64,000 bases of DNA from an uncultured Phycisphaerae bacterium. Its GTDB lineage: Bacteria > Planctomycetota > Phycisphaerae > Sedimentisphaerales > Anaerobacaceae. The stretch covers positions 588 through 64,587 of the forward strand of contig CAVSCO010000052.1 in assembly GCA_963726475.1 (NCBI GenBank), written 5' to 3'. Position numbers and translations under genes: made by a program. How positions within the stretch are numbered: position 1 is the stretch's first letter; each line of letters opens with the position of its first letter. This document shows positions 1 through 64,000 of this stretch, one piece after another. The notes below the pieces were generated by a model. It had not been told where the DNA came from. It did not search any database and saw nothing but the letters and a program-made list of their open reading frames with translations.

Positions 1-43
1 AGAATTTGATAAATTAGCCACTGCAATTCGAAAGGACCAAGCC

Positions 44-328
44 ATGAATCAGCACAAGCACAATGTCATTGAGGTATGTCAGTTCTGCAAGGACTACCAG
101 TTGAACGCGGAACTTGTTGGTCGATGGGTATGGATACGCTTTGACGTCAAGCCCGACACTGAAACCAGAAAGCTATTGAAGGACTTCGGCTTTCGCTGGG
201 TTTCTTCGCGTGGAATGTGGGCTCATGATTGCGGACATCCAAGCAAGAAAGGCAAAGGACATCCCTTCCACAAGTACGGGCATACTCCCGTCAGGAACGT
301 TGACACAGAGAGCCTGAATGCCGCTTAG
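44..328 (+). CDS. Small phage/ICE-type hypothetical protein (ELVGRWVW...LKDFGFRW...W motif)
   Basis: 94 aa ORF with AAAGGA RBS; motif pattern resembles small domains common in mobile elements. Confidence 0.7.
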   Translation: MNQHKHNVIEVCQFCKDYQLNAELVGRWVWIRFDVKPDTETRKLLKDFGFRWVSSRGMWAHDCGHPSKKGKGHPFHKYGHTPVRNVDTESLNAA

Positions 329-396
329 AAGCCCGCACAGTCTGGGGGGGGCCCATACGGTGCCCCCTCACTTCATTTTCCTTGGAGGGGTGAACC

Positions 397-636
397 ATGC
401 AACGATCCTATGCAGCGCTTTGGGACTATGCCGACGAAATCCGTACTGGACGCATGAGCATTATAGAAGCCAACAAGCTCTGTCTGAAGGAACGTAACAC
501 CGAAGCCAAGAGACTCCGTCAACAGGGGCAGAGGGTTTCCTGCTTCACGCTATCCGGTCAAATGCGGCAATACTGGGGCTTGGGTGACCCATGCGGGCTT
601 GTCTGTCCTGCCTATTATCTCACTGTCCTGAACTGA
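397..636 (+). CDS. Small hypothetical protein
   Basis: 79 aa ORF, strong RBS GGAGGGGTGA, co-oriented in the array. Confidence 0.65.
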   Translation: MQRSYAALWDYADEIRTGRMSIIEANKLCLKERNTEAKRLRQQGQRVSCFTLSGQMRQYWGLGDPCGLVCPAYYLTVLN

Positions 637-702
637 ACATTGTCTATGGCCATGGGCTGTAGTCAGCACGATACAGCCCGTGTTTCATTGAGAGGGTGAA
701 CC

Positions 703-1344
703 ATGACGCTATACGAGAAATATCGTCCGAAGGCTCTGGAAGGCGTTCTGGGGCAAGATAAAGCCACTCAGAAGGTACAGCTTCTTTTGGAACGTGGTTG
801 GGGTGGTCGAGCTTGGTGGATCTCTGGCCCCAGTGGGACTGGAAAGACGACCATTGCCAGAATCATTGCCAATTATGGTGCCGACGAATTCTATGTCTCT
901 GAATACGATAGTGCCGATACAGTGAACGCTTCTGAGATTGACCGCATTGAACGTGATATGTGTCACTTTGCTCCCGGCAAGGGTGGAAGAGCCTTTATCA
1001 TCAATGAGGCTCATGGACTTCGAAAGCCGATCATAAGGCGCTTACTGGGGCTTCTGGAACGTGTACCCGACCATGTTTGCTTCGTGTTCACCACTACGAA
1101 GACGGGCCAAGAGAGTCTCTTCGAAGATCAGATAGACGCACACCCTTTGTTGTCCCGATGTGCCAAAATAGAGCTTACGAATCAGGGACTTGCCAGTGTC
1201 TTCGCTGAACACTGTAAACGCATTGCAGAGATAGAGGGACTGGACGGAAAGCCCGTGCAAACCTACGTCAAGCTGGCCCAGAAGTGCAAGAACAACTGCC
1301 GTGAAATGCTCATGGCCATTGAAACCGGAGAGATGCTATCTTGA
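703..1344 (+). CDS. Minimal clamp-loader-clade AAA+ ATPase (DnaX/RFC-like)
   Basis: LYEKYRP...VLGQ N-terminus, Walker A GPSGTGKT, Walker B IINEAH, SRC motif (LLSRC); only 213 aa. Confidence 0.85.
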
Positions 1345-1355
1345 GGGGGTGACGA

Positions 1356-1973
1356 ATGGCAAAGAAGACCAAACACAGAGGGGGCTTGCTGCCCGACAAA
1401 TACCTATCGGAAACGCAACTGAAACGACTTCGACAGTACGTCAAGGACATGGCCGATCTGGCAAGGCAACGAGGAAGTACACGGGCAATCATCGATGAAC
1501 TGGTCATTGAACTGTTGGTCAATACCGGCTTGAGGGCATCTGAGTTGTGCAGTCTGAATATAGGGGATTTGCCTATGTCCCATGGCAAAGAAACCATCTG
1601 GGTAAGGGATGGCAAAGGCAGTGTAGCGAGGACGGTAGACATTCCAGAAGGTGTAGACAAGCGTCTGGAACGGTTTGTGAAGCTCTATCGGAAGGACGCT
1701 GGACCGGATGAACCCCTGTTGGTCAGTTCCAAGGGTGCCCGGATGATCTATCGGAGCATCTACGAGAAGATCAAGAAACTCGGGCGACAATCAGGTATTG
1801 GGAGGCTGCACCCTCATGTGCTCCGTCACACCTATGGGACAAGGTTATATAACGTCGAGCAAGACTTGAGGTTCGTCCAGGATCAGTTAGGCCATGCCAG
1901 TCCAACTACAACAGCCATTTACGCGAAAACGAACACGAGAGCACGCAAGCGGCAACTTGAAGCCCTGGAATAG
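1356..1973 (+). CDS. Tyrosine recombinase, catalytic domain only
   Basis: TGLRASEL, GKG, HPHVLRH, LGHAS...TAIY: full R-K-H-R-H-Y set in 205 aa. Confidence 0.92.
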   Translation: MAKKTKHRGGLLPDKYLSETQLKRLRQYVKDMADLARQRGSTRAIIDELVIELLVNTGLRASELCSLNIGDLPMSHGKETIWVRDGKGSVARTVDIPEGVDKRLERFVKLYRKDAGPDEPLLVSSKGARMIYRSIYEKIKKLGRQSGIGRLHPHVLRHTYGTRLYNVEQDLRFVQDQLGHASPTTTAIYAKTNTRARKRQLEALE

Positions 1974-2076
1974 GTGGAGTTGAACATTGACGCCCCTCAG
2001 AGGCCAGGATATACTTGGTCTACGCAAACACCTGTTCTGGATTGACTACCATTGTTTCTTGGTAATGAGGGTGTTG

Positions 2077-3050
2077 ATGTCACGAGAACTCTTGTTCTAC
2101 CTATTGATAGTATGTGCAGCGCCTTTTGTCACATCGGAACGATTTGTTTATTCTCAGGAATCACCCCGTAACCACACTGAAACTTCTAACTCCGGGATAA
2201 AGAGGTGCACCGGCTGTTGGAAGGAGGTACCCTGGGATTCGAAAGTAGGAGATAAGTGCCCGCATTGCGGTGGTATATGGTCTAGTGAAACATATGCATC
2301 CCGCGACATACCGAGCGATGTGCTTGGGGTGTGGTTTGCTGTGATCGCGTTCATTGTCGTCGGTACTCCAATTCATTATTTCATACGGAAATACGAAATC
2401 ACGCCCAAGGTGGCTCTTGCACACTCTCGATCTTGGGCTCGTAGTCCTTTCGTTGGAGTCAACCGTATTTGCATTGTTCCATTGCAGCGAGGATACACTG
2501 GTTGCAGACAGAAATATGCTCGTTACAAGAAACGAAGGGAAACCCTTGCTTGGCGGCGCGAACAAGAAGAGATGCTTCTTGATAAACGGGAGGAAGAACT
2601 CGCTGAAGAAAGACGTAAGGAAGAAGAGCTGGCTGAAGAACTAGCTCAGGAAAAACGTAAAGAAGACCTATATGAGCTATATTTGGATATGATGTGCTGT
2701 GTGATGTGCGCCGACGGAGAGGTTCATCCGTTGGAGGTGCGAAAGATCCGCGAGGTACTAGAAACGGTGGGAATTCCTTGGGATGACGAGAGCATCAAAA
2801 CACGACTAAAGGCCTTTGTCTACAGAGAAGAAACAGAAGGAATCAAAAGCGTTGTCGCCCATACTCTTACCAAAATATGGAAAATCGACGTTCGAGGCAA
2901 CGGCAGGAGGCTTCTTGCACTCTGAACTCGATAATGAAAGCAGACGGCACCATTGATCTGCACGAAGAGCATGTCTTGACCCAATTCACGGAAGCTCTAC
3001 GGAAGGCGGACCCGCTATTTGACACCCCGCACGAGATACCCGGCAATTGA
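2077..3050 (+). CDS. Membrane protein: Zn-ribbon, TM, coiled coil, TerB-like C-terminal domain (frameshift near 2900-2920)
   Basis: CTGC...CPHC; TM VWFAVIAFIVVG; E/K/R-rich coil; MCADGEVHPLE, then a second half in another frame (LNSIMKADGTIDLHEEHVL...IPGN*) ending at 3050. Confidence 0.65.
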
Positions 3051-3671
3051 TCCTACAACGATTGATTTCGCTTGAGCAAGAATTGACCCATCTGAGGCCG
3101 GTGTCGGCAGCAGCCTGGGTACTGATCTTCGTGAAGATGTTTCCGCAGATCACGTAAGTCAGCATCTGGTGGTTCGTATTGCCCTTCTGTTGTGTGCACC
3201 TTGGCTTCTTGTCGTCCCGTGCAAGAACGATAGCCAGCGTTCGCCCTCAGACGGTCCTGATAAGGGCTAGGACTGCCTGTTGGACATGTTTCCGAGCATT
3301 TGAGACTCTTGAGGGACAGCAGATGTAGTGAGAGCCGGGGTGGGGTGATTTCAGTTGTTCATGCCCTTTTCTTGCTGAAAAACGGCATTCTCCAGTGTAA
3401 GAATGCGTATCTTTACGTATTCGGAACAGCTCTCGTAGGGAAATCTCCTACAATCCATAATGGTGCAGTTGGCTGTGCGTCGGATTTGGAGGTCCGACCT
3501 TGTCTCATGGAGGACGGGTCACTTTGAGATCGAGGTTACGGAGAGGGTTATGCAGTGACACATCCATCTTCTCTCTCGGGACGTCCTTTGCCCAACATTG
3601 TGAGCCTATGACACTGTAGTGAATAACACGGAATAGCTAACGCTGAAAAATTCGGAGACGGGGAGAAGCAT

Positions 3672-4415
3672 ATGTCTGGAAGAAGGAATTCACTGATTCT
3701 TTTGCTACTGGTCGTGTCCTTTTGGTCCATGGGCACCAGTGTCAAGCCAGCTATACCAATCTCTCTTTCAGGGAACGATTCGAATTGTTGCGTTAGATGA
3801 TGGAGGCATTTTCACCGGTACACAAGTCGGAGATGCGTTCTTTGGATCGTTCTTATATGGTTCGACCGATGACGATGCACACATTGGACTTAGTTTAAGT
3901 GGAGATGATGGCACTGACTATAATTTCTTGGGTCCGCCTTATAGTAGCTTCATCAGCAATGGGACCACCAGTGCCAGTGGTAGCTCCGTTAGATGTGGTA
4001 CTTCATAGACATAATGATGGAAGATGAGGAGCCAGGCTTATTCAGCGTCTTGTCTGGTTCAACTGTTGAGTTAGGGTTAGCTGATAGTTCGGGACGCACA
4101 TTTTGACAGCAATAATGAGCCAGTGTGGGACCATGGCAAATTAGAATTTGGTGTTGCTGTGATATCATGGAATGATCTTCCTGGATAACCGACCAAGAGT
4201 TCTATCCCCAGTCCCACCAAATCCTGATGGGGCTGATATCACGGCCTTCTTCATTTGTGAAGAGGATGTTTCGGGCCGAGACGTTTTTTCTGCTTGGGGC
4301 CTTGTAGATCAACTGGTCTGTCCGCCGCCAACTATCCCCGCCCCTCGGGGCCATCCTGCTAGGCACACTGGGCGTCGGCCTTGTTGGCTGGATGCGGAGA
4401 CGCAGGACGCTGTAA
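3672..4415 (+). pseudogene. PEP-CTERM-type (IPAPGA variant) surface protein, multiply frameshifted
   Basis: Signal peptide MSGRRNSLILLLLVVSFWS at 3672; removing one base near 4345 gives [27 protein letters not shown]; middle pieces are ORFs 3739-4008 and 4172-. Confidence 0.8.
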
Positions 4416-4638
4416 TTACACACCGAAGACGAAAACTCAAGGGGCTGTGGACGTGAGCTTGCAGCCCTTCTTGGCTATTCTCGGGTAAATTGCGAAATCA
4501 CCCCAAAGGCATGTTCGTTCTAATGAGTGCCAGGATTGCCTGCTTGATATGCTCTGGTAACTCAGCCCAAGCAGCGACCATCTCAGCAAGCTCAGACGGT
4601 AGGTTATTGGTGTCGATTTGACCCTGTTTCCGGATTCA

Positions 4639-4660
4639 GGTGTCAACTGGGGTGTCAACT
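4639..4660 (+). repeat. Direct repeat GGTGTCAACT x2, candidate integrase arm-type sites
   Basis: Exact 10-mers at 4639-4648 and 4651-4660, about 55 bp inside the att core. Confidence 0.55.
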
Positions 4661-4712
4661 CCCCCTGCTCGATGTCGTAAGTACCTGTTTTTTCAGGGTT
4701 TGAGTCTGCCAT

Positions 4713-4762
4713 GCATCGGACTGTCGATCCGAAGGTTGAGGGTTCGAGTCCCTTCGGCCTCG
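4713..4762 (+). tRNA. tRNA-Asp(GTC) 3' fragment = attR (not a full tRNA)
   Basis: Anticodon arm TCGGA-CTGTCGA-TCCGA, T arm GAGGG-TTCGAGT-CCCTT, 3' acceptor strand CGGCCTC-G; no 5' acceptor strand (GAGGCCG) or D arm upstream. Confidence 0.9.
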
Positions 4763-4773
4763 TTCCGTAAGTT

Positions 4774-4807
4774 GAAGGCTGGCAGACATCTGTGTCTGCC
4801 AGCCTTC
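4774..4807 (+). terminator. Perfect 15-bp hairpin downstream of the tRNA fragment
   Basis: GAAGGCTGGCAGACA-TCTG-TGTCTGCCAGCCTTC. Confidence 0.7.
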
Positions 4808-5087
4808 TTCGTTTCCCGCCCGATCCAGGGTCGCTTGCCAGAACGTGCTCCGGAGCAGCATCGCGGGCGTGCCGTGCCCGATACGCGGTTCGCCGGACGC
4901 CCGCTTGCCGGTCAGTCGACATTCTCATTTCCGCTGACGACGCACGGTCGCCCCCTCTTGCACGATCCAGATCCCGACTTGCATGAAGTCGCAAGAATTG
5001 CTAATCTACGCCCTTCTGAGGCACTTCAAGCCCTGATTTGGAGCGTGGGAAAGCAATCCCTGATGGACCAGGAGTAGACGCTTATCG

Positions 5088-6908
5088 ATGGCTAGGAAAA
5101 AGCACGAGTACACGGATGATAAGGTTAAGACCCTCTCGTCACTGGAGCATATCCGCCTGCGTACAGGAATGTACATAGGCCGCACGGGTAACGGAGCCCA
5201 CTATGACGATGGAATCTACATCTTGCTCAAGGAAGTCGTCGACAATGCGGTCGATGAGTTCATCATGGGCCATGGCAAGAAGATCGACATCACCATCAGC
5301 GAAAACAGGGTGGCGGTGCGCGACTATGGGCGAGGTATCCCCTTGGGCAAGGTGGTAGAGTGCGTCTCGAAAATCAATACCGGCGCAAAGTACAATGACG
5401 ACGTATTTCAGTTCAGCGTCGGACTCAACGGGGTGGGCACCAAGGCAGTAAATGCCTTGTCCTCGAGTTTCGAGGTTTGCAGCTATCGCGAGGGCAAGTA
5501 TACCGAGGCCAAATTCGAATTCGGCAAACTGATCAAGCATAAGAAAGGTAAGGCCGACCAACCCAACGGCACCTTCGTGAGTTTCGTGCCGGATCCCAAG
5601 ATCTTCTCGAACTACGAATTCTCCGAAGAGCACATCGAACGGCGGCTTCGGTTCTATGCCTATCTGAACGCCGGCCTTCGTATTAACTATAACGATCGCC
5701 GTTTTCTGTCCAATGGCGGTATTCTGGACCTGATAGACGACGAGACCTCGTTTGAGAAAGTCTATCAGCCTCTACACTACCGTGACGCCACGCTGGAATT
5801 TGCCTTCACTCACACGAACCGGTTCAACGAAGACTACTATTCGTTCGTTAACGGTCAGCATACCAGCGACGGGGGAACTCACTTGAGCGGATTTCGCGAA
5901 GGCGTCTTGCGTGGCGTGAACGATTTCGCCAAGAAGAAGTTCAATGGTGATGACGTCCGTGAGGGTATGCTTGGTGCTATTTCGATCCGCCTGAAGGATC
6001 CGATATTTGAGAGCCAGACCAAGAACAAGCTGGGCAATACGGAAATCCGCTCGGAAATTGTCGCCCGCGTGCAGGAGGCCGTCATCAAGCTGCTGCACAG
6101 CGACAAGACGCAGGCCGACAAGCTGATCAATAAGGTCGTTGAAACGCAAAAGTTCCGCAAGGAACTCAATGCGGTCAAGAAGCTGGCGCGCGAGCGATCC
6201 AAGGCCATATCCATTCGTGTACCTCAGTTGCGCGACTGCAAGAAGCACTACGACCACGTCAAGCATCGGCACGAAGACACCATGATCTTTATCACCGAGG
6301 GTCAGTCGGCTGCCGGTTCCATCGTCAGTTGTCGGGATGTCAACACCCAGGCCATCTACACTCTCAAAGGCAAGCCTCTCAATGTGTGTGACCTCAAGAA
6401 GGATGCACTCTATAAGAACGAAGAGATCTTCAACCTTATGAAGAGCCTGGATATCGAGGAGAGCATCGACAATCTGCGATACAACCACGTGATTCTAGCC
6501 ACCGATGCCGACGTGGACGGCCTGCATATTCGCAATCTGATGATTACCTTCTTTCTGCGTTTCTTTCAGCCACTGGTGGAACGCGGCCACCTCGAGATCC
6601 TGGAAACGCCTCTCTTCCGCGTGCGGAACAAGAAAGAGAGCCTCTACTGCTATTCTGAGGCGGAGCGTGATTCAGCCATGAAGAAGCTGGGACGCGGCCA
6701 CGAAGTCACGCGATTCAAAGGTCTGGGAGAAATCTCCCCATCGGAGTTCAAAGCCTTCATCGGAAAGGACATGCGTCTGAGCCCGGTATCGACGTCCGGA
6801 GATCACGCCATCGACGAAACGCTGGCGTTCTACATGGGCAAGAACACGCAGGAGCGACGCAGTTACATCATGGACCAACTCGTTATCAGCGAAGAGATAC
6901 TCGTATGA
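5088..6908 (+). CDS. parE: Type IIA topoisomerase B subunit (topoisomerase IV ParE-like)
   Basis: EHIRLRTGMYIG, EVVDNAVDE, DYGRGIP, GLNGVG, TEGQSA, DADVDG, RFKGLGE; short 606 aa form. Confidence 0.9.
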   Translation: MARKKHEYTDDKVKTLSSLEHIRLRTGMYIGRTGNGAHYDDGIYILLKEVVDNAVDEFIMGHGKKIDITISENRVAVRDYGRGIPLGKVVECVSKINTGAKYNDDVFQFSVGLNGVGTKAVNALSSSFEVCSYREGKYTEAKFEFGKLIKHKKGKADQPNGTFVSFVPDPKIFSNYEFSEEHIERRLRFYAYLNAGLRINYNDRRFLSNGGILDLIDDETSFEKVYQPLHYRDATLEFAFTHTNRFNEDYYSFVNGQHTSDGGTHLSGFREGVLRGVNDFAKKKFNGDDVREGMLGAISIRLKDPIFESQTKNKLGNTEIRSEIVARVQEAVIKLLHSDKTQADKLINKVVETQKFRKELNAVKKLARERSKAISIRVPQLRDCKKHYDHVKHRHEDTMIFITEGQSAAGSIVSCRDVNTQAIYTLKGKPLNVCDLKKDALYKNEEIFNLMKSLDIEESIDNLRYNHVILATDADVDGLHIRNLMITFFLRFFQPLVERGHLEILETPLFRVRNKKESLYCYSEAERDSAMKKLGRGHEVTRFKGLGEISPSEFKAFIGKDMRLSPVSTSGDHAIDETLAFYMGKNTQERRSYIMDQLVISEEILV

Positions 6909-9064
6909 GCAGGGAGCACCAGACGTTTCTATTCGACGAAGAGCCCGTCGCCAGCCAAAACGAGCGCGAGCAGGAAGACGACACTGGACGCGCAACGCTC
7001 CAGGGCGACGGTGATCCCGACGGACAATCATCGACGCAGCCGAAAACAGAAACCTCCGGCGGCAATGACGACGGCCCCCCTACCCCGCACGATCATCTCC
7101 CTGTCCACGAACGGCACGGGCCACTAACCGACCTGATCGACTTCAACTTCCTGCAATACGCCTCCTATGTCATCTGCGAACGGGCTATTCCCAACGTGGC
7201 CGACGGTCTCAAGCCGGTCCAGCGTCGTATCCTGCACGCCCTCAAGGAGAAGGACGACGGGCGTTTCATCAAAGTTGCCAATGTGGTGGGCCATACGATG
7301 CAGTACCATCCGCATGGTGATGCCTCCATTGGCGATGCCTTGGTCACACTGGCCAATAAGCGCTATCTGATCGAAGGGCAGGGCAATTTCGGCAATATTT
7401 TCACAGGGGATAACGCCGCGGCGTCCCGGTATATCGAGTGTCGTCTGACTGACCTGGCACGCGACGAATTGTTCAACAAGGATCTGACCGACTTTGTCTC
7501 GAGTTACGACGGACGCAACCAGGAGCCGGTGACCCTGCCGTCCAAGCTCCCGCTGCTCCTGATGCTCGGCGCCGAGGGCATTGCCGTAGGCCTGTCCACG
7601 CGCATCTTGTCGCACAACTTCATCGAGCTACTGGAAGCAGAAGTTCAGATCATCGAGGAAAAGAAGCGGAAGCCGGTTCAGATCGATGTACTGCCCGATT
7701 TTCAGACGGGCGGGATGATGGACGTCAGTGAGTACGACAAGGGTTTTGGCAAGATCAAGGTTCGCGCGTGCATCGAGAAACAGGGCCCCAACAAGCTCCT
7801 CGTCACCGAGCTTCCTTGCATGCAGACGACCGAATCGGTGATCCGCTCGATAGAAGAGGCCGTCAAGAAGAAGAAGGTGTCGGTTCGATCCATCAGCGAT
7901 TTCACAGCGGAGCACGTCGGTATCGAAATCACGCTGGCTCAGGGCGCCGATCAAGACAAGGCCATCAAAGCACTGTACGCGTTCACGAAGTGCGAAACCG
8001 TGGTCTCCAGCCAGCTCACGGTGATCTTTAACAAGCGCCCGGCGGAGATGAACACCGAACAGGTGCTCCGCGAGAATGTACGTCAGCTCCTGGACATCCT
8101 GCACCGCGAGCTGACACTCAAGAAGCGCAATCTTCTCGATGAGTTCCACAACAAGACCCTTATCCAGATATTCGTTGAGAATCGCATCTACAAGCGGATC
8201 GAAGAGTGCAAGACCTATGAGGCGGTGGTAAAGGCCATCTTCAAGGGTCTGGAGCCCTTCAGGCCTCAGCTCAAACGGGATGTCACGAAGAGCGATATCG
8301 AAATGCTGCTCAGTGTGCGTATCAAACGCATCTCGCGCTTCGATATCGAGAAGAATCGCAAAGATATAGAGGCCATCCTCAGGGAACTGGCCGAGGTTGA
8401 GAAGAATCTCAAGAGCCTCAAACCTTACGCTGTGCGTTATCTCAAATCCCTGATCAGGAAATACAGGGGAGAATACCCCCGCCGCACAAAGATCGAGACG
8501 TTCAAGGCGCTCGACGTGCGCAAGCTCACATCCAACGAACTCAGCATCAATATCGATCCAGAGAAGGGGTTCCTCGGGCACTCCGTCAAAGGGGAATCGC
8601 TTCTGAGCTGTTCATCGCTCGACAAGCTGCTGATTCTCAAGAGTGACGGCACCTTCGTGGTGATGCCGCCGCCGGAGACTTATTTCGTCGACGATGGTCT
8701 CGTCTGGTGCGGCCTATACAAACGCGACTTACTTTTCACCGCCGTGTACACCGATTGGGGTGTTACCTACATCAAGCGTTTTGAAATCGGGGGTGCCATA
8801 ATGAATCGCGACTACAACTACATCCCCCAAAGCGGCCAGTTGCAGCTCTGCAGGCTCGGCACACCTGAGGCAGTCTACGTTAAGTACAAACCGGTCAAGG
8901 GTCTGCGCATCCGTCAACAAGAATTCACGCCGGAGCAAGTCCTGATCAAGGGCATTAAAGCCAAGGGCATACAGATGACCTCCAGGATCATCGACCGGAT
9001 CGACACCAAGCGCGGACGGTGGTGGGATAAGAACGTCCGGTCCCCCAAAGGCTTTCTGGGGTAG
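6905..9064 (+). CDS. parC: Type IIA topoisomerase A subunit (topoisomerase IV ParC-like)
   Basis: DGLKPVQRRIL, YHPHGDAS, AASRYIE catalytic Tyr; truncated CTD without GyrA box; ATGA overlap with parE. Confidence 0.9.
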   Translation: MSREHQTFLFDEEPVASQNEREQEDDTGRATLQGDGDPDGQSSTQPKTETSGGNDDGPPTPHDHLPVHERHGPLTDLIDFNFLQYASYVICERAIPNVADGLKPVQRRILHALKEKDDGRFIKVANVVGHTMQYHPHGDASIGDALVTLANKRYLIEGQGNFGNIFTGDNAAASRYIECRLTDLARDELFNKDLTDFVSSYDGRNQEPVTLPSKLPLLLMLGAEGIAVGLSTRILSHNFIELLEAEVQIIEEKKRKPVQIDVLPDFQTGGMMDVSEYDKGFGKIKVRACIEKQGPNKLLVTELPCMQTTESVIRSIEEAVKKKKVSVRSISDFTAEHVGIEITLAQGADQDKAIKALYAFTKCETVVSSQLTVIFNKRPAEMNTEQVLRENVRQLLDILHRELTLKKRNLLDEFHNKTLIQIFVENRIYKRIEECKTYEAVVKAIFKGLEPFRPQLKRDVTKSDIEMLLSVRIKRISRFDIEKNRKDIEAILRELAEVEKNLKSLKPYAVRYLKSLIRKYRGEYPRRTKIETFKALDVRKLTSNELSINIDPEKGFLGHSVKGESLLSCSSLDKLLILKSDGTFVVMPPPETYFVDDGLVWCGLYKRDLLFTAVYTDWGVTYIKRFEIGGAIMNRDYNYIPQSGQLQLCRLGTPEAVYVKYKPVKGLRIRQQEFTPEQVLIKGIKAKGIQMTSRIIDRIDTKRGRWWDKNVRSPKGFLG

Positions 9065-9419
9065 ACTCTTACCGCGCCGTCCGACCGCTTCGGGCGGCAC
9101 GGCCGCCGAGTCGGAGTCTATCTGCAATTGCTCCTATCGAGCTTACCGGGCCGAGACGTATTCGCCTTCATAGAAGCGGATATCATCCTACGCCGTCTCT
9201 CGGTTTCTGCGGTACTTCGAGGCGTGATCGATGAATCTGGACTGGTCCCGACAGCCTGGGTGACCTCCTGCGGGCCTATGGCACATGCGTCGGTCAGGAC
9301 CATGTCCGTGCGAATGGAGGAGTCTGTCAGTGAGGAAAGAGCCCCTGAGATGGCGACTCAACCCCGCTGAAAAATCACCGCAAGCGTGCCTCCCGGCCAC
9401 TCACCGTCCGTGGATGCGA

Positions 9420-10493
9420 TCACACGAGTTCGACCTTGTCCCATTTGGTATGTACCGGCTGTGCCTTGACCAACGTGATATCGTTCTCTTTGAACTCGCG
9501 GACGATTTCGAGATTGATGCGTGTTCGGGTCTTCAGGTTAGAAGCCTCTGGCTTGATCCAGTACAACAGCATGATGTCCCGTGAGTACTCGGTAATGGCG
9601 AAGAAACCCGTAACGACCTTCTCCTGTGTATCCGGATCCGACTGGGCAATTCGTTTGAGCAGATCCATCGCCAGAGTGATTTGCTTGTCGTCCATGTCCG
9701 GCGTGAGTCGATAGACTGCAAAGATCTGACGCCCGTTCTCCGTATCGACGTTGACGATATCGGCCTCTGCCACTGCCAGGTTGGGGAGCGTGACGATCCG
9801 CCCCTCGTAGCGAGTTCGAATCCTCGTGCTCCGCAATCCGACGGCGGTCACCACACCGTCGTGGCCGCGTACCTGGATGCGGTCACCGACGCGGAAAGGT
9901 TTGTCGACAAAGATCGCCAGGCTACCGAAGAAGTTCCCAACAGAATGTTGGGCGGCCAAGGCAAAGGCCAGCCCTCCGATGCCCAGGCCCGCCAGCATCG
10001 AGAAGACATTAACGCCGGCCGTGTCCAGAGCCATGATCAAGCCAATGGTCCAGATAGAGGCTTTGATACCTTTACTGACGATCGGGACCAGGTGGTCGTC
10101 CAGATCGCTTTCGGTCTTCTTCGCGAAGGGCAGCAGATACTCTTTGATCAGGGCGTCGAACACGCGTGTGATCGACCAGGCGCCGTCGAGGATCAGCAAG
10201 GCACAGACGACCTTGTCGATATGGTCGCGAATCGCATCACTCATGTCGAGCAAGCTCAGGCCGTACCAGATCCCCATGACGACGACCGCCACGACGAAGG
10301 GCTCCTCCAGCATGTCGACGAGGATATCGTCGAGATGGGTCCGTGTCTTGGCGGCCATCCTCTTGACCGTGCGCCCGATGAGCCAGTAGATGACCCTTCC
10401 GACGACCAGGGATGCAACTACGATCGCAAAGGTGATCAGCCATTGCAGGACCGTATTGCCGTAGTAGGTTTTCGTGAGTATGATTTCCATCAT
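9420..10493 (-). CDS. MscS-family mechanosensitive channel
   Basis: Multiple TMs then AGLGIGGLAFALAAQ...DKPFRVGDRI...GLRSTRIRT...PN. Confidence 0.92.
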   Translation of the reverse strand: MMEIILTKTYYGNTVLQWLITFAIVVASLVVGRVIYWLIGRTVKRMAAKTRTHLDDILVDMLEEPFVVAVVVMGIWYGLSLLDMSDAIRDHIDKVVCALLILDGAWSITRVFDALIKEYLLPFAKKTESDLDDHLVPIVSKGIKASIWTIGLIMALDTAGVNVFSMLAGLGIGGLAFALAAQHSVGNFFGSLAIFVDKPFRVGDRIQVRGHDGVVTAVGLRSTRIRTRYEGRIVTLPNLAVAEADIVNVDTENGRQIFAVYRLTPDMDDKQITLAMDLLKRIAQSDPDTQEKVVTGFFAITEYSRDIMLLYWIKPEASNLKTRTRINLEIVREFKENDITLVKAQPVHTKWDKVELV

Positions 10494-10585
10494 CGCGACA
10501 AACTGCGAGCGAGTGTCACTCCCTGCAAAACACAAGGCTGCGACCGGTTCGGTCTAGACGCCGGCCGACACACCGAACGCGGAGC

Positions 10586-13351
10586 CTACCTGTCCTCCTC
10601 GGCCAATTCACTCAAGGGAATCTCCGAATCCAACAGGGCGTGGATGTCCGGACGACGGAGCATCGTGTCCAACGCCTTCAACTGGCTTTCGATTTCACTG
10701 AGGGTGGCGGCGTAGTAGAGCTCGGTATAGAAGTAGAATCGCGCCGTGTCGGCATCCACCACGTGGATCTGCCCTTTCTTGAGTTCGGGCATGAGCAGCA
10801 CTTTGCCGACGCTGAAATTCCGCAGTCGCATCTGCCTGATTCCGCCATTGAGGACGGCGACGCGCTTGAGCGTCAGCGCCCGCCGCAGGCGAGTGATGTC
10901 CGACTCGTTCTGGATCAGAATGGTGTGCCGTCTGCGTCCGTCGGCCAGAGGCTGATTCAATTCCCACAGTAACTTACTCCAGGTCGCCCGGTCCGGACAA
11001 TCGACCGTGCGAATCTCGGGAATCGGCTCGCTACCGAGACGGCCTTCTTCCATCGATGCACGATCGTACAGGTACGTGATCGCCAGGGCCCTACCGTCGA
11101 AATCCTTCATCCGGTCGCTCTTGCCCTTCATCACGAGATCGCGGAGGAACTTCACGTTGTACCCACCAACCTGCTGCCCCTCGAAGTAAATGATCTTCGA
11201 CGGATCGATCTGCTCATCAACATGCAGGCGCTTGATCACCTCGTAGATCATGCGCGAGACGAGGATCGATTCGCCCGGCACGCTGTCCCGCACAAATGCA
11301 CGGAACGGGGGCCTCTCGCCCAGCCGGAAATCCTTCTCGGCCACCTGCCGGGCCAGGTTCCGGTAGATCACGATGCGCCGGTTCCCCAGCAGGAAGCTCA
11401 GATCGAACACGTCTTCGCTGCGAATCCGATATGAATCGCGGAACAGCTCGTTTCCGAAGCTGTCGAAGTGATCCTCGTCCTTGGGAAGGGCCTGGCGAAT
11501 CTGCCGGTCCTCCGGCAATACATGCGGTGTCAGCACGATGATCACTTCACGTTTCAGCCGGTCCGTCTTCTCCGAACGGAACAACATGCCAACCATGGGG
11601 ATGTCGCCCAAGAGCGGGACCTTGTCCCGGGTCTCAGTCAATTCGCGCGAGACAAGACCGCCGATGATCAGCGGAGTGTTGTTCGGGATTCGCCCGTAGG
11701 TCTGTACCCGACGCGTCGAGATCGTGGGGGCCGAGGCCAATATCGTCCCATCGGGAGCTTTCATCTCCAGGTCTTCGCCAGGAACCCGGGCCGAGACGAT
11801 GGTATCGATGAGCATACTAACGTCCGAACCCGATTCGGTGATGCGAGGTCGAACGTTCAGGAGAATCCCGGTGGGCAGATACTCGAACTGGAAGCTAACC
11901 TTGTTGCCGTAACTGAGCCCCTCCATGCTACTAGCGATCGGAATGTCCTGACCGACGCGAATGGTGGATTGCCGGTTGTTCAACGTCAGCACGCTGGGAC
12001 GGGACAGGATTTCCGCTTTTCCGCTGCGGAGCAGGGCCCGGAGTGTGACCTCCCAATCCCATTGAAACGTCCCCGAAAGAATCTGGTGGATCTGCGATGT
12101 GTTGGTCAGGGTGGCATCAAAGGTCGAAGTGGCCTGGCCGGCCTCGGCCGTCGAACCGCCGGAGACACTCAGGTAGGGATTCTCGTGCAATTGCCAGTCG
12201 ACCCCCAGTTCTTTCAGCCCCTGTTCGCTGATCTCAAGCACCATGGCCTCGATAAAGATCTGGCGAGCCGGACGATCCACGTAGTTGTCCAATACCCGAC
12301 GGACTTCACTGAACTGCTCCGGGTGAGCCGGATGGAACAGCACCAGCAGTTGCGTCATGGGCGAGGCAATCGCGTTATCCGTCAGTTCCGATGCGCCGCC
12401 GGGCGCCATGGAGAGCTTGCCCTTCGAGCTGGTATCCTTCGAACCGACCAGCCCCGTATACTCCTTCTTAGGGTCTTCGATGTTCACAACATAGGGAAGC
12501 TTGGCGAACTCGATCTTGGGCGGCACTTCTTCCGGCTTGCCCATGGTCGTCACGCCGAAGCCCTTGAGCATGCTCAGCGCGGCCTTCGCATCCACATAGC
12601 TTAGTTGGATGATCTTGGCTTCGAGGTCCGTCACGGTCAGGTCCGTGCGCATCTTATCGAGAGAAGCGACGATCTCCTTGATCTTCGGCTCGACCTGAGC
12701 CAGGTCGGGATTCGCAGACAGGGTGCCGTCTTCTGCGACGATCACGCCCATTCCCCAGAACTGGGGTGGCTGGGAAACAAACATCCGATAGCCAAACCGC
12801 AGGACGTAGGTTCCACCGTCTCCCGACCGCGTCAGAATGGTGCCTCCAATAATGCCATCCGGCGGGGTCGGCAGTGCGTCGGCCACGGCACTTGACGCGA
12901 CTGCATAGCTGGACTGCACCCCCAGAGCCAGCGACAAGCGCTCGTTCATCTCGTTGATTTCCATCCGGCTAAGCTTGGGAAGCGCGATGATGCATGTCGA
13001 ATCAGGCGGCAGGGCTTTGGCCGTCGTCATGCTCAGTGCGTCGGCCACGCTCATCTTGGCCGGTGCGGCATTGGGGTCGGCAACGACACCCTGATTGGGG
13101 TCCTCTCCCCCCGAGTCGGCCGGAGCGGTGTTCGAGGCCGGTTCGGGTGTCGGAAGGTCGGCCGCTTCCAACGCCTTGGCGAACTCCTCCAACTGTGCAG
13201 GATCGTTCGCATCCACGATCACCCCGTTCTCCACACGTGGCTCTTCAAGTGATACGGTCCTGTCGGTTTCGACATGCGAAGCACAGCCGGCAAGTAACGA
13301 AAGACACACCAGCCCGGCAACCACCATCGACCGGGCTGCCCTCGCGGTCAT
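10586..13351 (-). CDS. Secretin (GspD/PilQ family) with lipoprotein signal and long C-terminal extension
   Basis: LSLLAGC lipobox; QIFIEAMVLE, AEILSRPSVLTLNN, IRVGQDIP, GILLNVRPRI, IIGGL, KVPLLGDIPMVGMLF, EVIIVLTPHV; start chosen from GAGGAGG RBS. Confidence 0.88.
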   Translation of the reverse strand: MTARAARSMVVAGLVCLSLLAGCASHVETDRTVSLEEPRVENGVIVDANDPAQLEEFAKALEAADLPTPEPASNTAPADSGGEDPNQGVVADPNAAPAKMSVADALSMTTAKALPPDSTCIIALPKLSRMEINEMNERLSLALGVQSSYAVASSAVADALPTPPDGIIGGTILTRSGDGGTYVLRFGYRMFVSQPPQFWGMGVIVAEDGTLSANPDLAQVEPKIKEIVASLDKMRTDLTVTDLEAKIIQLSYVDAKAALSMLKGFGVTTMGKPEEVPPKIEFAKLPYVVNIEDPKKEYTGLVGSKDTSSKGKLSMAPGGASELTDNAIASPMTQLLVLFHPAHPEQFSEVRRVLDNYVDRPARQIFIEAMVLEISEQGLKELGVDWQLHENPYLSVSGGSTAEAGQATSTFDATLTNTSQIHQILSGTFQWDWEVTLRALLRSGKAEILSRPSVLTLNNRQSTIRVGQDIPIASSMEGLSYGNKVSFQFEYLPTGILLNVRPRITESGSDVSMLIDTIVSARVPGEDLEMKAPDGTILASAPTISTRRVQTYGRIPNNTPLIIGGLVSRELTETRDKVPLLGDIPMVGMLFRSEKTDRLKREVIIVLTPHVLPEDRQIRQALPKDEDHFDSFGNELFRDSYRIRSEDVFDLSFLLGNRRIVIYRNLARQVAEKDFRLGERPPFRAFVRDSVPGESILVSRMIYEVIKRLHVDEQIDPSKIIYFEGQQVGGYNVKFLRDLVMKGKSDRMKDFDGRALAITYLYDRASMEEGRLGSEPIPEIRTVDCPDRATWSKLLWELNQPLADGRRRHTILIQNESDITRLRRALTLKRVAVLNGGIRQMRLRNFSVGKVLLMPELKKGQIHVVDADTARFYFYTELYYAATLSEIESQLKALDTMLRRPDIHALLDSEIPLSELAEEDR

Positions 13352-13898
13352 CAACCGGAGAAAACCTCCTCTTGGCATGCAGCGAGGGCCAACCACAGCG
13401 CGATATCCGGCGGTCCCTGGCGAAGGACATGTCTGTACGTGTCTTTGCAGTGTGCTGATGTGCGTCATTCCTCGGCCCTCAATCATGGAGATACAATTGA
13501 TGCACCGTATTCAGTCCGTGGCAATTGAAATCACAGAGGTCCAACCCGGTATCGTCCTCACGAGAGGTTCGAAGGAGGTGGCCACCTACGAACGACGTAG
13601 ACCGATGATGATCACCGGCCGATTCGCGCGTCACCGGTACCATTATATGAGGACCCGTTTTGAAAAGTACAGCAGAATATTCTTGACCATTCTTGTGACT
13701 CAGCGACACTGGTGACAATTTGTCTTGCGCGAAAACAGCTCACGGGTGGGCCGAATTCTGTGCAGTGGCAGCGTCGGCGTGCTTGGACAGTCGGAAACGC
13801 GCATCTCCCGGCAGGATGGCACGCACAAGCGCATCCCACGCATGGTGGCTTCACCCCCATGACGCGAACTCTCAATGTGATACTCGGAGGCAACATCA

Positions 13899-14742
13899 AT
13901 GCACACGCACAGGAGTCTGTTTGCCTGCGTCCTACTTTCATTCGCTCTCGTGTCGGTCGGATGCAGGGAAGCCTGCGATCCTCAGGCGGTTCTCCGCATC
14001 ATCACATTTCCCAACGAGTGGGTAGGAGACATAGACAAGATAGGATTCAATGAGCCGTCAGGAGTCTGTTGGCATGCGCAAAGAGGAACGCTCTTCGTCG
14101 TCGGCGACGAGGGCGACCTCTGTGAGATCACTTCCACAGGCGACCTGGCCAAGCAAGAGCACATTCGGGACGCGGACTTCGAAGGTGTAACATACGATCC
14201 AGCGACGGGTTTGGTGTACCTGGCAGTCGAAGAAGAGGAAGCGGTCCTGGAAATCGACCCGAATACGTTTGCCGTCCTCCGCGAGTTCTCCTTGCCTCGG
14301 GACTTCCGGGGGCAAACTCGGCTGCGAGCCGGTGGCGAAGGAATCGAAGGCATCACATTCGTGCCCGATCCACACCATGCCGAGGGGGGCCTGTTCTACG
14401 TGGCGAATCAGGCCTTCACCCTGACCGACGAGCAGGACATCTCGGCCATTTTCGAGGTGGAATTGCCGCTTCGCAGTCGGACGGGCGAACCCAGAATCAC
14501 CGGGTGCACGAGGCCGGGCATCATCGATCTCTCGGGCCTCAACTACGACCCGACGACAGACCGCATCCTCGTGATTGGCGACGCCACCAACTTGATCATG
14601 GAGTATTCACGCAGACTGGGTCCTCCTGAGCGTCCAGGCCTTCCCGGGTGACAATCAGGAAGGCGTCACGGTCGATCCGGACGGGTTCATCTACATCGCC
14701 CAGGATTCCGGAGGGATCGTGAAGCTCAAGTGGCTTCGCTGA
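13899..14742 (+). CDS. YjiK/SdiA-regulated-like beta-propeller (frameshift near 14620)
   Basis: EPSG, DFEGVT, GIEGIT, DLSGL repeats; last blade NQEGVTVDPDGFIYIAQDSG in another frame ends at 14742. Confidence 0.8.
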
Positions 14743-14759
14743 GCTTGTCCGCCCGGACC

Positions 14760-17000
14760 TCAGGACGCCTTGAAACTCGACTTCAAATTCGGCGCACAGA
14801 ACGCCATGGCAATCAGGGCATCCTCTTGTTCGATGTGACACTCCTCACCGTCGAGAGACCCGCTGTGTTTGCGCGGATTCATGATCACCTGGTCTTCCCG
14901 GCGGATGCCCAGCAGGATCACGGGATTGTTGTCGTCACTGCACTGGTACAACAGCCGGGCGCATTCCGCAAACGTCTTGCCCACAAAGGCATCGGGGTAC
15001 GACTCGGGAGGAATGACGTAGATTTCGTTGCCCTCGAACGAATACGTCAGCAGGTCCTTGTATACCACTGACAACTGCTTGTTCACCGCACAGTGGGCGA
15101 GGATACCGACGCCGATCTCCGTCGTACAGATAGTTTCATCGGCCCCTGCATCGCGCAGGTGCAGGCTGTTGTCGGAATTGACCACCTCGGCGATGATATG
15201 CGGCCTTCTCCGCTTGCACTCGCTGAGCAACGCCAGGATGATCATCGCGGACTTGGCGTCAGGATCGGGGCTCTGGCTGTCCGCCAGCACGATGATCGTA
15301 TCGGCCTGGCTTACCATGGCCTTCTTCAGGGTCCCGTGCCTGATGGGATCGTCGTTGATGCAATAGATGTTATCGAACTCGGGAATCCGCAGCAGCGCCC
15401 TCTCGTCCAAGGTTTTGTTGTCGATGATGACGATGTCTGCATCGGGCTTGCCCTCCGGATGGCGCAGTTCGCTGATGACCCTCTTGCCCCGTTCGTTCCA
15501 GTTGCAGATAACGATATGGTCGTTGAGATTCTTGGGCATCTTGATCTCCTCTCTCTTGAGGAACGCCGCCGCAAACCGGCCGGCCACGGCACCGAAGAAG
15601 AATACGCTGAGGACGAAAATAAGCACGGAAATCGCACGGCCCGCCCATGTGACGGGGTAGCGATCCTCGAACCCGCTGAATAGATAGACCGTGATCGACC
15701 AGAACGACTCGGGAACACTCTCGAACGACCGGTTCTGATACCGCTCGCAGAAGTACATCGCCAGGGTCCCGATCACATAGAGGCCGATGAAGACCAGCGC
15801 CAGACGCACGTGGATATGCCTTTGCGTCATGCGACGGAACAGCGTCCTGTATTTGATGGCATAGCCGAGGACAGCAGCGATCGCCAGGGTCCATAGAATC
15901 GTCGGCAAATAGTCGCGCAGGGTCTTCTTGAGAAGGCCTTGTTCATTGAAATATGCGCGGGCCTGAGGGTGCAGCGGGATGATGGGTCTCATCTTCTGGT
16001 CGAGCACACCGTACAGACCTTCATGCAACGAGATTTGGCATCCGGTGAGATCGGCGCCTTCGACGCCGTGTTCCTTCCGAATGACGTCCCTCTTCTCAAA
16101 GATCACGCGTGTCAGGGTGCGGATGAAATCAGGCGGGACTTTCCCGCCGTGGACCTTCGAATCCTCGAAGCCCCGACGGGCCACGAGGATCGCTCGCACG
16201 CCCACGGTGTGAACCGGCTCGGCCTGTCCCCGGTAGGTGTCGGCCGGTATGAAGGTGTAGACGAAATAGGGAAAGGCCCGGATCAAGCGATTGGCCAGCG
16301 CCTCGTTGATCGGGACAACGGTAATCTGGTCTTGCAGCGAAATGCCGTTGATGGTTTCGGTCAGCAGAGGCGTGGGGATACCCGCGGTGACGAACGCCGC
16401 GTCGAGCGAATTGTCCAACAGCATCTCCCGTGCCTCGGAGAACTTGCATCGGACGTCCGTCAGGTCCGCCGCTTCCCACCCGTCCAGAGCAAAAATGCGC
16501 GTAGCGCTGTTGCTGATGTTCTCGGGTGGAGAGCCCGTGCGAATTCGACGACCCTTCAACTGGTCCAGGTGCTCGATCCCGCTCTTGCGCGTGGCGATGA
16601 TCTGGATCAACTCCGTATACAGCGAAGCGACGGCCAGGGCCTTGCTGGACGGCAGGCTGAACATCAACTCGCCATGGCTGAAATAGTAGACGGTGTCGTT
16701 CTGAGCCAGGGCCAGGTCGACCTGCTCGTGATCGATCAGCCGCAGATTCTCGAGGGTTCCGGTCGTCACAACCACTTCAACGGACACTTGACCCGGGTAG
16801 GCTTCCTCGATCACCTTCTTGATGCCGCAGCCTATGGGATAGTAGACCCCGGTCGTGCTTCCCGTCGCGAGGCGAATCGTCACCGGCTGGGCCGATGCTG
16901 CACCCACCAGCAAACCACACACGACCAGGAAGAAGACCAGAATGCTCCGGCAGGACAACGTCCCCGTAGCCTCCAAGCTCTGCAAGTGATCTATGCTCAT
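14760..17000 (-). CDS. Fusion: TAXI-family solute-binding domain + 2TM/pore-loop ion channel + RCK domain
   Basis: LATGSTTGVYYPIG...GTLENL...LALAQND...LYTE...IPLHPQARAYF (TAXI); ESFWSITVYLFSGFEDRYPVTWAGR (pore); HIVICNWN...DAKS...HIIAEV...GADE (RCK); one uninterrupted ORF. Confidence 0.9.
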   Translation of the reverse strand: MSIDHLQSLEATGTLSCRSILVFFLVVCGLLVGAASAQPVTIRLATGSTTGVYYPIGCGIKKVIEEAYPGQVSVEVVVTTGTLENLRLIDHEQVDLALAQNDTVYYFSHGELMFSLPSSKALAVASLYTELIQIIATRKSGIEHLDQLKGRRIRTGSPPENISNSATRIFALDGWEAADLTDVRCKFSEAREMLLDNSLDAAFVTAGIPTPLLTETINGISLQDQITVVPINEALANRLIRAFPYFVYTFIPADTYRGQAEPVHTVGVRAILVARRGFEDSKVHGGKVPPDFIRTLTRVIFEKRDVIRKEHGVEGADLTGCQISLHEGLYGVLDQKMRPIIPLHPQARAYFNEQGLLKKTLRDYLPTILWTLAIAAVLGYAIKYRTLFRRMTQRHIHVRLALVFIGLYVIGTLAMYFCERYQNRSFESVPESFWSITVYLFSGFEDRYPVTWAGRAISVLIFVLSVFFFGAVAGRFAAAFLKREEIKMPKNLNDHIVICNWNERGKRVISELRHPEGKPDADIVIIDNKTLDERALLRIPEFDNIYCINDDPIRHGTLKKAMVSQADTIIVLADSQSPDPDAKSAMIILALLSECKRRRPHIIAEVVNSDNSLHLRDAGADETICTTEIGVGILAHCAVNKQLSVVYKDLLTYSFEGNEIYVIPPESYPDAFVGKTFAECARLLYQCSDDNNPVILLGIRREDQVIMNPRKHSGSLDGEECHIEQEDALIAMAFCAPNLKSSFKAS

Positions 17001-17190
17001 GAATCCTTGGTGAAAGTCCTCGGCTCCTGCCGGCTTGACTCCGTGCCCAATGGAAGATCGATCGTAGCCGCCGGACAAACGCCCGGCAGACTCACAACCA
17101 TCAGTGTCTCCTCTTGGGACGGGCTTGTCAAGTGCCCTTGAATGCTGTTGCGGTCCGAGGGTGTGTAGCCAGTGGGCTCCCGTCGGAGGA

Positions 17191-18247
17191 TCAGGGGCTG
17201 GAAAGCGGGCCGAAGGCCTTTACCAAGACATCGTACTGAGCCTTGGTCAGGGTGATCATGCACCCGTGGCGGACTTTCGGAGGCAACTGGTATTTGTCCC
17301 AGTCGCTGAAGAAGGTGTACCCCGAGATTTGATACCATGGGCCGTTCAGATCGGCCGCCACGGACAGGCCATAGGACACGCCCGGATACTGCTCGTAGTA
17401 GAGGTACCAGACCTTGCCGTCGGGCGAAGGAATCAGGGTTGGCGCTTCTCGGAAGTTCGGACTGATCGGCGCCGAAGGCTCGCTGTAAGGCCCAGACCAA
17501 GACGGCGCACTGCTGATGCGAATGGTTTTGCCCGTAACCCAGTCCAATGTCGGATAACGCTCATCCTTGACGATCGCGTAGTAGCGATCGCCCTGCTTGC
17601 GGATGATCACATCGATGGTGGCCATGTCCCAAGGAAACAGGCGTTTAGGAGGGTTGGAGAAAGTCTTGAGGTCCTTCGACGTGAGATAAAGGGTCCGCTG
17701 ACTGGCCCAGTATCGTTCCGGGTCTTCCGGCGTGCCATGTTCGTGCGGTGTGTGCCAGGTCAGCACGTATCGGGACGAAGCCTCATCATAGAAGAGTTTT
17801 GGCGCACCGATCCGCTGAAGGGCTTGGGAATAGCCAGGCGTCGCCTTCAGATCGGGGGTCACATCGCTGTAGCGTTCCCAATGCACCAGGTCGTCGGAGA
17901 CCCAGAAGTTGATGTCCGGGGCAGAGTCGTTGCGGTTGCCGACCAGGTAGTATCGCCCATCGTGGCCTTTGCAGATGTCCGGATGGCCCTTGTAGTCCGC
18001 GTAGACGCGCTCGCCATCGTTCAAGGCGTTCCAGTGCAGCCCATCAAGGCTCACAGAGTAGTACAGTCGCCCATAGTCCTCATGCATCATGTGGCGCAAA
18101 CAGATACGCTTCGTGGACGGGCTCAGTCCCAACCGCCTGACCGGGCGGATCTGGTTGGCCCGCGTGGACCACACAGACGAGCCACAGAGTGGCCGCGATG
18201 ATAGTTCGAACGCAAATGTGACTCGTCTGTGTCCCCTGCTCTTTCAT
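17191..18247 (-). CDS. GH43-like five-bladed propeller glycoside hydrolase (frameshift near 18093)
   Basis: Signal peptide from ATG 18247; YSVSLDGLHW, GHPDI, SDDLVHW, APKLFYD, ATIDV, REAP. Confidence 0.78.
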
Positions 18248-18266
18248 CTTACGGTATCCTTCAGAA

Positions 18267-20484
<2,218 letters not shown>

Positions 20485-20643
20485 CAACAAATCCTTTCAT
20501 CGCTCTTATTTCTCAAGGCCCATCCGAACCGCAGGGCTCTGAATTAGGACATGTCCAATCACGCGGGATTTTTGCAGAAAAGCACGAAGTGGGCCTGAAA
20601 CAGCCTTGCGCGGGCAAGGCAACATGGTCTGACCGCATTCATC

Positions 20644-21909
20644 TCAGTCCCTCGCAGGCATCTGCGTGGAGAACGGGATTTCCTTTCGGAGCATCTGGCT
20701 CGCCTGGCCGGTGAGCCATAGGTAGTGGTCCGAAGGCTTGCCATCCATGTCGATGAACTGGGCCACGTCACTGACGGGCGGATGATCCGTACACTTGAAG
20801 ATCGCGGTGCCTTCGTTCACCTCATCGAACATGGCGACGTAGAGCTTGTTGGCGCCGGCGCCGATCGCCGTGGAGATGAGCTGCCAATAGAAGCGGCCGC
20901 CCTGCCGAGGGATCGATCCGACGGGTTTGACGTCATCGGGGAATTCGAACCGACTCAGGTTGTGCCAACTGAAGCCCGGATAGACGCAAGGCACATAATC
21001 CACGCCGTTCTCCTGGCACCATTCGATGTCGGCCTTGATCACGTCACGGTAGCGCCACATCTCGTTGTGAAGCAGCGGGCTGAATCGCTGGACCATCCAA
21101 GGCAAGACCAGATCGGCCTGCTTGATCAGTTCGTGCAGATACGGCTCATTTCGGCAATCAGCGTTCAAATCACGCCAGTACGTGGGCACACCCAGCATGA
21201 CGGAGCATCCGCCATATTCGGGGTCGTTGTGGAAAAAGTCGATCAGCTTGTCCAAAGCGATGTTCTTGATGTCGTAGCCGCGATCGGGGAACCCCACTCC
21301 CCAGATGGCCACCAGCGGTTTGCCTCGATGGTGCAGGTACGTCTTGGTACCTGGATGGTTCGTCACCTTCAGCGTGTCGACCAGGAACTTCCAATCATCG
21401 ATGATGCGCAGGCAATCCTCGCCCGAACTGCGAAGGCCGGACAGATCGTACATCACCGCAATGGCCCGCTCGTTCTCGGAGGCAGCCTGGAACGCGAATC
21501 GCAAGACGTCCACCTGCGGTCCGGTGCGGGCACTCGGCCTGGTGGCACCGAAGAACCGCTGCATGAAGACACCGTCGAGCCCGTACTCCTTCATCCATTT
21601 GAAGTGTAGATCGACGGTGCTCTTGTCGGCTGAATTGAAGAACCGAGCCATACTGCCATCGGCCAGTTTCAGGCCGGTTGGATAGGTCTTCTCGTATTCG
21701 CTGACATCGGGCCACATATCGATCCGAATTTTTGACTCATCGGGATACATCCGTCCATCGCGACCGACCCTGAACCAGCCCTGATAGCCTGCCATCGCCA
21801 AACCGTCGTACGAGGGATACTTTGTGATTGGAGAATGCTTGGTTTCCGCAGAGACCCACGTTCCGGCTGCCAGCACGAGCGTCGTGAGGATGATCCAACT
21901 GCCTTTCAT
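20644..21909 (-). CDS. GH71/99-like secreted glycoside hydrolase (xylosidase-annotated family)
   Basis: GYQGWF, HFKWMKEYGLDGVFMQRF, MYDLSG, PGFSWHNL, AMFDEVNEGTAI. Confidence 0.8.
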   Translation of the reverse strand: MKGSWIILTTLVLAAGTWVSAETKHSPITKYPSYDGLAMAGYQGWFRVGRDGRMYPDESKIRIDMWPDVSEYEKTYPTGLKLADGSMARFFNSADKSTVDLHFKWMKEYGLDGVFMQRFFGATRPSARTGPQVDVLRFAFQAASENERAIAVMYDLSGLRSSGEDCLRIIDDWKFLVDTLKVTNHPGTKTYLHHRGKPLVAIWGVGFPDRGYDIKNIALDKLIDFFHNDPEYGGCSVMLGVPTYWRDLNADCRNEPYLHELIKQADLVLPWMVQRFSPLLHNEMWRYRDVIKADIEWCQENGVDYVPCVYPGFSWHNLSRFEFPDDVKPVGSIPRQGGRFYWQLISTAIGAGANKLYVAMFDEVNEGTAIFKCTDHPPVSDVAQFIDMDGKPSDHYLWLTGQASQMLRKEIPFSTQMPARD

Positions 21910-21944
21910 GATTCTTCCTGTCCTTTCGTTCACGAAAGATGTGG

Positions 21945-23780
21945 TTACTTCGCTAATGTATCGGCAGCCGCCTGTTGAAATGCCTGACGGACACCGCTGG
22001 CATCACTGTTTGGGAAGTTCGATCGCTGCACCATGAGGACATAGGCGACACCACGGACGGGGTCGATCCACGCCTGAGTGCCCCAAGCTCCGCCATGGCC
22101 AAACGTACCGGGCGAGAGCATGGCCGCAACCCCCTCGTGCGGCTTGCGCAAGACGCACGTGCCGATTCCCCAGCCGTAGTTGGCGCCGTGATTGCCGAAA
22201 TTGGTCGACTGGAAGAAACCACAGGGCAACGCGCCAGTCTGAACGGCGGTAAGCAGCTTCATCGCGGCCGGACTGAGATAGCGTTTGCCATCCAGTACGC
22301 CTCCGCCGAGCAGCATTTGGCAAAACCGCGCGTAGTCGGGCCCCGTGGAGTACAGTCCACCATTACCGAGCGGAGGATGCCCCGAGACACCATAGCCCGC
22401 ACGTGGAGGCACAGGCTCGAGGGCGCCTGTGGCCCGATTCTTCGCATAGGCCGTGACAATGGTTCCCTTTGCAGGATAGAAAGTCGTATTCTTCATGCCC
22501 AGCGGATCGAGAATGCGCTGCTGAACGAACGTGTCGAAAGACAAACCACTGACCACCTCGACGATTCGCGCGGCCAAATTGATGCCCGATTGCGTGTATT
22601 GCCATTTCGCGCCAGGCTCATACTGCATCGGCACCGCCAGATAGAGCGGGACCAGGTCGGAGAGCGTGCGAGCGTCGCGAGCCTCGTCGCGAGGTGCTTC
22701 CCCCAGACCCGAGGTATGCGTGAGGATCTGCGTGAGGGTGAGATTGGCGGGTTTGCCCGAAGGGGTCTTCAGATCGGCGAAAGCTGCAATGTATTTCGCG
22801 ACAGGATCGGCCACGTTGAGCTTGCCTTCGTCCTGGAGCATCATGACAGCTACTGCCGTAACCGGTTTGGTCATCGAGGCAATCCAGAAACGCGAGTCGG
22901 GTCGCATCGGTGCTCCACTCGCGATATCGGCAAGTCCATGTGTCTGGCAATGCAGAACCTTGTCCTTCGTCACGACAACCGTCACGGCTCCGGATATCTC
23001 GTGTGCGGCAATGGCAGCCTGCATCGCCTCATCGATACCTGCCAATTGCGGCCTGTTTTCAATCGCATCGCCAATGATCCTGGCCATCAGCCCCGCCCCC
23101 TCGGCATTCGGGTGTATGTTGTCGGCAAACCACGCTTGCTTACCCAGGAAAGGCGTGTGGAGGTCGATCACCTCGCAGCCTGTCTCCGCCGCAACCTGAC
23201 GCAGAATGGGAGTCAGTTCCTTCGTGATCACCTCGTCGTTGATTCCCCACATCGTCTTGAAGGCCGGCATAGGCAGACAGACCAGCACCCGTGGCCGAGC
23301 GGGCAGCGTTTGAAACGACTCGATCATCGCCCGCGCATCGGCTGCGAACCGATGCTTGTACTTCCAGTTCTGGGGCTTGCTGTCGTTGCCGCCCAGGTCG
23401 ATAACGACGATATCCGGATTGAACGCCAGCGCTTGCTGATAAGCCCTATCGTTCCAGTAGGGGAAATCGCCGTGCTTGAGCATGGTGCGCCCGTTGACCC
23501 CGTAGTTGCGCACGTCGTACCCCTCGCCCAGGAGGTCCTGCATCTGCGCCGGATAGCAGTTCTTCTGCCGATCTGCAATACCGGCCCCAAAGGTGATGCT
23601 GGCACCGACACAGGCGACCCGCACCTTTGCGACGGACGCCGTTTCAGGCGTGCTCGCTTCGCCGGAGACGGAGCCGCCCCACCCCTGCGTCCAGAAAGCT
23701 AGAACCATCCAGATGAGAAACCTCGCTCGCCCCGGGAATTGGCAACATCGGCCTGCCCCTGCCTGTGACCCAATGTTCAT
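21945..23780 (-). CDS. Fusion: SGNH/GDSL esterase + serine hydrolase (class C beta-lactamase fold)
   Basis: ACVGASIT...GVNG...LGGND...DNIHPN then IASMTK (SxxK), LTHTSG, WQY, HGG. Confidence 0.85.
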   Translation of the reverse strand: MNIGSQAGAGRCCQFPGRARFLIWMVLAFWTQGWGGSVSGEASTPETASVAKVRVACVGASITFGAGIADRQKNCYPAQMQDLLGEGYDVRNYGVNGRTMLKHGDFPYWNDRAYQQALAFNPDIVVIDLGGNDSKPQNWKYKHRFAADARAMIESFQTLPARPRVLVCLPMPAFKTMWGINDEVITKELTPILRQVAAETGCEVIDLHTPFLGKQAWFADNIHPNAEGAGLMARIIGDAIENRPQLAGIDEAMQAAIAAHEISGAVTVVVTKDKVLHCQTHGLADIASGAPMRPDSRFWIASMTKPVTAVAVMMLQDEGKLNVADPVAKYIAAFADLKTPSGKPANLTLTQILTHTSGLGEAPRDEARDARTLSDLVPLYLAVPMQYEPGAKWQYTQSGINLAARIVEVVSGLSFDTFVQQRILDPLGMKNTTFYPAKGTIVTAYAKNRATGALEPVPPRAGYGVSGHPPLGNGGLYSTGPDYARFCQMLLGGGVLDGKRYLSPAAMKLLTAVQTGALPCGFFQSTNFGNHGANYGWGIGTCVLRKPHEGVAAMLSPGTFGHGGAWGTQAWIDPVRGVAYVLMVQRSNFPNSDASGVRQAFQQAAADTLAK

Positions 23781-24059
23781 GGTCTTCTCTCCGCCAACTG
23801 CTGATACCATCGTCCGACCCTCCCAAGAGGAACACGAGTTCGGATAGCATCATCTATCGTACGGCCCCGGCCGGGCGATGTCTACCGATTCCGTCACCGT
23901 GGAAGGCCTCGTCATGGGAGACACGGATTGTCGGTGCGTTGGCGAAATGTGGGCAAGTGGTGGGACGAAACATCTGGGGGACATCCAAAGTCTCGGAAGA
24001 GCGGGTGTGGTCGACCGCCTCCAAAACCTGCACTGCGGGTTGTAGCCCCCCCCACGCCA

Positions 24060-24632
24060 CTACAGGCTGCGCCATGAGACGGGAAACGTGTCGACTTCGA
24101 GCGGTTGGGCCTTATCGATCAGCCATCGTCCGCCCGGTCGTTTGATCAGATGGAGCCGGACCTTGACCAGGGCAACCGCCTTGTATTGTCTGGCGATGCG
24201 GCTGCCTTCATCGAATCGGAAGAATAGGTTCAACACCACCTTGGCCTCATTGCCCGCCAGTTCCACCTCGTCGCTGCGCAACTTGACCACTTCCACGGTC
24301 GGCTCATCGAACACCTGCCGACAATGGGCCAGCAATTGCTCGCGCGTCCCGTGCCGTGAGTCCTGATAGCCCGGCGCGATCGTCTCTGCCACGGCGGCGC
24401 AGTCTTCGGCTTGAACCGCTTTCAGCAAGGCGTCGACGGTTCCACGAATCTTCTCCTGGTCGGTCGCGACCAGAGCATCGAGTCCGAACGCAAGTCCCGC
24501 GATAGCCAGAGGCACGAGCCAGTGCCACCAGCGTCGTTTCTCCGGACAGAAGCTACGATAGGTCAGGAAACCGAACAGAACCAGGACGGCTGCTCCCAAC
24601 AGCGTCCAGGGTTGCTCAAAGAAGTCGAACAT
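24060..24632 (-). CDS. Membrane-anchored NTF2/SnoaL-like hypothetical protein
   Basis: Two N-terminal TMs then helix plus beta-strand pattern ending W-L-I. Confidence 0.6.
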   Translation of the reverse strand: MFDFFEQPWTLLGAAVLVLFGFLTYRSFCPEKRRWWHWLVPLAIAGLAFGLDALVATDQEKIRGTVDALLKAVQAEDCAAVAETIAPGYQDSRHGTREQLLAHCRQVFDEPTVEVVKLRSDEVELAGNEAKVVLNLFFRFDEGSRIARQYKAVALVKVRLHLIKRPGGRWLIDKAQPLEVDTFPVSWRSL

Positions 24633-24767
24633 CCTCTCGTCTCTCTTTGGGTCGCACGAAGGCCCACGATGCCACGAGGCACAAGAAGCCTCCGCCTACA
24701 CAGGTCATTGTAGATGAACCGCGACTCAGTGACAAGGAGCAAGTGGGGAAGCGTGGTGGAAGTGAAG

Positions 24768-24796
24768 CCGGCCTCAGGAAGGGATCCTGAGGCCGG
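24768..24796. terminator. 12-bp stem hairpin downstream of the DUF1559 gene
   Basis: CCGGCCTCAGGA-AGGGA-TCCTGAGGCCGG. Confidence 0.6.
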
Positions 24797-24832
24797 TGAA
24801 AGATGCTCAAATCAGGGTACTGTCCCGGACGA

Positions 24833-25603
<771 letters not shown>

Positions 25604-25942
25604 CGATACCCACGTCGTTTCTTTGTCACATCCCTGGACACCTGTTCGTCGTCTGTCTACCCCCTCAGATGCGGTTCACTCGCCTCCTGTTCCCTGCTCT
25701 CCAGCGATTACCGGATATCAAATGCGCCGAAGCTCCAGGCAAAACGCTCATTGAACTGTCAGATAAACACGTTGAACCGCCGACCCTGCCGCCAGCCAGA
25801 GAACCCCACGACGCGATCACCCTGAGGACGGGCGTGCGATCCACGTTATTATAACATGTTTCGCAGCAGGGGTCCACGTCCTTGCCCATATCACCAGCCG
25901 TCCGATGCATCCGCGAAGCCGCCGACCGGCGGTTTGGGCGGA

Positions 25943-25968
25943 ATATCACACGTGTGATATAACGTTAG
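25943..25968. promoter_or_regulatory. Perfect 18-bp palindrome ATATCACACGTGTGATAT plus adjoining TAACGTTA; candidate operator
   Basis: In the intergenic region upstream of the DUF1559 gene, about 30 nt downstream of a minus-strand TTGACA (25996-25991). Confidence 0.6.
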
Positions 25969-26140
25969 ATTTATCAAAAATCCTAATGGGTGTCAAGGCA
26001 ATTCCCTCTTGACGGCGAAAAAGCCCCCCTCTTGACCCTCTGGAGGCTGATTTGCGGATTCTTTTTCTCGGACTCGGCCACCGAGGGAAATCCGCGCGCC
26101 AGCCCCCCCTGCCCCGCTGGCTCAAGAGCTCAATCGTCCG

Positions 26141-29100
26141 TCAATCCACCATACCGGGATTGGGATCGGCCGCCCGCCAGTTGGCGGGATCGTTGCCATA
26201 CGCCGTCGGATCGATCCGGTGCAAAGAGCGCCCCTGCCCATCCGCCTGCGCCGGCCAGAGATCGAGACCTCCCGCCGCCTCGCCCGGATGCAGTCCATCG
26301 CTGTAGACGATACGGTCCAGGGCAATCCGCGCAGCGTCTGCGCCGCCCGGTTTACCAAGTTCGATCTCCTCCTCGGTGTCGGACAATCCGCCCGCACCCC
26401 AGGTAACGAACGGAACATCAGACGGATAGCCGTAGGCGACGGTGAACGCAATCAGGTCCTTCGCCAGAATCAGACACTGCCCCGGAAGGAGCGTCACCGG
26501 CTCGTCGCTCGGCAGCGGGCATTCGATCGGCGGATTGTCGGGGCCGTCACTGAACTGCCAGGGGCCCCCGAAAACCCCATCGTAAAGGGTAACCGGTGCA
26601 TCGCTGATGTTGAGCAGCTCGACGTACTCGGCCCCAGGCAGAACGGTCGGATGGTACATGATCTCGTTGATCACGACCGGCCCGACCTTGGGACCGGCGT
26701 TGGCCGCACCGGGTGTCGGAACGCTCAGGGGTACAAAATCGTAGCCGCCGTCGCTTCGGAGATACCGGCCCATCGAGACCCCGCCTTCGGATGCGTCGAA
26801 CTTCTGCCGCACGCTGTAGCCTGTGAGGACACCGCCATCGCCCGAATGCAGATAGAGCGTTTCGCCGTTCCGGCTGAGCCCGAACGGATCGTGGCATCCC
26901 GGATCGTTGGCATCACCAAACGTCTCCTCCTCGCGGAGCAGCAGATACCCGCCTGCGGGAATGACCGTTCCGCCGGTAATCTCATACTTGAGAAGATTGT
27001 CCGCATCGTCGCTAAGGAACCAGCCGCCAACGTTGACCGGTCCGTCGGTTGTGTTCTGCACTTCGATCCAGTCCAGCGCCGGCCGTGGGGTTGGCGAGAA
27101 TCTCGTTGATGACCACCGTGCCCAACCCAGGGACAATACCCGTATCGTCATAGCCTGGTGAACCGCCCGACTCGGCGCTGGGCCGCCAGGCGTCCTTTTC
27201 GCCAAGCGCATCGGCGTCCGTCGCGGCCGGCGTTCTGACCGTCAACGAAAAACCCTGTCCATCGGTGATATCGTACCAGCCATCGCGGTAACGGAAGCTG
27301 TGGATGACCTGGCCTGCCGCGTCGCACAGATCGAGTCGCTCGCCCGCATTGTCAAGGCTGCCCGTGTACTGCCCGACGATGGGCATCCCCGCCCCGTAGA
27401 TCGCTTCGAAAGCCGCGATATCCTTGACCACAAGGACATATTGGCCTGGCTCTAGCTCGACGCTGGGGAAGGTGAAATCGATCCCTCGGTTGAACCGTAC
27501 GAGGTTCAGGTTGATCGTCTCGCTGCCCACATTGGTCAACTCGACGTATTCAAGATTCGGATCGATCGGGTGATACATGATCTCACTGATCCGCAGATTC
27601 CCGGCAACCGGGCCGACCGCAAAGACCACGTCGGCTAGTGCGCTCCAGGTCGTCCCATTGAGAGTCCGCGCTTTGACCGGCGTGCTCATATCAAAGGCAA
27701 CCGGTTCGGTGTAACGGATGGCCGTCGACGACACACCTCCCGGCGTACCGCTGACGCCCCCTTTGTTTGCCGTCAGTTCGACGGAGATCAGGAAATCGGA
27801 ACTGGTGGCGCCCGCATTCAATCCCTGGATAGCGAGAATATTCTGTCCAGGTCGAATCGCAGCAACCGCCTGCGACGCGTCGAACGTCTCGAAATCGACG
27901 GCGTCGAGGTCTGAGTGATTGTCTGTCGCACCGGAGTTCCAGGCCGGCTCGCCATTGAACATGACGCGGCAGGCCTCGACACCGTTGATGTAGGCGACGA
28001 AACCATCGTCGTAGCGAGCCCTCAAAGTCAGCGACGACAGGTCGTTGAAGTCGGCCTCATCCACCTCGAACGGAACTCGAATGTAGCAGCTCGGATTGAC
28101 GGCGTACATTGTATCGAGGACGTCGATCTGGAAGAACGGCTCATAGCCAGTGCTGCGCTCGTACCCGACACCTCCGACGCCACCGACCCACTGAGAGTCG
28201 TCAAAGTTCGGCTCGCTCTTCCAGGCATCATCCATCGGCCCGGTCGGCACGATCACGCGCTCGGGCGCCTGCTCGGAAAGCAACGTCACTTCGGTGCCCG
28301 AGCCCCCTGCTGTACCGGGCACACGCGGATCCGTTCCGTCGATCGTGTACCAGATCTCTCCCGTTGGCACGTCCATCGAGACCGCATCGTCTTCGTCGAT
28401 GTGCCCGCCGTACTGCGATTGACCGTTCACCTCAAGTTCCGGTGGCACAACGGTTGGATACCATCCCTGCGTTCGAAACTGATTCATCACGACATTGGTT
28501 CGAGCGGGGAAGTAGTTCTGGAGCATCCCGTTGATATCGGGCAGCCAGTCGTCATCTCGTGTGCGAGGTTTCGACCGTTTGGAATCGCCCCACCGCGCTG
28601 ATTCGGCGACGATCGCCAGATCGATCTGCTCGGCGCGAGCGGAGAATCGAGCGGCACAGGCCTCGGGGCTCAGTACCCCGCCATTGAAGAAACGCTTGTA
28701 GATGCGGTCGGCGAAGCGCATCCGATACTCCGGATGCTCCATGAGCTGGATGTGCATCCATAGCGGATTGGACTGGTTGAAGCGTTCTCCGACCGAGGTC
28801 GTCGTTGATGCGAACAAGCGTGACTCGTTGAGATTGTCGAGCGAATGCTCGGCATCGTGCCTGAAGAATTTGAATCCGTCGGGATTCGTTCGGTTATAGA
28901 TACCGTAGAAGTTGTTGGCCACGCGAGCCCACGCGCTGACAGGCCCATCGGGGTCGCCCACATAGTAGGTGCAGAGCATATAGTCGATAAGGTTGTCGAT
29001 GTCGAGCAGTCTCTCATAATCGGGGTTGGGTGTGCCGTTTGGATTGAGACCCTGGACACGATAGTAGGTCTCGTCGTTGTCGAATCCGGACTTGGCGGCA

Positions 29101-30661
29101 TCCCAGAGCCGTCGCCAGGCGTCGAGCGTTCCGTCGGTCGCTTCGATATCGTACCCCCGTTGCCGGCGCGGGACTTGATCACATCGTAGTCTTCCTTTTC
29201 CGGCCCGAAGTAGGTCTCCGCGTAAGACGCTTCCGAGCGTTCCTGAGTCTGGTAGAGCCCCCAGTACTGCCCGTTGATGTACAGGTGGTAGTAGCGGCTC
29301 CGGGTATAGGGACGATCCATGTCGCGCTGGGTGTCACGAGAGAAGACCTCGCGTACGAACGTGTCGTGACTGTTGCTGTTGCCTCCTTCGTAACTCCAGG
29401 AGTAGTTCTGGCTGGTCCGCAGATCGACCGCGTCGAACTCCTCGGCACCTTCGTCGTCAAACAAAGGGAATTCCAGTTTGCCCTTTCCGTATTCGGCCCG
29501 GAAGAACAGGCGGAGTGCGTGTTTGGGATTGCTGCCACTGCGGCTGTATCCGCCGCGAATGCGCAGCCCGGCGTCGATCTGAAACCCGTCGCTGCCGTTG
29601 GGATCGAGCAATTCGACGGAAGCAGGCCGCTCCCAACCCAGGCCCTGGGCACGGGCGTTCACATAGATGCCCGTCTGGGGGTCAAACAGGTTGTCCACGT
29701 CCGTCACCAGCGAGATCGAGGGAATCGCCAGCAGCGCATCGTCCATCAGCTCCTTGTATCGTGTGTCATTGACGACATCCGGATCCATCCCATAGTCAAT
29801 CACCTGGCCATTCACGCTGCTGGAAGGCCAGTCCGGACCCGGACGCTCGCGATTGGGCGACTGGATGACGACATCTTCAAGGAAGAGATAGGTGTTCGTC
29901 TCGATGGGCGACGCTCTCCATCCGGAGCGTGTCGCCGCGGCTCGCAAGCAGGTTGTCTTGGCGATCCGCAGAGGTCCCTGGTAGAGCAACGCCCCGGAGC
30001 CCACCTGCCCACGATCGGCTGCGACGGGGTCGCTTCCGTCGGTCGTGTAGTAGATCTCCGCATCCTCCGTGGCGCACGTGATGCTCACATCGATCGGCGC
30101 ATCGTAGAACGCGCGCGTCCGACTAAATTGGGGCCTCGCAACGATTCCTTCGTAGCCTCTGATGTTCTCTCGGCCGGGGGTCGGGTAGCCCATCGGAGAC
30201 CAGGGACCTGTCCCATCCGGATATCGACCGTACGAATCGTCGAGGATCTGCTCTCCGAAGCGGACGGTATCGAGAAGTGTTACACCGTCAGCGTCGTAGA
30301 GCGAGACCTGCTCGCCCGACGAGCTGAGCGAAAACGACGCGTGGAGCCCAGCGTCGTCTACGTCGTTGTCCGCCCAGATCACCAGATACCCCTTGCCCGA
30401 GATGGTTGTGCCGTCAGGGATTCGCCAGCGCATGGGTTCGTCGGCGTCGTCCGTCAGATACAGTCCCCCCACGTCAACAGTGACGTCGGTGGTATTGTAG
30501 AGCTCGATCCAGTCCTCGAACTCGCCCTGTGGGTCCTGGGCCCCCTGCCCGTTCGAAGCCAGCAGTTCGTTGATAACGACCGGCGAGTCTGCCTGCGTCG
30601 CGACGGCCAGCAGCGATGTCATCATCGCCGCTGTCATGAAGATTCTGAGAAAGTCAACCAT
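26141..30661 (-). CDS. Secreted lamin-tail-domain/CotH-kinase protein, paralog 1 (frameshifts near 29156 and 27076)
   Basis: VVINELLASN...DWIELYN (LTD); IYYTTDGSDP; ERPASVE, LRIRGG, YINGQYWGLY, NNFY, HDAE (CotH); further LTDs ISEIMYHP; three ORFs join. Confidence 0.85.
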
Positions 30662-30736
30662 GTTGGCTCCCAATGTCTGAGGACAGTGCGTTTTGTGTAG
30701 GGCCGTCTTCTTCTCCTGCCGAGACATGCCCTGTGG

Positions 30737-33700
30737 CTAACGGACTCCGGGACTCGGTGTTGCCGCCTGCCAGTTGACAGGATCGTTCCCGTACGTCGCA
30801 GCATCGATTCGGTGCAGTGACAAGCCTTGTCCGTCGGCTTCGGTCGGCCAGGGGTCGACGCCCTCGGGAAAATCTGCGGCGTGCGATCCATCGCTGTACA
30901 CGACGCGGTCGACGCGAATCCAGGCGGCAACTGCGCCATCGTCGACGTCGGCCGGCCGGCTAATCTGAACCTTCTCGCTGCCGTTTGACAGCTTGCCAGG
31001 CCCCCAGGCGAACACTTGAACGCCTTCGGGCACGGTGTGACTGAGGCCGAAGCCAAGCAGGTCTTTGACCAGCAGTAGACACTCGCCCGGCGCCAGCGTT
31101 ACGGGCGTCTCACTCGGGAAGAGCAACTCAATCCCCGGGTTGTCGGGGTCATCGGTGAATCGCCATGGGGCATCCAATATCGCGTCGTATAGCGCAGCCG
31201 GCTCGCTGCCCGCGTTGAGCAGTTCGACGTACTCGGCCTGGTCCGGAGCGGCCGGGTTGTACATGATCTCGTTGATCACGACGGAATTGACTTTCGGGGC
31301 CGCATTCGCCGCGTCTGGGGTCGGAGTACTCAGCGGCACGAAGTTGTAGGCCCCCGTGCTCTTGCGATAGCGTCCCAGAGATACGCCCGCCTCCGACGCG
31401 TCGAAGCTCTCCTGCTCCACGTAGCCCGTCAAGACGCCATCGAGGCCCGAATGCAGCCGCAGTGTCTCTCCGTTGCGACTCAGCGCGAACGGCTCATGAG
31501 CACCAGGCGCGCCGGCGTTGCCAAAGTGCTCATCTTCGTTGAACACGACGTATCCGCCCGCCACGATCACCGTCCCATCGGGGATTTCGTATTTCATCAG
31601 GTTCTGTGCACCATCAGAGGAAGGATCAGGCCCCTCGTCGCTGAGGAACCAGCCACTGATATCGATCGGCTGATCCGTAGTGTTGTACAATTCGATCCAG
31701 TCGGGCCGACCCGCGTCGGAGTTGGCCAGCAACTCATTGATCACCACCGAACCCAGGGGAATCGCCTGATCCGAATCGTCGTAGCCCGGGGAGCCGCCGG
31801 CGCGGGCACTGGGCCGCCAGAGGCTCTTGTCTCCAGCCGCCATCGGATCGGCAGAGGCCACGTCTCTGACCGTCAGCGAGAAGTCCAGACCGTCGGTGAT
31901 ATCGAACCAGCCATCCCTGAAGCGGAAATCGCAGATGACCTGACCGGCGGCATCCTGCAACTCGATGCGCTCGCCCGCGTTGGCGAGGTTGCCCGAATAC
32001 TGACCGACAACGTCGTCTGAGCCACCATACCGAGCCTCGAAGGCGCTGAGGTCTCTGACTATCACCACGTACTGTCCGGGTGATAGATCCATGCTGGGGA
32101 ACGTGAAATCGATTCCGTCGGTGAACTGCACGAGATTTAGATTGATGGGCTCGGTGCCGACATTCGTCAGCTCGATGTATTCCGCGTTCGGATCGGTCGG
32201 ATGATACATGATCTCACTGATTCGAAGGCTCTGCTGAACCGGACCGGCAGAATACACCGCCTCGTTCAGGGCACTCCAGGTCGAGCCGCTGAGCAACCGA
32301 GCCTTGACCGACGTGCTCTCTTCCAGCGTCACCGCGTCGGTATACGCGCACGGCGGTCGGCGAAACGCCCGTCTCCGATCCACCTGCAGCCCCCTTGCCT
32401 GCCGTCAGTTCCACCGAGATCAGGAAGTCCGAACTGGTCGATCCCGCGTTGAGCCCCTGGATGGCAAGAATGTTCTGGCCCGGACGAAGGGCACCGACGA
32501 CGCCCGAGATATTGAAGGTGTCGAATTCGACGGCGTCGAGGTCCGAATGGTTGCTGTTGGCGCCGGAGTTCCAGGCGGGCTCACCGTCAAAGAGAATGCG
32601 AAAGGCCTCCACGCCGTTGAGATAGGCGATAAATCCATCGTCATATCGCGCCTTCAACGTCAACGAGGTCAGCTCATCATAGTCTTCAGGTGACACGTTG
32701 AACGGAATTCGGATGTAGCAGCTTTCGTTACGGCCATACATCGTGTCCGTCACATCGATCTGGAAGAACGGCTCGTACCCCGTGCTGCGCTCGTATCCGA
32801 CGCCGCCAGTGCCCGTGATCCAGTCCGAGTCGTCGAAGTCCGCCCCACCCCGCCAGGCGTCATCGATCGGGCCGGTCGGCACCATCACACGCTTGGCCGC
32901 GTTCTCAGACACCAACGTCTGCACCTCGCTCGGCCCGCCCCCGGTGCCGGCCAGACGCGGATCGCTGCCATCGGTGGTGTACCAGATGTCACCGCCACTG
33001 GCCGTCATGGTCAGCGCCGCTCGCTCATCGACCTGGCCGCCTCGCTGGAAGGTGCCATCGATATAGAACTGAGGAGGCGAGACAGCGGGATAGAAACCGG
33101 CCTGTCTGAGTTGGTTCATCACGATGTCGGTACGAACGGGGAAATAGTCGTTCATCAGGCGATCCCGTTCACCAACCCACTCCACGTCGCGCGTGTAGGG
33201 ACGCGATCTGCGACTGTCGCCCCATCGGGCAGACTCGCCTACGATGGCCCGGTCGATCTCGTTGGCCCGCGTCATGTAGCGATCGATCGCCGCTTCGGGC
33301 GTGAGGGCTCCACCGTTGAAGAACCTCTCATAGATGTGATCGGCCATCAGCACGCGGAAGTCCTCGTTGCTCATGAGGCGGTCGACCAGATAATGGGGGT
33401 TGTTCTGCCCAACGATATGTACGCGATTGACGCTGGGCGACTCCAGACTCCACTCGACATCCCATGGCACGAAGATGAACGGTCCGGCTGGATCGCGCCG
33501 GCGCACGGCGTAGAAATTGCGGGGCTGGTTATCGTTGCACAGGAGCACCGGTGCATCCCGGCTGCCCACGTAGTAGATCATCAGCATGTAATCGATCATG
33601 GCGGGAATATCGACGTACTGCTGAATCTCATGATAGGCAGCCGTCGTGCTCAGATCGCCTCTGGCCAGGTCAAACAGTGTGTTCCAGGCGTTGAGATCCC

Positions 33701-35204
33701 CCGTCTTGACCTCCATGCTGCCGTCAGCGTACAGCACGTCGTAGTCTTCCTTCTCGCCCCCCAAGTGGTGGGCATAGAACCCGTCGTCGGGCCGTTCGAC
33801 GAAGATGAACATGCCCCAGTAGAGCCCATCGACATACCCATGAACGCCTCGACTGTGCGGTGCCAATCCCCCCATGTCCCGCACTGTGTCCCGGCAGAAC
33901 TCATCCCGCAAGTAATCCGCATGGTCAGTTCCGAGTCCGCTACAGGCGGTACTGTCGCCAAACCAGGAGTAGTTCCAGATCGACCGCAGGACCAGCGACT
34001 CGAAGTCCTCGACGTCGCTGTCGTGAAACAACGGGTATTCCAATTGCGAAGGGCCGTATTCGTTCTTAAATAGCATGCGAAGCGAGTGCTTCCCGACGCT
34101 GGTGCTCCGGCCGTATTGGCTGCCGTGAATCCGCAACCCGACGTTGACCTGAAAGTCTTCCCCATCGACCGGATCGATCCACTCGACCGAGGCGGCTCTC
34201 TCCCAGTTGACCCCATGGCCCGACAGATTGGCGTAGATGCCGCGTTGGGTCCCGAAGAAGTCCTCCTTGTCGATCACCACGCTCACTGAAGGAACGCTCT
34301 TGAGGTCGTCTTTGATCGTCGGGGCATACGCCGGATCGTTGACCACGCTCGGGTCCATCTCATAGTCCACGTGGGTCGAGCCCCACGTCGTCGGGAACGA
34401 CGAAGGATAAGGGGGCTGGGTTACGACGTTGTCGAGGAAGATGTAACTGTACGTGACGACCTCGGAAGGCTTCCATCCTTCCTTGTAGGCCATCACACGA
34501 AGACATGTGGTTCGCATGATGAGCAGAGGACCGGAGTAGACACTCCCCCCGGGAACATCGCGCACCTGCGAGAAGGGCTCGCTATCGTCGCGGGTATAGT
34601 GGATGGTCGCACCCGGCGTGTCGCAGGTAATCGTCACCTCGAATGGTGCGTCGTAGAAGCCCCGCTCGTAAGAGACCTTCGGTGGCGAGACGAACCCCTC
34701 GTAGACCACGACATTCTGCTGTCCCGGTGTGGGATACCCCAGAAGGCGAAAGTCCCCCGTTCCGTTGGGATAGCGTCCGAAGGACACGTCCGCCATCTGC
34801 GAGCCATAGGAGGCACGGTCGAGCCGGGTCTTTCCATCCGCCTCGAACAGACTGATCTCGTCGCCGTTGGCATTGAGCTTGAAATTCGCATGCAGTCCGC
34901 TATCAGCGGTATCCCCATCGGCCCAGACCAGCACATAGCCCTTCGACTCGATGGTGGTCCCGGCCGGAATCTGCCAGCGTGTGGGATTGTCAGGGTCATC
35001 TGTCAGATACATCCCGCCCACATCGACAGACGTTTCGGCTGTGTTGTACAGCTCGATCCAGTCGTCATGCTGCCCTTGAGCATCGGTCGCCCCCTGGCTG
35101 TTGGAAGCCAGCAATTCATTGATGACAACCGAGGATTGGGCCTGCGTCCCGCCCGCCAGCATCATCATGACCACGAGGACGAGGAGTCTCACGTCGTTGA
35201 TCAT
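30737..35204 (-). CDS. Secreted lamin-tail-domain/CotH-kinase protein, paralog 2 (frameshift near 32346)
   Basis: Same architecture; ERAASVE, LRIHGS, YVDGLYWGM, RNFY, WDVE; ORFs 32214-35372 and 30737-32383 join. Confidence 0.85.
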
Positions 35205-35628
35205 ATCGCCATCCGCCTTCGAATATGCCCTTTTCACTGCCCGCGAACATCTACAGGGTCCGTCTCCCAGCGACCCGATGGGTTCGCACCGTCTTGGCCC
35301 CTCCTGAAGACACGCTTGTCCGGCGCCTTCGAGGAGCCTGAGCCCACCGGCCTGAGCACAGCAAATCGGCATTTCTCCGCCGGCCCGCGATGGACAAGCT
35401 CCCTAACCGTATTCTAACACACCAGAACCCCCCAAGCAAGGCGACGAGGACCATATTCCTGTGCCACAGCCCACCCTCCAGCCCTGGAGACAGGGGGACC
35501 ATAACTGGCCACGTCGGGCCCCCGACATTCAGCCTCACCCATAATAGTCGGCACCCAGGTGACATGGTTTCTGTGTTTTTTTCAGGGTTTTGCCTTGGCA
35601 GCGGAGAACCGTCCGCCCCCCCTGGCAA

Positions 35629-35666
35629 TAAATAGACTTGCGAACCTATCTATTTAATCTGATAAT
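35629..35666 (+). promoter_or_regulatory. Sigma70-like promoter (TTGCGA-N17-GATAAT) overlapped by inverted repeat TAAATAGA-N12-TCTATTTA
   Basis: Directly upstream of the AAGGAG RBS and ATG 35692. Confidence 0.5.
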
Positions 35667-35691
35667 ACTTATCGTAATCCAAGGAGAATGC

Positions 35692-36753
35692 ATGGTTCCA
35701 TTGAAACGGTCCATTCTATGGGCCTGCCTGATAGCGATAGCGGCACTGGCGATCTTGTCGATCTACGGTGCCTTCCTCGGGGCCGACCGGGCACAGGCTT
35801 TCTTCAACTCGGTGCCTGTGGCGGTCTACTGGGGGGCGTTCCTCGTCTTGTTGGTGGCGGGCATCGTCCTCTTCCGCCGGCTCCTGTGGGTTCCCTCGCT
35901 GCTACTGATGCACCTGGGCTGCATCCTGGTGCTCGTGGGCGGGATGTGGGGTTCCCGGCTGAGCCAGAACCTTCAAGAGCGTGTTTTCGGGAAGGAGATG
36001 ATCCGCAAGGGCCAGATGCCCATCCTCGAGGGTACCGCCGAGAACCGCGTGATGGTCCCCGACAGCAACGATACGATGACACTGCCCTTCTCGGTCAGAC
36101 TGCGTGATTTCCGCATCGAGTACTACGAGCCGGGAGACCTGTACATTCAGACCCGCGCGGGCAAGCACTGGAAACTGCCGGCCGAGGTCGGTGAGAGTCA
36201 GACCCTGGGTAATGGACTGGGCAAGGTCACCATCGAGCGCGTCTTTCGGAACTTCAAGATGGACATCTCGGGCGAGAAACGGGTCGCCTACGATGCGCCG
36301 GGCGGATCGAACCCCGCTCTGGAGGTGGCCGTTCAACGTCCCGACGGATCGTCAGGCACGCGTTACGTGTTCCTTCAGCGGGCCGGACATAGCAATCCGA
36401 ACGATCCGTTCATCCTCACCTACCAGCAGAGCTTCCGCGATTTCGTCAGTGAACTCGAAGTCGTCCAGAACAACAAGGTCGTCGCCCGGAAGGACATCGA
36501 GGTCAACCACCCCCTCCACTACGGCGGATACCATTTCTACCAAAGCTCGTATGGCGAAAATCAGATGGGTGAATACACCGTCCTGATGGTCGTTTCTGAC
36601 TCCGGGCTCAACATTGTCTACAGCGGCTTCGCCATGCTCATCCTCGGCGTCTTCTGGCACTTCTGGGGCCTCCGAATATGGCCCGTCCTGAAAGCCGTAC
36701 AGACCGCCCGTTTAGCCACCACCGCGTCACCGACGCGGAATGAGAAGGGATAG
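35692..36753 (+). CDS. resB: Cytochrome c biogenesis system II protein ResB/CcsB
   Basis: TMs with conserved His (LMHLG), LPFSVRLRDFRIEYY, IEVNHPLHYGGYHFYQSSY, D-G...VY. Confidence 0.85.
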   Translation: MVPLKRSILWACLIAIAALAILSIYGAFLGADRAQAFFNSVPVAVYWGAFLVLLVAGIVLFRRLLWVPSLLLMHLGCILVLVGGMWGSRLSQNLQERVFGKEMIRKGQMPILEGTAENRVMVPDSNDTMTLPFSVRLRDFRIEYYEPGDLYIQTRAGKHWKLPAEVGESQTLGNGLGKVTIERVFRNFKMDISGEKRVAYDAPGGSNPALEVAVQRPDGSSGTRYVFLQRAGHSNPNDPFILTYQQSFRDFVSELEVVQNNKVVARKDIEVNHPLHYGGYHFYQSSYGENQMGEYTVLMVVSDSGLNIVYSGFAMLILGVFWHFWGLRIWPVLKAVQTARLATTASPTRNEKG

Positions 36754-36764
36754 CCTCAACGCAC

Positions 36765-37562
36765 ATGGCGATCAAATACACAACTCAAGGTTTGCTGGTT
36801 TACCTGGCGATGGCCGCGTTCCTCTTGGCGTTCATCACCACCGTCGCGCGTCGCAGAAAGGCCGGGCAGGTAATCTTCATCATCGGATTCGCTGTGACGC
36901 TGGCCGCCTTTGTCTATCGCTGGATTGATGTCAAGCATGTCCCTCTTCAGAACCTCTTTGAGGTATTCCTCAGTCTGGGTGTCGTCTGCTATCCGATCTC
37001 GCTGCTGAGCCGGCGCATCCTGCGAATTGGAGGCGAATGGGCCGATATGCTCATCGCGGTGATTGTGCTGTTTCCGGCCGGGTTCATCTTCCACGCCGAG
37101 CCGCAGCACCTGCCTCCCGCCCTGCAAAGCTGGCTCTTTGCTCCGCACGTAGCGGTCTACATGCTCAGCTATGTGTTCATGGCCAAAGCCTTCTTCCAGG
37201 CATGGGAACAACTGCTGACGGGGCATAAAGCGAAAGGTGATGGCCCCTTGCTGCCCCCGGAGCGGGCCACGTATACGTTGATCGCGATCGGGTTTCCGCT
37301 GTTGACATTGGGTCTGATCCTGGGCAGTATCTGGGGCAAACGAGCTTGGGGCGACTACTGGGGCTGGGATCCGAAGGAGCTCTGGTCGCTGGTCTCCTGG
37401 CTGGTCTACGTGGGGTATCTCCACTGGCGATATATGTTCGGCACCAGGCGCGCACGGACCAACAGCGTCCTGGCCATTGTAGGCATGGCGGCCATCGTGA
37501 TCACCCTGCTCTGGGTCAACCTCTCCAGGTTGTTCCCGGGCATGCACAGCTATGCGACATGA
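36765..37562 (+). CDS. ccsA: Cytochrome c biogenesis protein CcsA/ResC
   Basis: HVPLQNLFE, PALQSWL..HV, WWD motif WGDYWGWDPKELWS, YLH, GMHSY. Confidence 0.93.
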   Translation: MAIKYTTQGLLVYLAMAAFLLAFITTVARRRKAGQVIFIIGFAVTLAAFVYRWIDVKHVPLQNLFEVFLSLGVVCYPISLLSRRILRIGGEWADMLIAVIVLFPAGFIFHAEPQHLPPALQSWLFAPHVAVYMLSYVFMAKAFFQAWEQLLTGHKAKGDGPLLPPERATYTLIAIGFPLLTLGLILGSIWGKRAWGDYWGWDPKELWSLVSWLVYVGYLHWRYMFGTRRARTNSVLAIVGMAAIVITLLWVNLSRLFPGMHSYAT

Positions 37563-37604
37563 GACGTCGTGACGCGAACGCGCACGTTTTGGAGGGTTAA
37601 AGAA

Positions 37605-39395
37605 ATGCTTATGAAGACGTCACTAGGGTGGATATGCATCATCGTCAGCCTCTGGGCCATCGCCTGTCCGGCGGCCGTGACATTGTCGGATAACGGCCAG
37701 GCCGAGGCCGTCATCGTCGTTGCGGCCGATGCACCGCCACCCGAACAGCATGCCGCATCTGAGCTGGCCGCTTTCCTGTCGCAGATCACAGGTGGGCAGT
37801 TCCCCATCGCTGCTGAGCCAAATCGGATCACCGTCAACATCTATGTCGGTCCGCAGGCTGCCAAGGTCGCCCAGAGTGATTTTGCGACCGATGGCTTAGG
37901 CGACGAGGGGATTGTCATCCGAACCGTCCCCAACGGCCTGATCCTGGCGGGTGGCGGGACACGCGGGACGTTGTACGCCGTCTACACCTTCCTCGAAGAC
38001 CACCTCGGCTGCCGATGGTGGTCGTCCACGGAGAGCACGATCCCCTCCAAGCCCACGATCGTGTTGGGCGACGTTGACGTTCGTTATGTTCCCATCCTGG
38101 AGTACCGCGAGCCCTACTGGTTCGACGCTCTCGATGGTGACTGGGCCGTGCGCAACAAGTGCAACGGCAATGGCGACCGTATCGACGCCGAGCAGGGAGG
38201 CAAACACAAATACGAAGGATTTGTCCATACCTTCTACCCGCTGATCCCGCCCGACAAGTACTTTGCGGACCATCCCGAATGGTTCAGCGAGATCGACGGC
38301 AAGCGCACCACCGAACGGGCACAACTGTGCCTGACCAACGAGGAGATGCGAGCCGAACTGGTCAAGAACCTCAAAGAACGACTGCGAGCACACCCCGAAG
38401 CCACCATCGCCTCGGTCTCGCAGAACGACTGGCATGGCAACTGCCAGTGTGCCAAGTGCAGAGCCGTCGAGGAGGAAGAGGGCAGCCCTGCCGGCCTCAT
38501 GCTGCGGTTCGTCAATGCCGTCGCGGCCGATATCGAGCAGGAATTCCCCAACGTCGCGATCAGTACGCTTGCTTACCAGTACACGCGAAAGCCGCCTAAG
38601 CTCGTCAAGCCCCGCCCGAACGTCATCGTCAGGCTGTGCAGCATCGAGGCCTCGTTCAGCAAGCCACTGTCGGACGAGCGAAACAAACCCTTCCGCGACG
38701 ACATCATCGGTTGGTCGAAGATCTGCAATCGGCTCTACATCTGGGACTACACGACGAATTTCCGGCACTACATCATGCCGCACCCGAACCTGCGCGTCCT
38801 CGGACCGAACGTGAAGTTCTTCGTAGATCACAGCGTCAAAGGCATCTTTGAGCAGGGCGCCTATACCACCAACGGCGCCGAGATGGCCGAACTGCGGGCG
38901 TGGGTCCTTGCCAAGCTGCTGTGGAATCCGAACCTCAATGGCGATCAACTCGTGAACGAGTTCGTCGAAGGCTATTACGGCCCGGCCGCCCCATACGTGA
39001 AGAAGTATCTGAATACGCTCCACGACGCCGTCGAAAAAGATGGCGACTGGCTGGGCTGTTTCGAAAAGCACACCGCCAAGTACCTGAACTTTGAAACGCT
39101 GACCAAAGGCCGGATTTATCTGTTGACTGCTGAAGAGCAGGTTAAGGACAACCCCGAACTTCGGTTCCGCGTGCAGGTAGCCCAGTTGCCCGTGATGTAC
39201 ACGTTCATGATGCGATGGGCCGAGATGCGGGGGGCTGCCACGGCCGCAAATGCCGAGTGGCCCATGCCCGAATCGATCCACAACGCCTACGATCGCTTCA
39301 TGGAGATCGCGAAGAAGAAGAACATCACCAGGCTCGATGAATGGCATGAGGGTTTCGACGCCCTGGAGAAGGCCCTGGCCCGCGCCGAACAGTAG
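37605..39395 (+). CDS. DUF4838 secreted protein with GH67-like N-terminal domain
   Basis: AASELAAFL, RGTLYAVYTFLE..LGCRW, HTF..L...YFADHPEWF, QLCLTN, SQND, TLAY, YIWDY. Confidence 0.85.
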   Translation: MLMKTSLGWICIIVSLWAIACPAAVTLSDNGQAEAVIVVAADAPPPEQHAASELAAFLSQITGGQFPIAAEPNRITVNIYVGPQAAKVAQSDFATDGLGDEGIVIRTVPNGLILAGGGTRGTLYAVYTFLEDHLGCRWWSSTESTIPSKPTIVLGDVDVRYVPILEYREPYWFDALDGDWAVRNKCNGNGDRIDAEQGGKHKYEGFVHTFYPLIPPDKYFADHPEWFSEIDGKRTTERAQLCLTNEEMRAELVKNLKERLRAHPEATIASVSQNDWHGNCQCAKCRAVEEEEGSPAGLMLRFVNAVAADIEQEFPNVAISTLAYQYTRKPPKLVKPRPNVIVRLCSIEASFSKPLSDERNKPFRDDIIGWSKICNRLYIWDYTTNFRHYIMPHPNLRVLGPNVKFFVDHSVKGIFEQGAYTTNGAEMAELRAWVLAKLLWNPNLNGDQLVNEFVEGYYGPAAPYVKKYLNTLHDAVEKDGDWLGCFEKHTAKYLNFETLTKGRIYLLTAEEQVKDNPELRFRVQVAQLPVMYTFMMRWAEMRGAATAANAEWPMPESIHNAYDRFMEIAKKKNITRLDEWHEGFDALEKALARAEQ

Positions 39396-39406
39396 ACGCA
39401 CGAACG

Positions 39407-40084
39407 ATGGACCGACCGGCTGCACTGGAGATCGACCGTCTCACCGTCCGATTCGACGGGCAAGAGGTTCTGAAGGACTTCTCGCTCACGCTTGAGTCGG
39501 GTCGAAAGGCGCTGTTGACCGGCCCTTCGGGCTGTGGCAAGTCTACGGTGCTGCGTTGCGTGCTGGGGTTCGTCGTACCGCAGGCCGGTTCGATTCGCAT
39601 CGCCGGCGCTCCGTTGACGGCTCAGAGCGTCTGGACGCTCCGACGTCACCTCGCCTACGTCGGACAGGAGCCCGACCTGGGCACGGGCATCGTCCGGGAG
39701 ATCCTCGAACAGCCGTTCCATTACCACGCCAACGTTTCGTTGCGAGGCAACCTCGACCGCATACCGGAGTTGTTCGACACCTTCGGGCTGCCCCAGGCCT
39801 ATCTCAACAAAGCGATCGGCGATCTCTCGGGAGGCGAGAAGCAAAGGGTCGCGCTGATCTCGGCGTTGCTGCTCGACCGCAACATCTTCCTGCTCGACGA
39901 AGTCACCTCTGCCCTGGACCGCGCCAGCAAGCAGGTCGTCGCCGACTACTTCCGATCTCGCAGCGAGGCCACCGTGCTGTTCGTTGCCCATGATCCGGAG
40001 TGGTTCCCCTTCGCGGATCCCGTCATCCAGATACCACGGCTCCAGGCTCCCGGAGGCGACGACAGAGATGGGGGGACCTCATGA
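39407..40084 (+). CDS. ABC transporter ATPase (FetA/YbbL-like)
   Basis: GPSGCGKS, LSGGEKQR, LLDEVTSALD, AH. Confidence 0.9.
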   Translation: MDRPAALEIDRLTVRFDGQEVLKDFSLTLESGRKALLTGPSGCGKSTVLRCVLGFVVPQAGSIRIAGAPLTAQSVWTLRRHLAYVGQEPDLGTGIVREILEQPFHYHANVSLRGNLDRIPELFDTFGLPQAYLNKAIGDLSGGEKQRVALISALLLDRNIFLLDEVTSALDRASKQVVADYFRSRSEATVLFVAHDPEWFPFADPVIQIPRLQAPGGDDRDGGTS

Positions 40085-40875
40085 ATGACATAGTCAACAT
40101 TGGCGTTTGGCACCTGGCCGCCGCGTACCTGCTGCTGGCCTTCCCGTTCGCGATCATGCTCTGGTACCGTGTCCCAATGATTGGCGAGACCGTCGTGTCG
40201 CTGGTGCGCATGACGCTGCAACTGATCTTCGTGGGCCTCTACCTCCAGGTGGTCTTCAAGCTCAACAACCTATGGCTCAGCGGCGCCTGGTTGCTGATCA
40301 TGATCACGGTCGCCGACGTCTCGATCGTGCGATCCTGCTCGCTGAAGCTGGCGCGCATCGCGATGCCTGTGTTCGGCGCACTGGTGGCGGGCACCGCGAT
40401 CCCCCTGCTGCTGTTCGTCGGGCTGATCCTCCAGCGGGACAACCTGCTTGACGCCCAGTACGCCATCCCCATTGGAGGGATGATCCTGGGCAACTGCCTC
40501 CGCGCCGACATCGTGGGGGTTCGCACCTTCTACGAGAATATCCGAACGGGCGAGAAGGCCTTCCTCCAGAGCCTCGCCCAGGGTGCCCTGCTGCACGAGG
40601 CGACGCGACCTCACGTGCGAAAGGCCTGTCGGGCCGCGCTGGCCCCTACCGTCGCGACCATGACCACCATCGGCCTGGTTTCCCTGCCCGGCATGATGAC
40701 CGGCGTCATCCTCGGCGGCGCCAGCCCCGCCATCGCCATCAAGTACCAGATCGCCATCATGATCTCCATCTTCTCGGGCACGTCCATCACCCTCGCCCTG
40801 GGCCTCTGGCTCACCTCCAAAACCAGCTTCACCCCCCCAGGCCCCCTCGACCGCACCATCTTCCGCACCCCGTAG
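40081..40875 (+). CDS. UPF0014 permease (FetB/YbbM-like)
   Basis: RMTLQL, IPIGGMILGN, GLVSLPGMMTGVILGGASP..AIKYQI; ATGA overlap. Confidence 0.9.
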   Translation: MNDIVNIGVWHLAAAYLLLAFPFAIMLWYRVPMIGETVVSLVRMTLQLIFVGLYLQVVFKLNNLWLSGAWLLIMITVADVSIVRSCSLKLARIAMPVFGALVAGTAIPLLLFVGLILQRDNLLDAQYAIPIGGMILGNCLRADIVGVRTFYENIRTGEKAFLQSLAQGALLHEATRPHVRKACRAALAPTVATMTTIGLVSLPGMMTGVILGGASPAIAIKYQIAIMISIFSGTSITLALGLWLTSKTSFTPPGPLDRTIFRTP

Positions 40876-41009
40876 GTCGGGCACTTCATGCTCATGCCTG
40901 CGGTCTCGCACATCCGCGACCTGCGCGTCGCAGCTTTTGCACTTTCGTGGTACGGGGGAGCCGCTATAATCATGGGTAGACTCTCTATTCTTAACAGGAA
41001 CGTACAAGC

Positions 41010-41498
41010 ATGAACAAACGCGTCTATATTGAGACGACAATCCCGAGCTTCTACGTCGACGTGCGTCAGGAACCGGAAATGGTGGCCCGACGGAAATGGA
41101 CGCGCAGGTGGTGGAAGGATGCCCGCAGCCAATATGAACTCGTCACGAGTGTCGCTGTCGTCGACGAACTCGCACAGGGAGAGTTCCCGGGTCGCGAGGG
41201 CACCCTGCAACTCATAGAGCAGGTGGCTCTGGTACCCGTGGGTATCGAGGTGACAGAGATCGTTCAGGCATACATTGCTCATAGGGTTATGCCCAACAAC
41301 CCGGCTGGCGATGCCCTCCATCTTGCCCTCGCATCATTCCATCGCTGTGACTTTCTACTCACATGGAACTGCCGTCATCTTGCGAACGCGAACAAATTCG
41401 ACCACATTAGGAGGGTCAACGGGCTCCTGGGACTGTTCGTTCCAGCATTGGTGACGCCTCTGGAATTGCTGGGAGACGAAAATGAAAATCGACGATGA
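41010..41498 (+). CDS. PIN-domain (VapC-like) protein
   Basis: VYIETTIPS, DEL, DALHLALA, DFLLTWNCRHLAN. Confidence 0.88.
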   Translation: MNKRVYIETTIPSFYVDVRQEPEMVARRKWTRRWWKDARSQYELVTSVAVVDELAQGEFPGREGTLQLIEQVALVPVGIEVTEIVQAYIAHRVMPNNPAGDALHLALASFHRCDFLLTWNCRHLANANKFDHIRRVNGLLGLFVPALVTPLELLGDENENRR

Positions 41499-41664
41499 AG
41501 GAATTCAAGCGGTGCGCAACGTGCGCGAGAAGATCTCCGCCGAGTTCGATAACGACCCGCGAAAGCTGGTCGAGCACTACATGGTCGAGCAGGAGAAGTA
41601 CCGCGACCGCCTACTGCACTCTACACAGCAAACAGAAGCCCCACATGCGGATTCGGCCCCATGA
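41482..41664 (+). CDS. Small partner protein, putative antitoxin
   Basis: 60 aa, DDE.I.AVR.VRE.I..EFD.D pattern, overlaps the PIN stop. Confidence 0.7.
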   Translation: MKIDDEGIQAVRNVREKISAEFDNDPRKLVEHYMVEQEKYRDRLLHSTQQTEAPHADSAP

Positions 41665-41842
41665 AGGCGAATGAGACATCAGATTCCGATGAGATGAGCG
41701 GAAGATTCAGGAAGAACCTACGACGAGACCAAAGATTGATCAGACGCACATCCAACTGATCGCATAGTCCCGGCGCTCTCCAAACAGGCCTCTTGGCCGA
41801 GTTATGGCAGAATGCGGACAAGAACGAGAGTCACCCCCCCTG

Positions 41843-42226
41843 TCACTTCCTCCTGAGAAGCGCCTTGCGCATCCCGCATTCGTCACGATAGAACGCCAAC
41901 TTCCCGGGGATGCATGACACTACGGCGCCCCAGCCGCGCATACCCAGCTCACTGATAGCTTCTTCCAGCGGCATCGACTGGCCATCCAGGTCCTTTTCTG
42001 CCGAGATCAGGTACACGGATTCGGGGCTGCCTTCGGTCCGAAGCAGCGAGGTGACATCCGCATCGGACACCAGCCATTGGGTCGCCTCAGGGTCAAAATC
42101 ATTGCAGTGGTCGAGACGATCTAATCCGGCGATCCGCTTCTTGCCACTGTCAAGAATATGACGGAATCTGTGTCGCCTCTCGCGAATGATAAAGGCACTC
42201 ACCAGTCCCCTTTCATGGTCGTTCAT
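41843..42226 (-). CDS. Hypothetical protein
   Basis: 127 aa ORF, protein-like composition (SCIPGKLAFY..E). Confidence 0.65.
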   Translation of the reverse strand: MNDHERGLVSAFIIRERRHRFRHILDSGKKRIAGLDRLDHCNDFDPEATQWLVSDADVTSLLRTEGSPESVYLISAEKDLDGQSMPLEEAISELGMRGWGAVVSCIPGKLAFYRDECGMRKALLRRK

Positions 42227-42280
42227 GGCTCTCTAGCCCCTTCGCTTCCTTAGCGGCGAGTTGACACAGGTACCATACGG

Positions 42281-43564
42281 CTAACCAGTCTTCAGGGCGA
42301 CTTTGTTGGCGCCGTCGACGAAGATGATCTGGACGTCGGGGTTTTCGGCGAGCCAGGCGTCGATGATGGCCTGAGGGTCGTGGGCGGGATAGAGATGGGC
42401 CGCTTCGACTTGGTTATCGGGAATCTGCGTGTGCATCCAGAGGCGTCGCAGCCGCTTGATCATCAGGGCGAACTTGTAGGGCTTGTGACTGTACAGGACG
42501 TAATCCTGCTGGATCGACTGGATGACCTCCTCGAGCGGAGGCGTCAGGCGGTCGTAGAAGTTCGCCAGCGTCTGCGGCTCGCCAATACCCTTGGGACAGG
42601 CCGCCAGGAACAGGACCTCCCCGCCATCGAGCACGGCAGCCCGGTTCAATTCCAACGCCCGCTGCGCGATGTACAGATCATCGTCGTTGGGCAACCCGCC
42701 CGGCGCGACGACCAGGCGTGTCGCCGGCGTCACCGTACGAATGTTCCGCTCGTCGGTGACGCGGAAAGCCTCGCCGCTGGCCTCCGCAATGGGCCCAAAC
42801 CGCGACCAGATCAGCTGTCGTGCAGCACTGATCATCGTCAGCGCATAGATTGGCCTGCCCTTGGCGATCAGCTCCATGCCCTCGACCTGATCCTCTGCCA
42901 CGGGTTGCGTTCGTCGCTTGGGATCGGGGTGCCATGGATGAGCCCCATGCGTGGATTCATCGAGGAGGGCCAGGCTGTGGTTCTGCTCGACGGTGCGAAA
43001 CGCACAGATGCCAGGCAGGAAATTCTTAACCGGATTCGAATAGCCCGAGAAGTAGTGGACCTTCACATCCGAGATCACGAGGAAGACATCGGCTTCCTCG
43101 GCCAACTTGCTGACCAGAACCTGCGTCCCACGCGACGTCCGGCCGACATCCAGGAATTCGTCCGCCTGGCAATCATGAGCGTGGATTCGCGTCACGGTCA
43201 GGCCCGCATCCCTGCCGACTCTTTCAACCTCCTGGCGGATCTGCTCGTTCTTCGGCGTCTCGGCAATATGGGTCCCCGTGCAGATCATAAACTGCACCGA
43301 AGCGGCCTGCTTCAGCATGTCGCATAAGGCCGACAACACATAGGCCAGAGGTTCATCCCGCGAGCCGTCGTCAAGCAGCACGCACACCCGCTTGCCGGCC
43401 ACGTCGTCGGGAAACGTCCCGGCCTGGCCTGCGATGGTTTCCCTCAGGTCCCCTGACGCCTCCTGAGTCCCCTCCCCATGCCAGGGCTCGATGATCTCCT
43501 GTACGTTTCGATCCGGCACCCGCAACGAAACCACGCCCGCTCCATAATGAAGATCCACGTTCAT
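42281..43564 (-). CDS. LarA-superfamily (DUF2088) racemase/epimerase
   Basis: DDGSR, TGTH, HDC, GRTSRGT, HYFSGYSNPVK..LPG, NH, PGGLPND..LY. Confidence 0.85.
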   Translation of the reverse strand: MNVDLHYGAGVVSLRVPDRNVQEIIEPWHGEGTQEASGDLRETIAGQAGTFPDDVAGKRVCVLLDDGSRDEPLAYVLSALCDMLKQAASVQFMICTGTHIAETPKNEQIRQEVERVGRDAGLTVTRIHAHDCQADEFLDVGRTSRGTQVLVSKLAEEADVFLVISDVKVHYFSGYSNPVKNFLPGICAFRTVEQNHSLALLDESTHGAHPWHPDPKRRTQPVAEDQVEGMELIAKGRPIYALTMISAARQLIWSRFGPIAEASGEAFRVTDERNIRTVTPATRLVVAPGGLPNDDDLYIAQRALELNRAAVLDGGEVLFLAACPKGIGEPQTLANFYDRLTPPLEEVIQSIQQDYVLYSHKPYKFALMIKRLRRLWMHTQIPDNQVEAAHLYPAHDPQAIIDAWLAENPDVQIIFVDGANKVALKTG

Positions 43565-43950
43565 GCCATCCCTCACAAATCCACGTCAGCACCATGTTCA
43601 TCTGTGCAACTCTTCCCACTGGGTCTCATGCAACGATTGTCAGCATTCCAGGCAGCGTGGGCAAGGGGAATCTTCCGCCAGGCGGCGATCGCAGAGTGTA
43701 TCTCCCGGTCTGCCGAGTTTCATCAGGCCGACCAAGACGCCGTAATGGATGCGACTATCCAGCCAAACGGGTGCGAACCATGTTTTGACCAGGTCGTAAG
43801 GAAAACACCTTGAATCGTGGAATTCTTTCGTGTATGTAGGGGAGCCAATGGGTGGTTGTCCATCCGGGGGTGGGCAAGACTCACGAGAACGCCTTTGATG
43901 GGCATTGGAGTTTCAAAAACAGGCTGTTTTGTACGTGGAGGTATATCAGA

Positions 43951-44433
43951 ATGCTGGACCCTGTACCGATCTCGATGACAGGTTTCAACAAGCTCAAAGA
44001 GGAACTGGCTCAGCTCGAAGAAGAGTTGACGGAAGTCAGGCAGACGGTGGCTGCGGCGCGAGAAGAAGGCGATCTGAAAGAAAACGGCGCCTACATTTAC
44101 GGTCGCCAGCGGCAAGGGCATATCGAAGGACGAATCGGCGAACTGAAGGGCCAGATCAACCGGTCGGACATCGTCGATTGCACGAAGGTCGAATGTGATC
44201 AGGCCCGGTTCGGCACAGTAGTGACGCTGCTGGATCTGGATACAGAGAAGAAGGTGACCTATCAATTACTGGGTCCGGACGAAGCCGACCTGGACGAGGG
44301 AAGCATTTCGATAGAGTCGCCCGTCGGCGAGGCTATCCTCGGCTGCTCCATCGGAGACAAGATCACCGTCACGATCCCACGCGGCGACCGCAATCTCGAG
44401 GTGCTCGACATTGGACCGTCGGAAATCGAGTAG
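43951..44433 (+). CDS. greA: Transcription elongation factor GreA
   Basis: AAREEGDLKEN, FGTVV, YQLLG..EAD....ISIESPVG.AILG. Confidence 0.93.
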   Translation: MLDPVPISMTGFNKLKEELAQLEEELTEVRQTVAAAREEGDLKENGAYIYGRQRQGHIEGRIGELKGQINRSDIVDCTKVECDQARFGTVVTLLDLDTEKKVTYQLLGPDEADLDEGSISIESPVGEAILGCSIGDKITVTIPRGDRNLEVLDIGPSEIE

Positions 44434-44632
44434 GCCCATCCTGTTCCCTCTCTGACGCAATAAGACAATGCGCGATTGTGCTCGGGATCAATTGGGAACA
44501 ATGACGTACGGCCTCCCTGAGTATCGGCCGTGCGCCCCGCTATCGGGCCAGGGGGCTGCCCTGTTCGTGCGCTACACGCGGATGTCCTTCGGTGTCGATC
44601 CCGTTCGCCGAAGGCTCCCTCCATTCATGGGC

Positions 44633-45646
44633 TCACCTCTCGAATCCGCTGAGAAAGCTGTGCACGCAATCGCCTAAGACGTCTGTATTGTAGCCGCCTT
44701 CCTGGCAGATCAGCGTCGGCAGATCGAGGGACGCGAGCCGCACGCCGATCTTCTCGTAGTCTGTCGTCTGAAGCGCGAATCCCCCGATCGGATCGGTCTG
44801 GTGCGTGTCGAAACCGGCAGCGATGATGAGGTAGCTCGGGCCAAAAGCCTGCACAGCCTTACAAAACTTGTCGATGGCCTCTAGATAGCTTTTGGCATCG
44901 GCCTTCATAGCAAGTGGCAAGTTCAAATTCGTACCCTGTCCCTGCCCCTTGCCTTTCTCGTCGGCATACCCCCAGAAGTAGGGGTACTCAACACTAGGGT
45001 CTCCATGGATGGAACTGGTGAAGATGTACTTGCGCTCTTCGAAGAACTCCTGCGTGCCGTTACCGTGATGGTAGTCAATGTCGAGGATCGCGACCGTTCC
45101 GGACGGCGCGAGGAACTCCGCGGCCGTCGCCACATTGTTGAAATAGCAGTACCCCCCAAACACGCGCGGTCCAGCGTGGTGCCCCGATGGGCGACACAGC
45201 GCATAGACGACCCGCTCGCGACCGGAGAGAACCAGTTCGGCCCCCGTCAGAGCCGTCTCGGCCGACGCACGCGCCACCGCGTAGGTCTTCTTCATGATCG
45301 GCGTGACGGCATCGGTACACCATTGCCCCCCCCACAGGGGTTCGTCGACCCGCCGACGTAGCCGCGCGCCGTCGCCGGGGAAGAGATCCGGATAGAACTC
45401 CTCGTCCTCCTCGCGCAAGCTGGCGGCCGTCTTCTTGATGTAGTCATGGTAGGGATGGAGCCGGGCAATCAACGACTCAGAGAACTTCTTGGCCCGAACG
45501 AATTGGTAGCCATCGTCGGCATGCAGCCGCTTCTTTATCGCCTCCACACGACGAGGTGTGTCTTTGACCTCGTAGGAGGACGGCCCCAGTTGAAACTTCC
45601 AGTAAGGGTTGTGCAGGCTGTCGTTGTATTTCTCAATGACTTTCAT
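44633..45646 (-). CDS. Histone-deacetylase family, acetylpolyamine amidohydrolase-like
   Basis: CRPSGHHA, GGYCYFNN, LDIDYHHGNGTQ, SIHGDP..YPYFWG, GFDT..DP, QEGGY. Confidence 0.9.
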   Translation of the reverse strand: MKVIEKYNDSLHNPYWKFQLGPSSYEVKDTPRRVEAIKKRLHADDGYQFVRAKKFSESLIARLHPYHDYIKKTAASLREEDEEFYPDLFPGDGARLRRRVDEPLWGGQWCTDAVTPIMKKTYAVARASAETALTGAELVLSGRERVVYALCRPSGHHAGPRVFGGYCYFNNVATAAEFLAPSGTVAILDIDYHHGNGTQEFFEERKYIFTSSIHGDPSVEYPYFWGYADEKGKGQGQGTNLNLPLAMKADAKSYLEAIDKFCKAVQAFGPSYLIIAAGFDTHQTDPIGGFALQTTDYEKIGVRLASLDLPTLICQEGGYNTDVLGDCVHSFLSGFER

Positions 45647-47789
45647 GAACGGTCCTTCCTTTGGCGAGTTCCTCGACGACCTCCTCCTGGCTGATCGCGG
45701 ACGCCCAGCGGTCTTTTCGCCCAGCCATGCCACTGGAACAGAAGATCGCATTGAGTACAGATTCCTCCGTGGCTTCAATGACAGCCTCATAGACGTCATT
45801 GATGTGTGCGTCCGAGATACATTTGAGCCTAATGAACTTATCCGACAGATGGGAGGGTCTTTCGGTGCGGTTGGCCGTGCTGAAGGCCACGATGATTTCA
45901 CCGCTGCTCGACGCGGCGTGCGAGCCCACGCGCCCCAGTCCCAGCGCAGCGCGCTTCGCGATCCGGCCGAGCTGACTGCTCAGCAGCGGCACATCCGTCG
46001 CCACCACCACGATGATAGAGCCTTCCGATTGCGTGCGGCGGCCCTCCTGGCTATGGAGACCATCCAACGCACGTCCGACCACGCTTCCCTCGATCGTCAG
46101 ATTTCGCATCTTGCCGAAATTGGAGAGTACAAGCACGCCGACAGTGAAGGTGCCCTCCGCAAGACAGAAGCTGCGGGAGGACGTGCCGATGCCCCCGGCG
46201 AAATCACACGTGATCATTCCCGTGCCGGCTCCGACTGAGCCCTGAACCACCGGTCCGGAATTGGCTGCTTCGATCGCGCGGATCGCATCCTGCGACGTGC
46301 ATGTCCCCACCCGCACATCATTGAGAAACGAATCGTCCGTCTCGCCCACCACCGGAATCACGACGTCCGTTTCGGTTCCCAGTTCCGGGTACTTCTTACT
46401 CATGTGGGCAATCACGCCGGCGTGGACCTTTCCGACTGAATGGGAATTCGTCAACAGAATCGGGCTCTCCAGCCAGCCCCACTCCATGACTTGGGTGAGC
46501 CCCAGCATTTCTCCGACGCCGTTGAGCACGAATCCGCCGGCTACCAGGCGTTTCGTATACGCGCGCCCGGCCGGGAGAATCGCGGTGACTCCGGTGCGAA
46601 CACTCGATGTCTCCTGGAGGCCGGGAACCTGCACATTGTCTTCGATGCGCGTCAGGTGCCCGACACGAACGCCCTTGACATCGGTGATGCTGTTTAACAC
46701 ACCAGGGTGCATGCGGCCTACGCGGATTCCCAACTCTCTGACCGTGGGACGCGGCGCACTGATAGCCGGCCCTGACGGAATCGCAGCCTTTCGGATCGGA
46801 CGCAGAGCCAACCCGTATCGCCGGGCGGCAGATCGAATGATCAGCCGCATCACATTCTTGAAGTCAAGCCCCTTCACACCGGCCGCCGTCATCAATGAGG
46901 CCACCGGATGCAAGCTGGGCAGCGGATTGAGTTCGATGAAGAAAGGCTGCCCATTCTCGTGCAGGCGGATATCCACACGTCCCATGTCCGGGCACGACAT
47001 GATCTCGAAGACGCGCTGAGCCATATCCAGGACGCCGGCCTCCTCCTCGAGGGTGATGGTGGCCGGACAGACCACCTGTACGGCCGCCGCAGAGGCCCCT
47101 CCTTGTTTCATCTCGTAGTCAAAGATATTGTAACGCGAATCCAGACGGGACAGGTCGAATGTATGTTCGACAATACTCAGCACCTTCCCGGGATAGGCTT
47201 CGAGAAAAGGCACGCTGAGCTCCTTGCCCGCGATGAACTCTTCCACGATGATCCCCGCCGGGTACTCGTGCAGGATCGACTCGATGCGTTGGCGTGCCGC
47301 GACCTCGTTCTCTACCACGGAGTCCTTTGTGATGCCTTTGCTGGAGCCTTCCGAATTCGGTTTGATCATCAGCGGGTACTGAAGATCTTCGGGAAGTGCT
47401 TGGTCCGGCTTCGCGATCAACACGCCACGTGGAACGCGTACGCCTCGAGAGGCCAGAACCGTCTTGGCCAGGTGCTTGTCGAGATTCAGATGCAGAAGTG
47501 AAGCGTTGCCACCGGTGAACGGAATACCCAACTGCTCATAAAGCCCGGGATAGAAGGCTTCGCGCGAACTGCCGATCGTGCCTTCGGCCACGTTGAAGAT
47601 CAGGTCGGGTTCGCTGGCCAGCAGCCGGTCCACGATGTCGTTGGGGCGTCCTGAAACCTCCACGTCTGCGACCGTATGGCCGAGATCGGCGATGGCCTCT
47701 CGAATACGACCGACATCTTCGCTGCTGAGCAGTTCGGCGGTCTTCTCACTGTCGTCGGTGCGCAAGTTATAGGCAATCGTGATTCTCAT
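45633..47789 (-). CDS. Fusion: D-Ala-D-Ala-ligase-like ATP-grasp + DmpA/S58 Ntn peptidase
   Basis: FNVAEG, IPFTG, DK, IKP.SEGSSKGI, EEFI.G.E, RVDIR, ELNPLP; then NSITDVKGVRVGH, TGVT, NGVGE, VVGETDD, GAGTGM, GGIGTSSR, SNFG, EG|SIIVVVATD, SSGE. Confidence 0.92.
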   Translation of the reverse strand: MRITIAYNLRTDDSEKTAELLSSEDVGRIREAIADLGHTVADVEVSGRPNDIVDRLLASEPDLIFNVAEGTIGSSREAFYPGLYEQLGIPFTGGNASLLHLNLDKHLAKTVLASRGVRVPRGVLIAKPDQALPEDLQYPLMIKPNSEGSSKGITKDSVVENEVAARQRIESILHEYPAGIIVEEFIAGKELSVPFLEAYPGKVLSIVEHTFDLSRLDSRYNIFDYEMKQGGASAAAVQVVCPATITLEEEAGVLDMAQRVFEIMSCPDMGRVDIRLHENGQPFFIELNPLPSLHPVASLMTAAGVKGLDFKNVMRLIIRSAARRYGLALRPIRKAAIPSGPAISAPRPTVRELGIRVGRMHPGVLNSITDVKGVRVGHLTRIEDNVQVPGLQETSSVRTGVTAILPAGRAYTKRLVAGGFVLNGVGEMLGLTQVMEWGWLESPILLTNSHSVGKVHAGVIAHMSKKYPELGTETDVVIPVVGETDDSFLNDVRVGTCTSQDAIRAIEAANSGPVVQGSVGAGTGMITCDFAGGIGTSSRSFCLAEGTFTVGVLVLSNFGKMRNLTIEGSVVGRALDGLHSQEGRRTQSEGSIIVVVATDVPLLSSQLGRIAKRAALGLGRVGSHAASSSGEIIVAFSTANRTERPSHLSDKFIRLKCISDAHINDVYEAVIEATEESVLNAIFCSSGMAGRKDRWASAISQEEVVEELAKGRTVHESH

Positions 47790-48105
47790 GCAAGCCACTT
47801 TCCGCCCAAAGATAACGCTAGGCTCTCACCGTCTACTCAGATGTCAGCCAGGATCTGCATTAGGTCGCCCTGAAGACAGGGGGCCTGCCCATGGTATCCG
47901 GACCACTCGCTGCAATGTATGTTCTCCCCGAGACAATCGCCACAAGAATCACTGGGGAGACCACTGAAAACGTCACCGGGCAGGTGCCATATCGAGGTGA
48001 TCAATATTGCAGGGCCGGAAATTGAGTAGGCCGGTCGCGCCCTTGTGAGACGACCGAAACGCAGTCCGTTCGGCTCGGAGGCGGACCTGGATCGCCTGAG
48101 AGGCT

Positions 48106-48600
48106 TCACTGGCTCTTTCTAAAGCGGCGAGTGAGGATGGCGTCGAAGGACCAGAGACCGGCACCGACGATGAGCAGAAACAGCGAGCCACAGAGCATGC
48201 AGAAGTCAGTCCGTGACTCGTGCGCCATCGCCCAGAATCCGTAGCGTGAAAGGTCGCGGACCTGGAACCCCCAGAAACCGTGTCCCAGGAGAATGGGGAT
48301 CTTAGTCGAGAGGATCGCGACAGAGATGTTGACGCCCAGGACCAGGCCGGCCAGACGCGTCAACAGGCCCAGCACGATCAGAACTCCAAAACCGATCTCC
48401 ACGCAGGCGACGAAGTACGCCAGCACCTCGGGCATCGCAAACCCGATCCGCTCGAAGCGACCGGGTCCCAGCGCCGCCGGATAGAGAAACTTCTGAATCC
48501 CCTCCGAGAGGAACACCAGCCCGACCATCAGCCGCACCAAGATTGTCGCCCGCGGCGCGCCGGTCTGCAACACCATGGCAGTCATCGATCGCATCATCAC
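48106..48600 (-). CDS. DoxX-family membrane protein
   Basis: RLMVGLVFLSEGIQK, EI..G.LI.LGL.TR, GAG.WSFD. Confidence 0.88.
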   Translation of the reverse strand: MMMRSMTAMVLQTGAPRATILVRLMVGLVFLSEGIQKFLYPAALGPGRFERIGFAMPEVLAYFVACVEIGFGVLIVLGLLTRLAGLVLGVNISVAILSTKIPILLGHGFWGFQVRDLSRYGFWAMAHESRTDFCMLCGSLFLLIVGAGLWSFDAILTRRFRKSQ

Positions 48601-49301
48601 GCTTCCATCTTCGGTGTGTAGGTGTCGAGATCGTAGATTCCAAGCTGCTTTTCGATGTCACTGACCTGCATCACAATCTTATGGAATCCGCCCTCCCCTA
48701 ACGCCAGGTCCTCTCTGTCTTCGAACTGCTCGCCCAGTTCCATGTACCGCTCCGGCGGAACCAGATCGTGAAAGGCGCGGAACGCGACGGAGTTCTCGCT
48801 CGCGATATGGGGAAGGTACATATGGCTGAACGACCGCAGAGAATTCGCCACACGTTTGGGATCGGCCATCATGTCGGCCTCGGACATCGCCAGCACCCTG
48901 GCCGAAATCTCCCGACCGACGATATGCTGCCGCCGCAGAATCCGGGTCAACTCGACGTGTTCACCGGCTTGCTCCAAACGCGGAAAGACATATTGCTCTT
49001 CCAGCTTCTCGTGATATTTCTCGCTGAAATCTCGCATGAGGCCCACGGCGGCGAGGATGGACTGCGTGGGGATATGCTGATCACTCTCGATCCGCCGCAC
49101 CGCCTCGTCGTAGATCAGCAGCAACCGCTCGATGACTCCGTGCTCGAACATCAGGTCTTCGGCAGGCGTCACCTCGTGACTTCGCTTATCCTCCTCGGAG
49201 GACATCCCCGCTTTGGCCTGCCCGTCGAGAATGACACCGGCGCCCGTTGCACCAGCCATGGTAATAAAACTGCGTCGATTCATACGGCTTGCGCGTTCCA
49301 T
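48597..49301 (-). CDS. Tat-exported hemerythrin/HHE-domain protein
   Basis: NRRSFI twin-arginine motif; EHG, HEKLEE, QH, HIASEN ligand pattern. Confidence 0.82.
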   Translation of the reverse strand: MERASRMNRRSFITMAGATGAGVILDGQAKAGMSSEEDKRSHEVTPAEDLMFEHGVIERLLLIYDEAVRRIESDQHIPTQSILAAVGLMRDFSEKYHEKLEEQYVFPRLEQAGEHVELTRILRRQHIVGREISARVLAMSEADMMADPKRVANSLRSFSHMYLPHIASENSVAFRAFHDLVPPERYMELGEQFEDREDLALGEGGFHKIVMQVSDIEKQLGIYDLDTYTPKMEA

Positions 49302-49585
49302 GCTGCATCCCTTCTCATTGGCCCCGGCTTAGATCCGCTATGTCGCCGCTCAACCCCTCCGATTATACCGTAGAGGCTAGCAGGCTACGGGGCAAGTCAG
49401 GGAATTCCGTAATCTCGCTAAAGCATTCTGCCTAACCTCCGCCCCTCTTCCTTAAGATTGGCGTGTGTCAGCCGGAGCGAGCTATTGGCGCGGCAGACCG
49501 ATTGCGGTATAACGCAGGTCGCGGCGGCATCGGCATCGTCGCGGCAAGACCACAGGTTTTACAGGGATACGGGAAAGGAATGGCT

Positions 49586-50419
49586 ATGAACAGGATGTTG
49601 TGGTTGGGGGTCGTCGTCTCATTGTTCGGTTTGCTGGCCGGTTGCGCCACGCAGGATACCGCCAAAACCGAAGTCGCCCAGGGCCAGGAGAAGCCGCCGT
49701 TGACGCAATACGTCGATACGCCAACAGGCCGATGGATGGTGCATGACGAGGCTCGCCCGGCCCCGCCGGTGGTGACACCGGGTGAAGGTTGCGGCGGTGC
49801 GCCGGCCGATGCCGTGGTGCTGTTTGACGGAACGCAAGCCTCAATGGCAAACTGGACCGACACCAAGGGCAATCCCTCGAAGTGGGTCGCTGGCGACGGC
49901 TACATGGAGTCGGTCAAAGGCGCCGGGTACATCCAGAGCAAGGAGCAGTTCGGCTCGTGCCAGTTGCACGTCGAGTTCGCCACGCCCCAGCGCGTCTCGG
50001 GCAACGGCCAGGGTCGCGGCAACAGCGGGGTCTTCCTCCAGGGCCAGTACGAGGTCCAGGTGCTCGACTCCTACGACAACAAGACCTATCCGGATGGACA
50101 GTGCGGTGCGCTGTATGGCCGTTCGGTCCCGCTGGTCAACGTCTGCCGCAAGCCGGGCCAGTGGCAAAGCTATGACATCGTCTACCACCGTCCGGTGTTC
50201 GACAAGGACGGTCACGTGACGCGTCAGGCCACGTTCACGGTCTTCCAGAACGGCGTCCTGATCCAGGACCACGTCGCGCTGACGGGCGGCACCGGGTGGA
50301 TCAACTCGCACGCCGTCACCGACTACCATCCTCACGGCAACAAGGGCCCGCTCCAGTTGCAGGATCATGGCAACCCCGTGCGGTACCGTAACATCTGGAT
50401 CCGTGAGTTGGCCGACTGA
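49586..50419 (+). CDS. DUF1080 (3-keto-disaccharide hydrolase-like) lipoprotein
   Basis: LLAGC lipobox; VLFDG, LHVEF, GNSGVF, YEVQVLDS, LQDHG.PVRYRNIWIREL. Confidence 0.9.
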   Translation: MNRMLWLGVVVSLFGLLAGCATQDTAKTEVAQGQEKPPLTQYVDTPTGRWMVHDEARPAPPVVTPGEGCGGAPADAVVLFDGTQASMANWTDTKGNPSKWVAGDGYMESVKGAGYIQSKEQFGSCQLHVEFATPQRVSGNGQGRGNSGVFLQGQYEVQVLDSYDNKTYPDGQCGALYGRSVPLVNVCRKPGQWQSYDIVYHRPVFDKDGHVTRQATFTVFQNGVLIQDHVALTGGTGWINSHAVTDYHPHGNKGPLQLQDHGNPVRYRNIWIRELAD

Positions 50420-50626
50420 CCCGCCGATCCATCACCAGGCATTTCCAAGCCGGAGCAATCCCAACAGCGGTCGCTCCGGCTTATCTTTTTGCGCCCGCCC
50501 TCCCACGATCTGGGGAGATCAGCCCCACCACCCACCTTCAGAATTGGGGCTGTCCTTCCGCCAGACCGCATTTATGGCCCAGAGACACGGAGAAGTGGGT
50601 CCGTCTTCCAGATTGTCGGGAAATCA

Positions 50627-51259
50627 TCAGGGCCGTGCGGCCAGAGATCGGAGTATCTTGATGATCTTGACGTCGTACGAAGGATCGGCAGCCCATTTGC
50701 CGGTCAGGTTTTCGACATAGGGGGCGCTGCCCCGTGGAACCCGCCAGAACCGCGGATCGACGAGGGGACGTCGCAACCGCCCGGTGCTGGCGTAGGCCTT
50801 GAGATGTTGGATCTGGGCCCGTATTCCGACGCGCTCGCTCTTGAACGAATCGCCCGGAACACCGCCGGTCGCACCGATGCCGGCGAAGTTGTTCTGACTA
50901 CGGCGGACGTCTCCGTCGAAACGCAGGTAGTTTGTCTCATGGCACATCTGACAGAACGCCACGTCATGATTGACGCCCTCGATACGGGCCTCTTCGACGT
51001 AGATTTCCGCCAGCGACAGAACCTCCTTGGCATCGGCCTCCGGATGCTCTCGCAGCAGGAACGACGCAAGTTGCGGGACCGTCGCCGAACCGCGTCCCAT
51101 AATAGGCACGGTACCGCTGTGAGCGGGATACGAAGCGCCGCGTCCGGCACCAGTCGGCCCCTGACAGGAAACCAGCAAGAACGTAGAAACACTCAACAAC
51201 AGCGCGGTCACTACCGTGCACCCGGTACGCCTCCAACTCATGCCTGCTATCTCCATCAT
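50627..51259 (-). CDS. Glucosaminidase-domain (GH73-like) lipoprotein
   Basis: LVSC; AFCQMCHET, QNNFAGIGA, GIRAQIQHLKAYA, DPRF, WA.DP.Y. Confidence 0.85.
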   Translation of the reverse strand: MMEIAGMSWRRTGCTVVTALLLSVSTFLLVSCQGPTGAGRGASYPAHSGTVPIMGRGSATVPQLASFLLREHPEADAKEVLSLAEIYVEEARIEGVNHDVAFCQMCHETNYLRFDGDVRRSQNNFAGIGATGGVPGDSFKSERVGIRAQIQHLKAYASTGRLRRPLVDPRFWRVPRGSAPYVENLTGKWAADPSYDVKIIKILRSLAARP

Positions 51260-51672
51260 GAATCGCGATCACCGTACCATCAGAAACCTTCCTGATCATC
51301 GACTCGGTATCATATCAAATCAAGAGCGGTCTATCACGCGCTATCTACACTTCTCTCCCTCGCGCCGTCTTCCATTTTCAACCCGATGAGTATCCGCATC
51401 TTGAAGAGGTTCAATGACATCCTCAACACACAGAGACTATCGCTTCAGCATCAAGACACAGACCAGTGACTTGACCGTGTTGTATTGTCTGCGATGGCCG
51501 GCAGACTTCGCCCAGAAAACGGGTGATGCCAGAGCCGCCTCGGGATGGCAACGACCCGGGCAGACTGGAAACGGAACCGGAATCCCGTGACCTCTCACTT
51601 CTCTAGCGCAGAGAGGACGCATGGGTTAAGGCTCCATCGCCGGAGGTGAGCCGTCATCGCAGGATAGAGGTT

Positions 51673-53973
51673 TCACGGATAGAGGCGGAGGTCGTCGATG
51701 TAGACAATGCCGTGAGTGTTGGGGCCCTCCATGCCGATGGTAAGGGACATGACGTTGGCGAGATCGGCGTTGACGTTGGACAGGTCGATATCCCAAGACT
51801 GCCACATGGCTTCGGCCAGATCAGCGGCGTCGCCATCGTACGCGATCTTAACGTCGTTGACCTTCACGTAGAGCTGCCCCGCGTTGCCCGCCGCACCATG
51901 GAACCACAGCGATAGCGTGCCAATGCCCGAACGGGTCCAGTCCTGCGCCTCGTCGAGCGTCCGCGTGGCCTCGGAGTACGAAGCATCCCCCACATTGCCG
52001 TAGAACAGGGGCATGGACTGCCGCCCGCCGTGGACGATCGAGATCTCAGCAAACGGCGACTCCAGATAACCGATTCGCGAGCCATTGGCGGGCACGTCCA
52101 GACCATCGATCCAAACCTGCCAGATGGTCTTGCCGGCATCGACGTCGTCGGTATAGCTCTCGAAATCGTCAAGGACGACGAATGGAGGCGTCGAGAAACT
52201 CCAAAGGGCCCCTTCCCAGGTCTGAATCGCCTCGGCATCGTTGACCTCATCGACCCGCCAGTAATAGGTCGTCGCCAGATCGAGCGTTCCCGCATCGGCG
52301 GTGGTCTCACTGGTCGCATCGATCAGTGCCAGGGTATCAGGGGCGGTGCCAAGATAGACGTCGTGCGTCGCTACATCGCGGCCGGGACGCCACTGGAGGG
52401 TCACGTCCAGGTTGTCGGCGGCACTTGCGTCCGCAGGCTGCGGGTCGGCGGCACGAACCGGCACGGCGAAGAAACGGACTTCACTGAGGCCCGTCTGAGG
52501 CAACATGCTCCAGTTGGTATCGACGGTGAGCCTGACGTATCGGGCAGCCGCCCCGCCAAGATCCACCACCGTGTTGTGCGCGTAGCCAGGCTGCCCCGGC
52601 GCCTGGGCGAACTCGGGAACATCGGCCAAAGCCGTCCAGCTTGCACCATCCACCGATGTCTCAACTGTTACCTCCCTGGCACCGACGCCCAGAAGCGATT
52701 CGAAGAGTTGGTTGGAGTTCCAGACCCACATCTCGTGGAGCTTCTGCGTTTGTGCGAATTCATACTGAATCCAGCGTTCGGTGTCGGTGGTGGCCCCGAG
52801 CCACATGTGATCGGCGGCGGTATCGTGCTGATCCTGAGCGTTGAGGCCGGAGCCGTCGATGGTCTTTTCCGGCCCCATGGTGAGCGTGTGGACGCTGGAG
52901 GCGGTGGCGACCGCTGGAGCGACCGGATAAGCGATCTGCTCGGTGGCAAAGCTCCATACCTCGCCTTTGAATGCCGTAAAATCGGGAGCACCGTTGACTT
53001 CGTCCACCCGCCAGAAATATTGGGCGCCAAAGTCCAACCGTCCCGGATCGAACTGGCTTTCACTCGTATTCTGGGCGATGCGAAGACCTGGCGCATCGGC
53101 CAGCGTGGCCTCGTTGACGTCATCGAAGTCAACGCCCACAAAGACACGGTGGTCCTGTGCCGCGACGCCGGGCGCCCAGCCGAGGATCGTATCGCGCGGG
53201 ACTTCGGTGGCTCCGTCCTCGGGAATGGGATTGCTGGCGAGGTAAAGGTTCGGCCGCCACTGTCCCTGCGTCACCCGGTCGACTTCGTCGGCATTCAAGG
53301 CTTTGTTCGAAATCCAGACCTCATCAACAACCACATCGACAGGCTGCGTGCCAAGAATACCGGCTTCCGCTCCGAGCCAAAACCCGGGAGACTGGCTCAC
53401 GTCAATATCCAGGCCCTCCGAGTCGATCGTATAGGCCGGCTCGCCATTGACATAAAGCACCACCGTGTCTTCATCAAAGACGGTGATGATGTAGATCCAC
53501 TCTCCCAGGACCAGGTCGGGCCCCCAGAAGTTCTTCTTCCCGAACAGGACGAAATCGAAGGCCTTGCCGTTGAATTCATACGCCCAGCCCGTGCTTCGAT
53601 TGCCCGGCGTACCATACATGCCGAGCATCTTGCGATATCCATCGGGAATCGAGGAAGGCTTGAACAAGGCGCCGACCGTCATGGGCGCCTCGAGGCGGGT
53701 CAGCGAGTCGGAGGCAGGAGCGACAGCCGCCACCTGGGTTCCGTCCAACAGTAGCGCCAGGCCATACTGGCTGTCTTCCCATCTCGCATACCCTTCAATC
53801 CCGGCGTTGTTGTGATACACGGACCGATCGGGGATGGTCTCAACGTTCCTCTCGTCAAAATCGTAGTAGAGCACAACGTGATCGGGCAGATCGGATGCGC
53901 CGCCGACCGCCGCCAAAATCAAGATTGCCGCCAGAGACAATAACCCCTTGTCAAGCCCGCACATGCCGTTCAT
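51673..53973 (-). CDS. Secreted LamG + discoidin (F5/8C) + Ig-like repeat protein
   Basis: YYDFDE...DEVWISNKAL (LamG); YFWRVDEVN x2; TIDGSGL, GLSEVRF; DDFESY; YIDDLRL. Confidence 0.85.
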   Translation of the reverse strand: MNGMCGLDKGLLSLAAILILAAVGGASDLPDHVVLYYDFDERNVETIPDRSVYHNNAGIEGYARWEDSQYGLALLLDGTQVAAVAPASDSLTRLEAPMTVGALFKPSSIPDGYRKMLGMYGTPGNRSTGWAYEFNGKAFDFVLFGKKNFWGPDLVLGEWIYIITVFDEDTVVLYVNGEPAYTIDSEGLDIDVSQSPGFWLGAEAGILGTQPVDVVVDEVWISNKALNADEVDRVTQGQWRPNLYLASNPIPEDGATEVPRDTILGWAPGVAAQDHRVFVGVDFDDVNEATLADAPGLRIAQNTSESQFDPGRLDFGAQYFWRVDEVNGAPDFTAFKGEVWSFATEQIAYPVAPAVATASSVHTLTMGPEKTIDGSGLNAQDQHDTAADHMWLGATTDTERWIQYEFAQTQKLHEMWVWNSNQLFESLLGVGAREVTVETSVDGASWTALADVPEFAQAPGQPGYAHNTVVDLGGAAARYVRLTVDTNWSMLPQTGLSEVRFFAVPVRAADPQPADASAADNLDVTLQWRPGRDVATHDVYLGTAPDTLALIDATSETTADAGTLDLATTYYWRVDEVNDAEAIQTWEGALWSFSTPPFVVLDDFESYTDDVDAGKTIWQVWIDGLDVPANGSRIGYLESPFAEISIVHGGRQSMPLFYGNVGDASYSEATRTLDEAQDWTRSGIGTLSLWFHGAAGNAGQLYVKVNDVKIAYDGDAADLAEAMWQSWDIDLSNVNADLANVMSLTIGMEGPNTHGIVYIDDLRLYP

Positions 53974-54328
53974 TTCCTGCCTCCTTCCAGAGTCTTGGGT
54001 GGCTTGGGTACGGGGGGATCATACGCCGCCCCGCCCCTTATCGTTGATGAGACATGAAGACAGCTTACTTCGTTACGTTTCGACGGACGTGTTTCTTCCG
54101 CTAAGTCCTGGGGCCCTTCTCACCTCCGGCGGCTCTTTAGATCGACGGTTCGTCTACGTCCGATTGGCACCGTCGACGCCGCACGCCACTCTATTGTAGA
54201 ACTACGGACAAGAAAACACAAGGAAAAGACACGCTCCAGGAGACCCGGACAGGGTATTTGGGTGGACTTGGGCGTGGGGTTTTGATATGGGAGGCGGAGA
54301 ATGATTTGGATACTCCTGGAGGATTCTC

Positions 54329-56314
54329 ATGGGCAGGCTCAGCAGCGATATTTCTCAGTGGCTTGGGCTGGTTGTTGTCAGCCTGGTGCTAGCGACGGCA
54401 GTTGCATTCGGAGACGAGGGGGACGACGCCGTTCCATGGCCGCGACAGTACAAGATTCGACCGGAGCAGAAGGAGCGACTCACGGCGGCGGATGTGGTTG
54501 GGCCGGATGGGATCGTCTATCCCAACTGGACCCAGTGCGGCGTGCAAGGCGGGATTCCAACGGTCGATGTCGTGGCGCAGATCGAGGACTTCGGCGCCGT
54601 TGCTGACGACGACCAGGACGATTCCGAAGCGTTGCAGAAGGCGTGTGACGCGGCCGGTCATACGGGCGGCGCCGTCCTGATCGGCGAGGGAACGTACTAC
54701 CTGGATCGCCCGGTCGCCATCCGGCGCGATGGCGTCGTCATACGAGGCAAGGGCTCATCCCGAACACATCTGATTTTCCGCTATGCGATTCCCGATTCCG
54801 GCGTGGTCTTCTTCACGCCTCACGAGGGCGCGACAGTGGGCCGGAACACGCGTATCGAGATGCACTGCCGCCCCGAAGGCATCGCGAAGATGACGCTGCG
54901 AATCGACGGGACGGAGATCGGGGCTTGGGCGCGGAGCACGCATTCGGGAAACACCTTTGCCTTCGCTCAATACGGAAGGAACATCCCTCGCCAGGTACTC
55001 GATGGGCCGCACAAGCTTCAGGCCATCGCCGAATACGAAGATGGCTCCAAACGAACGACGCAGATCGCCATCGTTCTCGACCGGCAGTTCAACGACACGC
55101 AGCCGGCCCCTCAATCGCAGGCGGCCATTCTGTTCGCCGGGCGCGGGACCATGGGCCGGAAACTCACGCTGGCGCAGGATGGCAAGCGAGGCGACACCGA
55201 GTTGCACCTCCAAAGCGTCGAAGGACTGCGGGTGGGAGACTGTATCTTCATCGACGGTCCAGCCACACCGCGATGGAAGGAACTGACGAGAAATGCCTGC
55301 CAGTGGGGCATGTACCGCAACTACGAAGTTGTGATTACGGACATCAAGGATGGGGTCGTCACCATCGGCCAGCCTCTGCGAATCGAATTCCCCGTTATCG
55401 ACGGCTCGTACGTGCAGAAGGTCATCCCCATTCAACACTGTGGTGTCGAAGACCTCACCCTGGAGCAGACGCAAAACCTCTGGATCACGAGCGTGTTGTT
55501 TTCGCATGGCTGGAACTGTTGGGCTCGTGGGGTGACCATCAAGAAGTGCGGTCGTTTTCCGGTTTACGGGTCATCAGCCAAGTGGTGTGAGATTCGTGAC
55601 TGTGTCTTTGACGGCGCATGGTTCAAAGGAGGCGGCGGCACCGCCTATGCCGGCTGGGACCGCTGCTGGGACTGCCTGATGGAGAACGTCGAGACGTTCA
55701 AGTTGCGACATGGCCCGCTGTTCCAATGGGCGGCCAGCGGGTGCGTCATTCGCAAGAGCGTCTTCCACGAGAGCGATGCACAGTGGCATTCCGGCTGGAC
55801 CAACGAGAATCTGATCGAGCAGTGCGTGGTGGAATCCGTCCGAGGCAATGGCGGATACGGGTACGGCATGTGGGCATCGCCTCCTGAAGATACGGCACAC
55901 GGACCCAACGGACCGCGTAATACGGTCTATAACTGCGACATCAGTTCGCAAAGGGCCGGGCTGTGGATGGGCGGCATGAACGAGAACTGGCTGATCCTGT
56001 ACAACCGGTTCATCGTCGATAGCGGACCGGGCGTCTTTGCCAAGACCGTTAGCTTCGATCACATCATCAAAGGCAATGTGTTCGTGCTCAAGGACGACAA
56101 GTCCGCGATGATCAATCTGGCCACCACCGATTGCATAGGCGTCGAGGCGATAGACAACACTCTCTATGGAGGAAACGGCCACATACTCTCAGGCAAAGGC
56201 GACCTGGCCGTCTCGGAAGACAACAAGGCCTTGCCCTTGTCACAAGCCAACCGTCCTGCGCCGACCGTGCCTTCCATCTACGAATGGCAGTTGCAGCACA
56301 TCGCGAGGAGGTAG
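54329..56314 (+). CDS. Secreted right-handed beta-helix (pectate-lyase-3/GH28-like) protein
   Basis: PNW..CGV.GGIP, DFGAVADD..DDSEALQ.A, GEGTY, VVIRGKG, GVEDLTL, N-rich helix coils. Confidence 0.8.
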   Translation: MGRLSSDISQWLGLVVVSLVLATAVAFGDEGDDAVPWPRQYKIRPEQKERLTAADVVGPDGIVYPNWTQCGVQGGIPTVDVVAQIEDFGAVADDDQDDSEALQKACDAAGHTGGAVLIGEGTYYLDRPVAIRRDGVVIRGKGSSRTHLIFRYAIPDSGVVFFTPHEGATVGRNTRIEMHCRPEGIAKMTLRIDGTEIGAWARSTHSGNTFAFAQYGRNIPRQVLDGPHKLQAIAEYEDGSKRTTQIAIVLDRQFNDTQPAPQSQAAILFAGRGTMGRKLTLAQDGKRGDTELHLQSVEGLRVGDCIFIDGPATPRWKELTRNACQWGMYRNYEVVITDIKDGVVTIGQPLRIEFPVIDGSYVQKVIPIQHCGVEDLTLEQTQNLWITSVLFSHGWNCWARGVTIKKCGRFPVYGSSAKWCEIRDCVFDGAWFKGGGGTAYAGWDRCWDCLMENVETFKLRHGPLFQWAASGCVIRKSVFHESDAQWHSGWTNENLIEQCVVESVRGNGGYGYGMWASPPEDTAHGPNGPRNTVYNCDISSQRAGLWMGGMNENWLILYNRFIVDSGPGVFAKTVSFDHIIKGNVFVLKDDKSAMINLATTDCIGVEAIDNTLYGGNGHILSGKGDLAVSEDNKALPLSQANRPAPTVPSIYEWQLQHIARR

Positions 56315-56462
56315 GCCAAGAGCCTCGGGCCTGTCCGCCCTACCGTCCTCCTGGTGCGAGGTATCGTCTTGCATCGTGCAGTCCCGATGGTACGATACTC
56401 GCAGAAACTCGACTCGTGAACGAGTAGAGTGACAATGGTCTATCTGTGCCAGAAGGGAAACC

Positions 56463-58993
56463 ATGAACGAGACCGGAATGCACATCTGTCGGAAACTGCT
56501 GCTGGCAGCGATGCTCCTCTCACTGAATGCATCATTGACAATCGCTCAGGAATCGGCGGCGGTCAAGACGTGGCAGGTCTTCCAGGTCGAGATGACCGGG
56601 ACGCAGACCGAGACAAATCCGTATGTCGCCTGGCTCCGGGAAGGAAAGCCGGCACACGTGACAGTTCGATTCACCGGCGTCTCCGGACAAGCGGCCGGCA
56701 AGGAAATAGCTGTGGTCCCCGGTTTCTGGGATGGCGGCACCACCTGGAAGGCGCGTTTCGCTGCGCCGGCACCGGGCGAGTGGACGTATCGAGAGCCGGT
56801 CGGAGGACCCCGGTCTTAACGATGTCTCTGGCAAACTCACGTGCACTGCATGGACGGAGGACCAGAAGAAAAATGTCCCAACCCGTCACGGTTTCGTGCG
56901 CGTCCACACCGAAGGCAAGCGAGCGGGCCGCTACTTCGAATATGCCGACGGCACGCCCTTCCTCTGGGTCGGAGATACGTGGTGGAACTGGACGCAACGC
57001 GGGATCAAGTTCGAGACGTTCAAGAACCTCGTCGACGACCGTGTGAAGAAGGGTTTCACCGTGGGACAACTCTTCTTCGCGGCCAACGGCTGGGGCCGGC
57101 GCAGCTCGCTGCTCAATAGGGATTACGATGAACCCGATATCGAGCAGATCCGGTTCGTCGAGCGCTGCATTGCCTACGCGAACGAGCAAGGGATCACCGT
57201 CTGGATTCACCCCTGGTGGAGCCGTGCGAAGTTGAATGAAACAGTCGGCCCGGAGAAGATGCGCCGCTGGTGGCGTTACGTCATCCACCGGCTCGGCGCC
57301 TACAACGTCATCTGGACGCTGGCGGGCGAATACAACATGAACGACTACGGGGGTCTCGGACTGGATTTCTGGAAAGACCTCGGCGCGATGGTTGCGGCCG
57401 AAGATCCGTTCGGCCATATCATCGGCGCCCATCCGACCCCGCCTGCCTGGGGTGGCGGTGCCGACGCACCGCAGTGGTCCACCGCCGAAGTGCTGCACAA
57501 CGAGCCATGGCTGGACTACAATCAGAGCCAGACGGCGCATGCACGTTGGCGAAATGAATATGCCCCTACCGTCGTCGCGCAGGCTTATGCCAAGACCCCG
57601 CCCAAACCGATCGTTATCACCGAGCCCTGGTACGAGTTTGCATTGGATGCGCCGGAGGCGAAGCACATCCGCTTCTGCACGTGGGCCGCGATGATGAACG
57701 GTGCCGCCGGACATACTTACGGTGGAGGTCATGTCTGGTTGGGCTATCTGCCCGACGTATCACGGCGTCGAACCGACGACGGTGGACAATCGTGGCCAAT
57801 CGATCCCGATTTCGAGACGAACACATTGGACTATCCCGGCGCACGGGGATTGCCACATGGCTCGCGTCCTGCGATCCCTCGATTGGTGGCGGCTGGAGCC
57901 TCATCCTGAGTTTGTCGTCGAGAACCCGTCGAGGTATTGCCTGGCAACCCCGGGAGAAGTCTACGTCATGTTCCTGCGCTGGGGTGGCGCCGTGAAGGTC
58001 GACCTGAGCTCATACGAAGGCGTCACCTTTACGCGGCAGTGGATCGATCTCGTCACCGAGAAAACGCACGCACCACAGGAACTTGCGGGCGGCACGGTCC
58101 ATACGATTAATGCCCCGGAAAACTTCCCGGCTGTACGACAGGAAAAAGACTGGATTCTACTTATCAAGGCGGTCAAGCCGGCACCCGAGCAGAGAGCGGA
58201 GGCCACCCGAAGAAATCAGCGTCCACGTCGAGAGATCAAATGGGTCAATCCCGACCTTCCCGCGGGGACTGGGCTCTCACACCACATCCTGGCAAGCCAG
58301 GCGCTGGGACACGATGTCGGGTACGTGGTCTGGACCCCGCGTGAGTATTCCGAGAACGCCAGCAAGCGCTATCCCGTGATCTACTTCCTGCATGGGGCCG
58401 GAGGGACCGAAGCGGCGGATTCGGCCGGCTTCTCCGGTTGGGCCGCCAAGGCCATCGCCAACGGCTCACTGCCTCCCGTATTGTGCGTCTTCCCCAACGG
58501 CGGGATGAGTGGCTATCGCGGGGACGTCGAGAAAATGATCGTCGAGGAGTTGATTCCCTTAATCGACAAGGACTACCGCACCATCGCCAAGCCGCAGTCG
58601 CGTGCGTTGGCAGGATTCTCGATGGGCGGGTCCGGATCGGTCTATCTTTCGATCATGCACCCCGATCTGTTCTGCGCCGCAGGCAGCATGGGAGGTGGTA
58701 TCCGAGGAAGCGATGAAATCATGGCGGCCATCGACAAAGCCTTGCCCATCTGGAAGAAGAACAACTATGGCTTCTTCCTGGTCAACGGCGACAACGATCG
58801 CCCTGATGCGTTCACAGATTTCGCGAAAACTCTGAACGAGAATGGGATCGAAAACGAAGTCCTGATCCTGCCTGACACGCGACATAACCTCGGACTGTAC
58901 TACGAGCGATCCGTGAGCAAATTGCTGGCCTTTCTGGGCAAGCACATCGAGCGATTGAAAACAATCGAGAAGCCATCATCCAAGACACTATAG
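56463..58993 (+). CDS. DUF5060 + DUF4038 (apiosidase-like) + C-terminal domain + alpha/beta esterase fusion (frameshifts near 56790 and 57850)
   Basis: GFWDGG..WKARF..P..GEWTY; YADGTPFLWVGDTWW; WTLAGE; EPWYE; GHTYG; YPVIYFLHG, GFSMGG. Confidence 0.8.
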
Positions 58994-59011
58994 CCTGATA
59001 TTGGAGATGTG

Positions 59012-59389
59012 ATGAGTGATACGATCGAAACACAGATTCTCGAGGCGGAAGAACAACTCCGACAAGCTATGCTGGCGTCTGACGTGAACGCGCTCGACGA
59101 CCTGCTGTCCCCCGAACTGATCTTCACGAATCACCTCGGACAGGTGATGGGCAAACAGGACGACCTCGCCGCCCACTAATCAGGCCTCGTCGAGATCAGT
59201 GAGTTGACGCCTTCCGAGCGACAGATTCGCATTTGCGGTGATACTGCAATCGTCTCCGTTCGCGTCCACTTGTCGGGCAGCTACGCGGGCACCCCATCCG
59301 AAGGCAACTTCCGCTTCACCCGTGTCTGGACTCTCTCTCCAACGGGTACGTGGCAAGTCATCGCGGGCCATTCCGGGCTAGTGACATAG
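59012..59389 (+). pseudogene. DUF4440/NTF2-like protein with in-frame TAA at 59177
   Basis: AML.SDV.ALDDLL..ELIFTNHLG...KQDDL.AH*SG...FRFTRVW...WQVIAGHS. Confidence 0.8.
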
Positions 59390-59401
59390 AGAGTACCCAA
59401 T

Positions 59402-59740
59402 ATGCAAAAGACGCTTTATCGTTGGATGCCTCTGATGATTGGATTGCTGTGCGTCCTGGGAGTCTCGTCCCTACTGTCCTGGGCGGAAGGTGGCAAACTC
59501 GGATGGGGATGGCACACACGCGTGCGCATGTCCTTCTGGACAGCGTCGGGACCGTTCGGCGGGTTACTCTACGGTGCCAGCCATAAGTCATGGCTCTGGA
59601 TCTTCTCCTGGGCTGCGCTTTTGGGATGTGCCATGCTCGCCTATTCGCTTCGTCCCTGCAAGCTCACCGCATGGATCACGGCGATCGGCTTCATACTATG
59701 GCAGTTGCTGGGCTTCGCGACGGCCAGAGCAGGCGTTTGA
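59402..59740 (+). CDS. Small membrane hypothetical protein
   Basis: 112 aa, several hydrophobic segments. Confidence 0.55.
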   Translation: MQKTLYRWMPLMIGLLCVLGVSSLLSWAEGGKLGWGWHTRVRMSFWTASGPFGGLLYGASHKSWLWIFSWAALLGCAMLAYSLRPCKLTAWITAIGFILWQLLGFATARAGV

Positions 59741-59869
59741 AAGCGGCATGCATATCCAATCTACCAGCCCAAACCCGACAGAACGCTGGGTTGGCGCAGT
59801 CGGAGCCAAACCGCTATGATCGGCAACAGGTCGGATCGCTATGAACCACCGATTTGCGGGAGGCATCGG

Positions 59870-61473
59870 ATGAATCGAAGAGAGTTTCTGGTCAGGTCAG
59901 GTTTGTCGTGCATGGGTTTGAGCGCCGTGGCAGGTTGTGCTTATGCAGCCTCCGAGCGAAAGACCGCAAAGCAGCCCAACATCATCGTTCTACTGGCCGA
60001 CCAACTGCGATATCAGTCCTGTGGCTATGCCGGTGACAAGCAACGCCCATACGCCACGCATCGACCGCTTGGCCTCCGAGGGGATGAGTTTCCGCCAGGC
60101 CGTTTCGCACATGCCCGTCTGCTCGGCCTACCGCGCTTCGCTGTTTACGGGCAAACACACCAGCGGCACGGGGATGGTCATCAACGAGCTGCGAATCAAT
60201 CCCAACCAGAGGTGCCTGGGCCACGTGCTGACCGACGCCGGCTACGAGACCGGATACATCGGCAAGTGGCACCTGTACGCCAACCAGCTTGGCAATCATT
60301 TCAACCCGGTCAACTCGTTCGTTCCTCGAGGCCCTCACCGCCTCGGGTTTGACGGCTATTGGGCCGCCTACAACTTCCACCACCAATACTATGGCAGCTA
60401 CTACCACACCGAGTCGCCCGAGAAGATCTTCTATGGCGAAGGCGTCTTCGAGCCCGATGCGCAGACCGATATGGCGATTGACTTCATCTCAAAGAAGGCC
60501 GATGCCGAAGATCCGTTCTTCCTGATGGTCTCGTACGGGACACCGCACGATCCGTGGGTCAAGAGCAACGTGCCCAAGAAGTACTATGATATGTTCAAGG
60601 GCGTGACGTTCGAGATGCCTCCCAATTACTCCGATGAGATGGATCCGTACGGTGATGGCTGGTCCAACATCGAGAAGAGCCCCGAGAAGATCGATGAGTG
60701 GATGCGCAACTACTACGCGATGACCGCCAACCTCGACTGGAATATCGGCCGCGTTCTGGACGCGGTTGACAAGGCGGGCTGGCCAAAGATACGCTGATCA
60801 TGTTCAGTTCCGATCATGGTGAGATGTTTGGCGGGCATGGACGGATGAAGAAGAACATCTTCTACGAAGAGGCCGCTCGCATCCCGTTCCTGATGCGCTG
60901 GAAAGGTCGCATTCCCGCCGGCGGGGTGTCCGATGTATGCCTGAACACGCCGGACATCATGCCGACCCTGCTGGGCCTGGCGGGGCTCGGTTCGAGCATC
61001 CCGGAGAGCGTCGAGGGCATGGACCTGAGCCAGGCGCTCAAGGCAAGTCCGGCCCCGAACCAAACGCGGCTTTTCTCATGAACACCGGTGCCTGCGCCGT
61101 CTGGGAAGATGGCCACGAATGGCGGGCTCTGCGTGACAACCGCTTCACCTATGCCGTCTTTCGGGGCGAAGGCCCGAAGAATCTGCCCCGCAAGGAAGTC
61201 CTGTTCGACCACGTCGCCGACCCGTACCAGATGAAGAACCTGGCCAACAGCCCGGCCCACCGCGAACGCCTCCAGAAGTACCGGAACATGCTCAAGGCGA
61301 AGATGGCCAGACTCAACGACACCTTCCCCGCCTCAAGCTGGTACCGCGACCACTGGACCGACGGCAACCGCCTCATCACCGCCAGCGCCCAGGGCCCCTT
61401 TCCCGCAGAAGAAGCCAACTTCCTGAAAATTCTCGCGGTTCGGCCGTTACCATTTGCCGCTGCCCTGCCTTAA
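59870..61473 (+). CDS. Tat-exported sulfatase (frameshifts near 60040, 60780, 61040)
   Basis: NRREFL; PNII...DQ; TPRIDRLA; VCSAYRASLFTG; GKWH; PHDP; SDHG; IPFLMRW; LFD...DPYQM.NL. Confidence 0.9.
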
Positions 61474-61509
61474 TCATGGGGGACCAAGAACGGTTTTTTT
61501 CACGAGATA

Positions 61510-63123
61510 ATGCGGATGCAGAAACTGTATATCCTGCTCCTGGTCGTGTTTGTTCTTGGCACAGGCTGCGGGAAGAGGCAGCCAATCCCTGGCAGTGAAG
61601 AGCTCATACACGCCGTTGCCTTCGGAGACACCGCATACGTACAATCTTTGATCGCGCAGGGAGTGGACGTTAACGCTATGGACAAGGACGGCAATCTGCC
61701 CCTTCAGGTCGCCGCCTCCCGAGGGTTCGACTCTATCGCTGAGCTGCTTCTCAACGCAGGTGCCAACATCGACGCGATGAATGGCGACGGGGAGACACCT
61801 CTGTTCTGTGCGATGAGGGCGGAACTCAAGGACACCATAGCCTTTCTCACTAAGAGAGGCGTGCACATCACAATTCACGTTGCCACCTACCTGGGCAATG
61901 GCGACGAAGTCGCACGGTTATTGGCTGAGGGGAGTGACATCAACGCTCGAGATGCGAGCGGTGACACGCCGCTGCACATCGCATCAGGATATGGGTACGC
62001 GCAGGTGGCGGAATTGCTCATCGAGTGGGGCGCTGATGTCAAAGCACCGGATGCGCGAGATCTTCCTCCTCTGTGGCGTGCAGCCTTCAATGGGCACACA
62101 ACGATCGCCGTACTTCTAATGACCAATGGTGCTAAGGTGGATGCGTACACTCTACGGTGGGCTGCCCTGGGGGGCCACATCGATATGGTCAGATTCCTCG
62201 TGGATAAGGGCACTCCAGTCAATCTGCCCGACGACGGCGGGTCTCCCGCCCTCGTCGGGGCTGCCGAGAATGATCGGGAGAACATAGCCGAGTTACTCTT
62301 GTCCAGAGGGGCACAGATTGGGCCCAGAGATAGATACGAGGACGGATGTTTGCTCAGGTTTTCGGCTAGGCATGGGTTCTTGAATCTAGCTGAGAGTCTC
62401 CTGGACCGAGGCACCGATATCAATGCGATCCATGGGTACCGAGACGGAGCGACGCCACTGCTTGAAGCCATCCGGTACGGGCAGAAGGAGGTGGCAGAAC
62501 TGCTTATTACCCATGGAGCCAATGTCAATATCGCAGACGCGAGTGGTACGACGCCTCTACTCGCAGCGGCTTCAAATGGCGATGACATCATGGCACAGTT
62601 GTTGATTTACAATCACGCCGACATGAGCATCATCGATCAGCACGGGAATTCGCTTCTGCATATCGCCGCACGTACGCGAAACAAAGCCTTGGTCTCGCTG
62701 TTTCTGCACAAAGGTGCCAACGTCAACGCGAGGAACCCCTCCGGCAACACGCCGTTGCACGTGGCAGCCGAAGAAGATGATGTAGAGATACTCCAAGCGC
62801 TGATAGCGAACGGCGATTTAGTAGATGCAAAGAACGGCTCTGGTTGGACACCACTACACTATGCTGCAAGGCACAATGCAAGCCGAGCGGCCGATACACT
62901 TCTTGCGGCGGGAGCTGATGTGAATGCCGGAGAGGGCAATGGAAACACAGCACTGCACATCGTAGCCCTCCGCGGATTCGTGGATACGCTGCGGGTACTT
63001 CTAAACCACGGCGCCCAAATCACAACACGGAATCACGCCGGAGAGACGCCGCTTGAAACTGCCATAAGACTCAGACATGGCGAGGCTGTGCAAGTGCTGG
63101 GCACATACGAGCCTCGGGAGTAG
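61510..63123 (+). CDS. Ankyrin-repeat lipoprotein
   Basis: GTGC lipobox; many G.TPLH.AA..G...LL..GADVN repeats. Confidence 0.92.
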   Translation: MRMQKLYILLLVVFVLGTGCGKRQPIPGSEELIHAVAFGDTAYVQSLIAQGVDVNAMDKDGNLPLQVAASRGFDSIAELLLNAGANIDAMNGDGETPLFCAMRAELKDTIAFLTKRGVHITIHVATYLGNGDEVARLLAEGSDINARDASGDTPLHIASGYGYAQVAELLIEWGADVKAPDARDLPPLWRAAFNGHTTIAVLLMTNGAKVDAYTLRWAALGGHIDMVRFLVDKGTPVNLPDDGGSPALVGAAENDRENIAELLLSRGAQIGPRDRYEDGCLLRFSARHGFLNLAESLLDRGTDINAIHGYRDGATPLLEAIRYGQKEVAELLITHGANVNIADASGTTPLLAAASNGDDIMAQLLIYNHADMSIIDQHGNSLLHIAARTRNKALVSLFLHKGANVNARNPSGNTPLHVAAEEDDVEILQALIANGDLVDAKNGSGWTPLHYAARHNASRAADTLLAAGADVNAGEGNGNTALHIVALRGFVDTLRVLLNHGAQITTRNHAGETPLETAIRLRHGEAVQVLGTYEPRE

Positions 63124-63153
63124 CGTCCGAAACAGACCTGCGTACGGCATCCA

Positions 63154-63816
63154 CTATTCGCTGTAGTCATAGGGCTCCTTGCCCTGCTTGAGGCGGCAGT
63201 GGCGCTGCATCCCGCGGAGGGTTTGGGTCAGCCAATCGGCGAGTTGTTCGTTGGTCATCTTGCGGATCTCGTCGGGGGCCAAGGGTTTGCCGAACCAGAC
63301 GACGATCGGACCGGGCGAGAATAGCTTGCGATGGCGGGGCCAGCACTCGAATGCACCGTCGACCATTGCCGGCACGACGGGTGCCTTCGACCGACGGCAC
63401 AGCAGGCCAAAGCCCGGCTTGAACGCGGTGATCTTGCCATCGGTGCTGCGCGTCCCTTCGGGATAGAGACAAACGCCGTGACCTTCCTTGAGCTGGGCGA
63501 GCACCAGCTTGATCGCGCCGATATCAGCCTTGTCCCGCGACAGCGGAATGGCGTTCGTCGAGCGAATCAGACCACCGAAGAAGCGCGAGTTGAAGAGCGT
63601 GTCGCGGGCCATAAACAGCAGGCGACGCCGGGCTCCGATCCCCATGAAGACCGGATCGAGGAAGCTCTGATGGTTACCTGCAATGATGAAGGGCCCGTTG
63701 GACGGGACGTTATTGCGGCCGTACACCCGGTAGCGAAAGAACAGCAGCGTGAACACCTGGCACATGAACCGGGCCACGAAGTACCACTTGACTTTGATCG
63801 TTTCCTTCAACGCCAT
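63154..63816 (-). CDS. plsC: 1-acyl-sn-glycerol-3-phosphate acyltransferase
   Basis: NHQSFLD, FMAR, YPEGTRS, VVP. Confidence 0.9.
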   Translation of the reverse strand: MALKETIKVKWYFVARFMCQVFTLLFFRYRVYGRNNVPSNGPFIIAGNHQSFLDPVFMGIGARRRLLFMARDTLFNSRFFGGLIRSTNAIPLSRDKADIGAIKLVLAQLKEGHGVCLYPEGTRSTDGKITAFKPGFGLLCRRSKAPVVPAMVDGAFECWPRHRKLFSPGPIVVWFGKPLAPDEIRKMTNEQLADWLTQTLRGMQRHCRLKQGKEPYDYSE

Positions 63817-63893
63817 GAAAACGTAAAGACCAAAAAGCAAAGATCAAAATGTCGGAATCGGCCGAAGGCGAATGACTTCCTCGATTCCGCGTT

Positions 63894-64000
63894 TTATCGG
63901 TTGATGTGGCTGAGCAGGCACTCGACGACTTCATCGACCGTCAAGCGGGTCGTATCGACGCAAATCGCGTCGGCCGCCGGCTTCAGTGGACCGACCGCCC
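63894..64000 (-). CDS. cmk: Cytidylate kinase, 3' end (runs off window)
   Basis: AVGPLKPAADAICVDTTRLTVDEVV; usual cmk-plsC order. Confidence 0.85.
   Translation of the reverse strand, partial: AVGPLKPAADAICVDTTRLTVDEVVECLLSHINR

Follow-up and report, generated by a model that had tools for sequence, protein, structure and literature searches.

A TAXI-type solute-binding domain fused to an MthK-like pore and an RCK domain: a candidate family of ligand-sensing channels in bacteria

In MthK (PDB 1lnq, 3rbz, 6oly) and other one-RCK channels with two transmembrane helices (2TM), an outer helix (M1), a pore helix, an inner helix (M2) and one RCK domain follow each other in this order. The CASTOR/POLLUX/DMI1 proteins (PDB 6o7c, 7vm8) are eukaryotic (plant nuclear), carry four N-terminal helices and tandem RCKs without an extracytoplasmic binding domain, and have ADSGNHA as their filter; CASTOR is a 2TM+RCK channel without TVGYG that is Ca2+-selective and in which an acidic filter residue is essential (PMC6697748). 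GluR0 and the iGluRs combine a periplasmic-binding-protein-type clamshell (PBPb/Lig_chan) with a tetrameric P-loop pore of inverted orientation, around which the binding domain is split (S1, S2). Among TAXI proteins the structures of TtGluBP (1us4/1us5) and VcGluP (8s4j) are available, and in VcGluP loss of Y45 and Q93 leads to 213- and 990-fold lower affinity; Q93 is kept in only 54% of TAXI proteins at large (PMC11574862). TAXI-GltS fusions, in which TAXI is joined to a non-TRAP membrane protein, have been described as transporters (PMC12344293).

The gene analysed here lies in a stretch of 64,000 nucleotides (the window) from an uncultured Phycisphaerae bacterium. Its product has the same order of M1, pore helix, M2 and one RCK as MthK, preceded by elements that MthK lacks, namely a signal peptide at the N-terminus, a TAXI domain and an extra transmembrane helix (TM0), and its filter reads FSGFE where that of MthK reads TVGYG. 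The RCK1 N-lobe of the CASTOR group is as similar to the window RCK as that of MthK (E 3e-13), and Castor_Poll_mid gives a weak match (16 bits, below the threshold of 26.7). The tandem RCKs of this group find their counterpart in the ~1000-aa members of the family described below, whereas the window protein has one RCK and FSGFED in place of ADSGNHA; the CASTOR Ca(I) residues are apparently not kept in the window RCK, the placement of D442/D444 and E493 being ambiguous in the alignment. With GluR0 and the iGluRs the protein shares the logic of a clamshell fused to a P-loop pore (a predicted tetramer in our case) and the likely class of ligand, an amino acid. However, its binding domain is of the TAXI type (cluster F), contiguous and N-terminal, upstream of all TM segments; its pore is KcsA-oriented and collinear with MthK and KcsA, with the RCK placed after M2; and neither TM0 nor a cytoplasmic RCK has an equivalent in the glutamate receptors. 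These differences agree with the first-pass annotation of this DNA, which had proposed a design distinct from that of glutamate receptors. As in TAXI-GltS, TAXI is fused N-terminally to a non-TRAP membrane protein, here a channel module with an RCK and not a carrier. The TAXI + pore + RCK architecture is not in the surveys of prokaryotic iGluRs (PMC2950845). The same annotation had considered the architecture to be previously undescribed, and we found no description of a TAXI-channel fusion in the literature, most subscription journals being outside that search.

Gene structure, family and neighbourhood

The ORF scan gave a single minus-strand frame of 772 aa without interruption, running from the first TTG (14760..17078), and residue numbers given here refer to it unless stated otherwise. 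Met27 (ATG at 17000) is the common start of all homologs, so the gene is taken as 746 aa at 14760..17000, minus strand, with the stop codon at 14760-14762 and an AAGGA sequence 3 nt upstream of the ATG. Besides the window, 18 independent GTDB assemblies (17 MAGs of the Phycisphaerae clade and the complete chromosome CP070675.1) have the same in-frame fusion, which rules out an assembly chimera or a frameshift and confirms the one uninterrupted ORF that had been annotated at 14760-17000; one more fused locus, from Cloacimonadota (L031), is cut at the contig end.

AF2 models (pLDDT 85 for the channel half and 82 for the full length) show the parts in the order signal helix, TAXI, TM0, M1, pore helix, M2 and RCK, which is the order initially read from the letters. 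The signal peptide (residues 27-63; 16890..17000, minus strand) has a hydrophobic core and an A-S-A then Q-P cleavage-type site, from which cleavage is inferred, and AF2 places its helix at mature residues 14-35. The topology signals seen in the sequence and in the AF2 models are coherent, as had been claimed: they comprise the AxA signal peptide, predicted to be cleavable, a TM0-M1 loop that is strongly basic and, following M2, more basic residues.

The architecture check proposed in the first-pass annotation, a search for full-length homologs, revealed that these are abundant and diverse. About 70 near-full-length clusters (67-99% identity) were found in Phycisphaerae MAGs, and the exhaustive search, which yielded 202 representatives at E<1e-30, added no fewer than 75 other clusters (at 50% identity) that combine TAXI and pore with one or two RCKs and come from several phyla. 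Among the best 150 of the 202 representatives, 62 have TAXI, pore and one RCK and about 17 have TAXI, pore and two RCKs, and the other long forms among them mostly contain TAXI too, according to Pfam. Atlas clusters combining NMT1_3 and RCK come from Myxococcota, Bacteroidota and Acidobacteriota, and more fused loci from Cloacimonadota and Phycisphaerales. A pattern-limited search, by which the family is under-sampled, gave 28 related loci. The gene is thus not singular and belongs to a large multi-phylum family whose database name is already 'TAXI family TRAP transporter solute-binding subunit'. As TAXI-fused forms occur on both sides of the family tree, the fusion between TAXI and pore is, judging by the tree, old and maintained. 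In a sample of the phylum, channel+RCK relatives were detected in 32 of 301 genomes and in 0 of the 16 sampled genomes of the same order or class, their distribution across the sampled genomes being patchy.

The absence of a TRAP membrane partner from the window, noted earlier, also holds, and no TIGR02123 match exists on the window's contig. The sole match in the assembly lies on another contig (C88), with its own TAXI gene directly upstream. The product of this gene is only 27% identical to the window TAXI domain, and for this reason we have rejected the idea that the window gene took its TAXI part from the canonical TAXI gene of this genome by recent duplication. No TRAP permease lies near the TAXI-channel genes in the P0079 and P0085 contigs or in the distant loci. 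A conserved partner gene was also sought and nothing was common to the distant members; synteny is restricted to the clade level and involves secretin, SdiA-regulated-like and MscS-like genes.

Binding domain, pore and RCK

The TAXI-type domain (residues 64-381; 15936..16889, minus strand), predicted to be periplasmic, was identified by profile, PDB and structure matches. It had been described as complete from the letters alone, and this was verified with PF16868 (NMT1_3/TAXI; residues 70-381, E 4e-49, 168 bits), which is covered from position 1 to 289 of 289, and with TIGR02122 (193.9 bits versus a cutoff of 84.35; positions 7-320 of 320). The solved TAXI chains 1us4, 8u79 and 8s4j match by sequence with E 1e-28 to 1e-30, and the AF2 model has the two-lobed binding-protein fold (TM 0.75-0.83 by target and rmsd 2.8-3.7 against Atlas TAXI models). 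Together with the full TAXI fold of TtGluBP and VcGluP, the protein keeps the glutamate contacts Y45, Q93 and E125 (VcGluP numbering); the corresponding pocket residues of the window protein, Y79, Q126 and E156, are kept in the family, the equivalents of Y45 and Q93 each in 38 of the 38 sequences aligned and that of E125 in 37. This Tyr/Gln/Glu set is the one by which solved TAXI proteins hold the glutamate amino group, and its conservation argues for genuine ligand binding. Moreover, the position of VcGluP S75 is S/T. The loop of VcGluP G156, which binds the alpha-carboxylate of the ligand in solved TAXI proteins, is changed in the window's clade, in which PPEN replaces xGSG (E-N-I after two prolines); it reads S-G-T in 26 of 30 distant members. 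Because of the altered loop, the ligand of the window protein may differ.

TM0 (residues 387-409; 15852..15920, minus strand; AF2 helix at mature residues 361-383) leads the chain back into the cytoplasm and is followed by a K/R/H-rich loop of the positive-inside type (residues 410-421). M1 (residues 422-445; 15744..15815, minus strand) is defined by the HMMER alignment to MthK and KcsA and by an AF2 helix, and ends at Glu445, which is invariant in the family (39 sequences). The pore helix (residues 455-466; 15681..15716, minus strand), with invariant W460 and Y465, and M2 (residues 478-509; 15552..15647, minus strand) are supported by the MthK alignment and AF2. The Ion_trans_2 profile matches residues 430-506 with 19.5 bits, below its gathering score of 22.5. 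Residues ~424-737 align end to end with MthK (HMMER, E 3e-13), the module from M1 to M2 aligns to MthK, KcsA and KCNQ with E 1e-13 to 1e-5, Foldseek gives MthK as the best match (E 4e-18) followed by Slo1/Slo2, and NCBIfam gives a weak match to Kch. A four-copy prediction of the pore module (residues 416-516) had a median score of 0.18 and speaks neither for nor against tetramerisation.

In the HMMER alignment with MthK, F-S-G-F-E-D (residues 467-472; 15663..15680, minus strand) lies over T-V-G-Y-G-D at the selectivity-filter position. The replacement of TVGYGD by FSGFED had already been pointed out, and the present data show that the replacement is itself conserved. Across 118 family representatives, the filter columns contain S in 100, G in 116, F/L in 91 and E in 92, at least 74 have the consensus S-G-[FL]-E, and only one has TVGYG. 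Few columns of the whole protein are as conserved as those of the filter motif, of the Trp and Tyr of the pore helix and of a P-x-T-x-x-G that follows the filter. A motif without GYG that is kept to this degree speaks for a functional pore with another selectivity and against decay, and the pore is probably not K+-selective.

The RCK domain (residues 518-772; 14763..15527, minus strand), predicted to be cytoplasmic and composed of a Rossmann N-lobe and a C-lobe, is matched by TrkA_N (PF02254; residues 522-651, 46.5 bits versus a cutoff of 23.8) and Slo-like_RCK (PF22614; residues 518-618, 42.7 bits versus 24). It aligns to MthK residues 116-308 (HMMER), and AF2 shows an alternating beta/alpha pattern. 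The dinucleotide-binding GxGxxG of the KTN subtype is absent from the alignment of the window RCK. Its first beta-alpha turn is C-N-W-N-E-R-G, which is invariant in the family and resembles the 'GWS' of MthK and CASTOR. Regarding the Ca2+ site of MthK (D184, E210, E212), one of the three residues is kept, the E210 equivalent (E631), D184 and E212 being replaced by Leu and Val in the HMMER alignment. Since the triad is not conserved, Ca2+ gating is not claimed here.

An internal start candidate (15537..15550, minus strand) immediately precedes the RCK and is offset by 2 residues from MthK Met107. It is formed by an AGGAG (15546-15550), a 6-nt spacer and an in-frame ATG (15537-15539; Met514), and would give a separate soluble RCK product of 259 aa. 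An SD-like core precedes the internal Met in 20 of 21 loci, with a background of 0.10-0.26, and this conserved SD + ATG points to a soluble RCK product in the style of MthK. The codons after M2 are purine-rich and could imitate an SD. The internal Met is present in 71 of 97 one-RCK forms versus 3 of 21 two-RCK forms, a contrast that is confounded by phylogeny because the two-RCK forms represent few clades. In two genomes (G116 and G244) the channel ORF has a separate RCK ORF immediately after it, and the ~1000-aa members have tandem RCKs. Judging by the sequences, a second RCK for an octameric ring could be supplied by an internal start, a separate ORF or a tandem copy, depending on the member.

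A possible ligand-sensing channel and other explanations

The earlier interpretation of the protein as a channel with a sensor outside and an RCK inside is supported by the sequence comparisons, and the computational checks that the first-pass annotation had listed as possible refutations all turned out in its favour. The best explanation, which we consider rather probable, is that of a ligand-sensing, tetrameric cation channel of the MthK type in which each subunit has a periplasmic TAXI clamshell, tethered via TM0, and a cytoplasmic RCK. Four subunits would form the pore, and four extra soluble RCK copies produced from the internal start would bring the gating ring to eight RCKs, as in MthK. 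An amino-acid-like ligand, of the glutamate/glutamine type, would close the TAXI clamshell in the periplasm and bias the pore towards opening; TM0 together with the basic TM0-M1 loop would transmit the effect, or else the clamshell would touch the turret. The RCK ring would be a second, cytoplasmic gate. A conserved Glu takes the place of the second Gly of GYG, in most cases with an acidic or small residue after it. The pore would therefore select for cations but not for K+, and divalent cations might pass through it or block it, as they do in NaK, CNG and CASTOR. What the channel would deliver is a flux of ions, or a shift in membrane potential, that signals an external solute; it would not take up that solute. 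Extending this reading to the whole family, we tentatively propose that these proteins could be bacterial ionotropic amino-acid receptors, independent of the iGluRs and present in at least six phyla, in which closure of the clamshell on a periplasmic amino acid would open a divalent-permeable, non-K+-selective S-G-[FL]-E pore and an octameric RCK ring would integrate a cytoplasmic signal.

Some of the same observations could be read differently. TAXI proteins normally serve transporters, the TAXI-GltS fusion is a transporter with a non-TRAP partner (PMC12344293) and no TRAP permease adjoins the TAXI-channel gene either, so the protein could be a new SBP-dependent facilitator with a logic like that of TAXI-GltS, the tethered TAXI handing a small solute or ion to the pore for translocation. 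However, the membrane part is a 2TM P-loop module with a narrow filter, through which an amino acid would not fit, and has no elevator or carrier fold; RCK rings are gating devices of channels and K+ transport systems, and the pocket residues favour an amino acid over an inorganic ion as ligand. We consider such an uptake function unlikely. The path from TAXI to the pore through a TM helix and a cytoplasmic loop provides a less direct mechanical coupling than in the iGluRs, and it is therefore not self-evident that the TAXI domain gates the pore. This would fit an RCK-gated channel whose TAXI domain is a structural periplasmic cap or a tethered binding protein for another system, such as the C88 TRAP permease or a chemoreceptor; the genome does hold that TAXI-type TRAP permease, and membrane-anchored TAXI proteins are known, to judge from the title of the work of Roden et al. 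cited in PMC11574862. Nevertheless, the fusion is maintained in different phyla and throughout the tree of the pore family, which is hard to explain without a joint function; the C88 permease has its own adjacent and divergent TAXI protein; and distant members also lack nearby permeases, all of which makes a non-gating TAXI domain improbable.

Loss of the GYG signature and the Ion_trans_2 score below the Pfam cutoff could also suggest that the pore is degenerate and works as a tetramerisation scaffold, periplasmic binding being relayed through the RCK ring to other partners. There is a precedent for this in the Ktr/Trk systems, in which RCK/KTN domains regulate separate membrane proteins. Yet the filter motif, the pore-helix Trp/Tyr and the P-x-T-x-x-G rank among the best-conserved columns, which is the opposite of what is expected from a decayed pore, and no partner gene is conserved beyond the close clade; a non-conducting receptor seems to us just as improbable. 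Finally, the best sequence and fold matches (MthK, Slo and KcsA) and the weak NCBIfam match to Kch would be those of an ordinary MthK/Kch-type K+ channel with an accessory periplasmic domain. However, K+ selectivity needs the second Gly of the filter and its cage of Thr/Val carbonyls and hydroxyls, and with F-S-G-F-E in place of T-V-G-Y-G here, and TVGYG confined to a single one of the 118 representatives, this is very improbable.

If the preferred reading of a ligand-sensing cation channel is correct, evolution would have joined a P-loop pore and a periplasmic binding protein into a ligand-gated channel a second time and independently, which bears on the origin of glutamate receptors. TAXI proteins, whose only partners were believed to be TRAP permeases until 2025, would also have gained a new role. 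Bacteria would be able to translate a nutrient signal from outside directly into ion flow or voltage, and the family would be a tractable model for studying how bacteria answer external solutes with electrical or ionic signals. Furthermore, S-G-[FL]-E would be a naturally conserved non-GYG filter on the MthK scaffold, useful for selectivity studies. Hundreds of database entries that bear the TRAP transporter subunit name given above are channel fusions, and their annotation is corrected by this analysis.

The channel gene and its predicted topology

The channel gene is located on the minus strand within a single open frame (14760..17078) of 772 codons, whose numbering is used for all residues below. 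As all homologs start at codon 27 of this ORF, an ATG at 17000 that is preceded by AAGGA, the gene is assigned to 14760..17000 and its product to 746 residues, in agreement with the uninterrupted gene proposed in the first-pass annotation. A complete TAXI domain (residues 48/70-381; PF16868, E 4e-49; TIGR02122, 193.9 bits, cutoff 84) is followed by an RCK domain (residues 518-651) that matched both PF02254 and PF22614 above cutoff. Although the Ion_trans_2 match (residues 430-506) was sub-threshold (19.5 vs 22.5 bits), the pore assignment holds according to phmmer comparison with PDB sequences: residues ~424-737 are collinear with MthK residues 21-308 (E 3e-13), the channel half also matched KcsA, KCNQ, Slo1, and GsuK, and RCK1 of DMI1/CASTOR was matched as well as MthK. 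In this MthK alignment F-S-G-F-E-D (codons 15663..15680) lies over T-V-G-Y-G-D, as had been noticed previously. Furthermore, AF2 models (pLDDT 85.4 for the channel half and 82.3 at full length) contain TM0, a helix between the TAXI domain and M1, followed by M1, pore helix, M2, and a Rossmann-type RCK, and Foldseek retrieved MthK first (E 4e-18) and then Slo1/Slo2. Pfam/NCBIfam, phmmer, and AF2 thus bear out the order TAXI, linker TM, M1, pore helix, M2, RCK.

The N-terminus resembles a signal peptide: a basic residue and a hydrophobic core are present, as is an A-S-A/Q-P site. The TM0-M1 loop contains many K/R/H residues, and the segment that follows M2 is basic too. According to the positive-inside rule, these basic loops would leave the RCK in the cytoplasm and put the TAXI domain in the periplasm, along with the turret/filter mouth. 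This predicted topology is internally consistent, would have the orientation of KcsA/MthK, and supports the arrangement first proposed (binding domain outside, RCK inside).

Size, spread, and age of the family

Judged from its sequence, the protein is not an accident but belongs, as a real and conserved member, to a large family that is apparently undescribed: predicted P-loop channels that are fused to TAXI, regulated by RCK, and have S-G-[FL]-E as their filter. A word-indexed search revealed ~70 clusters (67-99% identity, 715-760 aa), all with PF16868, PF02254, and PF22614, from Phycisphaerae/Sedimentisphaerales/Anaerohalosphaera MAGs and called, where named, 'TAXI family TRAP transporter solute-binding subunit', as well as three more members at 33-41% identity. 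The channel+RCK half was also used for an exhaustive phmmer search of 1.84 billion representatives (50% identity), in which 3278 matches were obtained, 202 of them with E<1e-30. Among the best 150 of these 3278 matches there were 62 TAXI+pore+one RCK forms (~680-780 aa), 10-17 with two tandem RCKs (~980-1050 aa), and about 40 with only pore+RCK (330-400 aa); most long forms that lacked a phmmer TAXI match are TAXI by Pfam. The TAXI fusion is the commonest state in the sampled pore family. The ESM Atlas holds clusters of at least 50 members with NMT1_3+Slo-like_RCK(+TrkA_N) (~720-805 aa) from Myxococcota, Bacteroidota, and Acidobacteriota.

In GTDB, 17 assemblies of the Phycisphaerae clade and one complete chromosome, CP070675.1 (Phycisphaerales, 44% identity), carry the fusion in frame, with no stop or frameshift between the TAXI and pore parts, and the fusion is also found in a Cloacimonadota MAG where a contig edge ends the locus. 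The full-length homologs that the first-pass annotation had proposed to search for therefore exist, both as the ~70 close clusters and as distant forms. MAGs that include Calditrichaceae and Cyanobacteria have genuine stand-alone pore+RCK genes in contig interiors. When the pore+RCK module was analysed by maximum likelihood, TAXI-fused forms fell on either side of the tree's midpoint and stand-alone forms made up small nested clades, which argues that the fusion is old; two-RCK forms have at least two separate origins. One member of the same phylum (G176:C1:5681873-5682949, in a single-contig 9.5-Mb genome; open frame 766 aa) carries one in-frame TAG in its channel+RCK match, which may reflect a pseudogene or an error in sequencing.

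Filter, binding pocket, and RCK domain

In the 118 aligned representatives, the filter columns read Y (98), [LIV] (104), [FL] (88), S (100), G (116), [FL] (91), and E (92; D in 8), followed by [D/S/G] (82), [RK] (80), x, P (115), x, T (108), x, x, and G (115). SGFE and SGLE occur in 37/118 each and TVGYG in 1/118; a motif without GYG that is conserved to this degree speaks for a functional pore with different selectivity. The TVGYG cage is needed for K+ selectivity, and filters that carry an acidic residue at the Y/G positions or beyond them are non-selective or Ca2+-selective, as in NaK and CNG. CASTOR, a further example, has been measured to be Ca2+-selective, its filter Asp being essential (PMC6697748). 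From the conserved motif without GYG and these acidic filters we infer a cation channel that would not be K+-selective and would possibly handle divalent ions. According to the filter alignment and the tree, G-E-Y-[PA]-[DE] replaces S-G-[FL]-E in a monophyletic stand-alone subgroup (330-500 aa) nested among TAXI-fused forms (P0097, P0118, P0122, P0124, P0131, P0134, P0137, P0146, P0171, and P0194).

The glutamate contacts of VcGluP were catalogued by Davies et al. (PMC11574862): affinity is dominated by Y45 and Q93 (213- and 990-fold loss on mutation), E125 helps to hold the ligand amino group, and Q93 is retained in only 54% of TAXI proteins. In a HMMER alignment to 8s4j, VcGluP S40, V44, Y45, Y46, S75, Q93, H123, E125, Y200, M201, and G203 correspond to S74, V78, Y79, Y80, T108, Q126, Y154, E156, V230, T231, and G233 here. 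Y79 and Q126 are invariant (38/38 each) among 38 full-length family members, the most distant at 26% identity, and E156 (37/38), S/T at 108 (34/38), and Y154 (33/38) are largely kept. The alpha-carboxylate loop has the S-G-T of the Thermus protein 1us4 in 26/30 distant members, whereas the window's clade has P-P-E-N-I; the family overall thus looks like amino-acid (glutamate/glutamine-type) binders and this clade may have shifted its ligand.

The RCK has no GxGxxG, its turn being a family-invariant C-N-W-N-x-R-G, and keeps only 1/3 of the MthK Ca2+ ligands in the MthK alignment; candidate cation-site elements are E631 and an acidic loop that is conserved, S-P-D-P-D-A. K-M-P is near-invariant just after M2, and Met514 (ATG 15537-15539) lies two residues off MthK Met107 in the phmmer alignment; Met107 is an internal start, from which the octameric MthK ring obtains its four soluble RCKs. 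AGGAG is found 6 nt upstream of the Met514 ATG, and in 20/21 loci, all five distant ones included, the Met has an SD-like core ahead of it (per-position background 0.10-0.26). The Met is present in 71/97 one-RCK representatives, most others having V/L/I, and in 3/21 two-RCK representatives, a contrast confounded by phylogeny. Moreover, in two Planctomycetota genomes, the phylum of the window, a separate RCK-only ORF starting at the internal Met position directly follows the pore+RCK ORF (G116:C281:3353-5210, with one internal TAG in the RCK-only ORF, and G244:C78:9290-11157), which looks like a two-gene way to supply soluble RCK subunits. Together, the internal SD and ATG, the Met pattern, and the separate RCK ORFs point to a putative MthK-like 8-RCK ring.

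Known systems and genomic context

The protein would fall under both RCK-regulated 2TM channels and binding-protein-gated P-loop channels. MthK is the closest in working, having in common a 2TM pore, one RCK, and an internal start, but the protein described here adds a predicted extracytoplasmic sensor. GluR0/iGluRs are alike in logic, although their defining features (binding-domain family, split S1/S2 arrangement, and inverted pore) are absent here; CASTOR/DMI1 shares the RCK1 similarity and an acidic filter instead of TVGYG. TAXI-GltS fusions (2025) likewise join TAXI to a non-TRAP membrane partner, in a paper that terms its own arrangement unprecedented and mentions no channel (PMC12344293). 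No description of a TAXI-channel fusion was found in the literature searched, including a survey of prokaryotic iGluRs (PMC2950845), so the architecture is apparently undescribed, as first suspected. The original observation is confirmed, and sequence analysis, as far as it can go, supports its interpretation as a candidate ligand-gated channel.

As the first-pass annotation stated, the window has no TRAP membrane partner: the only match to the fused permease (TIGR02123) in the assembly (67% complete) is on contig C88, in the only canonical TAXI-TRAP operon of the genome (G000 C88:40755-43644, L001-L003). There, a separate 339-352-aa TAXI gene with an intact GSG loop (27% identity to the fused TAXI) lies directly upstream of the permease (571 bits), whose N-terminal Q-like part is a separate match stretch in another frame segment. 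The contigs of two distant members (P0079 and P0085) carry no permease, and their neighbours are unrelated.

Three neighbours are conserved in the close clade and none of them is common to the distant loci compared. A gene for an MscS-like mechanosensitive channel (9420-10535, minus; PF00924, PF21088, PF21082) is near the channel gene in 13 related loci (L017, L018, L019, and L010 among them) and directly upstream on the same strand in 3/13 (gaps -19 to 22 bp), a proximity that may hint at a common role in osmotic or ion homeostasis. The secretin (10586-13486, minus; 966 aa), ~1.2 kb from the channel gene and kept in 14 related loci, matches PF00263 over residues 485-657 only, its long N- and C-terminal extensions having no Pfam match. 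The SdiA-regulated/phytase-like beta-propeller protein (13899-14651, plus; 250 aa) is encoded convergently with the channel gene and at the same position in 13 related loci. Upstream of the channel gene and on the same strand, there is a glycoside-hydrolase-like gene run (17191-21933, minus) with a GH43-like protein (327 aa), an unassigned 173-aa ORF with a 137-nt overlap with the next gene, a 612-aa GH2, and a 429-aa ORF whose GH99 match (23 bits) falls short of the Pfam cutoff (33 bits); a 621-aa fusion of GDSL lipase/acylhydrolase (65-245) and beta-lactamase/transpeptidase-like (260-613) parts is encoded at 21945-23810 (minus).

Follow-up and report, generated by a model that had tools for sequence, protein, structure and literature searches.

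The window, as we call the whole 64,000-nt stretch of DNA that was analysed, carries two overlapping genes on its minus strand, one for an ATP-grasp ligase fused to an S58 aminopeptidase and the other for a deacetylase of the acetylpolyamine amidohydrolase (APAH) type. This two-gene cassette is almost confined to genomes that encode the synthesis of Nε-acetyl-β-lysine (NeABL), and its genomic context points to a make-and-break amide system acting on β-lysine or NeABL, a reading to which we give about an even chance. Methanogens and many anaerobic bacteria use NeABL as a major compatible solute; it is made by AblA (lysine 2,3-aminomutase) and AblB (an acetyltransferase). To our knowledge, this two-step synthesis alone has been described, and nothing is known of the turnover or further conversion of NeABL; a full-text literature search turned up no publication dealing with either the fusion or the turnover of NeABL.

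Organization of the cassette

The ORF at 45633..47798 (minus strand) matched both Peptidase_S58 (E 6e-105) and Dala_Dala_lig_C (E 3e-29) of Pfam in a single frame, in agreement with the initial annotation, which had described a Ddl-like ATP-grasp fused in frame to a full S58 domain and a 14-nt overlap with the next gene. Since the homologue consensus begins with MRITIAYN, the start of the fusion was placed at the ATG at 47789, which gives a protein of 718 aa. The genes and the parts of the fusion are as follows.

45633..47789, minus strand: fusion gene, ATP-grasp ligase domain and S58/P1 aminopeptidase domain, 718 aa and stop (Pfam and NCBIfam matches)
46800..47789, minus strand: Ddl-like ATP-grasp domain, residues 1-330 (alignment with E. 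coli DdlB)
46695..46799, minus strand: Pro/Ala-rich interdomain linker, approximately residues 331-365 (conservation and AlphaFold2)
45708..46694, minus strand: Peptidase S58 (DmpA/BapA-type N-terminal-nucleophile) domain, residues 366-694 (PF03576)
46017..46022, minus strand: Gly590-Ser591, predicted autoprocessing site and nucleophile (DmpA alignment)
45653..45659, minus strand: Shine-Dalgarno-like GGAAGGA within the fusion tail, preceding the deacetylase ATG by 7-13 nt (read from the sequence)
45633..45646, minus strand: 14-nt overlap of fusion stop (TGA 45635-45633) and deacetylase start (ATG 45646-45644) (read from the sequence)
44633..45646, minus strand: HDAC/acetylpolyamine-amidohydrolase-type Zn deacetylase gene, 337 aa and stop (PF00850)

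The two genes are translationally coupled, and the geometry of their overlap is identical in relatives L001, L003, L004, L005, L012 and L013. A scan for promoters and terminators gave nothing informative. Within the fusion, invariant columns among 120 homologues make up 10% of the linker versus 27-29% of the domains. AlphaFold2 modelled both domains well individually, with pLDDT below 50 at residues 331-343, and gave no confident interdomain arrangement and no defined interface (pTM 0.54).

Distribution and joint inheritance

More than 120 homologues of the fusion, at 68-90% identity, were found in many phyla; over the full-length matches the identities span 68-100%. The fusion is therefore not an assembly artefact, and the possibility raised in the initial annotation, that it might be absent from relatives or artefactual, can be discarded. 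Every catalytic residue of both fusion domains is invariant in 120 homologues. The cassette is nevertheless rare and patchy, being present in 2 of 401 and 1 of 301 genomes in two sampled phyla (about 0.3-0.5%).

Divergence of the fusion is paralleled by that of the deacetylase, the two being inherited jointly: identity to the window for the ATP-grasp, S58 and HDAC parts, respectively, was 89, 87 and 87% in L013, 74, 74 and 70% in L004, 66, 64 and 59% in L009, and 51, 59 and 36% in L171. The two genes are a self-contained, horizontally spread cassette. Cultured carriers are found among the homologues (Draconibacterium halophilum, Marinilabilia salmonicolor, and Sunxiuqinia and Oceanispirochaeta isolates), so that the function is directly testable.

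The ATP-grasp domain

Like DdlB and VanA, the ATP-grasp fold of the fusion has all of the ATP-, Mg- and phosphoryl-transfer residues. Aligned with K97, K144, E180, E187, K215, R255, D257, E270 and N272 of DdlB are K105, K143, E183, E190, K228, R271, D273, E286 and N288, all invariant in the 120 homologues, and the fusion also retains Glu15 and Ser150, which belong to the first-substrate site of Ddl. In contrast, the HG..GEDG signature of DdlB and VanA reads EG.....R in the fusion, and DdlB His63, Glu68, Tyr216, Gly276, Ser281 and Leu282 are replaced by E69, R76, Q229, S292, A297 and S298, respectively, the substitutes again being invariant in 120 homologues. The motifs quoted in the initial annotation lie at residues 65-70 (FNVAEG), 74-78 (SSREA) and 286-292 (ELNPLPS). 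The domain scores under every curated Ddl cut-off (TIGR01205 and NF002378; 143.5 bits versus 243, and 115.6 versus 245.65), and in a genome-wide Ddl scan it reached 118 bits, as compared with 267 bits for a canonical Ddl at G000:C58.

In view of the replaced specificity residues, and of the canonical Ddl encoded elsewhere in the genome, the fusion is not a housekeeping D-Ala-D-Ala ligase; the sub-cut-off scores, too, argue against the possibility, named in the initial annotation as one that would refute its reading, that the ligase simply makes D-Ala-D-Ala. A broader role in the cell wall, in which the ligase would make D-Ala-D-Ala or D-Ala-D-X and the DmpA-like domain would act as a D-aminopeptidase in the recycling of peptidoglycan peptides, is highly improbable. 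The families nearest by name are indeed Ddl/VanA and 'D-aminopeptidase', and the two first-substrate residues are kept, but the same scores, the six invariant replacements and the separate Ddl all speak against such a role, as do the absence of mur and fts genes nearby and the low frequency of the cassette among the sampled genomes. The domain belongs to the small-molecule Ddl-like branch and falls in a separate clade that also includes the N-terminal domain of the double ATP-grasp proteins associated with aminomutases.

The S58 domain

The S58 domain scored 351.5 bits against PF03576 (gathering score 23.9), covering profile positions 1-305 of 307. It belongs with MEROPS S58/P1 and is homologous over its full length to the uncharacterised Pyrococcus homologue 2DRH (E 4.5e-80), DmpA of Ochrobactrum anthropi (1B65; E 9e-67) and BapA (3N2W; E 7.5e-59). 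S58 enzymes are of biotechnological interest for β-peptide synthesis. The predicted autoprocessing site reported earlier, EG/SIIVVVATD with Gly590-Ser591 at 46017-46022, is indeed intact: Ser591 aligns with the DmpA nucleophile (ERG/SIIVVLATD), and Gly590, Ser591, N557, G559, S629 and G630 are invariant in 120 homologues. The domain thus has in common with DmpA and BapA the Gly/Ser site and the Asn and Ser-Gly catalytic equivalents, and it would be expected to cleave itself between Gly590 and Ser591, leaving the nucleophile at the new N-terminus. Characterised S58 members cleave, and can form, N-terminal β- or D-aminoacyl amides; DmpA and BapA hydrolyse β-aminoacyl peptides and can also form them (PMC9235088). 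Unlike these enzymes, the S58 domain in the window makes up the C-terminal half of a longer chain (718 aa), the N-terminal half of which is a ligase. Stand-alone S58 homologues (L026-L028, L031) had unrelated housekeeping genes as neighbours.

The deacetylase

The second gene matched Hist_deacetyl (PF00850; 222 bits, E 1e-65), and the closest solved relatives of its product are the APAHs 6PHR (Marinobacter subterrani; E 2e-65) and 9GKZ (E 1e-64). As had been claimed, every Zn-binding and catalytic motif of the HDAC family was found:

45176..45193, minus strand: RPSGHH, catalytic His-His motif (alignment; motif definition PMC11532494)
45050..45082, minus strand: DIDYHHGNGTQ, Zn-binding Asp and His motif (alignment)
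44780..44818, minus strand: AGFD (third Zn ligand), then DPIGG at the PIS 'gatekeeper' position (alignment; PMC11532494)
44690..44701, minus strand: EGGY, catalytic Tyr motif (alignment; PMC11532494)

The Zn-binding and catalytic motifs, EGGY and the gatekeeper Ile included, are shared with the APAHs 6PHR, 9GKZ and 3Q9B (Mycoplana ramosa), apart from the changes that follow. Characterised APAHs carry RPPGHH, and the cluster 4 polyamine deacetylases are marked by RPPGHH, EGGY and the PIS 'gatekeeper' (PMC11532494). The deacetylase of the window has EGGY, but RPP is changed to RPS (RPSGHH) and PIS to PIG; unlike the cluster 4 enzymes, its translation is invariably coupled to that of the fusion. 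By sequence it appears to group with small-molecule polyamine deacetylases, although its substrate is probably not a polyamine. The initial annotation had proposed that deacetylation exposes the acceptor amine; the genomic context described below suggests instead that the acetyl group sits on the ε-amine of β-lysine. NeABL may be viewed as structurally resembling N-acetylputrescine with a carboxymethyl branch. The nearest longer relatives of the deacetylase are GNAT::HDAC fusions; neither NCBIfam nor BLASTP identified the N-terminal domain of these ~600-aa proteins as an AblB orthologue.

The initial annotation had also considered an aminoacyl-polyamine. In such a system, analogous to glutathionylspermidine synthetase/amidase, the deacetylase would free an amine of an acetylpolyamine, the ATP-grasp domain would couple that amine to an amino acid, and the S58 domain would take the amino acid off again. 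The two closest solved relatives, EGGY and the gatekeeper Ile fit such a scheme, which gained nothing beyond this APAH-like fold. Polyamine biosynthesis or acetylation genes did not recur near the cassette at the loci with flanks examined, and the scheme does not account for why AblA/AblB and AblA-like aminomutases are enriched and lie adjacent. We therefore regard it as unlikely.

Association with AblA, AblB and aminomutases

Both enzymes of NeABL synthesis are encoded in this genome (AblA, 768 bits, cut-off 525; AblB, 318 bits, cut-off 205), not adjacent to the cassette in the window but on another contig (G000:C50). Of the 16 cassette genomes, 13 have an AblA above the curated cut-off, as against 12 of the 399 remaining genomes from the same phylum (Fisher p 2e-15, for genomes that are not phylogenetically independent). 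AblB exceeded its cut-off in 14 of the 16, the remainder being a near-miss of 198.7 bits and a contig-edge fragment. The three carriers in which AblA fell below the cut-off (G404 and G406, about 264 bits; G407, 512.6 bits) all have AblB.

In some relatives the abl genes adjoin the cassette: the gene order is fusion-HDAC-AblA in L003, AblB-fusion-HDAC-MFS in L007, and fusion-HDAC-AblA-SSF-AblB in L029, which is 90% identical to the window. A KamA-family gene lies within 1.5 kb on the same strand at 9 of 159 loci, against 0.2 expected. Related systems show the same company. An AblA-like aminomutase accompanies a double ATP-grasp and S58 in L055, L065, L117 and L121; a KamA-family gene stands between separate ATP-grasp and S58 genes in L053 and L075; the arrangement TetR, AblA-like, GNAT::HDAC, ATP-grasp is found in L166, L167 and L168; and 20 of 22 genomes with the double-ATP-grasp and S58 system have an AblA-like gene. 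The proposed search for aminomutase or GNAT neighbours was thus positive, with AblA, AblB or KamA-family genes adjoining the cassette or its split or double-ligase relatives. The AblA/AblB pathway as described is, however, a two-enzyme route without the cassette, and the cassette is missing from the majority of AblA-positive genomes, the phylum sample containing 12 that have AblA but not the fusion.

Among the true fusion loci, about 18 had usable flanks, and at most of these (about 15 of 18) no abl gene adjoins. The flanks are heterogeneous (MASE3 sensor, SIS/CBS, RnfD, fucosidase, sulfatase, integrase, MFS), and the ORFs flanking the cassette in the window (120-aa, 180-aa, LarA-like, 90-aa, DoxX, hemerythrin) had no counterparts at other cassette loci.

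A further alternative is a role in protein or peptide modification, in which the ATP-grasp domain would add a β-amino acid to a protein or ribosomal-peptide carboxylate in the manner of RimK/LysX, and the S58 domain and deacetylase would remove that mark or bring it to maturity. Proteins are indeed modified by ATP-grasp enzymes from other clades, and the aminomutase-dependent β-lysylation of EF-P (NCBIfam EpmB model) is a precedent for β-lysine as a protein mark. Yet the aminomutases beside the cassette or its relatives score as AblA-like and not EpmB, no conserved small ORF or carrier-protein gene was found beside the cassette at the loci examined, and the ATP-grasp domain is of the small-molecule branch. 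Such a role is very unlikely.

A possible make-and-break cycle

With all catalytic residues of both fusion domains kept in 120 homologues, the protein plausibly makes an amide and also breaks it. On the NeABL reading, the ATP-grasp domain would activate the carboxylate of the β-amino acid as an acyl phosphate, probably in the ε-acetylated form, which cannot cyclise onto its own ε-amine, and would join it to an amine, giving a β-lysyl amide or peptide. The APAH-type enzyme may then act on NeABL itself or on the product of ligation, stripping off the ε-acetyl group. Finally, the S58 domain, having cleaved itself at Gly590/Ser591, would hydrolyse, and possibly transfer, the N-terminal β-aminoacyl residue, so that β-lysine is freed again. 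Substrate, acceptor amine and step order are all inferred here, as is the purpose in the cell, which could be turnover, buffering or conversion of the osmolyte pool. The make-and-break idea of the initial annotation holds at the level of the intact active sites, product, substrate and step order being our proposals; of the options it listed, a β-amino acid and a link to osmolytes are favoured by the AblA/AblB/KamA adjacency and the genome-wide co-occurrence with AblA and AblB.

Several points weigh against the NeABL reading. The co-occurrence with AblA/AblB could come in part from a shared saline, anoxic habitat; abl genes are unlinked in the window and at most cassette loci, and three carriers lack AblA above the cut-off. 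A ligase and a hydrolase acting on one bond would make a futile cycle unless regulated, and in the AlphaFold2 model the interface between the two domains is undefined.

The same genomic evidence would fit a reversible store, in which the ligase condenses β-lysine or NeABL, at the cost of ATP, into β-peptide oligomers or a β-lysyl conjugate. Condensation after a salt downshift would leave fewer osmotically active particles; on an upshift the S58 domain would trim or release monomers, or make primers, and the deacetylase would tune charge (ε-amine protected versus free) or feed β-lysine in. DmpA and BapA both cleave and form β-peptides (PMC9235088), and the double-ATP-grasp relatives imply more than one ligation. 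The cassette, however, has a single ligase domain, no primer or carrier gene and no sequence sign of processivity. We know of no such polymer or oligomer of β-lysine or NeABL, and consider storage improbable. If true, it would be a previously unknown route of turgor buffering, with an unknown class of β-lysine metabolites across many anaerobic phyla.

The cassette always unites an ATP-dependent amide bond former, a β/D-aminopeptidase and an acetyl-amine hydrolase, and it is highly conserved, at about 70% identity across phyla, and horizontally mobile. Solving its reaction would probably lead to new β-lysine metabolites. It would also set apart, by the EG...R and Q229 signature, a new specificity class among the Ddl-like ligases, explain the ligase-peptidase fusion, and give S58 enzymes their first physiological context.

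Comparison with known systems

Glutathionylspermidine synthetase/amidase (GspSA) likewise combines in one polypeptide an ATP-dependent synthetase that forms amides of a certain class with a hydrolase that cleaves amides of that class. GspSA consists of a CHAP amidase and a different synthetase domain, acting on glutathione and spermidine, and the Pfam search of the fusion gave only the Ddl-like ATP-grasp and S58 domains, with no homology to GspSA; the resemblance is one of functional logic only, a working analogy. In pyrrolysine synthesis, PylB, a radical-SAM lysine mutase, supplies rearranged lysine to the Ddl-like ATP-grasp ligase PylC. The operons of AblA-like and ATP-grasp genes may follow the same logic, although the mutase family and the product differ and neither an S58 nor an HDAC enzyme partners PylB/PylC. 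The pair of chemistries proposed for the cassette is known from carnosine synthase (ATPGD1), which is of the ATP-grasp type and makes a β-aminoacyl dipeptide, and from DmpA and BapA, S58 enzymes that cleave carnosine (PMC9235088); those, however, are separate, unlinked enzymes of different organisms, which act on β-alanine rather than β-lysine and have no deacetylase, whereas the cassette joins ligase and peptidase in one chain and couples them to a deacetylase.

Organization of the cassette

The initial annotation described an ATP-grasp ligase fused in frame to a DmpA-type (S58) peptidase and followed by an overlapping deacetylase gene, and all of these elements were found where it placed them.

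47798 to 45633, minus strand: open reading frame of the fusion, with Dala_Dala_lig_C (E 3e-29) and Peptidase_S58 (E 6e-105) in a single frame
45635-45633, minus strand: TGA stop codon of the fusion, 14 nt inside the deacetylase gene
45646-45644, minus strand: ATG start codon of the deacetylase gene, with a GGAAGGA Shine-Dalgarno-like element upstream
47837-49301, minus strand: three small genes directly upstream of the fusion (hemerythrin with a Tat signal, DoxX protein, family-less 90-aa ORF)
42281-43576, minus strand: homologue of LarA-like nickel-pincer-cofactor racemases, best match malate racemase LarAH6 (179 bits)

The Peptidase_S58 domain is complete (profile positions 1-305 of 307). 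Because homologues start at MRITIAYN, we place the start of the fusion at the ATG at 47789, giving a protein of 718 aa; the product of the second cassette gene is a Hist_deacetyl protein of 337 aa (E 1e-65). The three upstream genes overlap one another at their starts and stops and are missing at other cassette loci. The LarA-like protein scores far under the 500-bit LarAH6 cut-off, and its gene is not kept beside the cassette elsewhere. At the other end of the window, positions 1-6000 have a G+C content of 0.49-0.53 (~0.60 in the remainder) and are possibly of foreign origin or unusual in some other way.

Conservation and distribution

A search of 5.8 billion proteins found 585 relatives of the fusion. 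The best 120 of these are each 700-740 aa long, have the same two domains, are 68-100% identical, and come from Kiritimatiellia, Acidobacteriota, Spirochaetota, Fidelibacterota, Calditrichota, Bacteroidota (Draconibacterium, Marinilabilia, Sunxiuqinia), Desulfobulbaceae (Electrothrix) and others. Their alignment contains 187 invariant positions, among them the ATP-grasp catalytic residues, S58 Gly590-Ser591 (the predicted autoprocessing site) and the equivalents of DmpA Asn218 and Ser288-Gly289. The shared two-domain build and the invariant catalytic residues of these homologues establish that the fusion is real. The 35-residue Pro/Ala-rich linker between the domains is poorly conserved in the same alignment, and is disordered in an AlphaFold2 model (pLDDT 82.5 overall and <50 at residues 331-343; pTM 0.54), suggesting that the domains are probably joined by a tether and not packed rigidly against each other.

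The cassette has a sparse, patchy distribution. The fusion occurs in 2 of 401 genomes of the window's phylum (the window's own genome and G399, at 55% identity) and in 1 of 301 genomes of another phylum (G403 alone). Identities near 70% between phyla, together with a phage-integrase-family gene (L013: 11128-12201) that follows the cassette at ~1 kb in a Pirellulales-labelled MAG, point to horizontal spread. The fusion and the deacetylase travel together and diverge in step, as can be seen from the ATP-grasp/S58/HDAC identities to the window at four loci: 89/87/87% (L013), 74/74/70% (L004), 66/64/59% (L009) and 51/59/36% (L171). No neighbour besides these two genes is conserved at cassette loci; these two by themselves thus make up the unit.

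The ligase domain differs from housekeeping Ddl

We rejected the assignment of the fusion ligase as a D-Ala-D-Ala ligase, as its scores of 116-143 bits fall short of the curated Ddl cut-offs (243-246). The canonical Ddl of the genome (267 bits) lies on another contig, C58. The genome also encodes two more non-canonical Ddl-like paralogues, under the Ddl cut-offs at 122-140 bits, one of which is a 677-aa methyltransferase::ATP-grasp fusion.

Contig C74 (locus L082), 1396-3429, minus strand: Ddl-like paralogue
Contig C21 (locus L083), 1510-2694, minus strand: Ddl-like paralogue

In an alignment to E. coli DdlB, the residues for ATP and Mg binding and phosphoryl transfer (K97, K144, E180, E187, K215, R255, D257, E270, N272) are conserved in the fusion, as are Glu15 and Ser150. 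In contrast, six specificity positions (His63, Glu68, Tyr216, Gly276, Ser281 and Leu282) are replaced by Glu69, Arg76, Gln229, Ser292, Ala297 and Ser298, respectively, and these replacements are invariant across the 120 homologues. Judging from these residues, the domain should remain able to convert an amino-acid-like carboxylate into an acyl phosphate, though with substrates differing from those of Ddl. In a tree, it groups with the N-terminal domain of double ligases (support 100/100), apart from E. coli Ddl. A role in cell-wall D-amino-acid metabolism is the least probable reading we considered; speaking against it are the replaced specificity residues, the scores under the Ddl cut-offs, the separate canonical Ddl and how rarely the cassette occurs.

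Peptidase and deacetylase components

Among solved structures, the S58 domain is closest to an uncharacterised Pyrococcus protein (2DRH, E 4.5e-80), DmpA (1B65, E 9e-67) and BapA (3N2W, E 7.5e-59), and Ser591 aligns with the DmpA nucleophile. S58 enzymes act on amides with an N-terminal beta- or D-amino-acid acyl part, and are also capable of acyl transfer (PMC9235088). The closest solved relatives of the deacetylase are the bacterial acetylpolyamine amidohydrolases (APAHs) 6PHR (E 2e-65) and 9GKZ (E 1e-64), and its nearest longer relatives are GNAT::HDAC fusions. A 2024 survey assigns these APAHs to 'cluster 4', marked by RPPGHH, EGGY and PIS and by a dimer-restricted small-molecule active site (PMC11532494). 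The window protein has RPSGHH, EGGY and PIG, and is by these motifs predicted to be an APAH-like small-molecule deacetylase of slightly variant type. Its APAH-like fold is the one point in favour of an aminoacyl-polyamine system, which we consider unlikely.

Association with AblA and AblB

A check for aminomutase or GNAT genes, suggested in the initial annotation, was positive: AblA (lysine 2,3-aminomutase) and AblB (beta-lysine acetyltransferase), whose product is the compatible solute N-epsilon-acetyl-beta-lysine (NeABL), co-occur with the cassette and adjoin it in three relatives.

Window's genome, contig C50 (locus L085), 5405-9996, minus strand: AblA, sodium:solute symporter, AblB, Sir2 protein
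Relative L003: fusion, HDAC, AblA
Relative L007: AblB, fusion, HDAC, MFS transporter
Relative L029, 10001-16793, single strand: fusion, HDAC, AblA, SSF, AblB (closest relative, 90% identity; a frameshift-ridden long-read MAG with matches split over three frames, for which gene order is reliable and per-gene identities are not)

In this osmolyte cluster on C50, AblA scores 768 bits (cut-off 525) and AblB 318 bits (cut-off 205). The symporter lies between ablA and ablB, as in L029, and the Sir2-family deacylase gene directly follows ablB.

We compared 16 genomes having the fusion and adjacent deacetylase with 399 others from the phylum sample. AblA was over its cut-off in 13 of the 16 (one further at 512.6 bits) and AblB in 14, the other two being a 198.7-bit near-miss and a contig-edge fragment. 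Only 12 of the 399 had AblA over the cut-off (odds ratio ~140, Fisher p 2e-15). Related genomes are non-independent, and habitat may act as a confounder. Co-occurrence is asymmetric: the cassette is missing from most AblA-positive genomes, yet AblA and AblB are present in nearly every cassette genome, as one would predict for an accessory module dependent on the AblA/AblB product.

Related architectures

Myxococcota and Bdellovibrionota encode a double ligase of ~700 aa, built from two Ddl-like ATP-grasp domains, ahead of a separate S58 gene. An AblA-like aminomutase (478-505 bits) is encoded directly upstream of this pair at L055, L065, L117 and L121; a gene of the KamA family lies between the ATP-grasp and S58 genes at L053 and L075, and directly upstream of the S58 gene at L054. 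An AblA-like gene is present somewhere in 20 of 22 genomes with this system. Same-strand KamA-family genes within 1.5 kb were found at 9 of 159 fetched loci (2.08 Mb), against ~0.2 expected.

A second operon type, hosted by the window's own order and a Holophagae MAG (L168 is similar to L166 and L167), encodes TetR, an AblA-like protein, a ~600-aa GNAT::HDAC fusion and a Ddl-like ATP-grasp protein. GNAT::HDAC fusions, ~600 or ~750 aa long, occur widely (in Desulfobacterales and Geoalkalibacter, among others). In about 30 of the 401 phylum genomes, a conserved operon combines an AblA-like aminomutase (470-515 bits, narrowly missing the AblA cut-off) with either a single Ddl-like ATP-grasp gene or two that are tandem or fused; at L172, genes for an outer-membrane efflux protein and a CstA peptide transporter come next.

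L166, 4195-8879: second operon type
L167, 3186-8298: second operon type
L168, 2830-8357: second operon type
G232, contig C9, 24930-28297 (L172): AblA-like and ATP-grasp operon
G336, contig C596, 16555-20361 (L173): AblA-like and ATP-grasp operon

Aminomutase, Ddl-like ligase, S58 peptidase, acetyltransferase and HDAC-type deacetylase thus recur jointly in several independent architectures.

Proposed function

There is, in our estimate, about an even chance that the cassette acts on beta-lysine or NeABL. Carnosine synthase, an ATP-grasp enzyme, yields a beta-aminoacyl dipeptide (PMC9235088). We infer that an APAH-like pocket could plausibly accept NeABL, which resembles N-acetylputrescine bearing a carboxymethyl branch. 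The presence of AblB and the deacetylase in one operon at L007, and the fusion of GNAT and HDAC elsewhere, suggest that acetylation and deacetylation take place at different stages. The acetyl group may, then, transiently protect the epsilon-amine during carboxylate activation; without it, beta-lysyl phosphate could cyclise by reacting with its epsilon-amine. The ligase domain would join NeABL or beta-lysine to an amine, the deacetylase would take off the epsilon-acetyl group, and the S58 domain, predicted to be self-processed, would hydrolyse or transfer the beta-lysyl residue, the net effect being interconversion of the osmolyte pool and a beta-lysyl conjugate. Such a system would need some form of regulation to keep it from running as a futile cycle. 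We are less confident of this order of steps than of the substrate. An oligomer or 'capacitor' version of the same beta-lysine chemistry is about as improbable as the polyamine system, and modification of proteins or peptides is very unlikely.

We found no published description of the cassette in the searchable literature. New here are the AblB census, the asymmetric co-occurrence of cassette and AblA, the operons that pair a double ligase with S58 or GNAT::HDAC with a ligase, and the set of specificity residues found invariant across the ligase clade. The cassette is a new bifunctional architecture, and probably a new pathway, made from known enzyme families.
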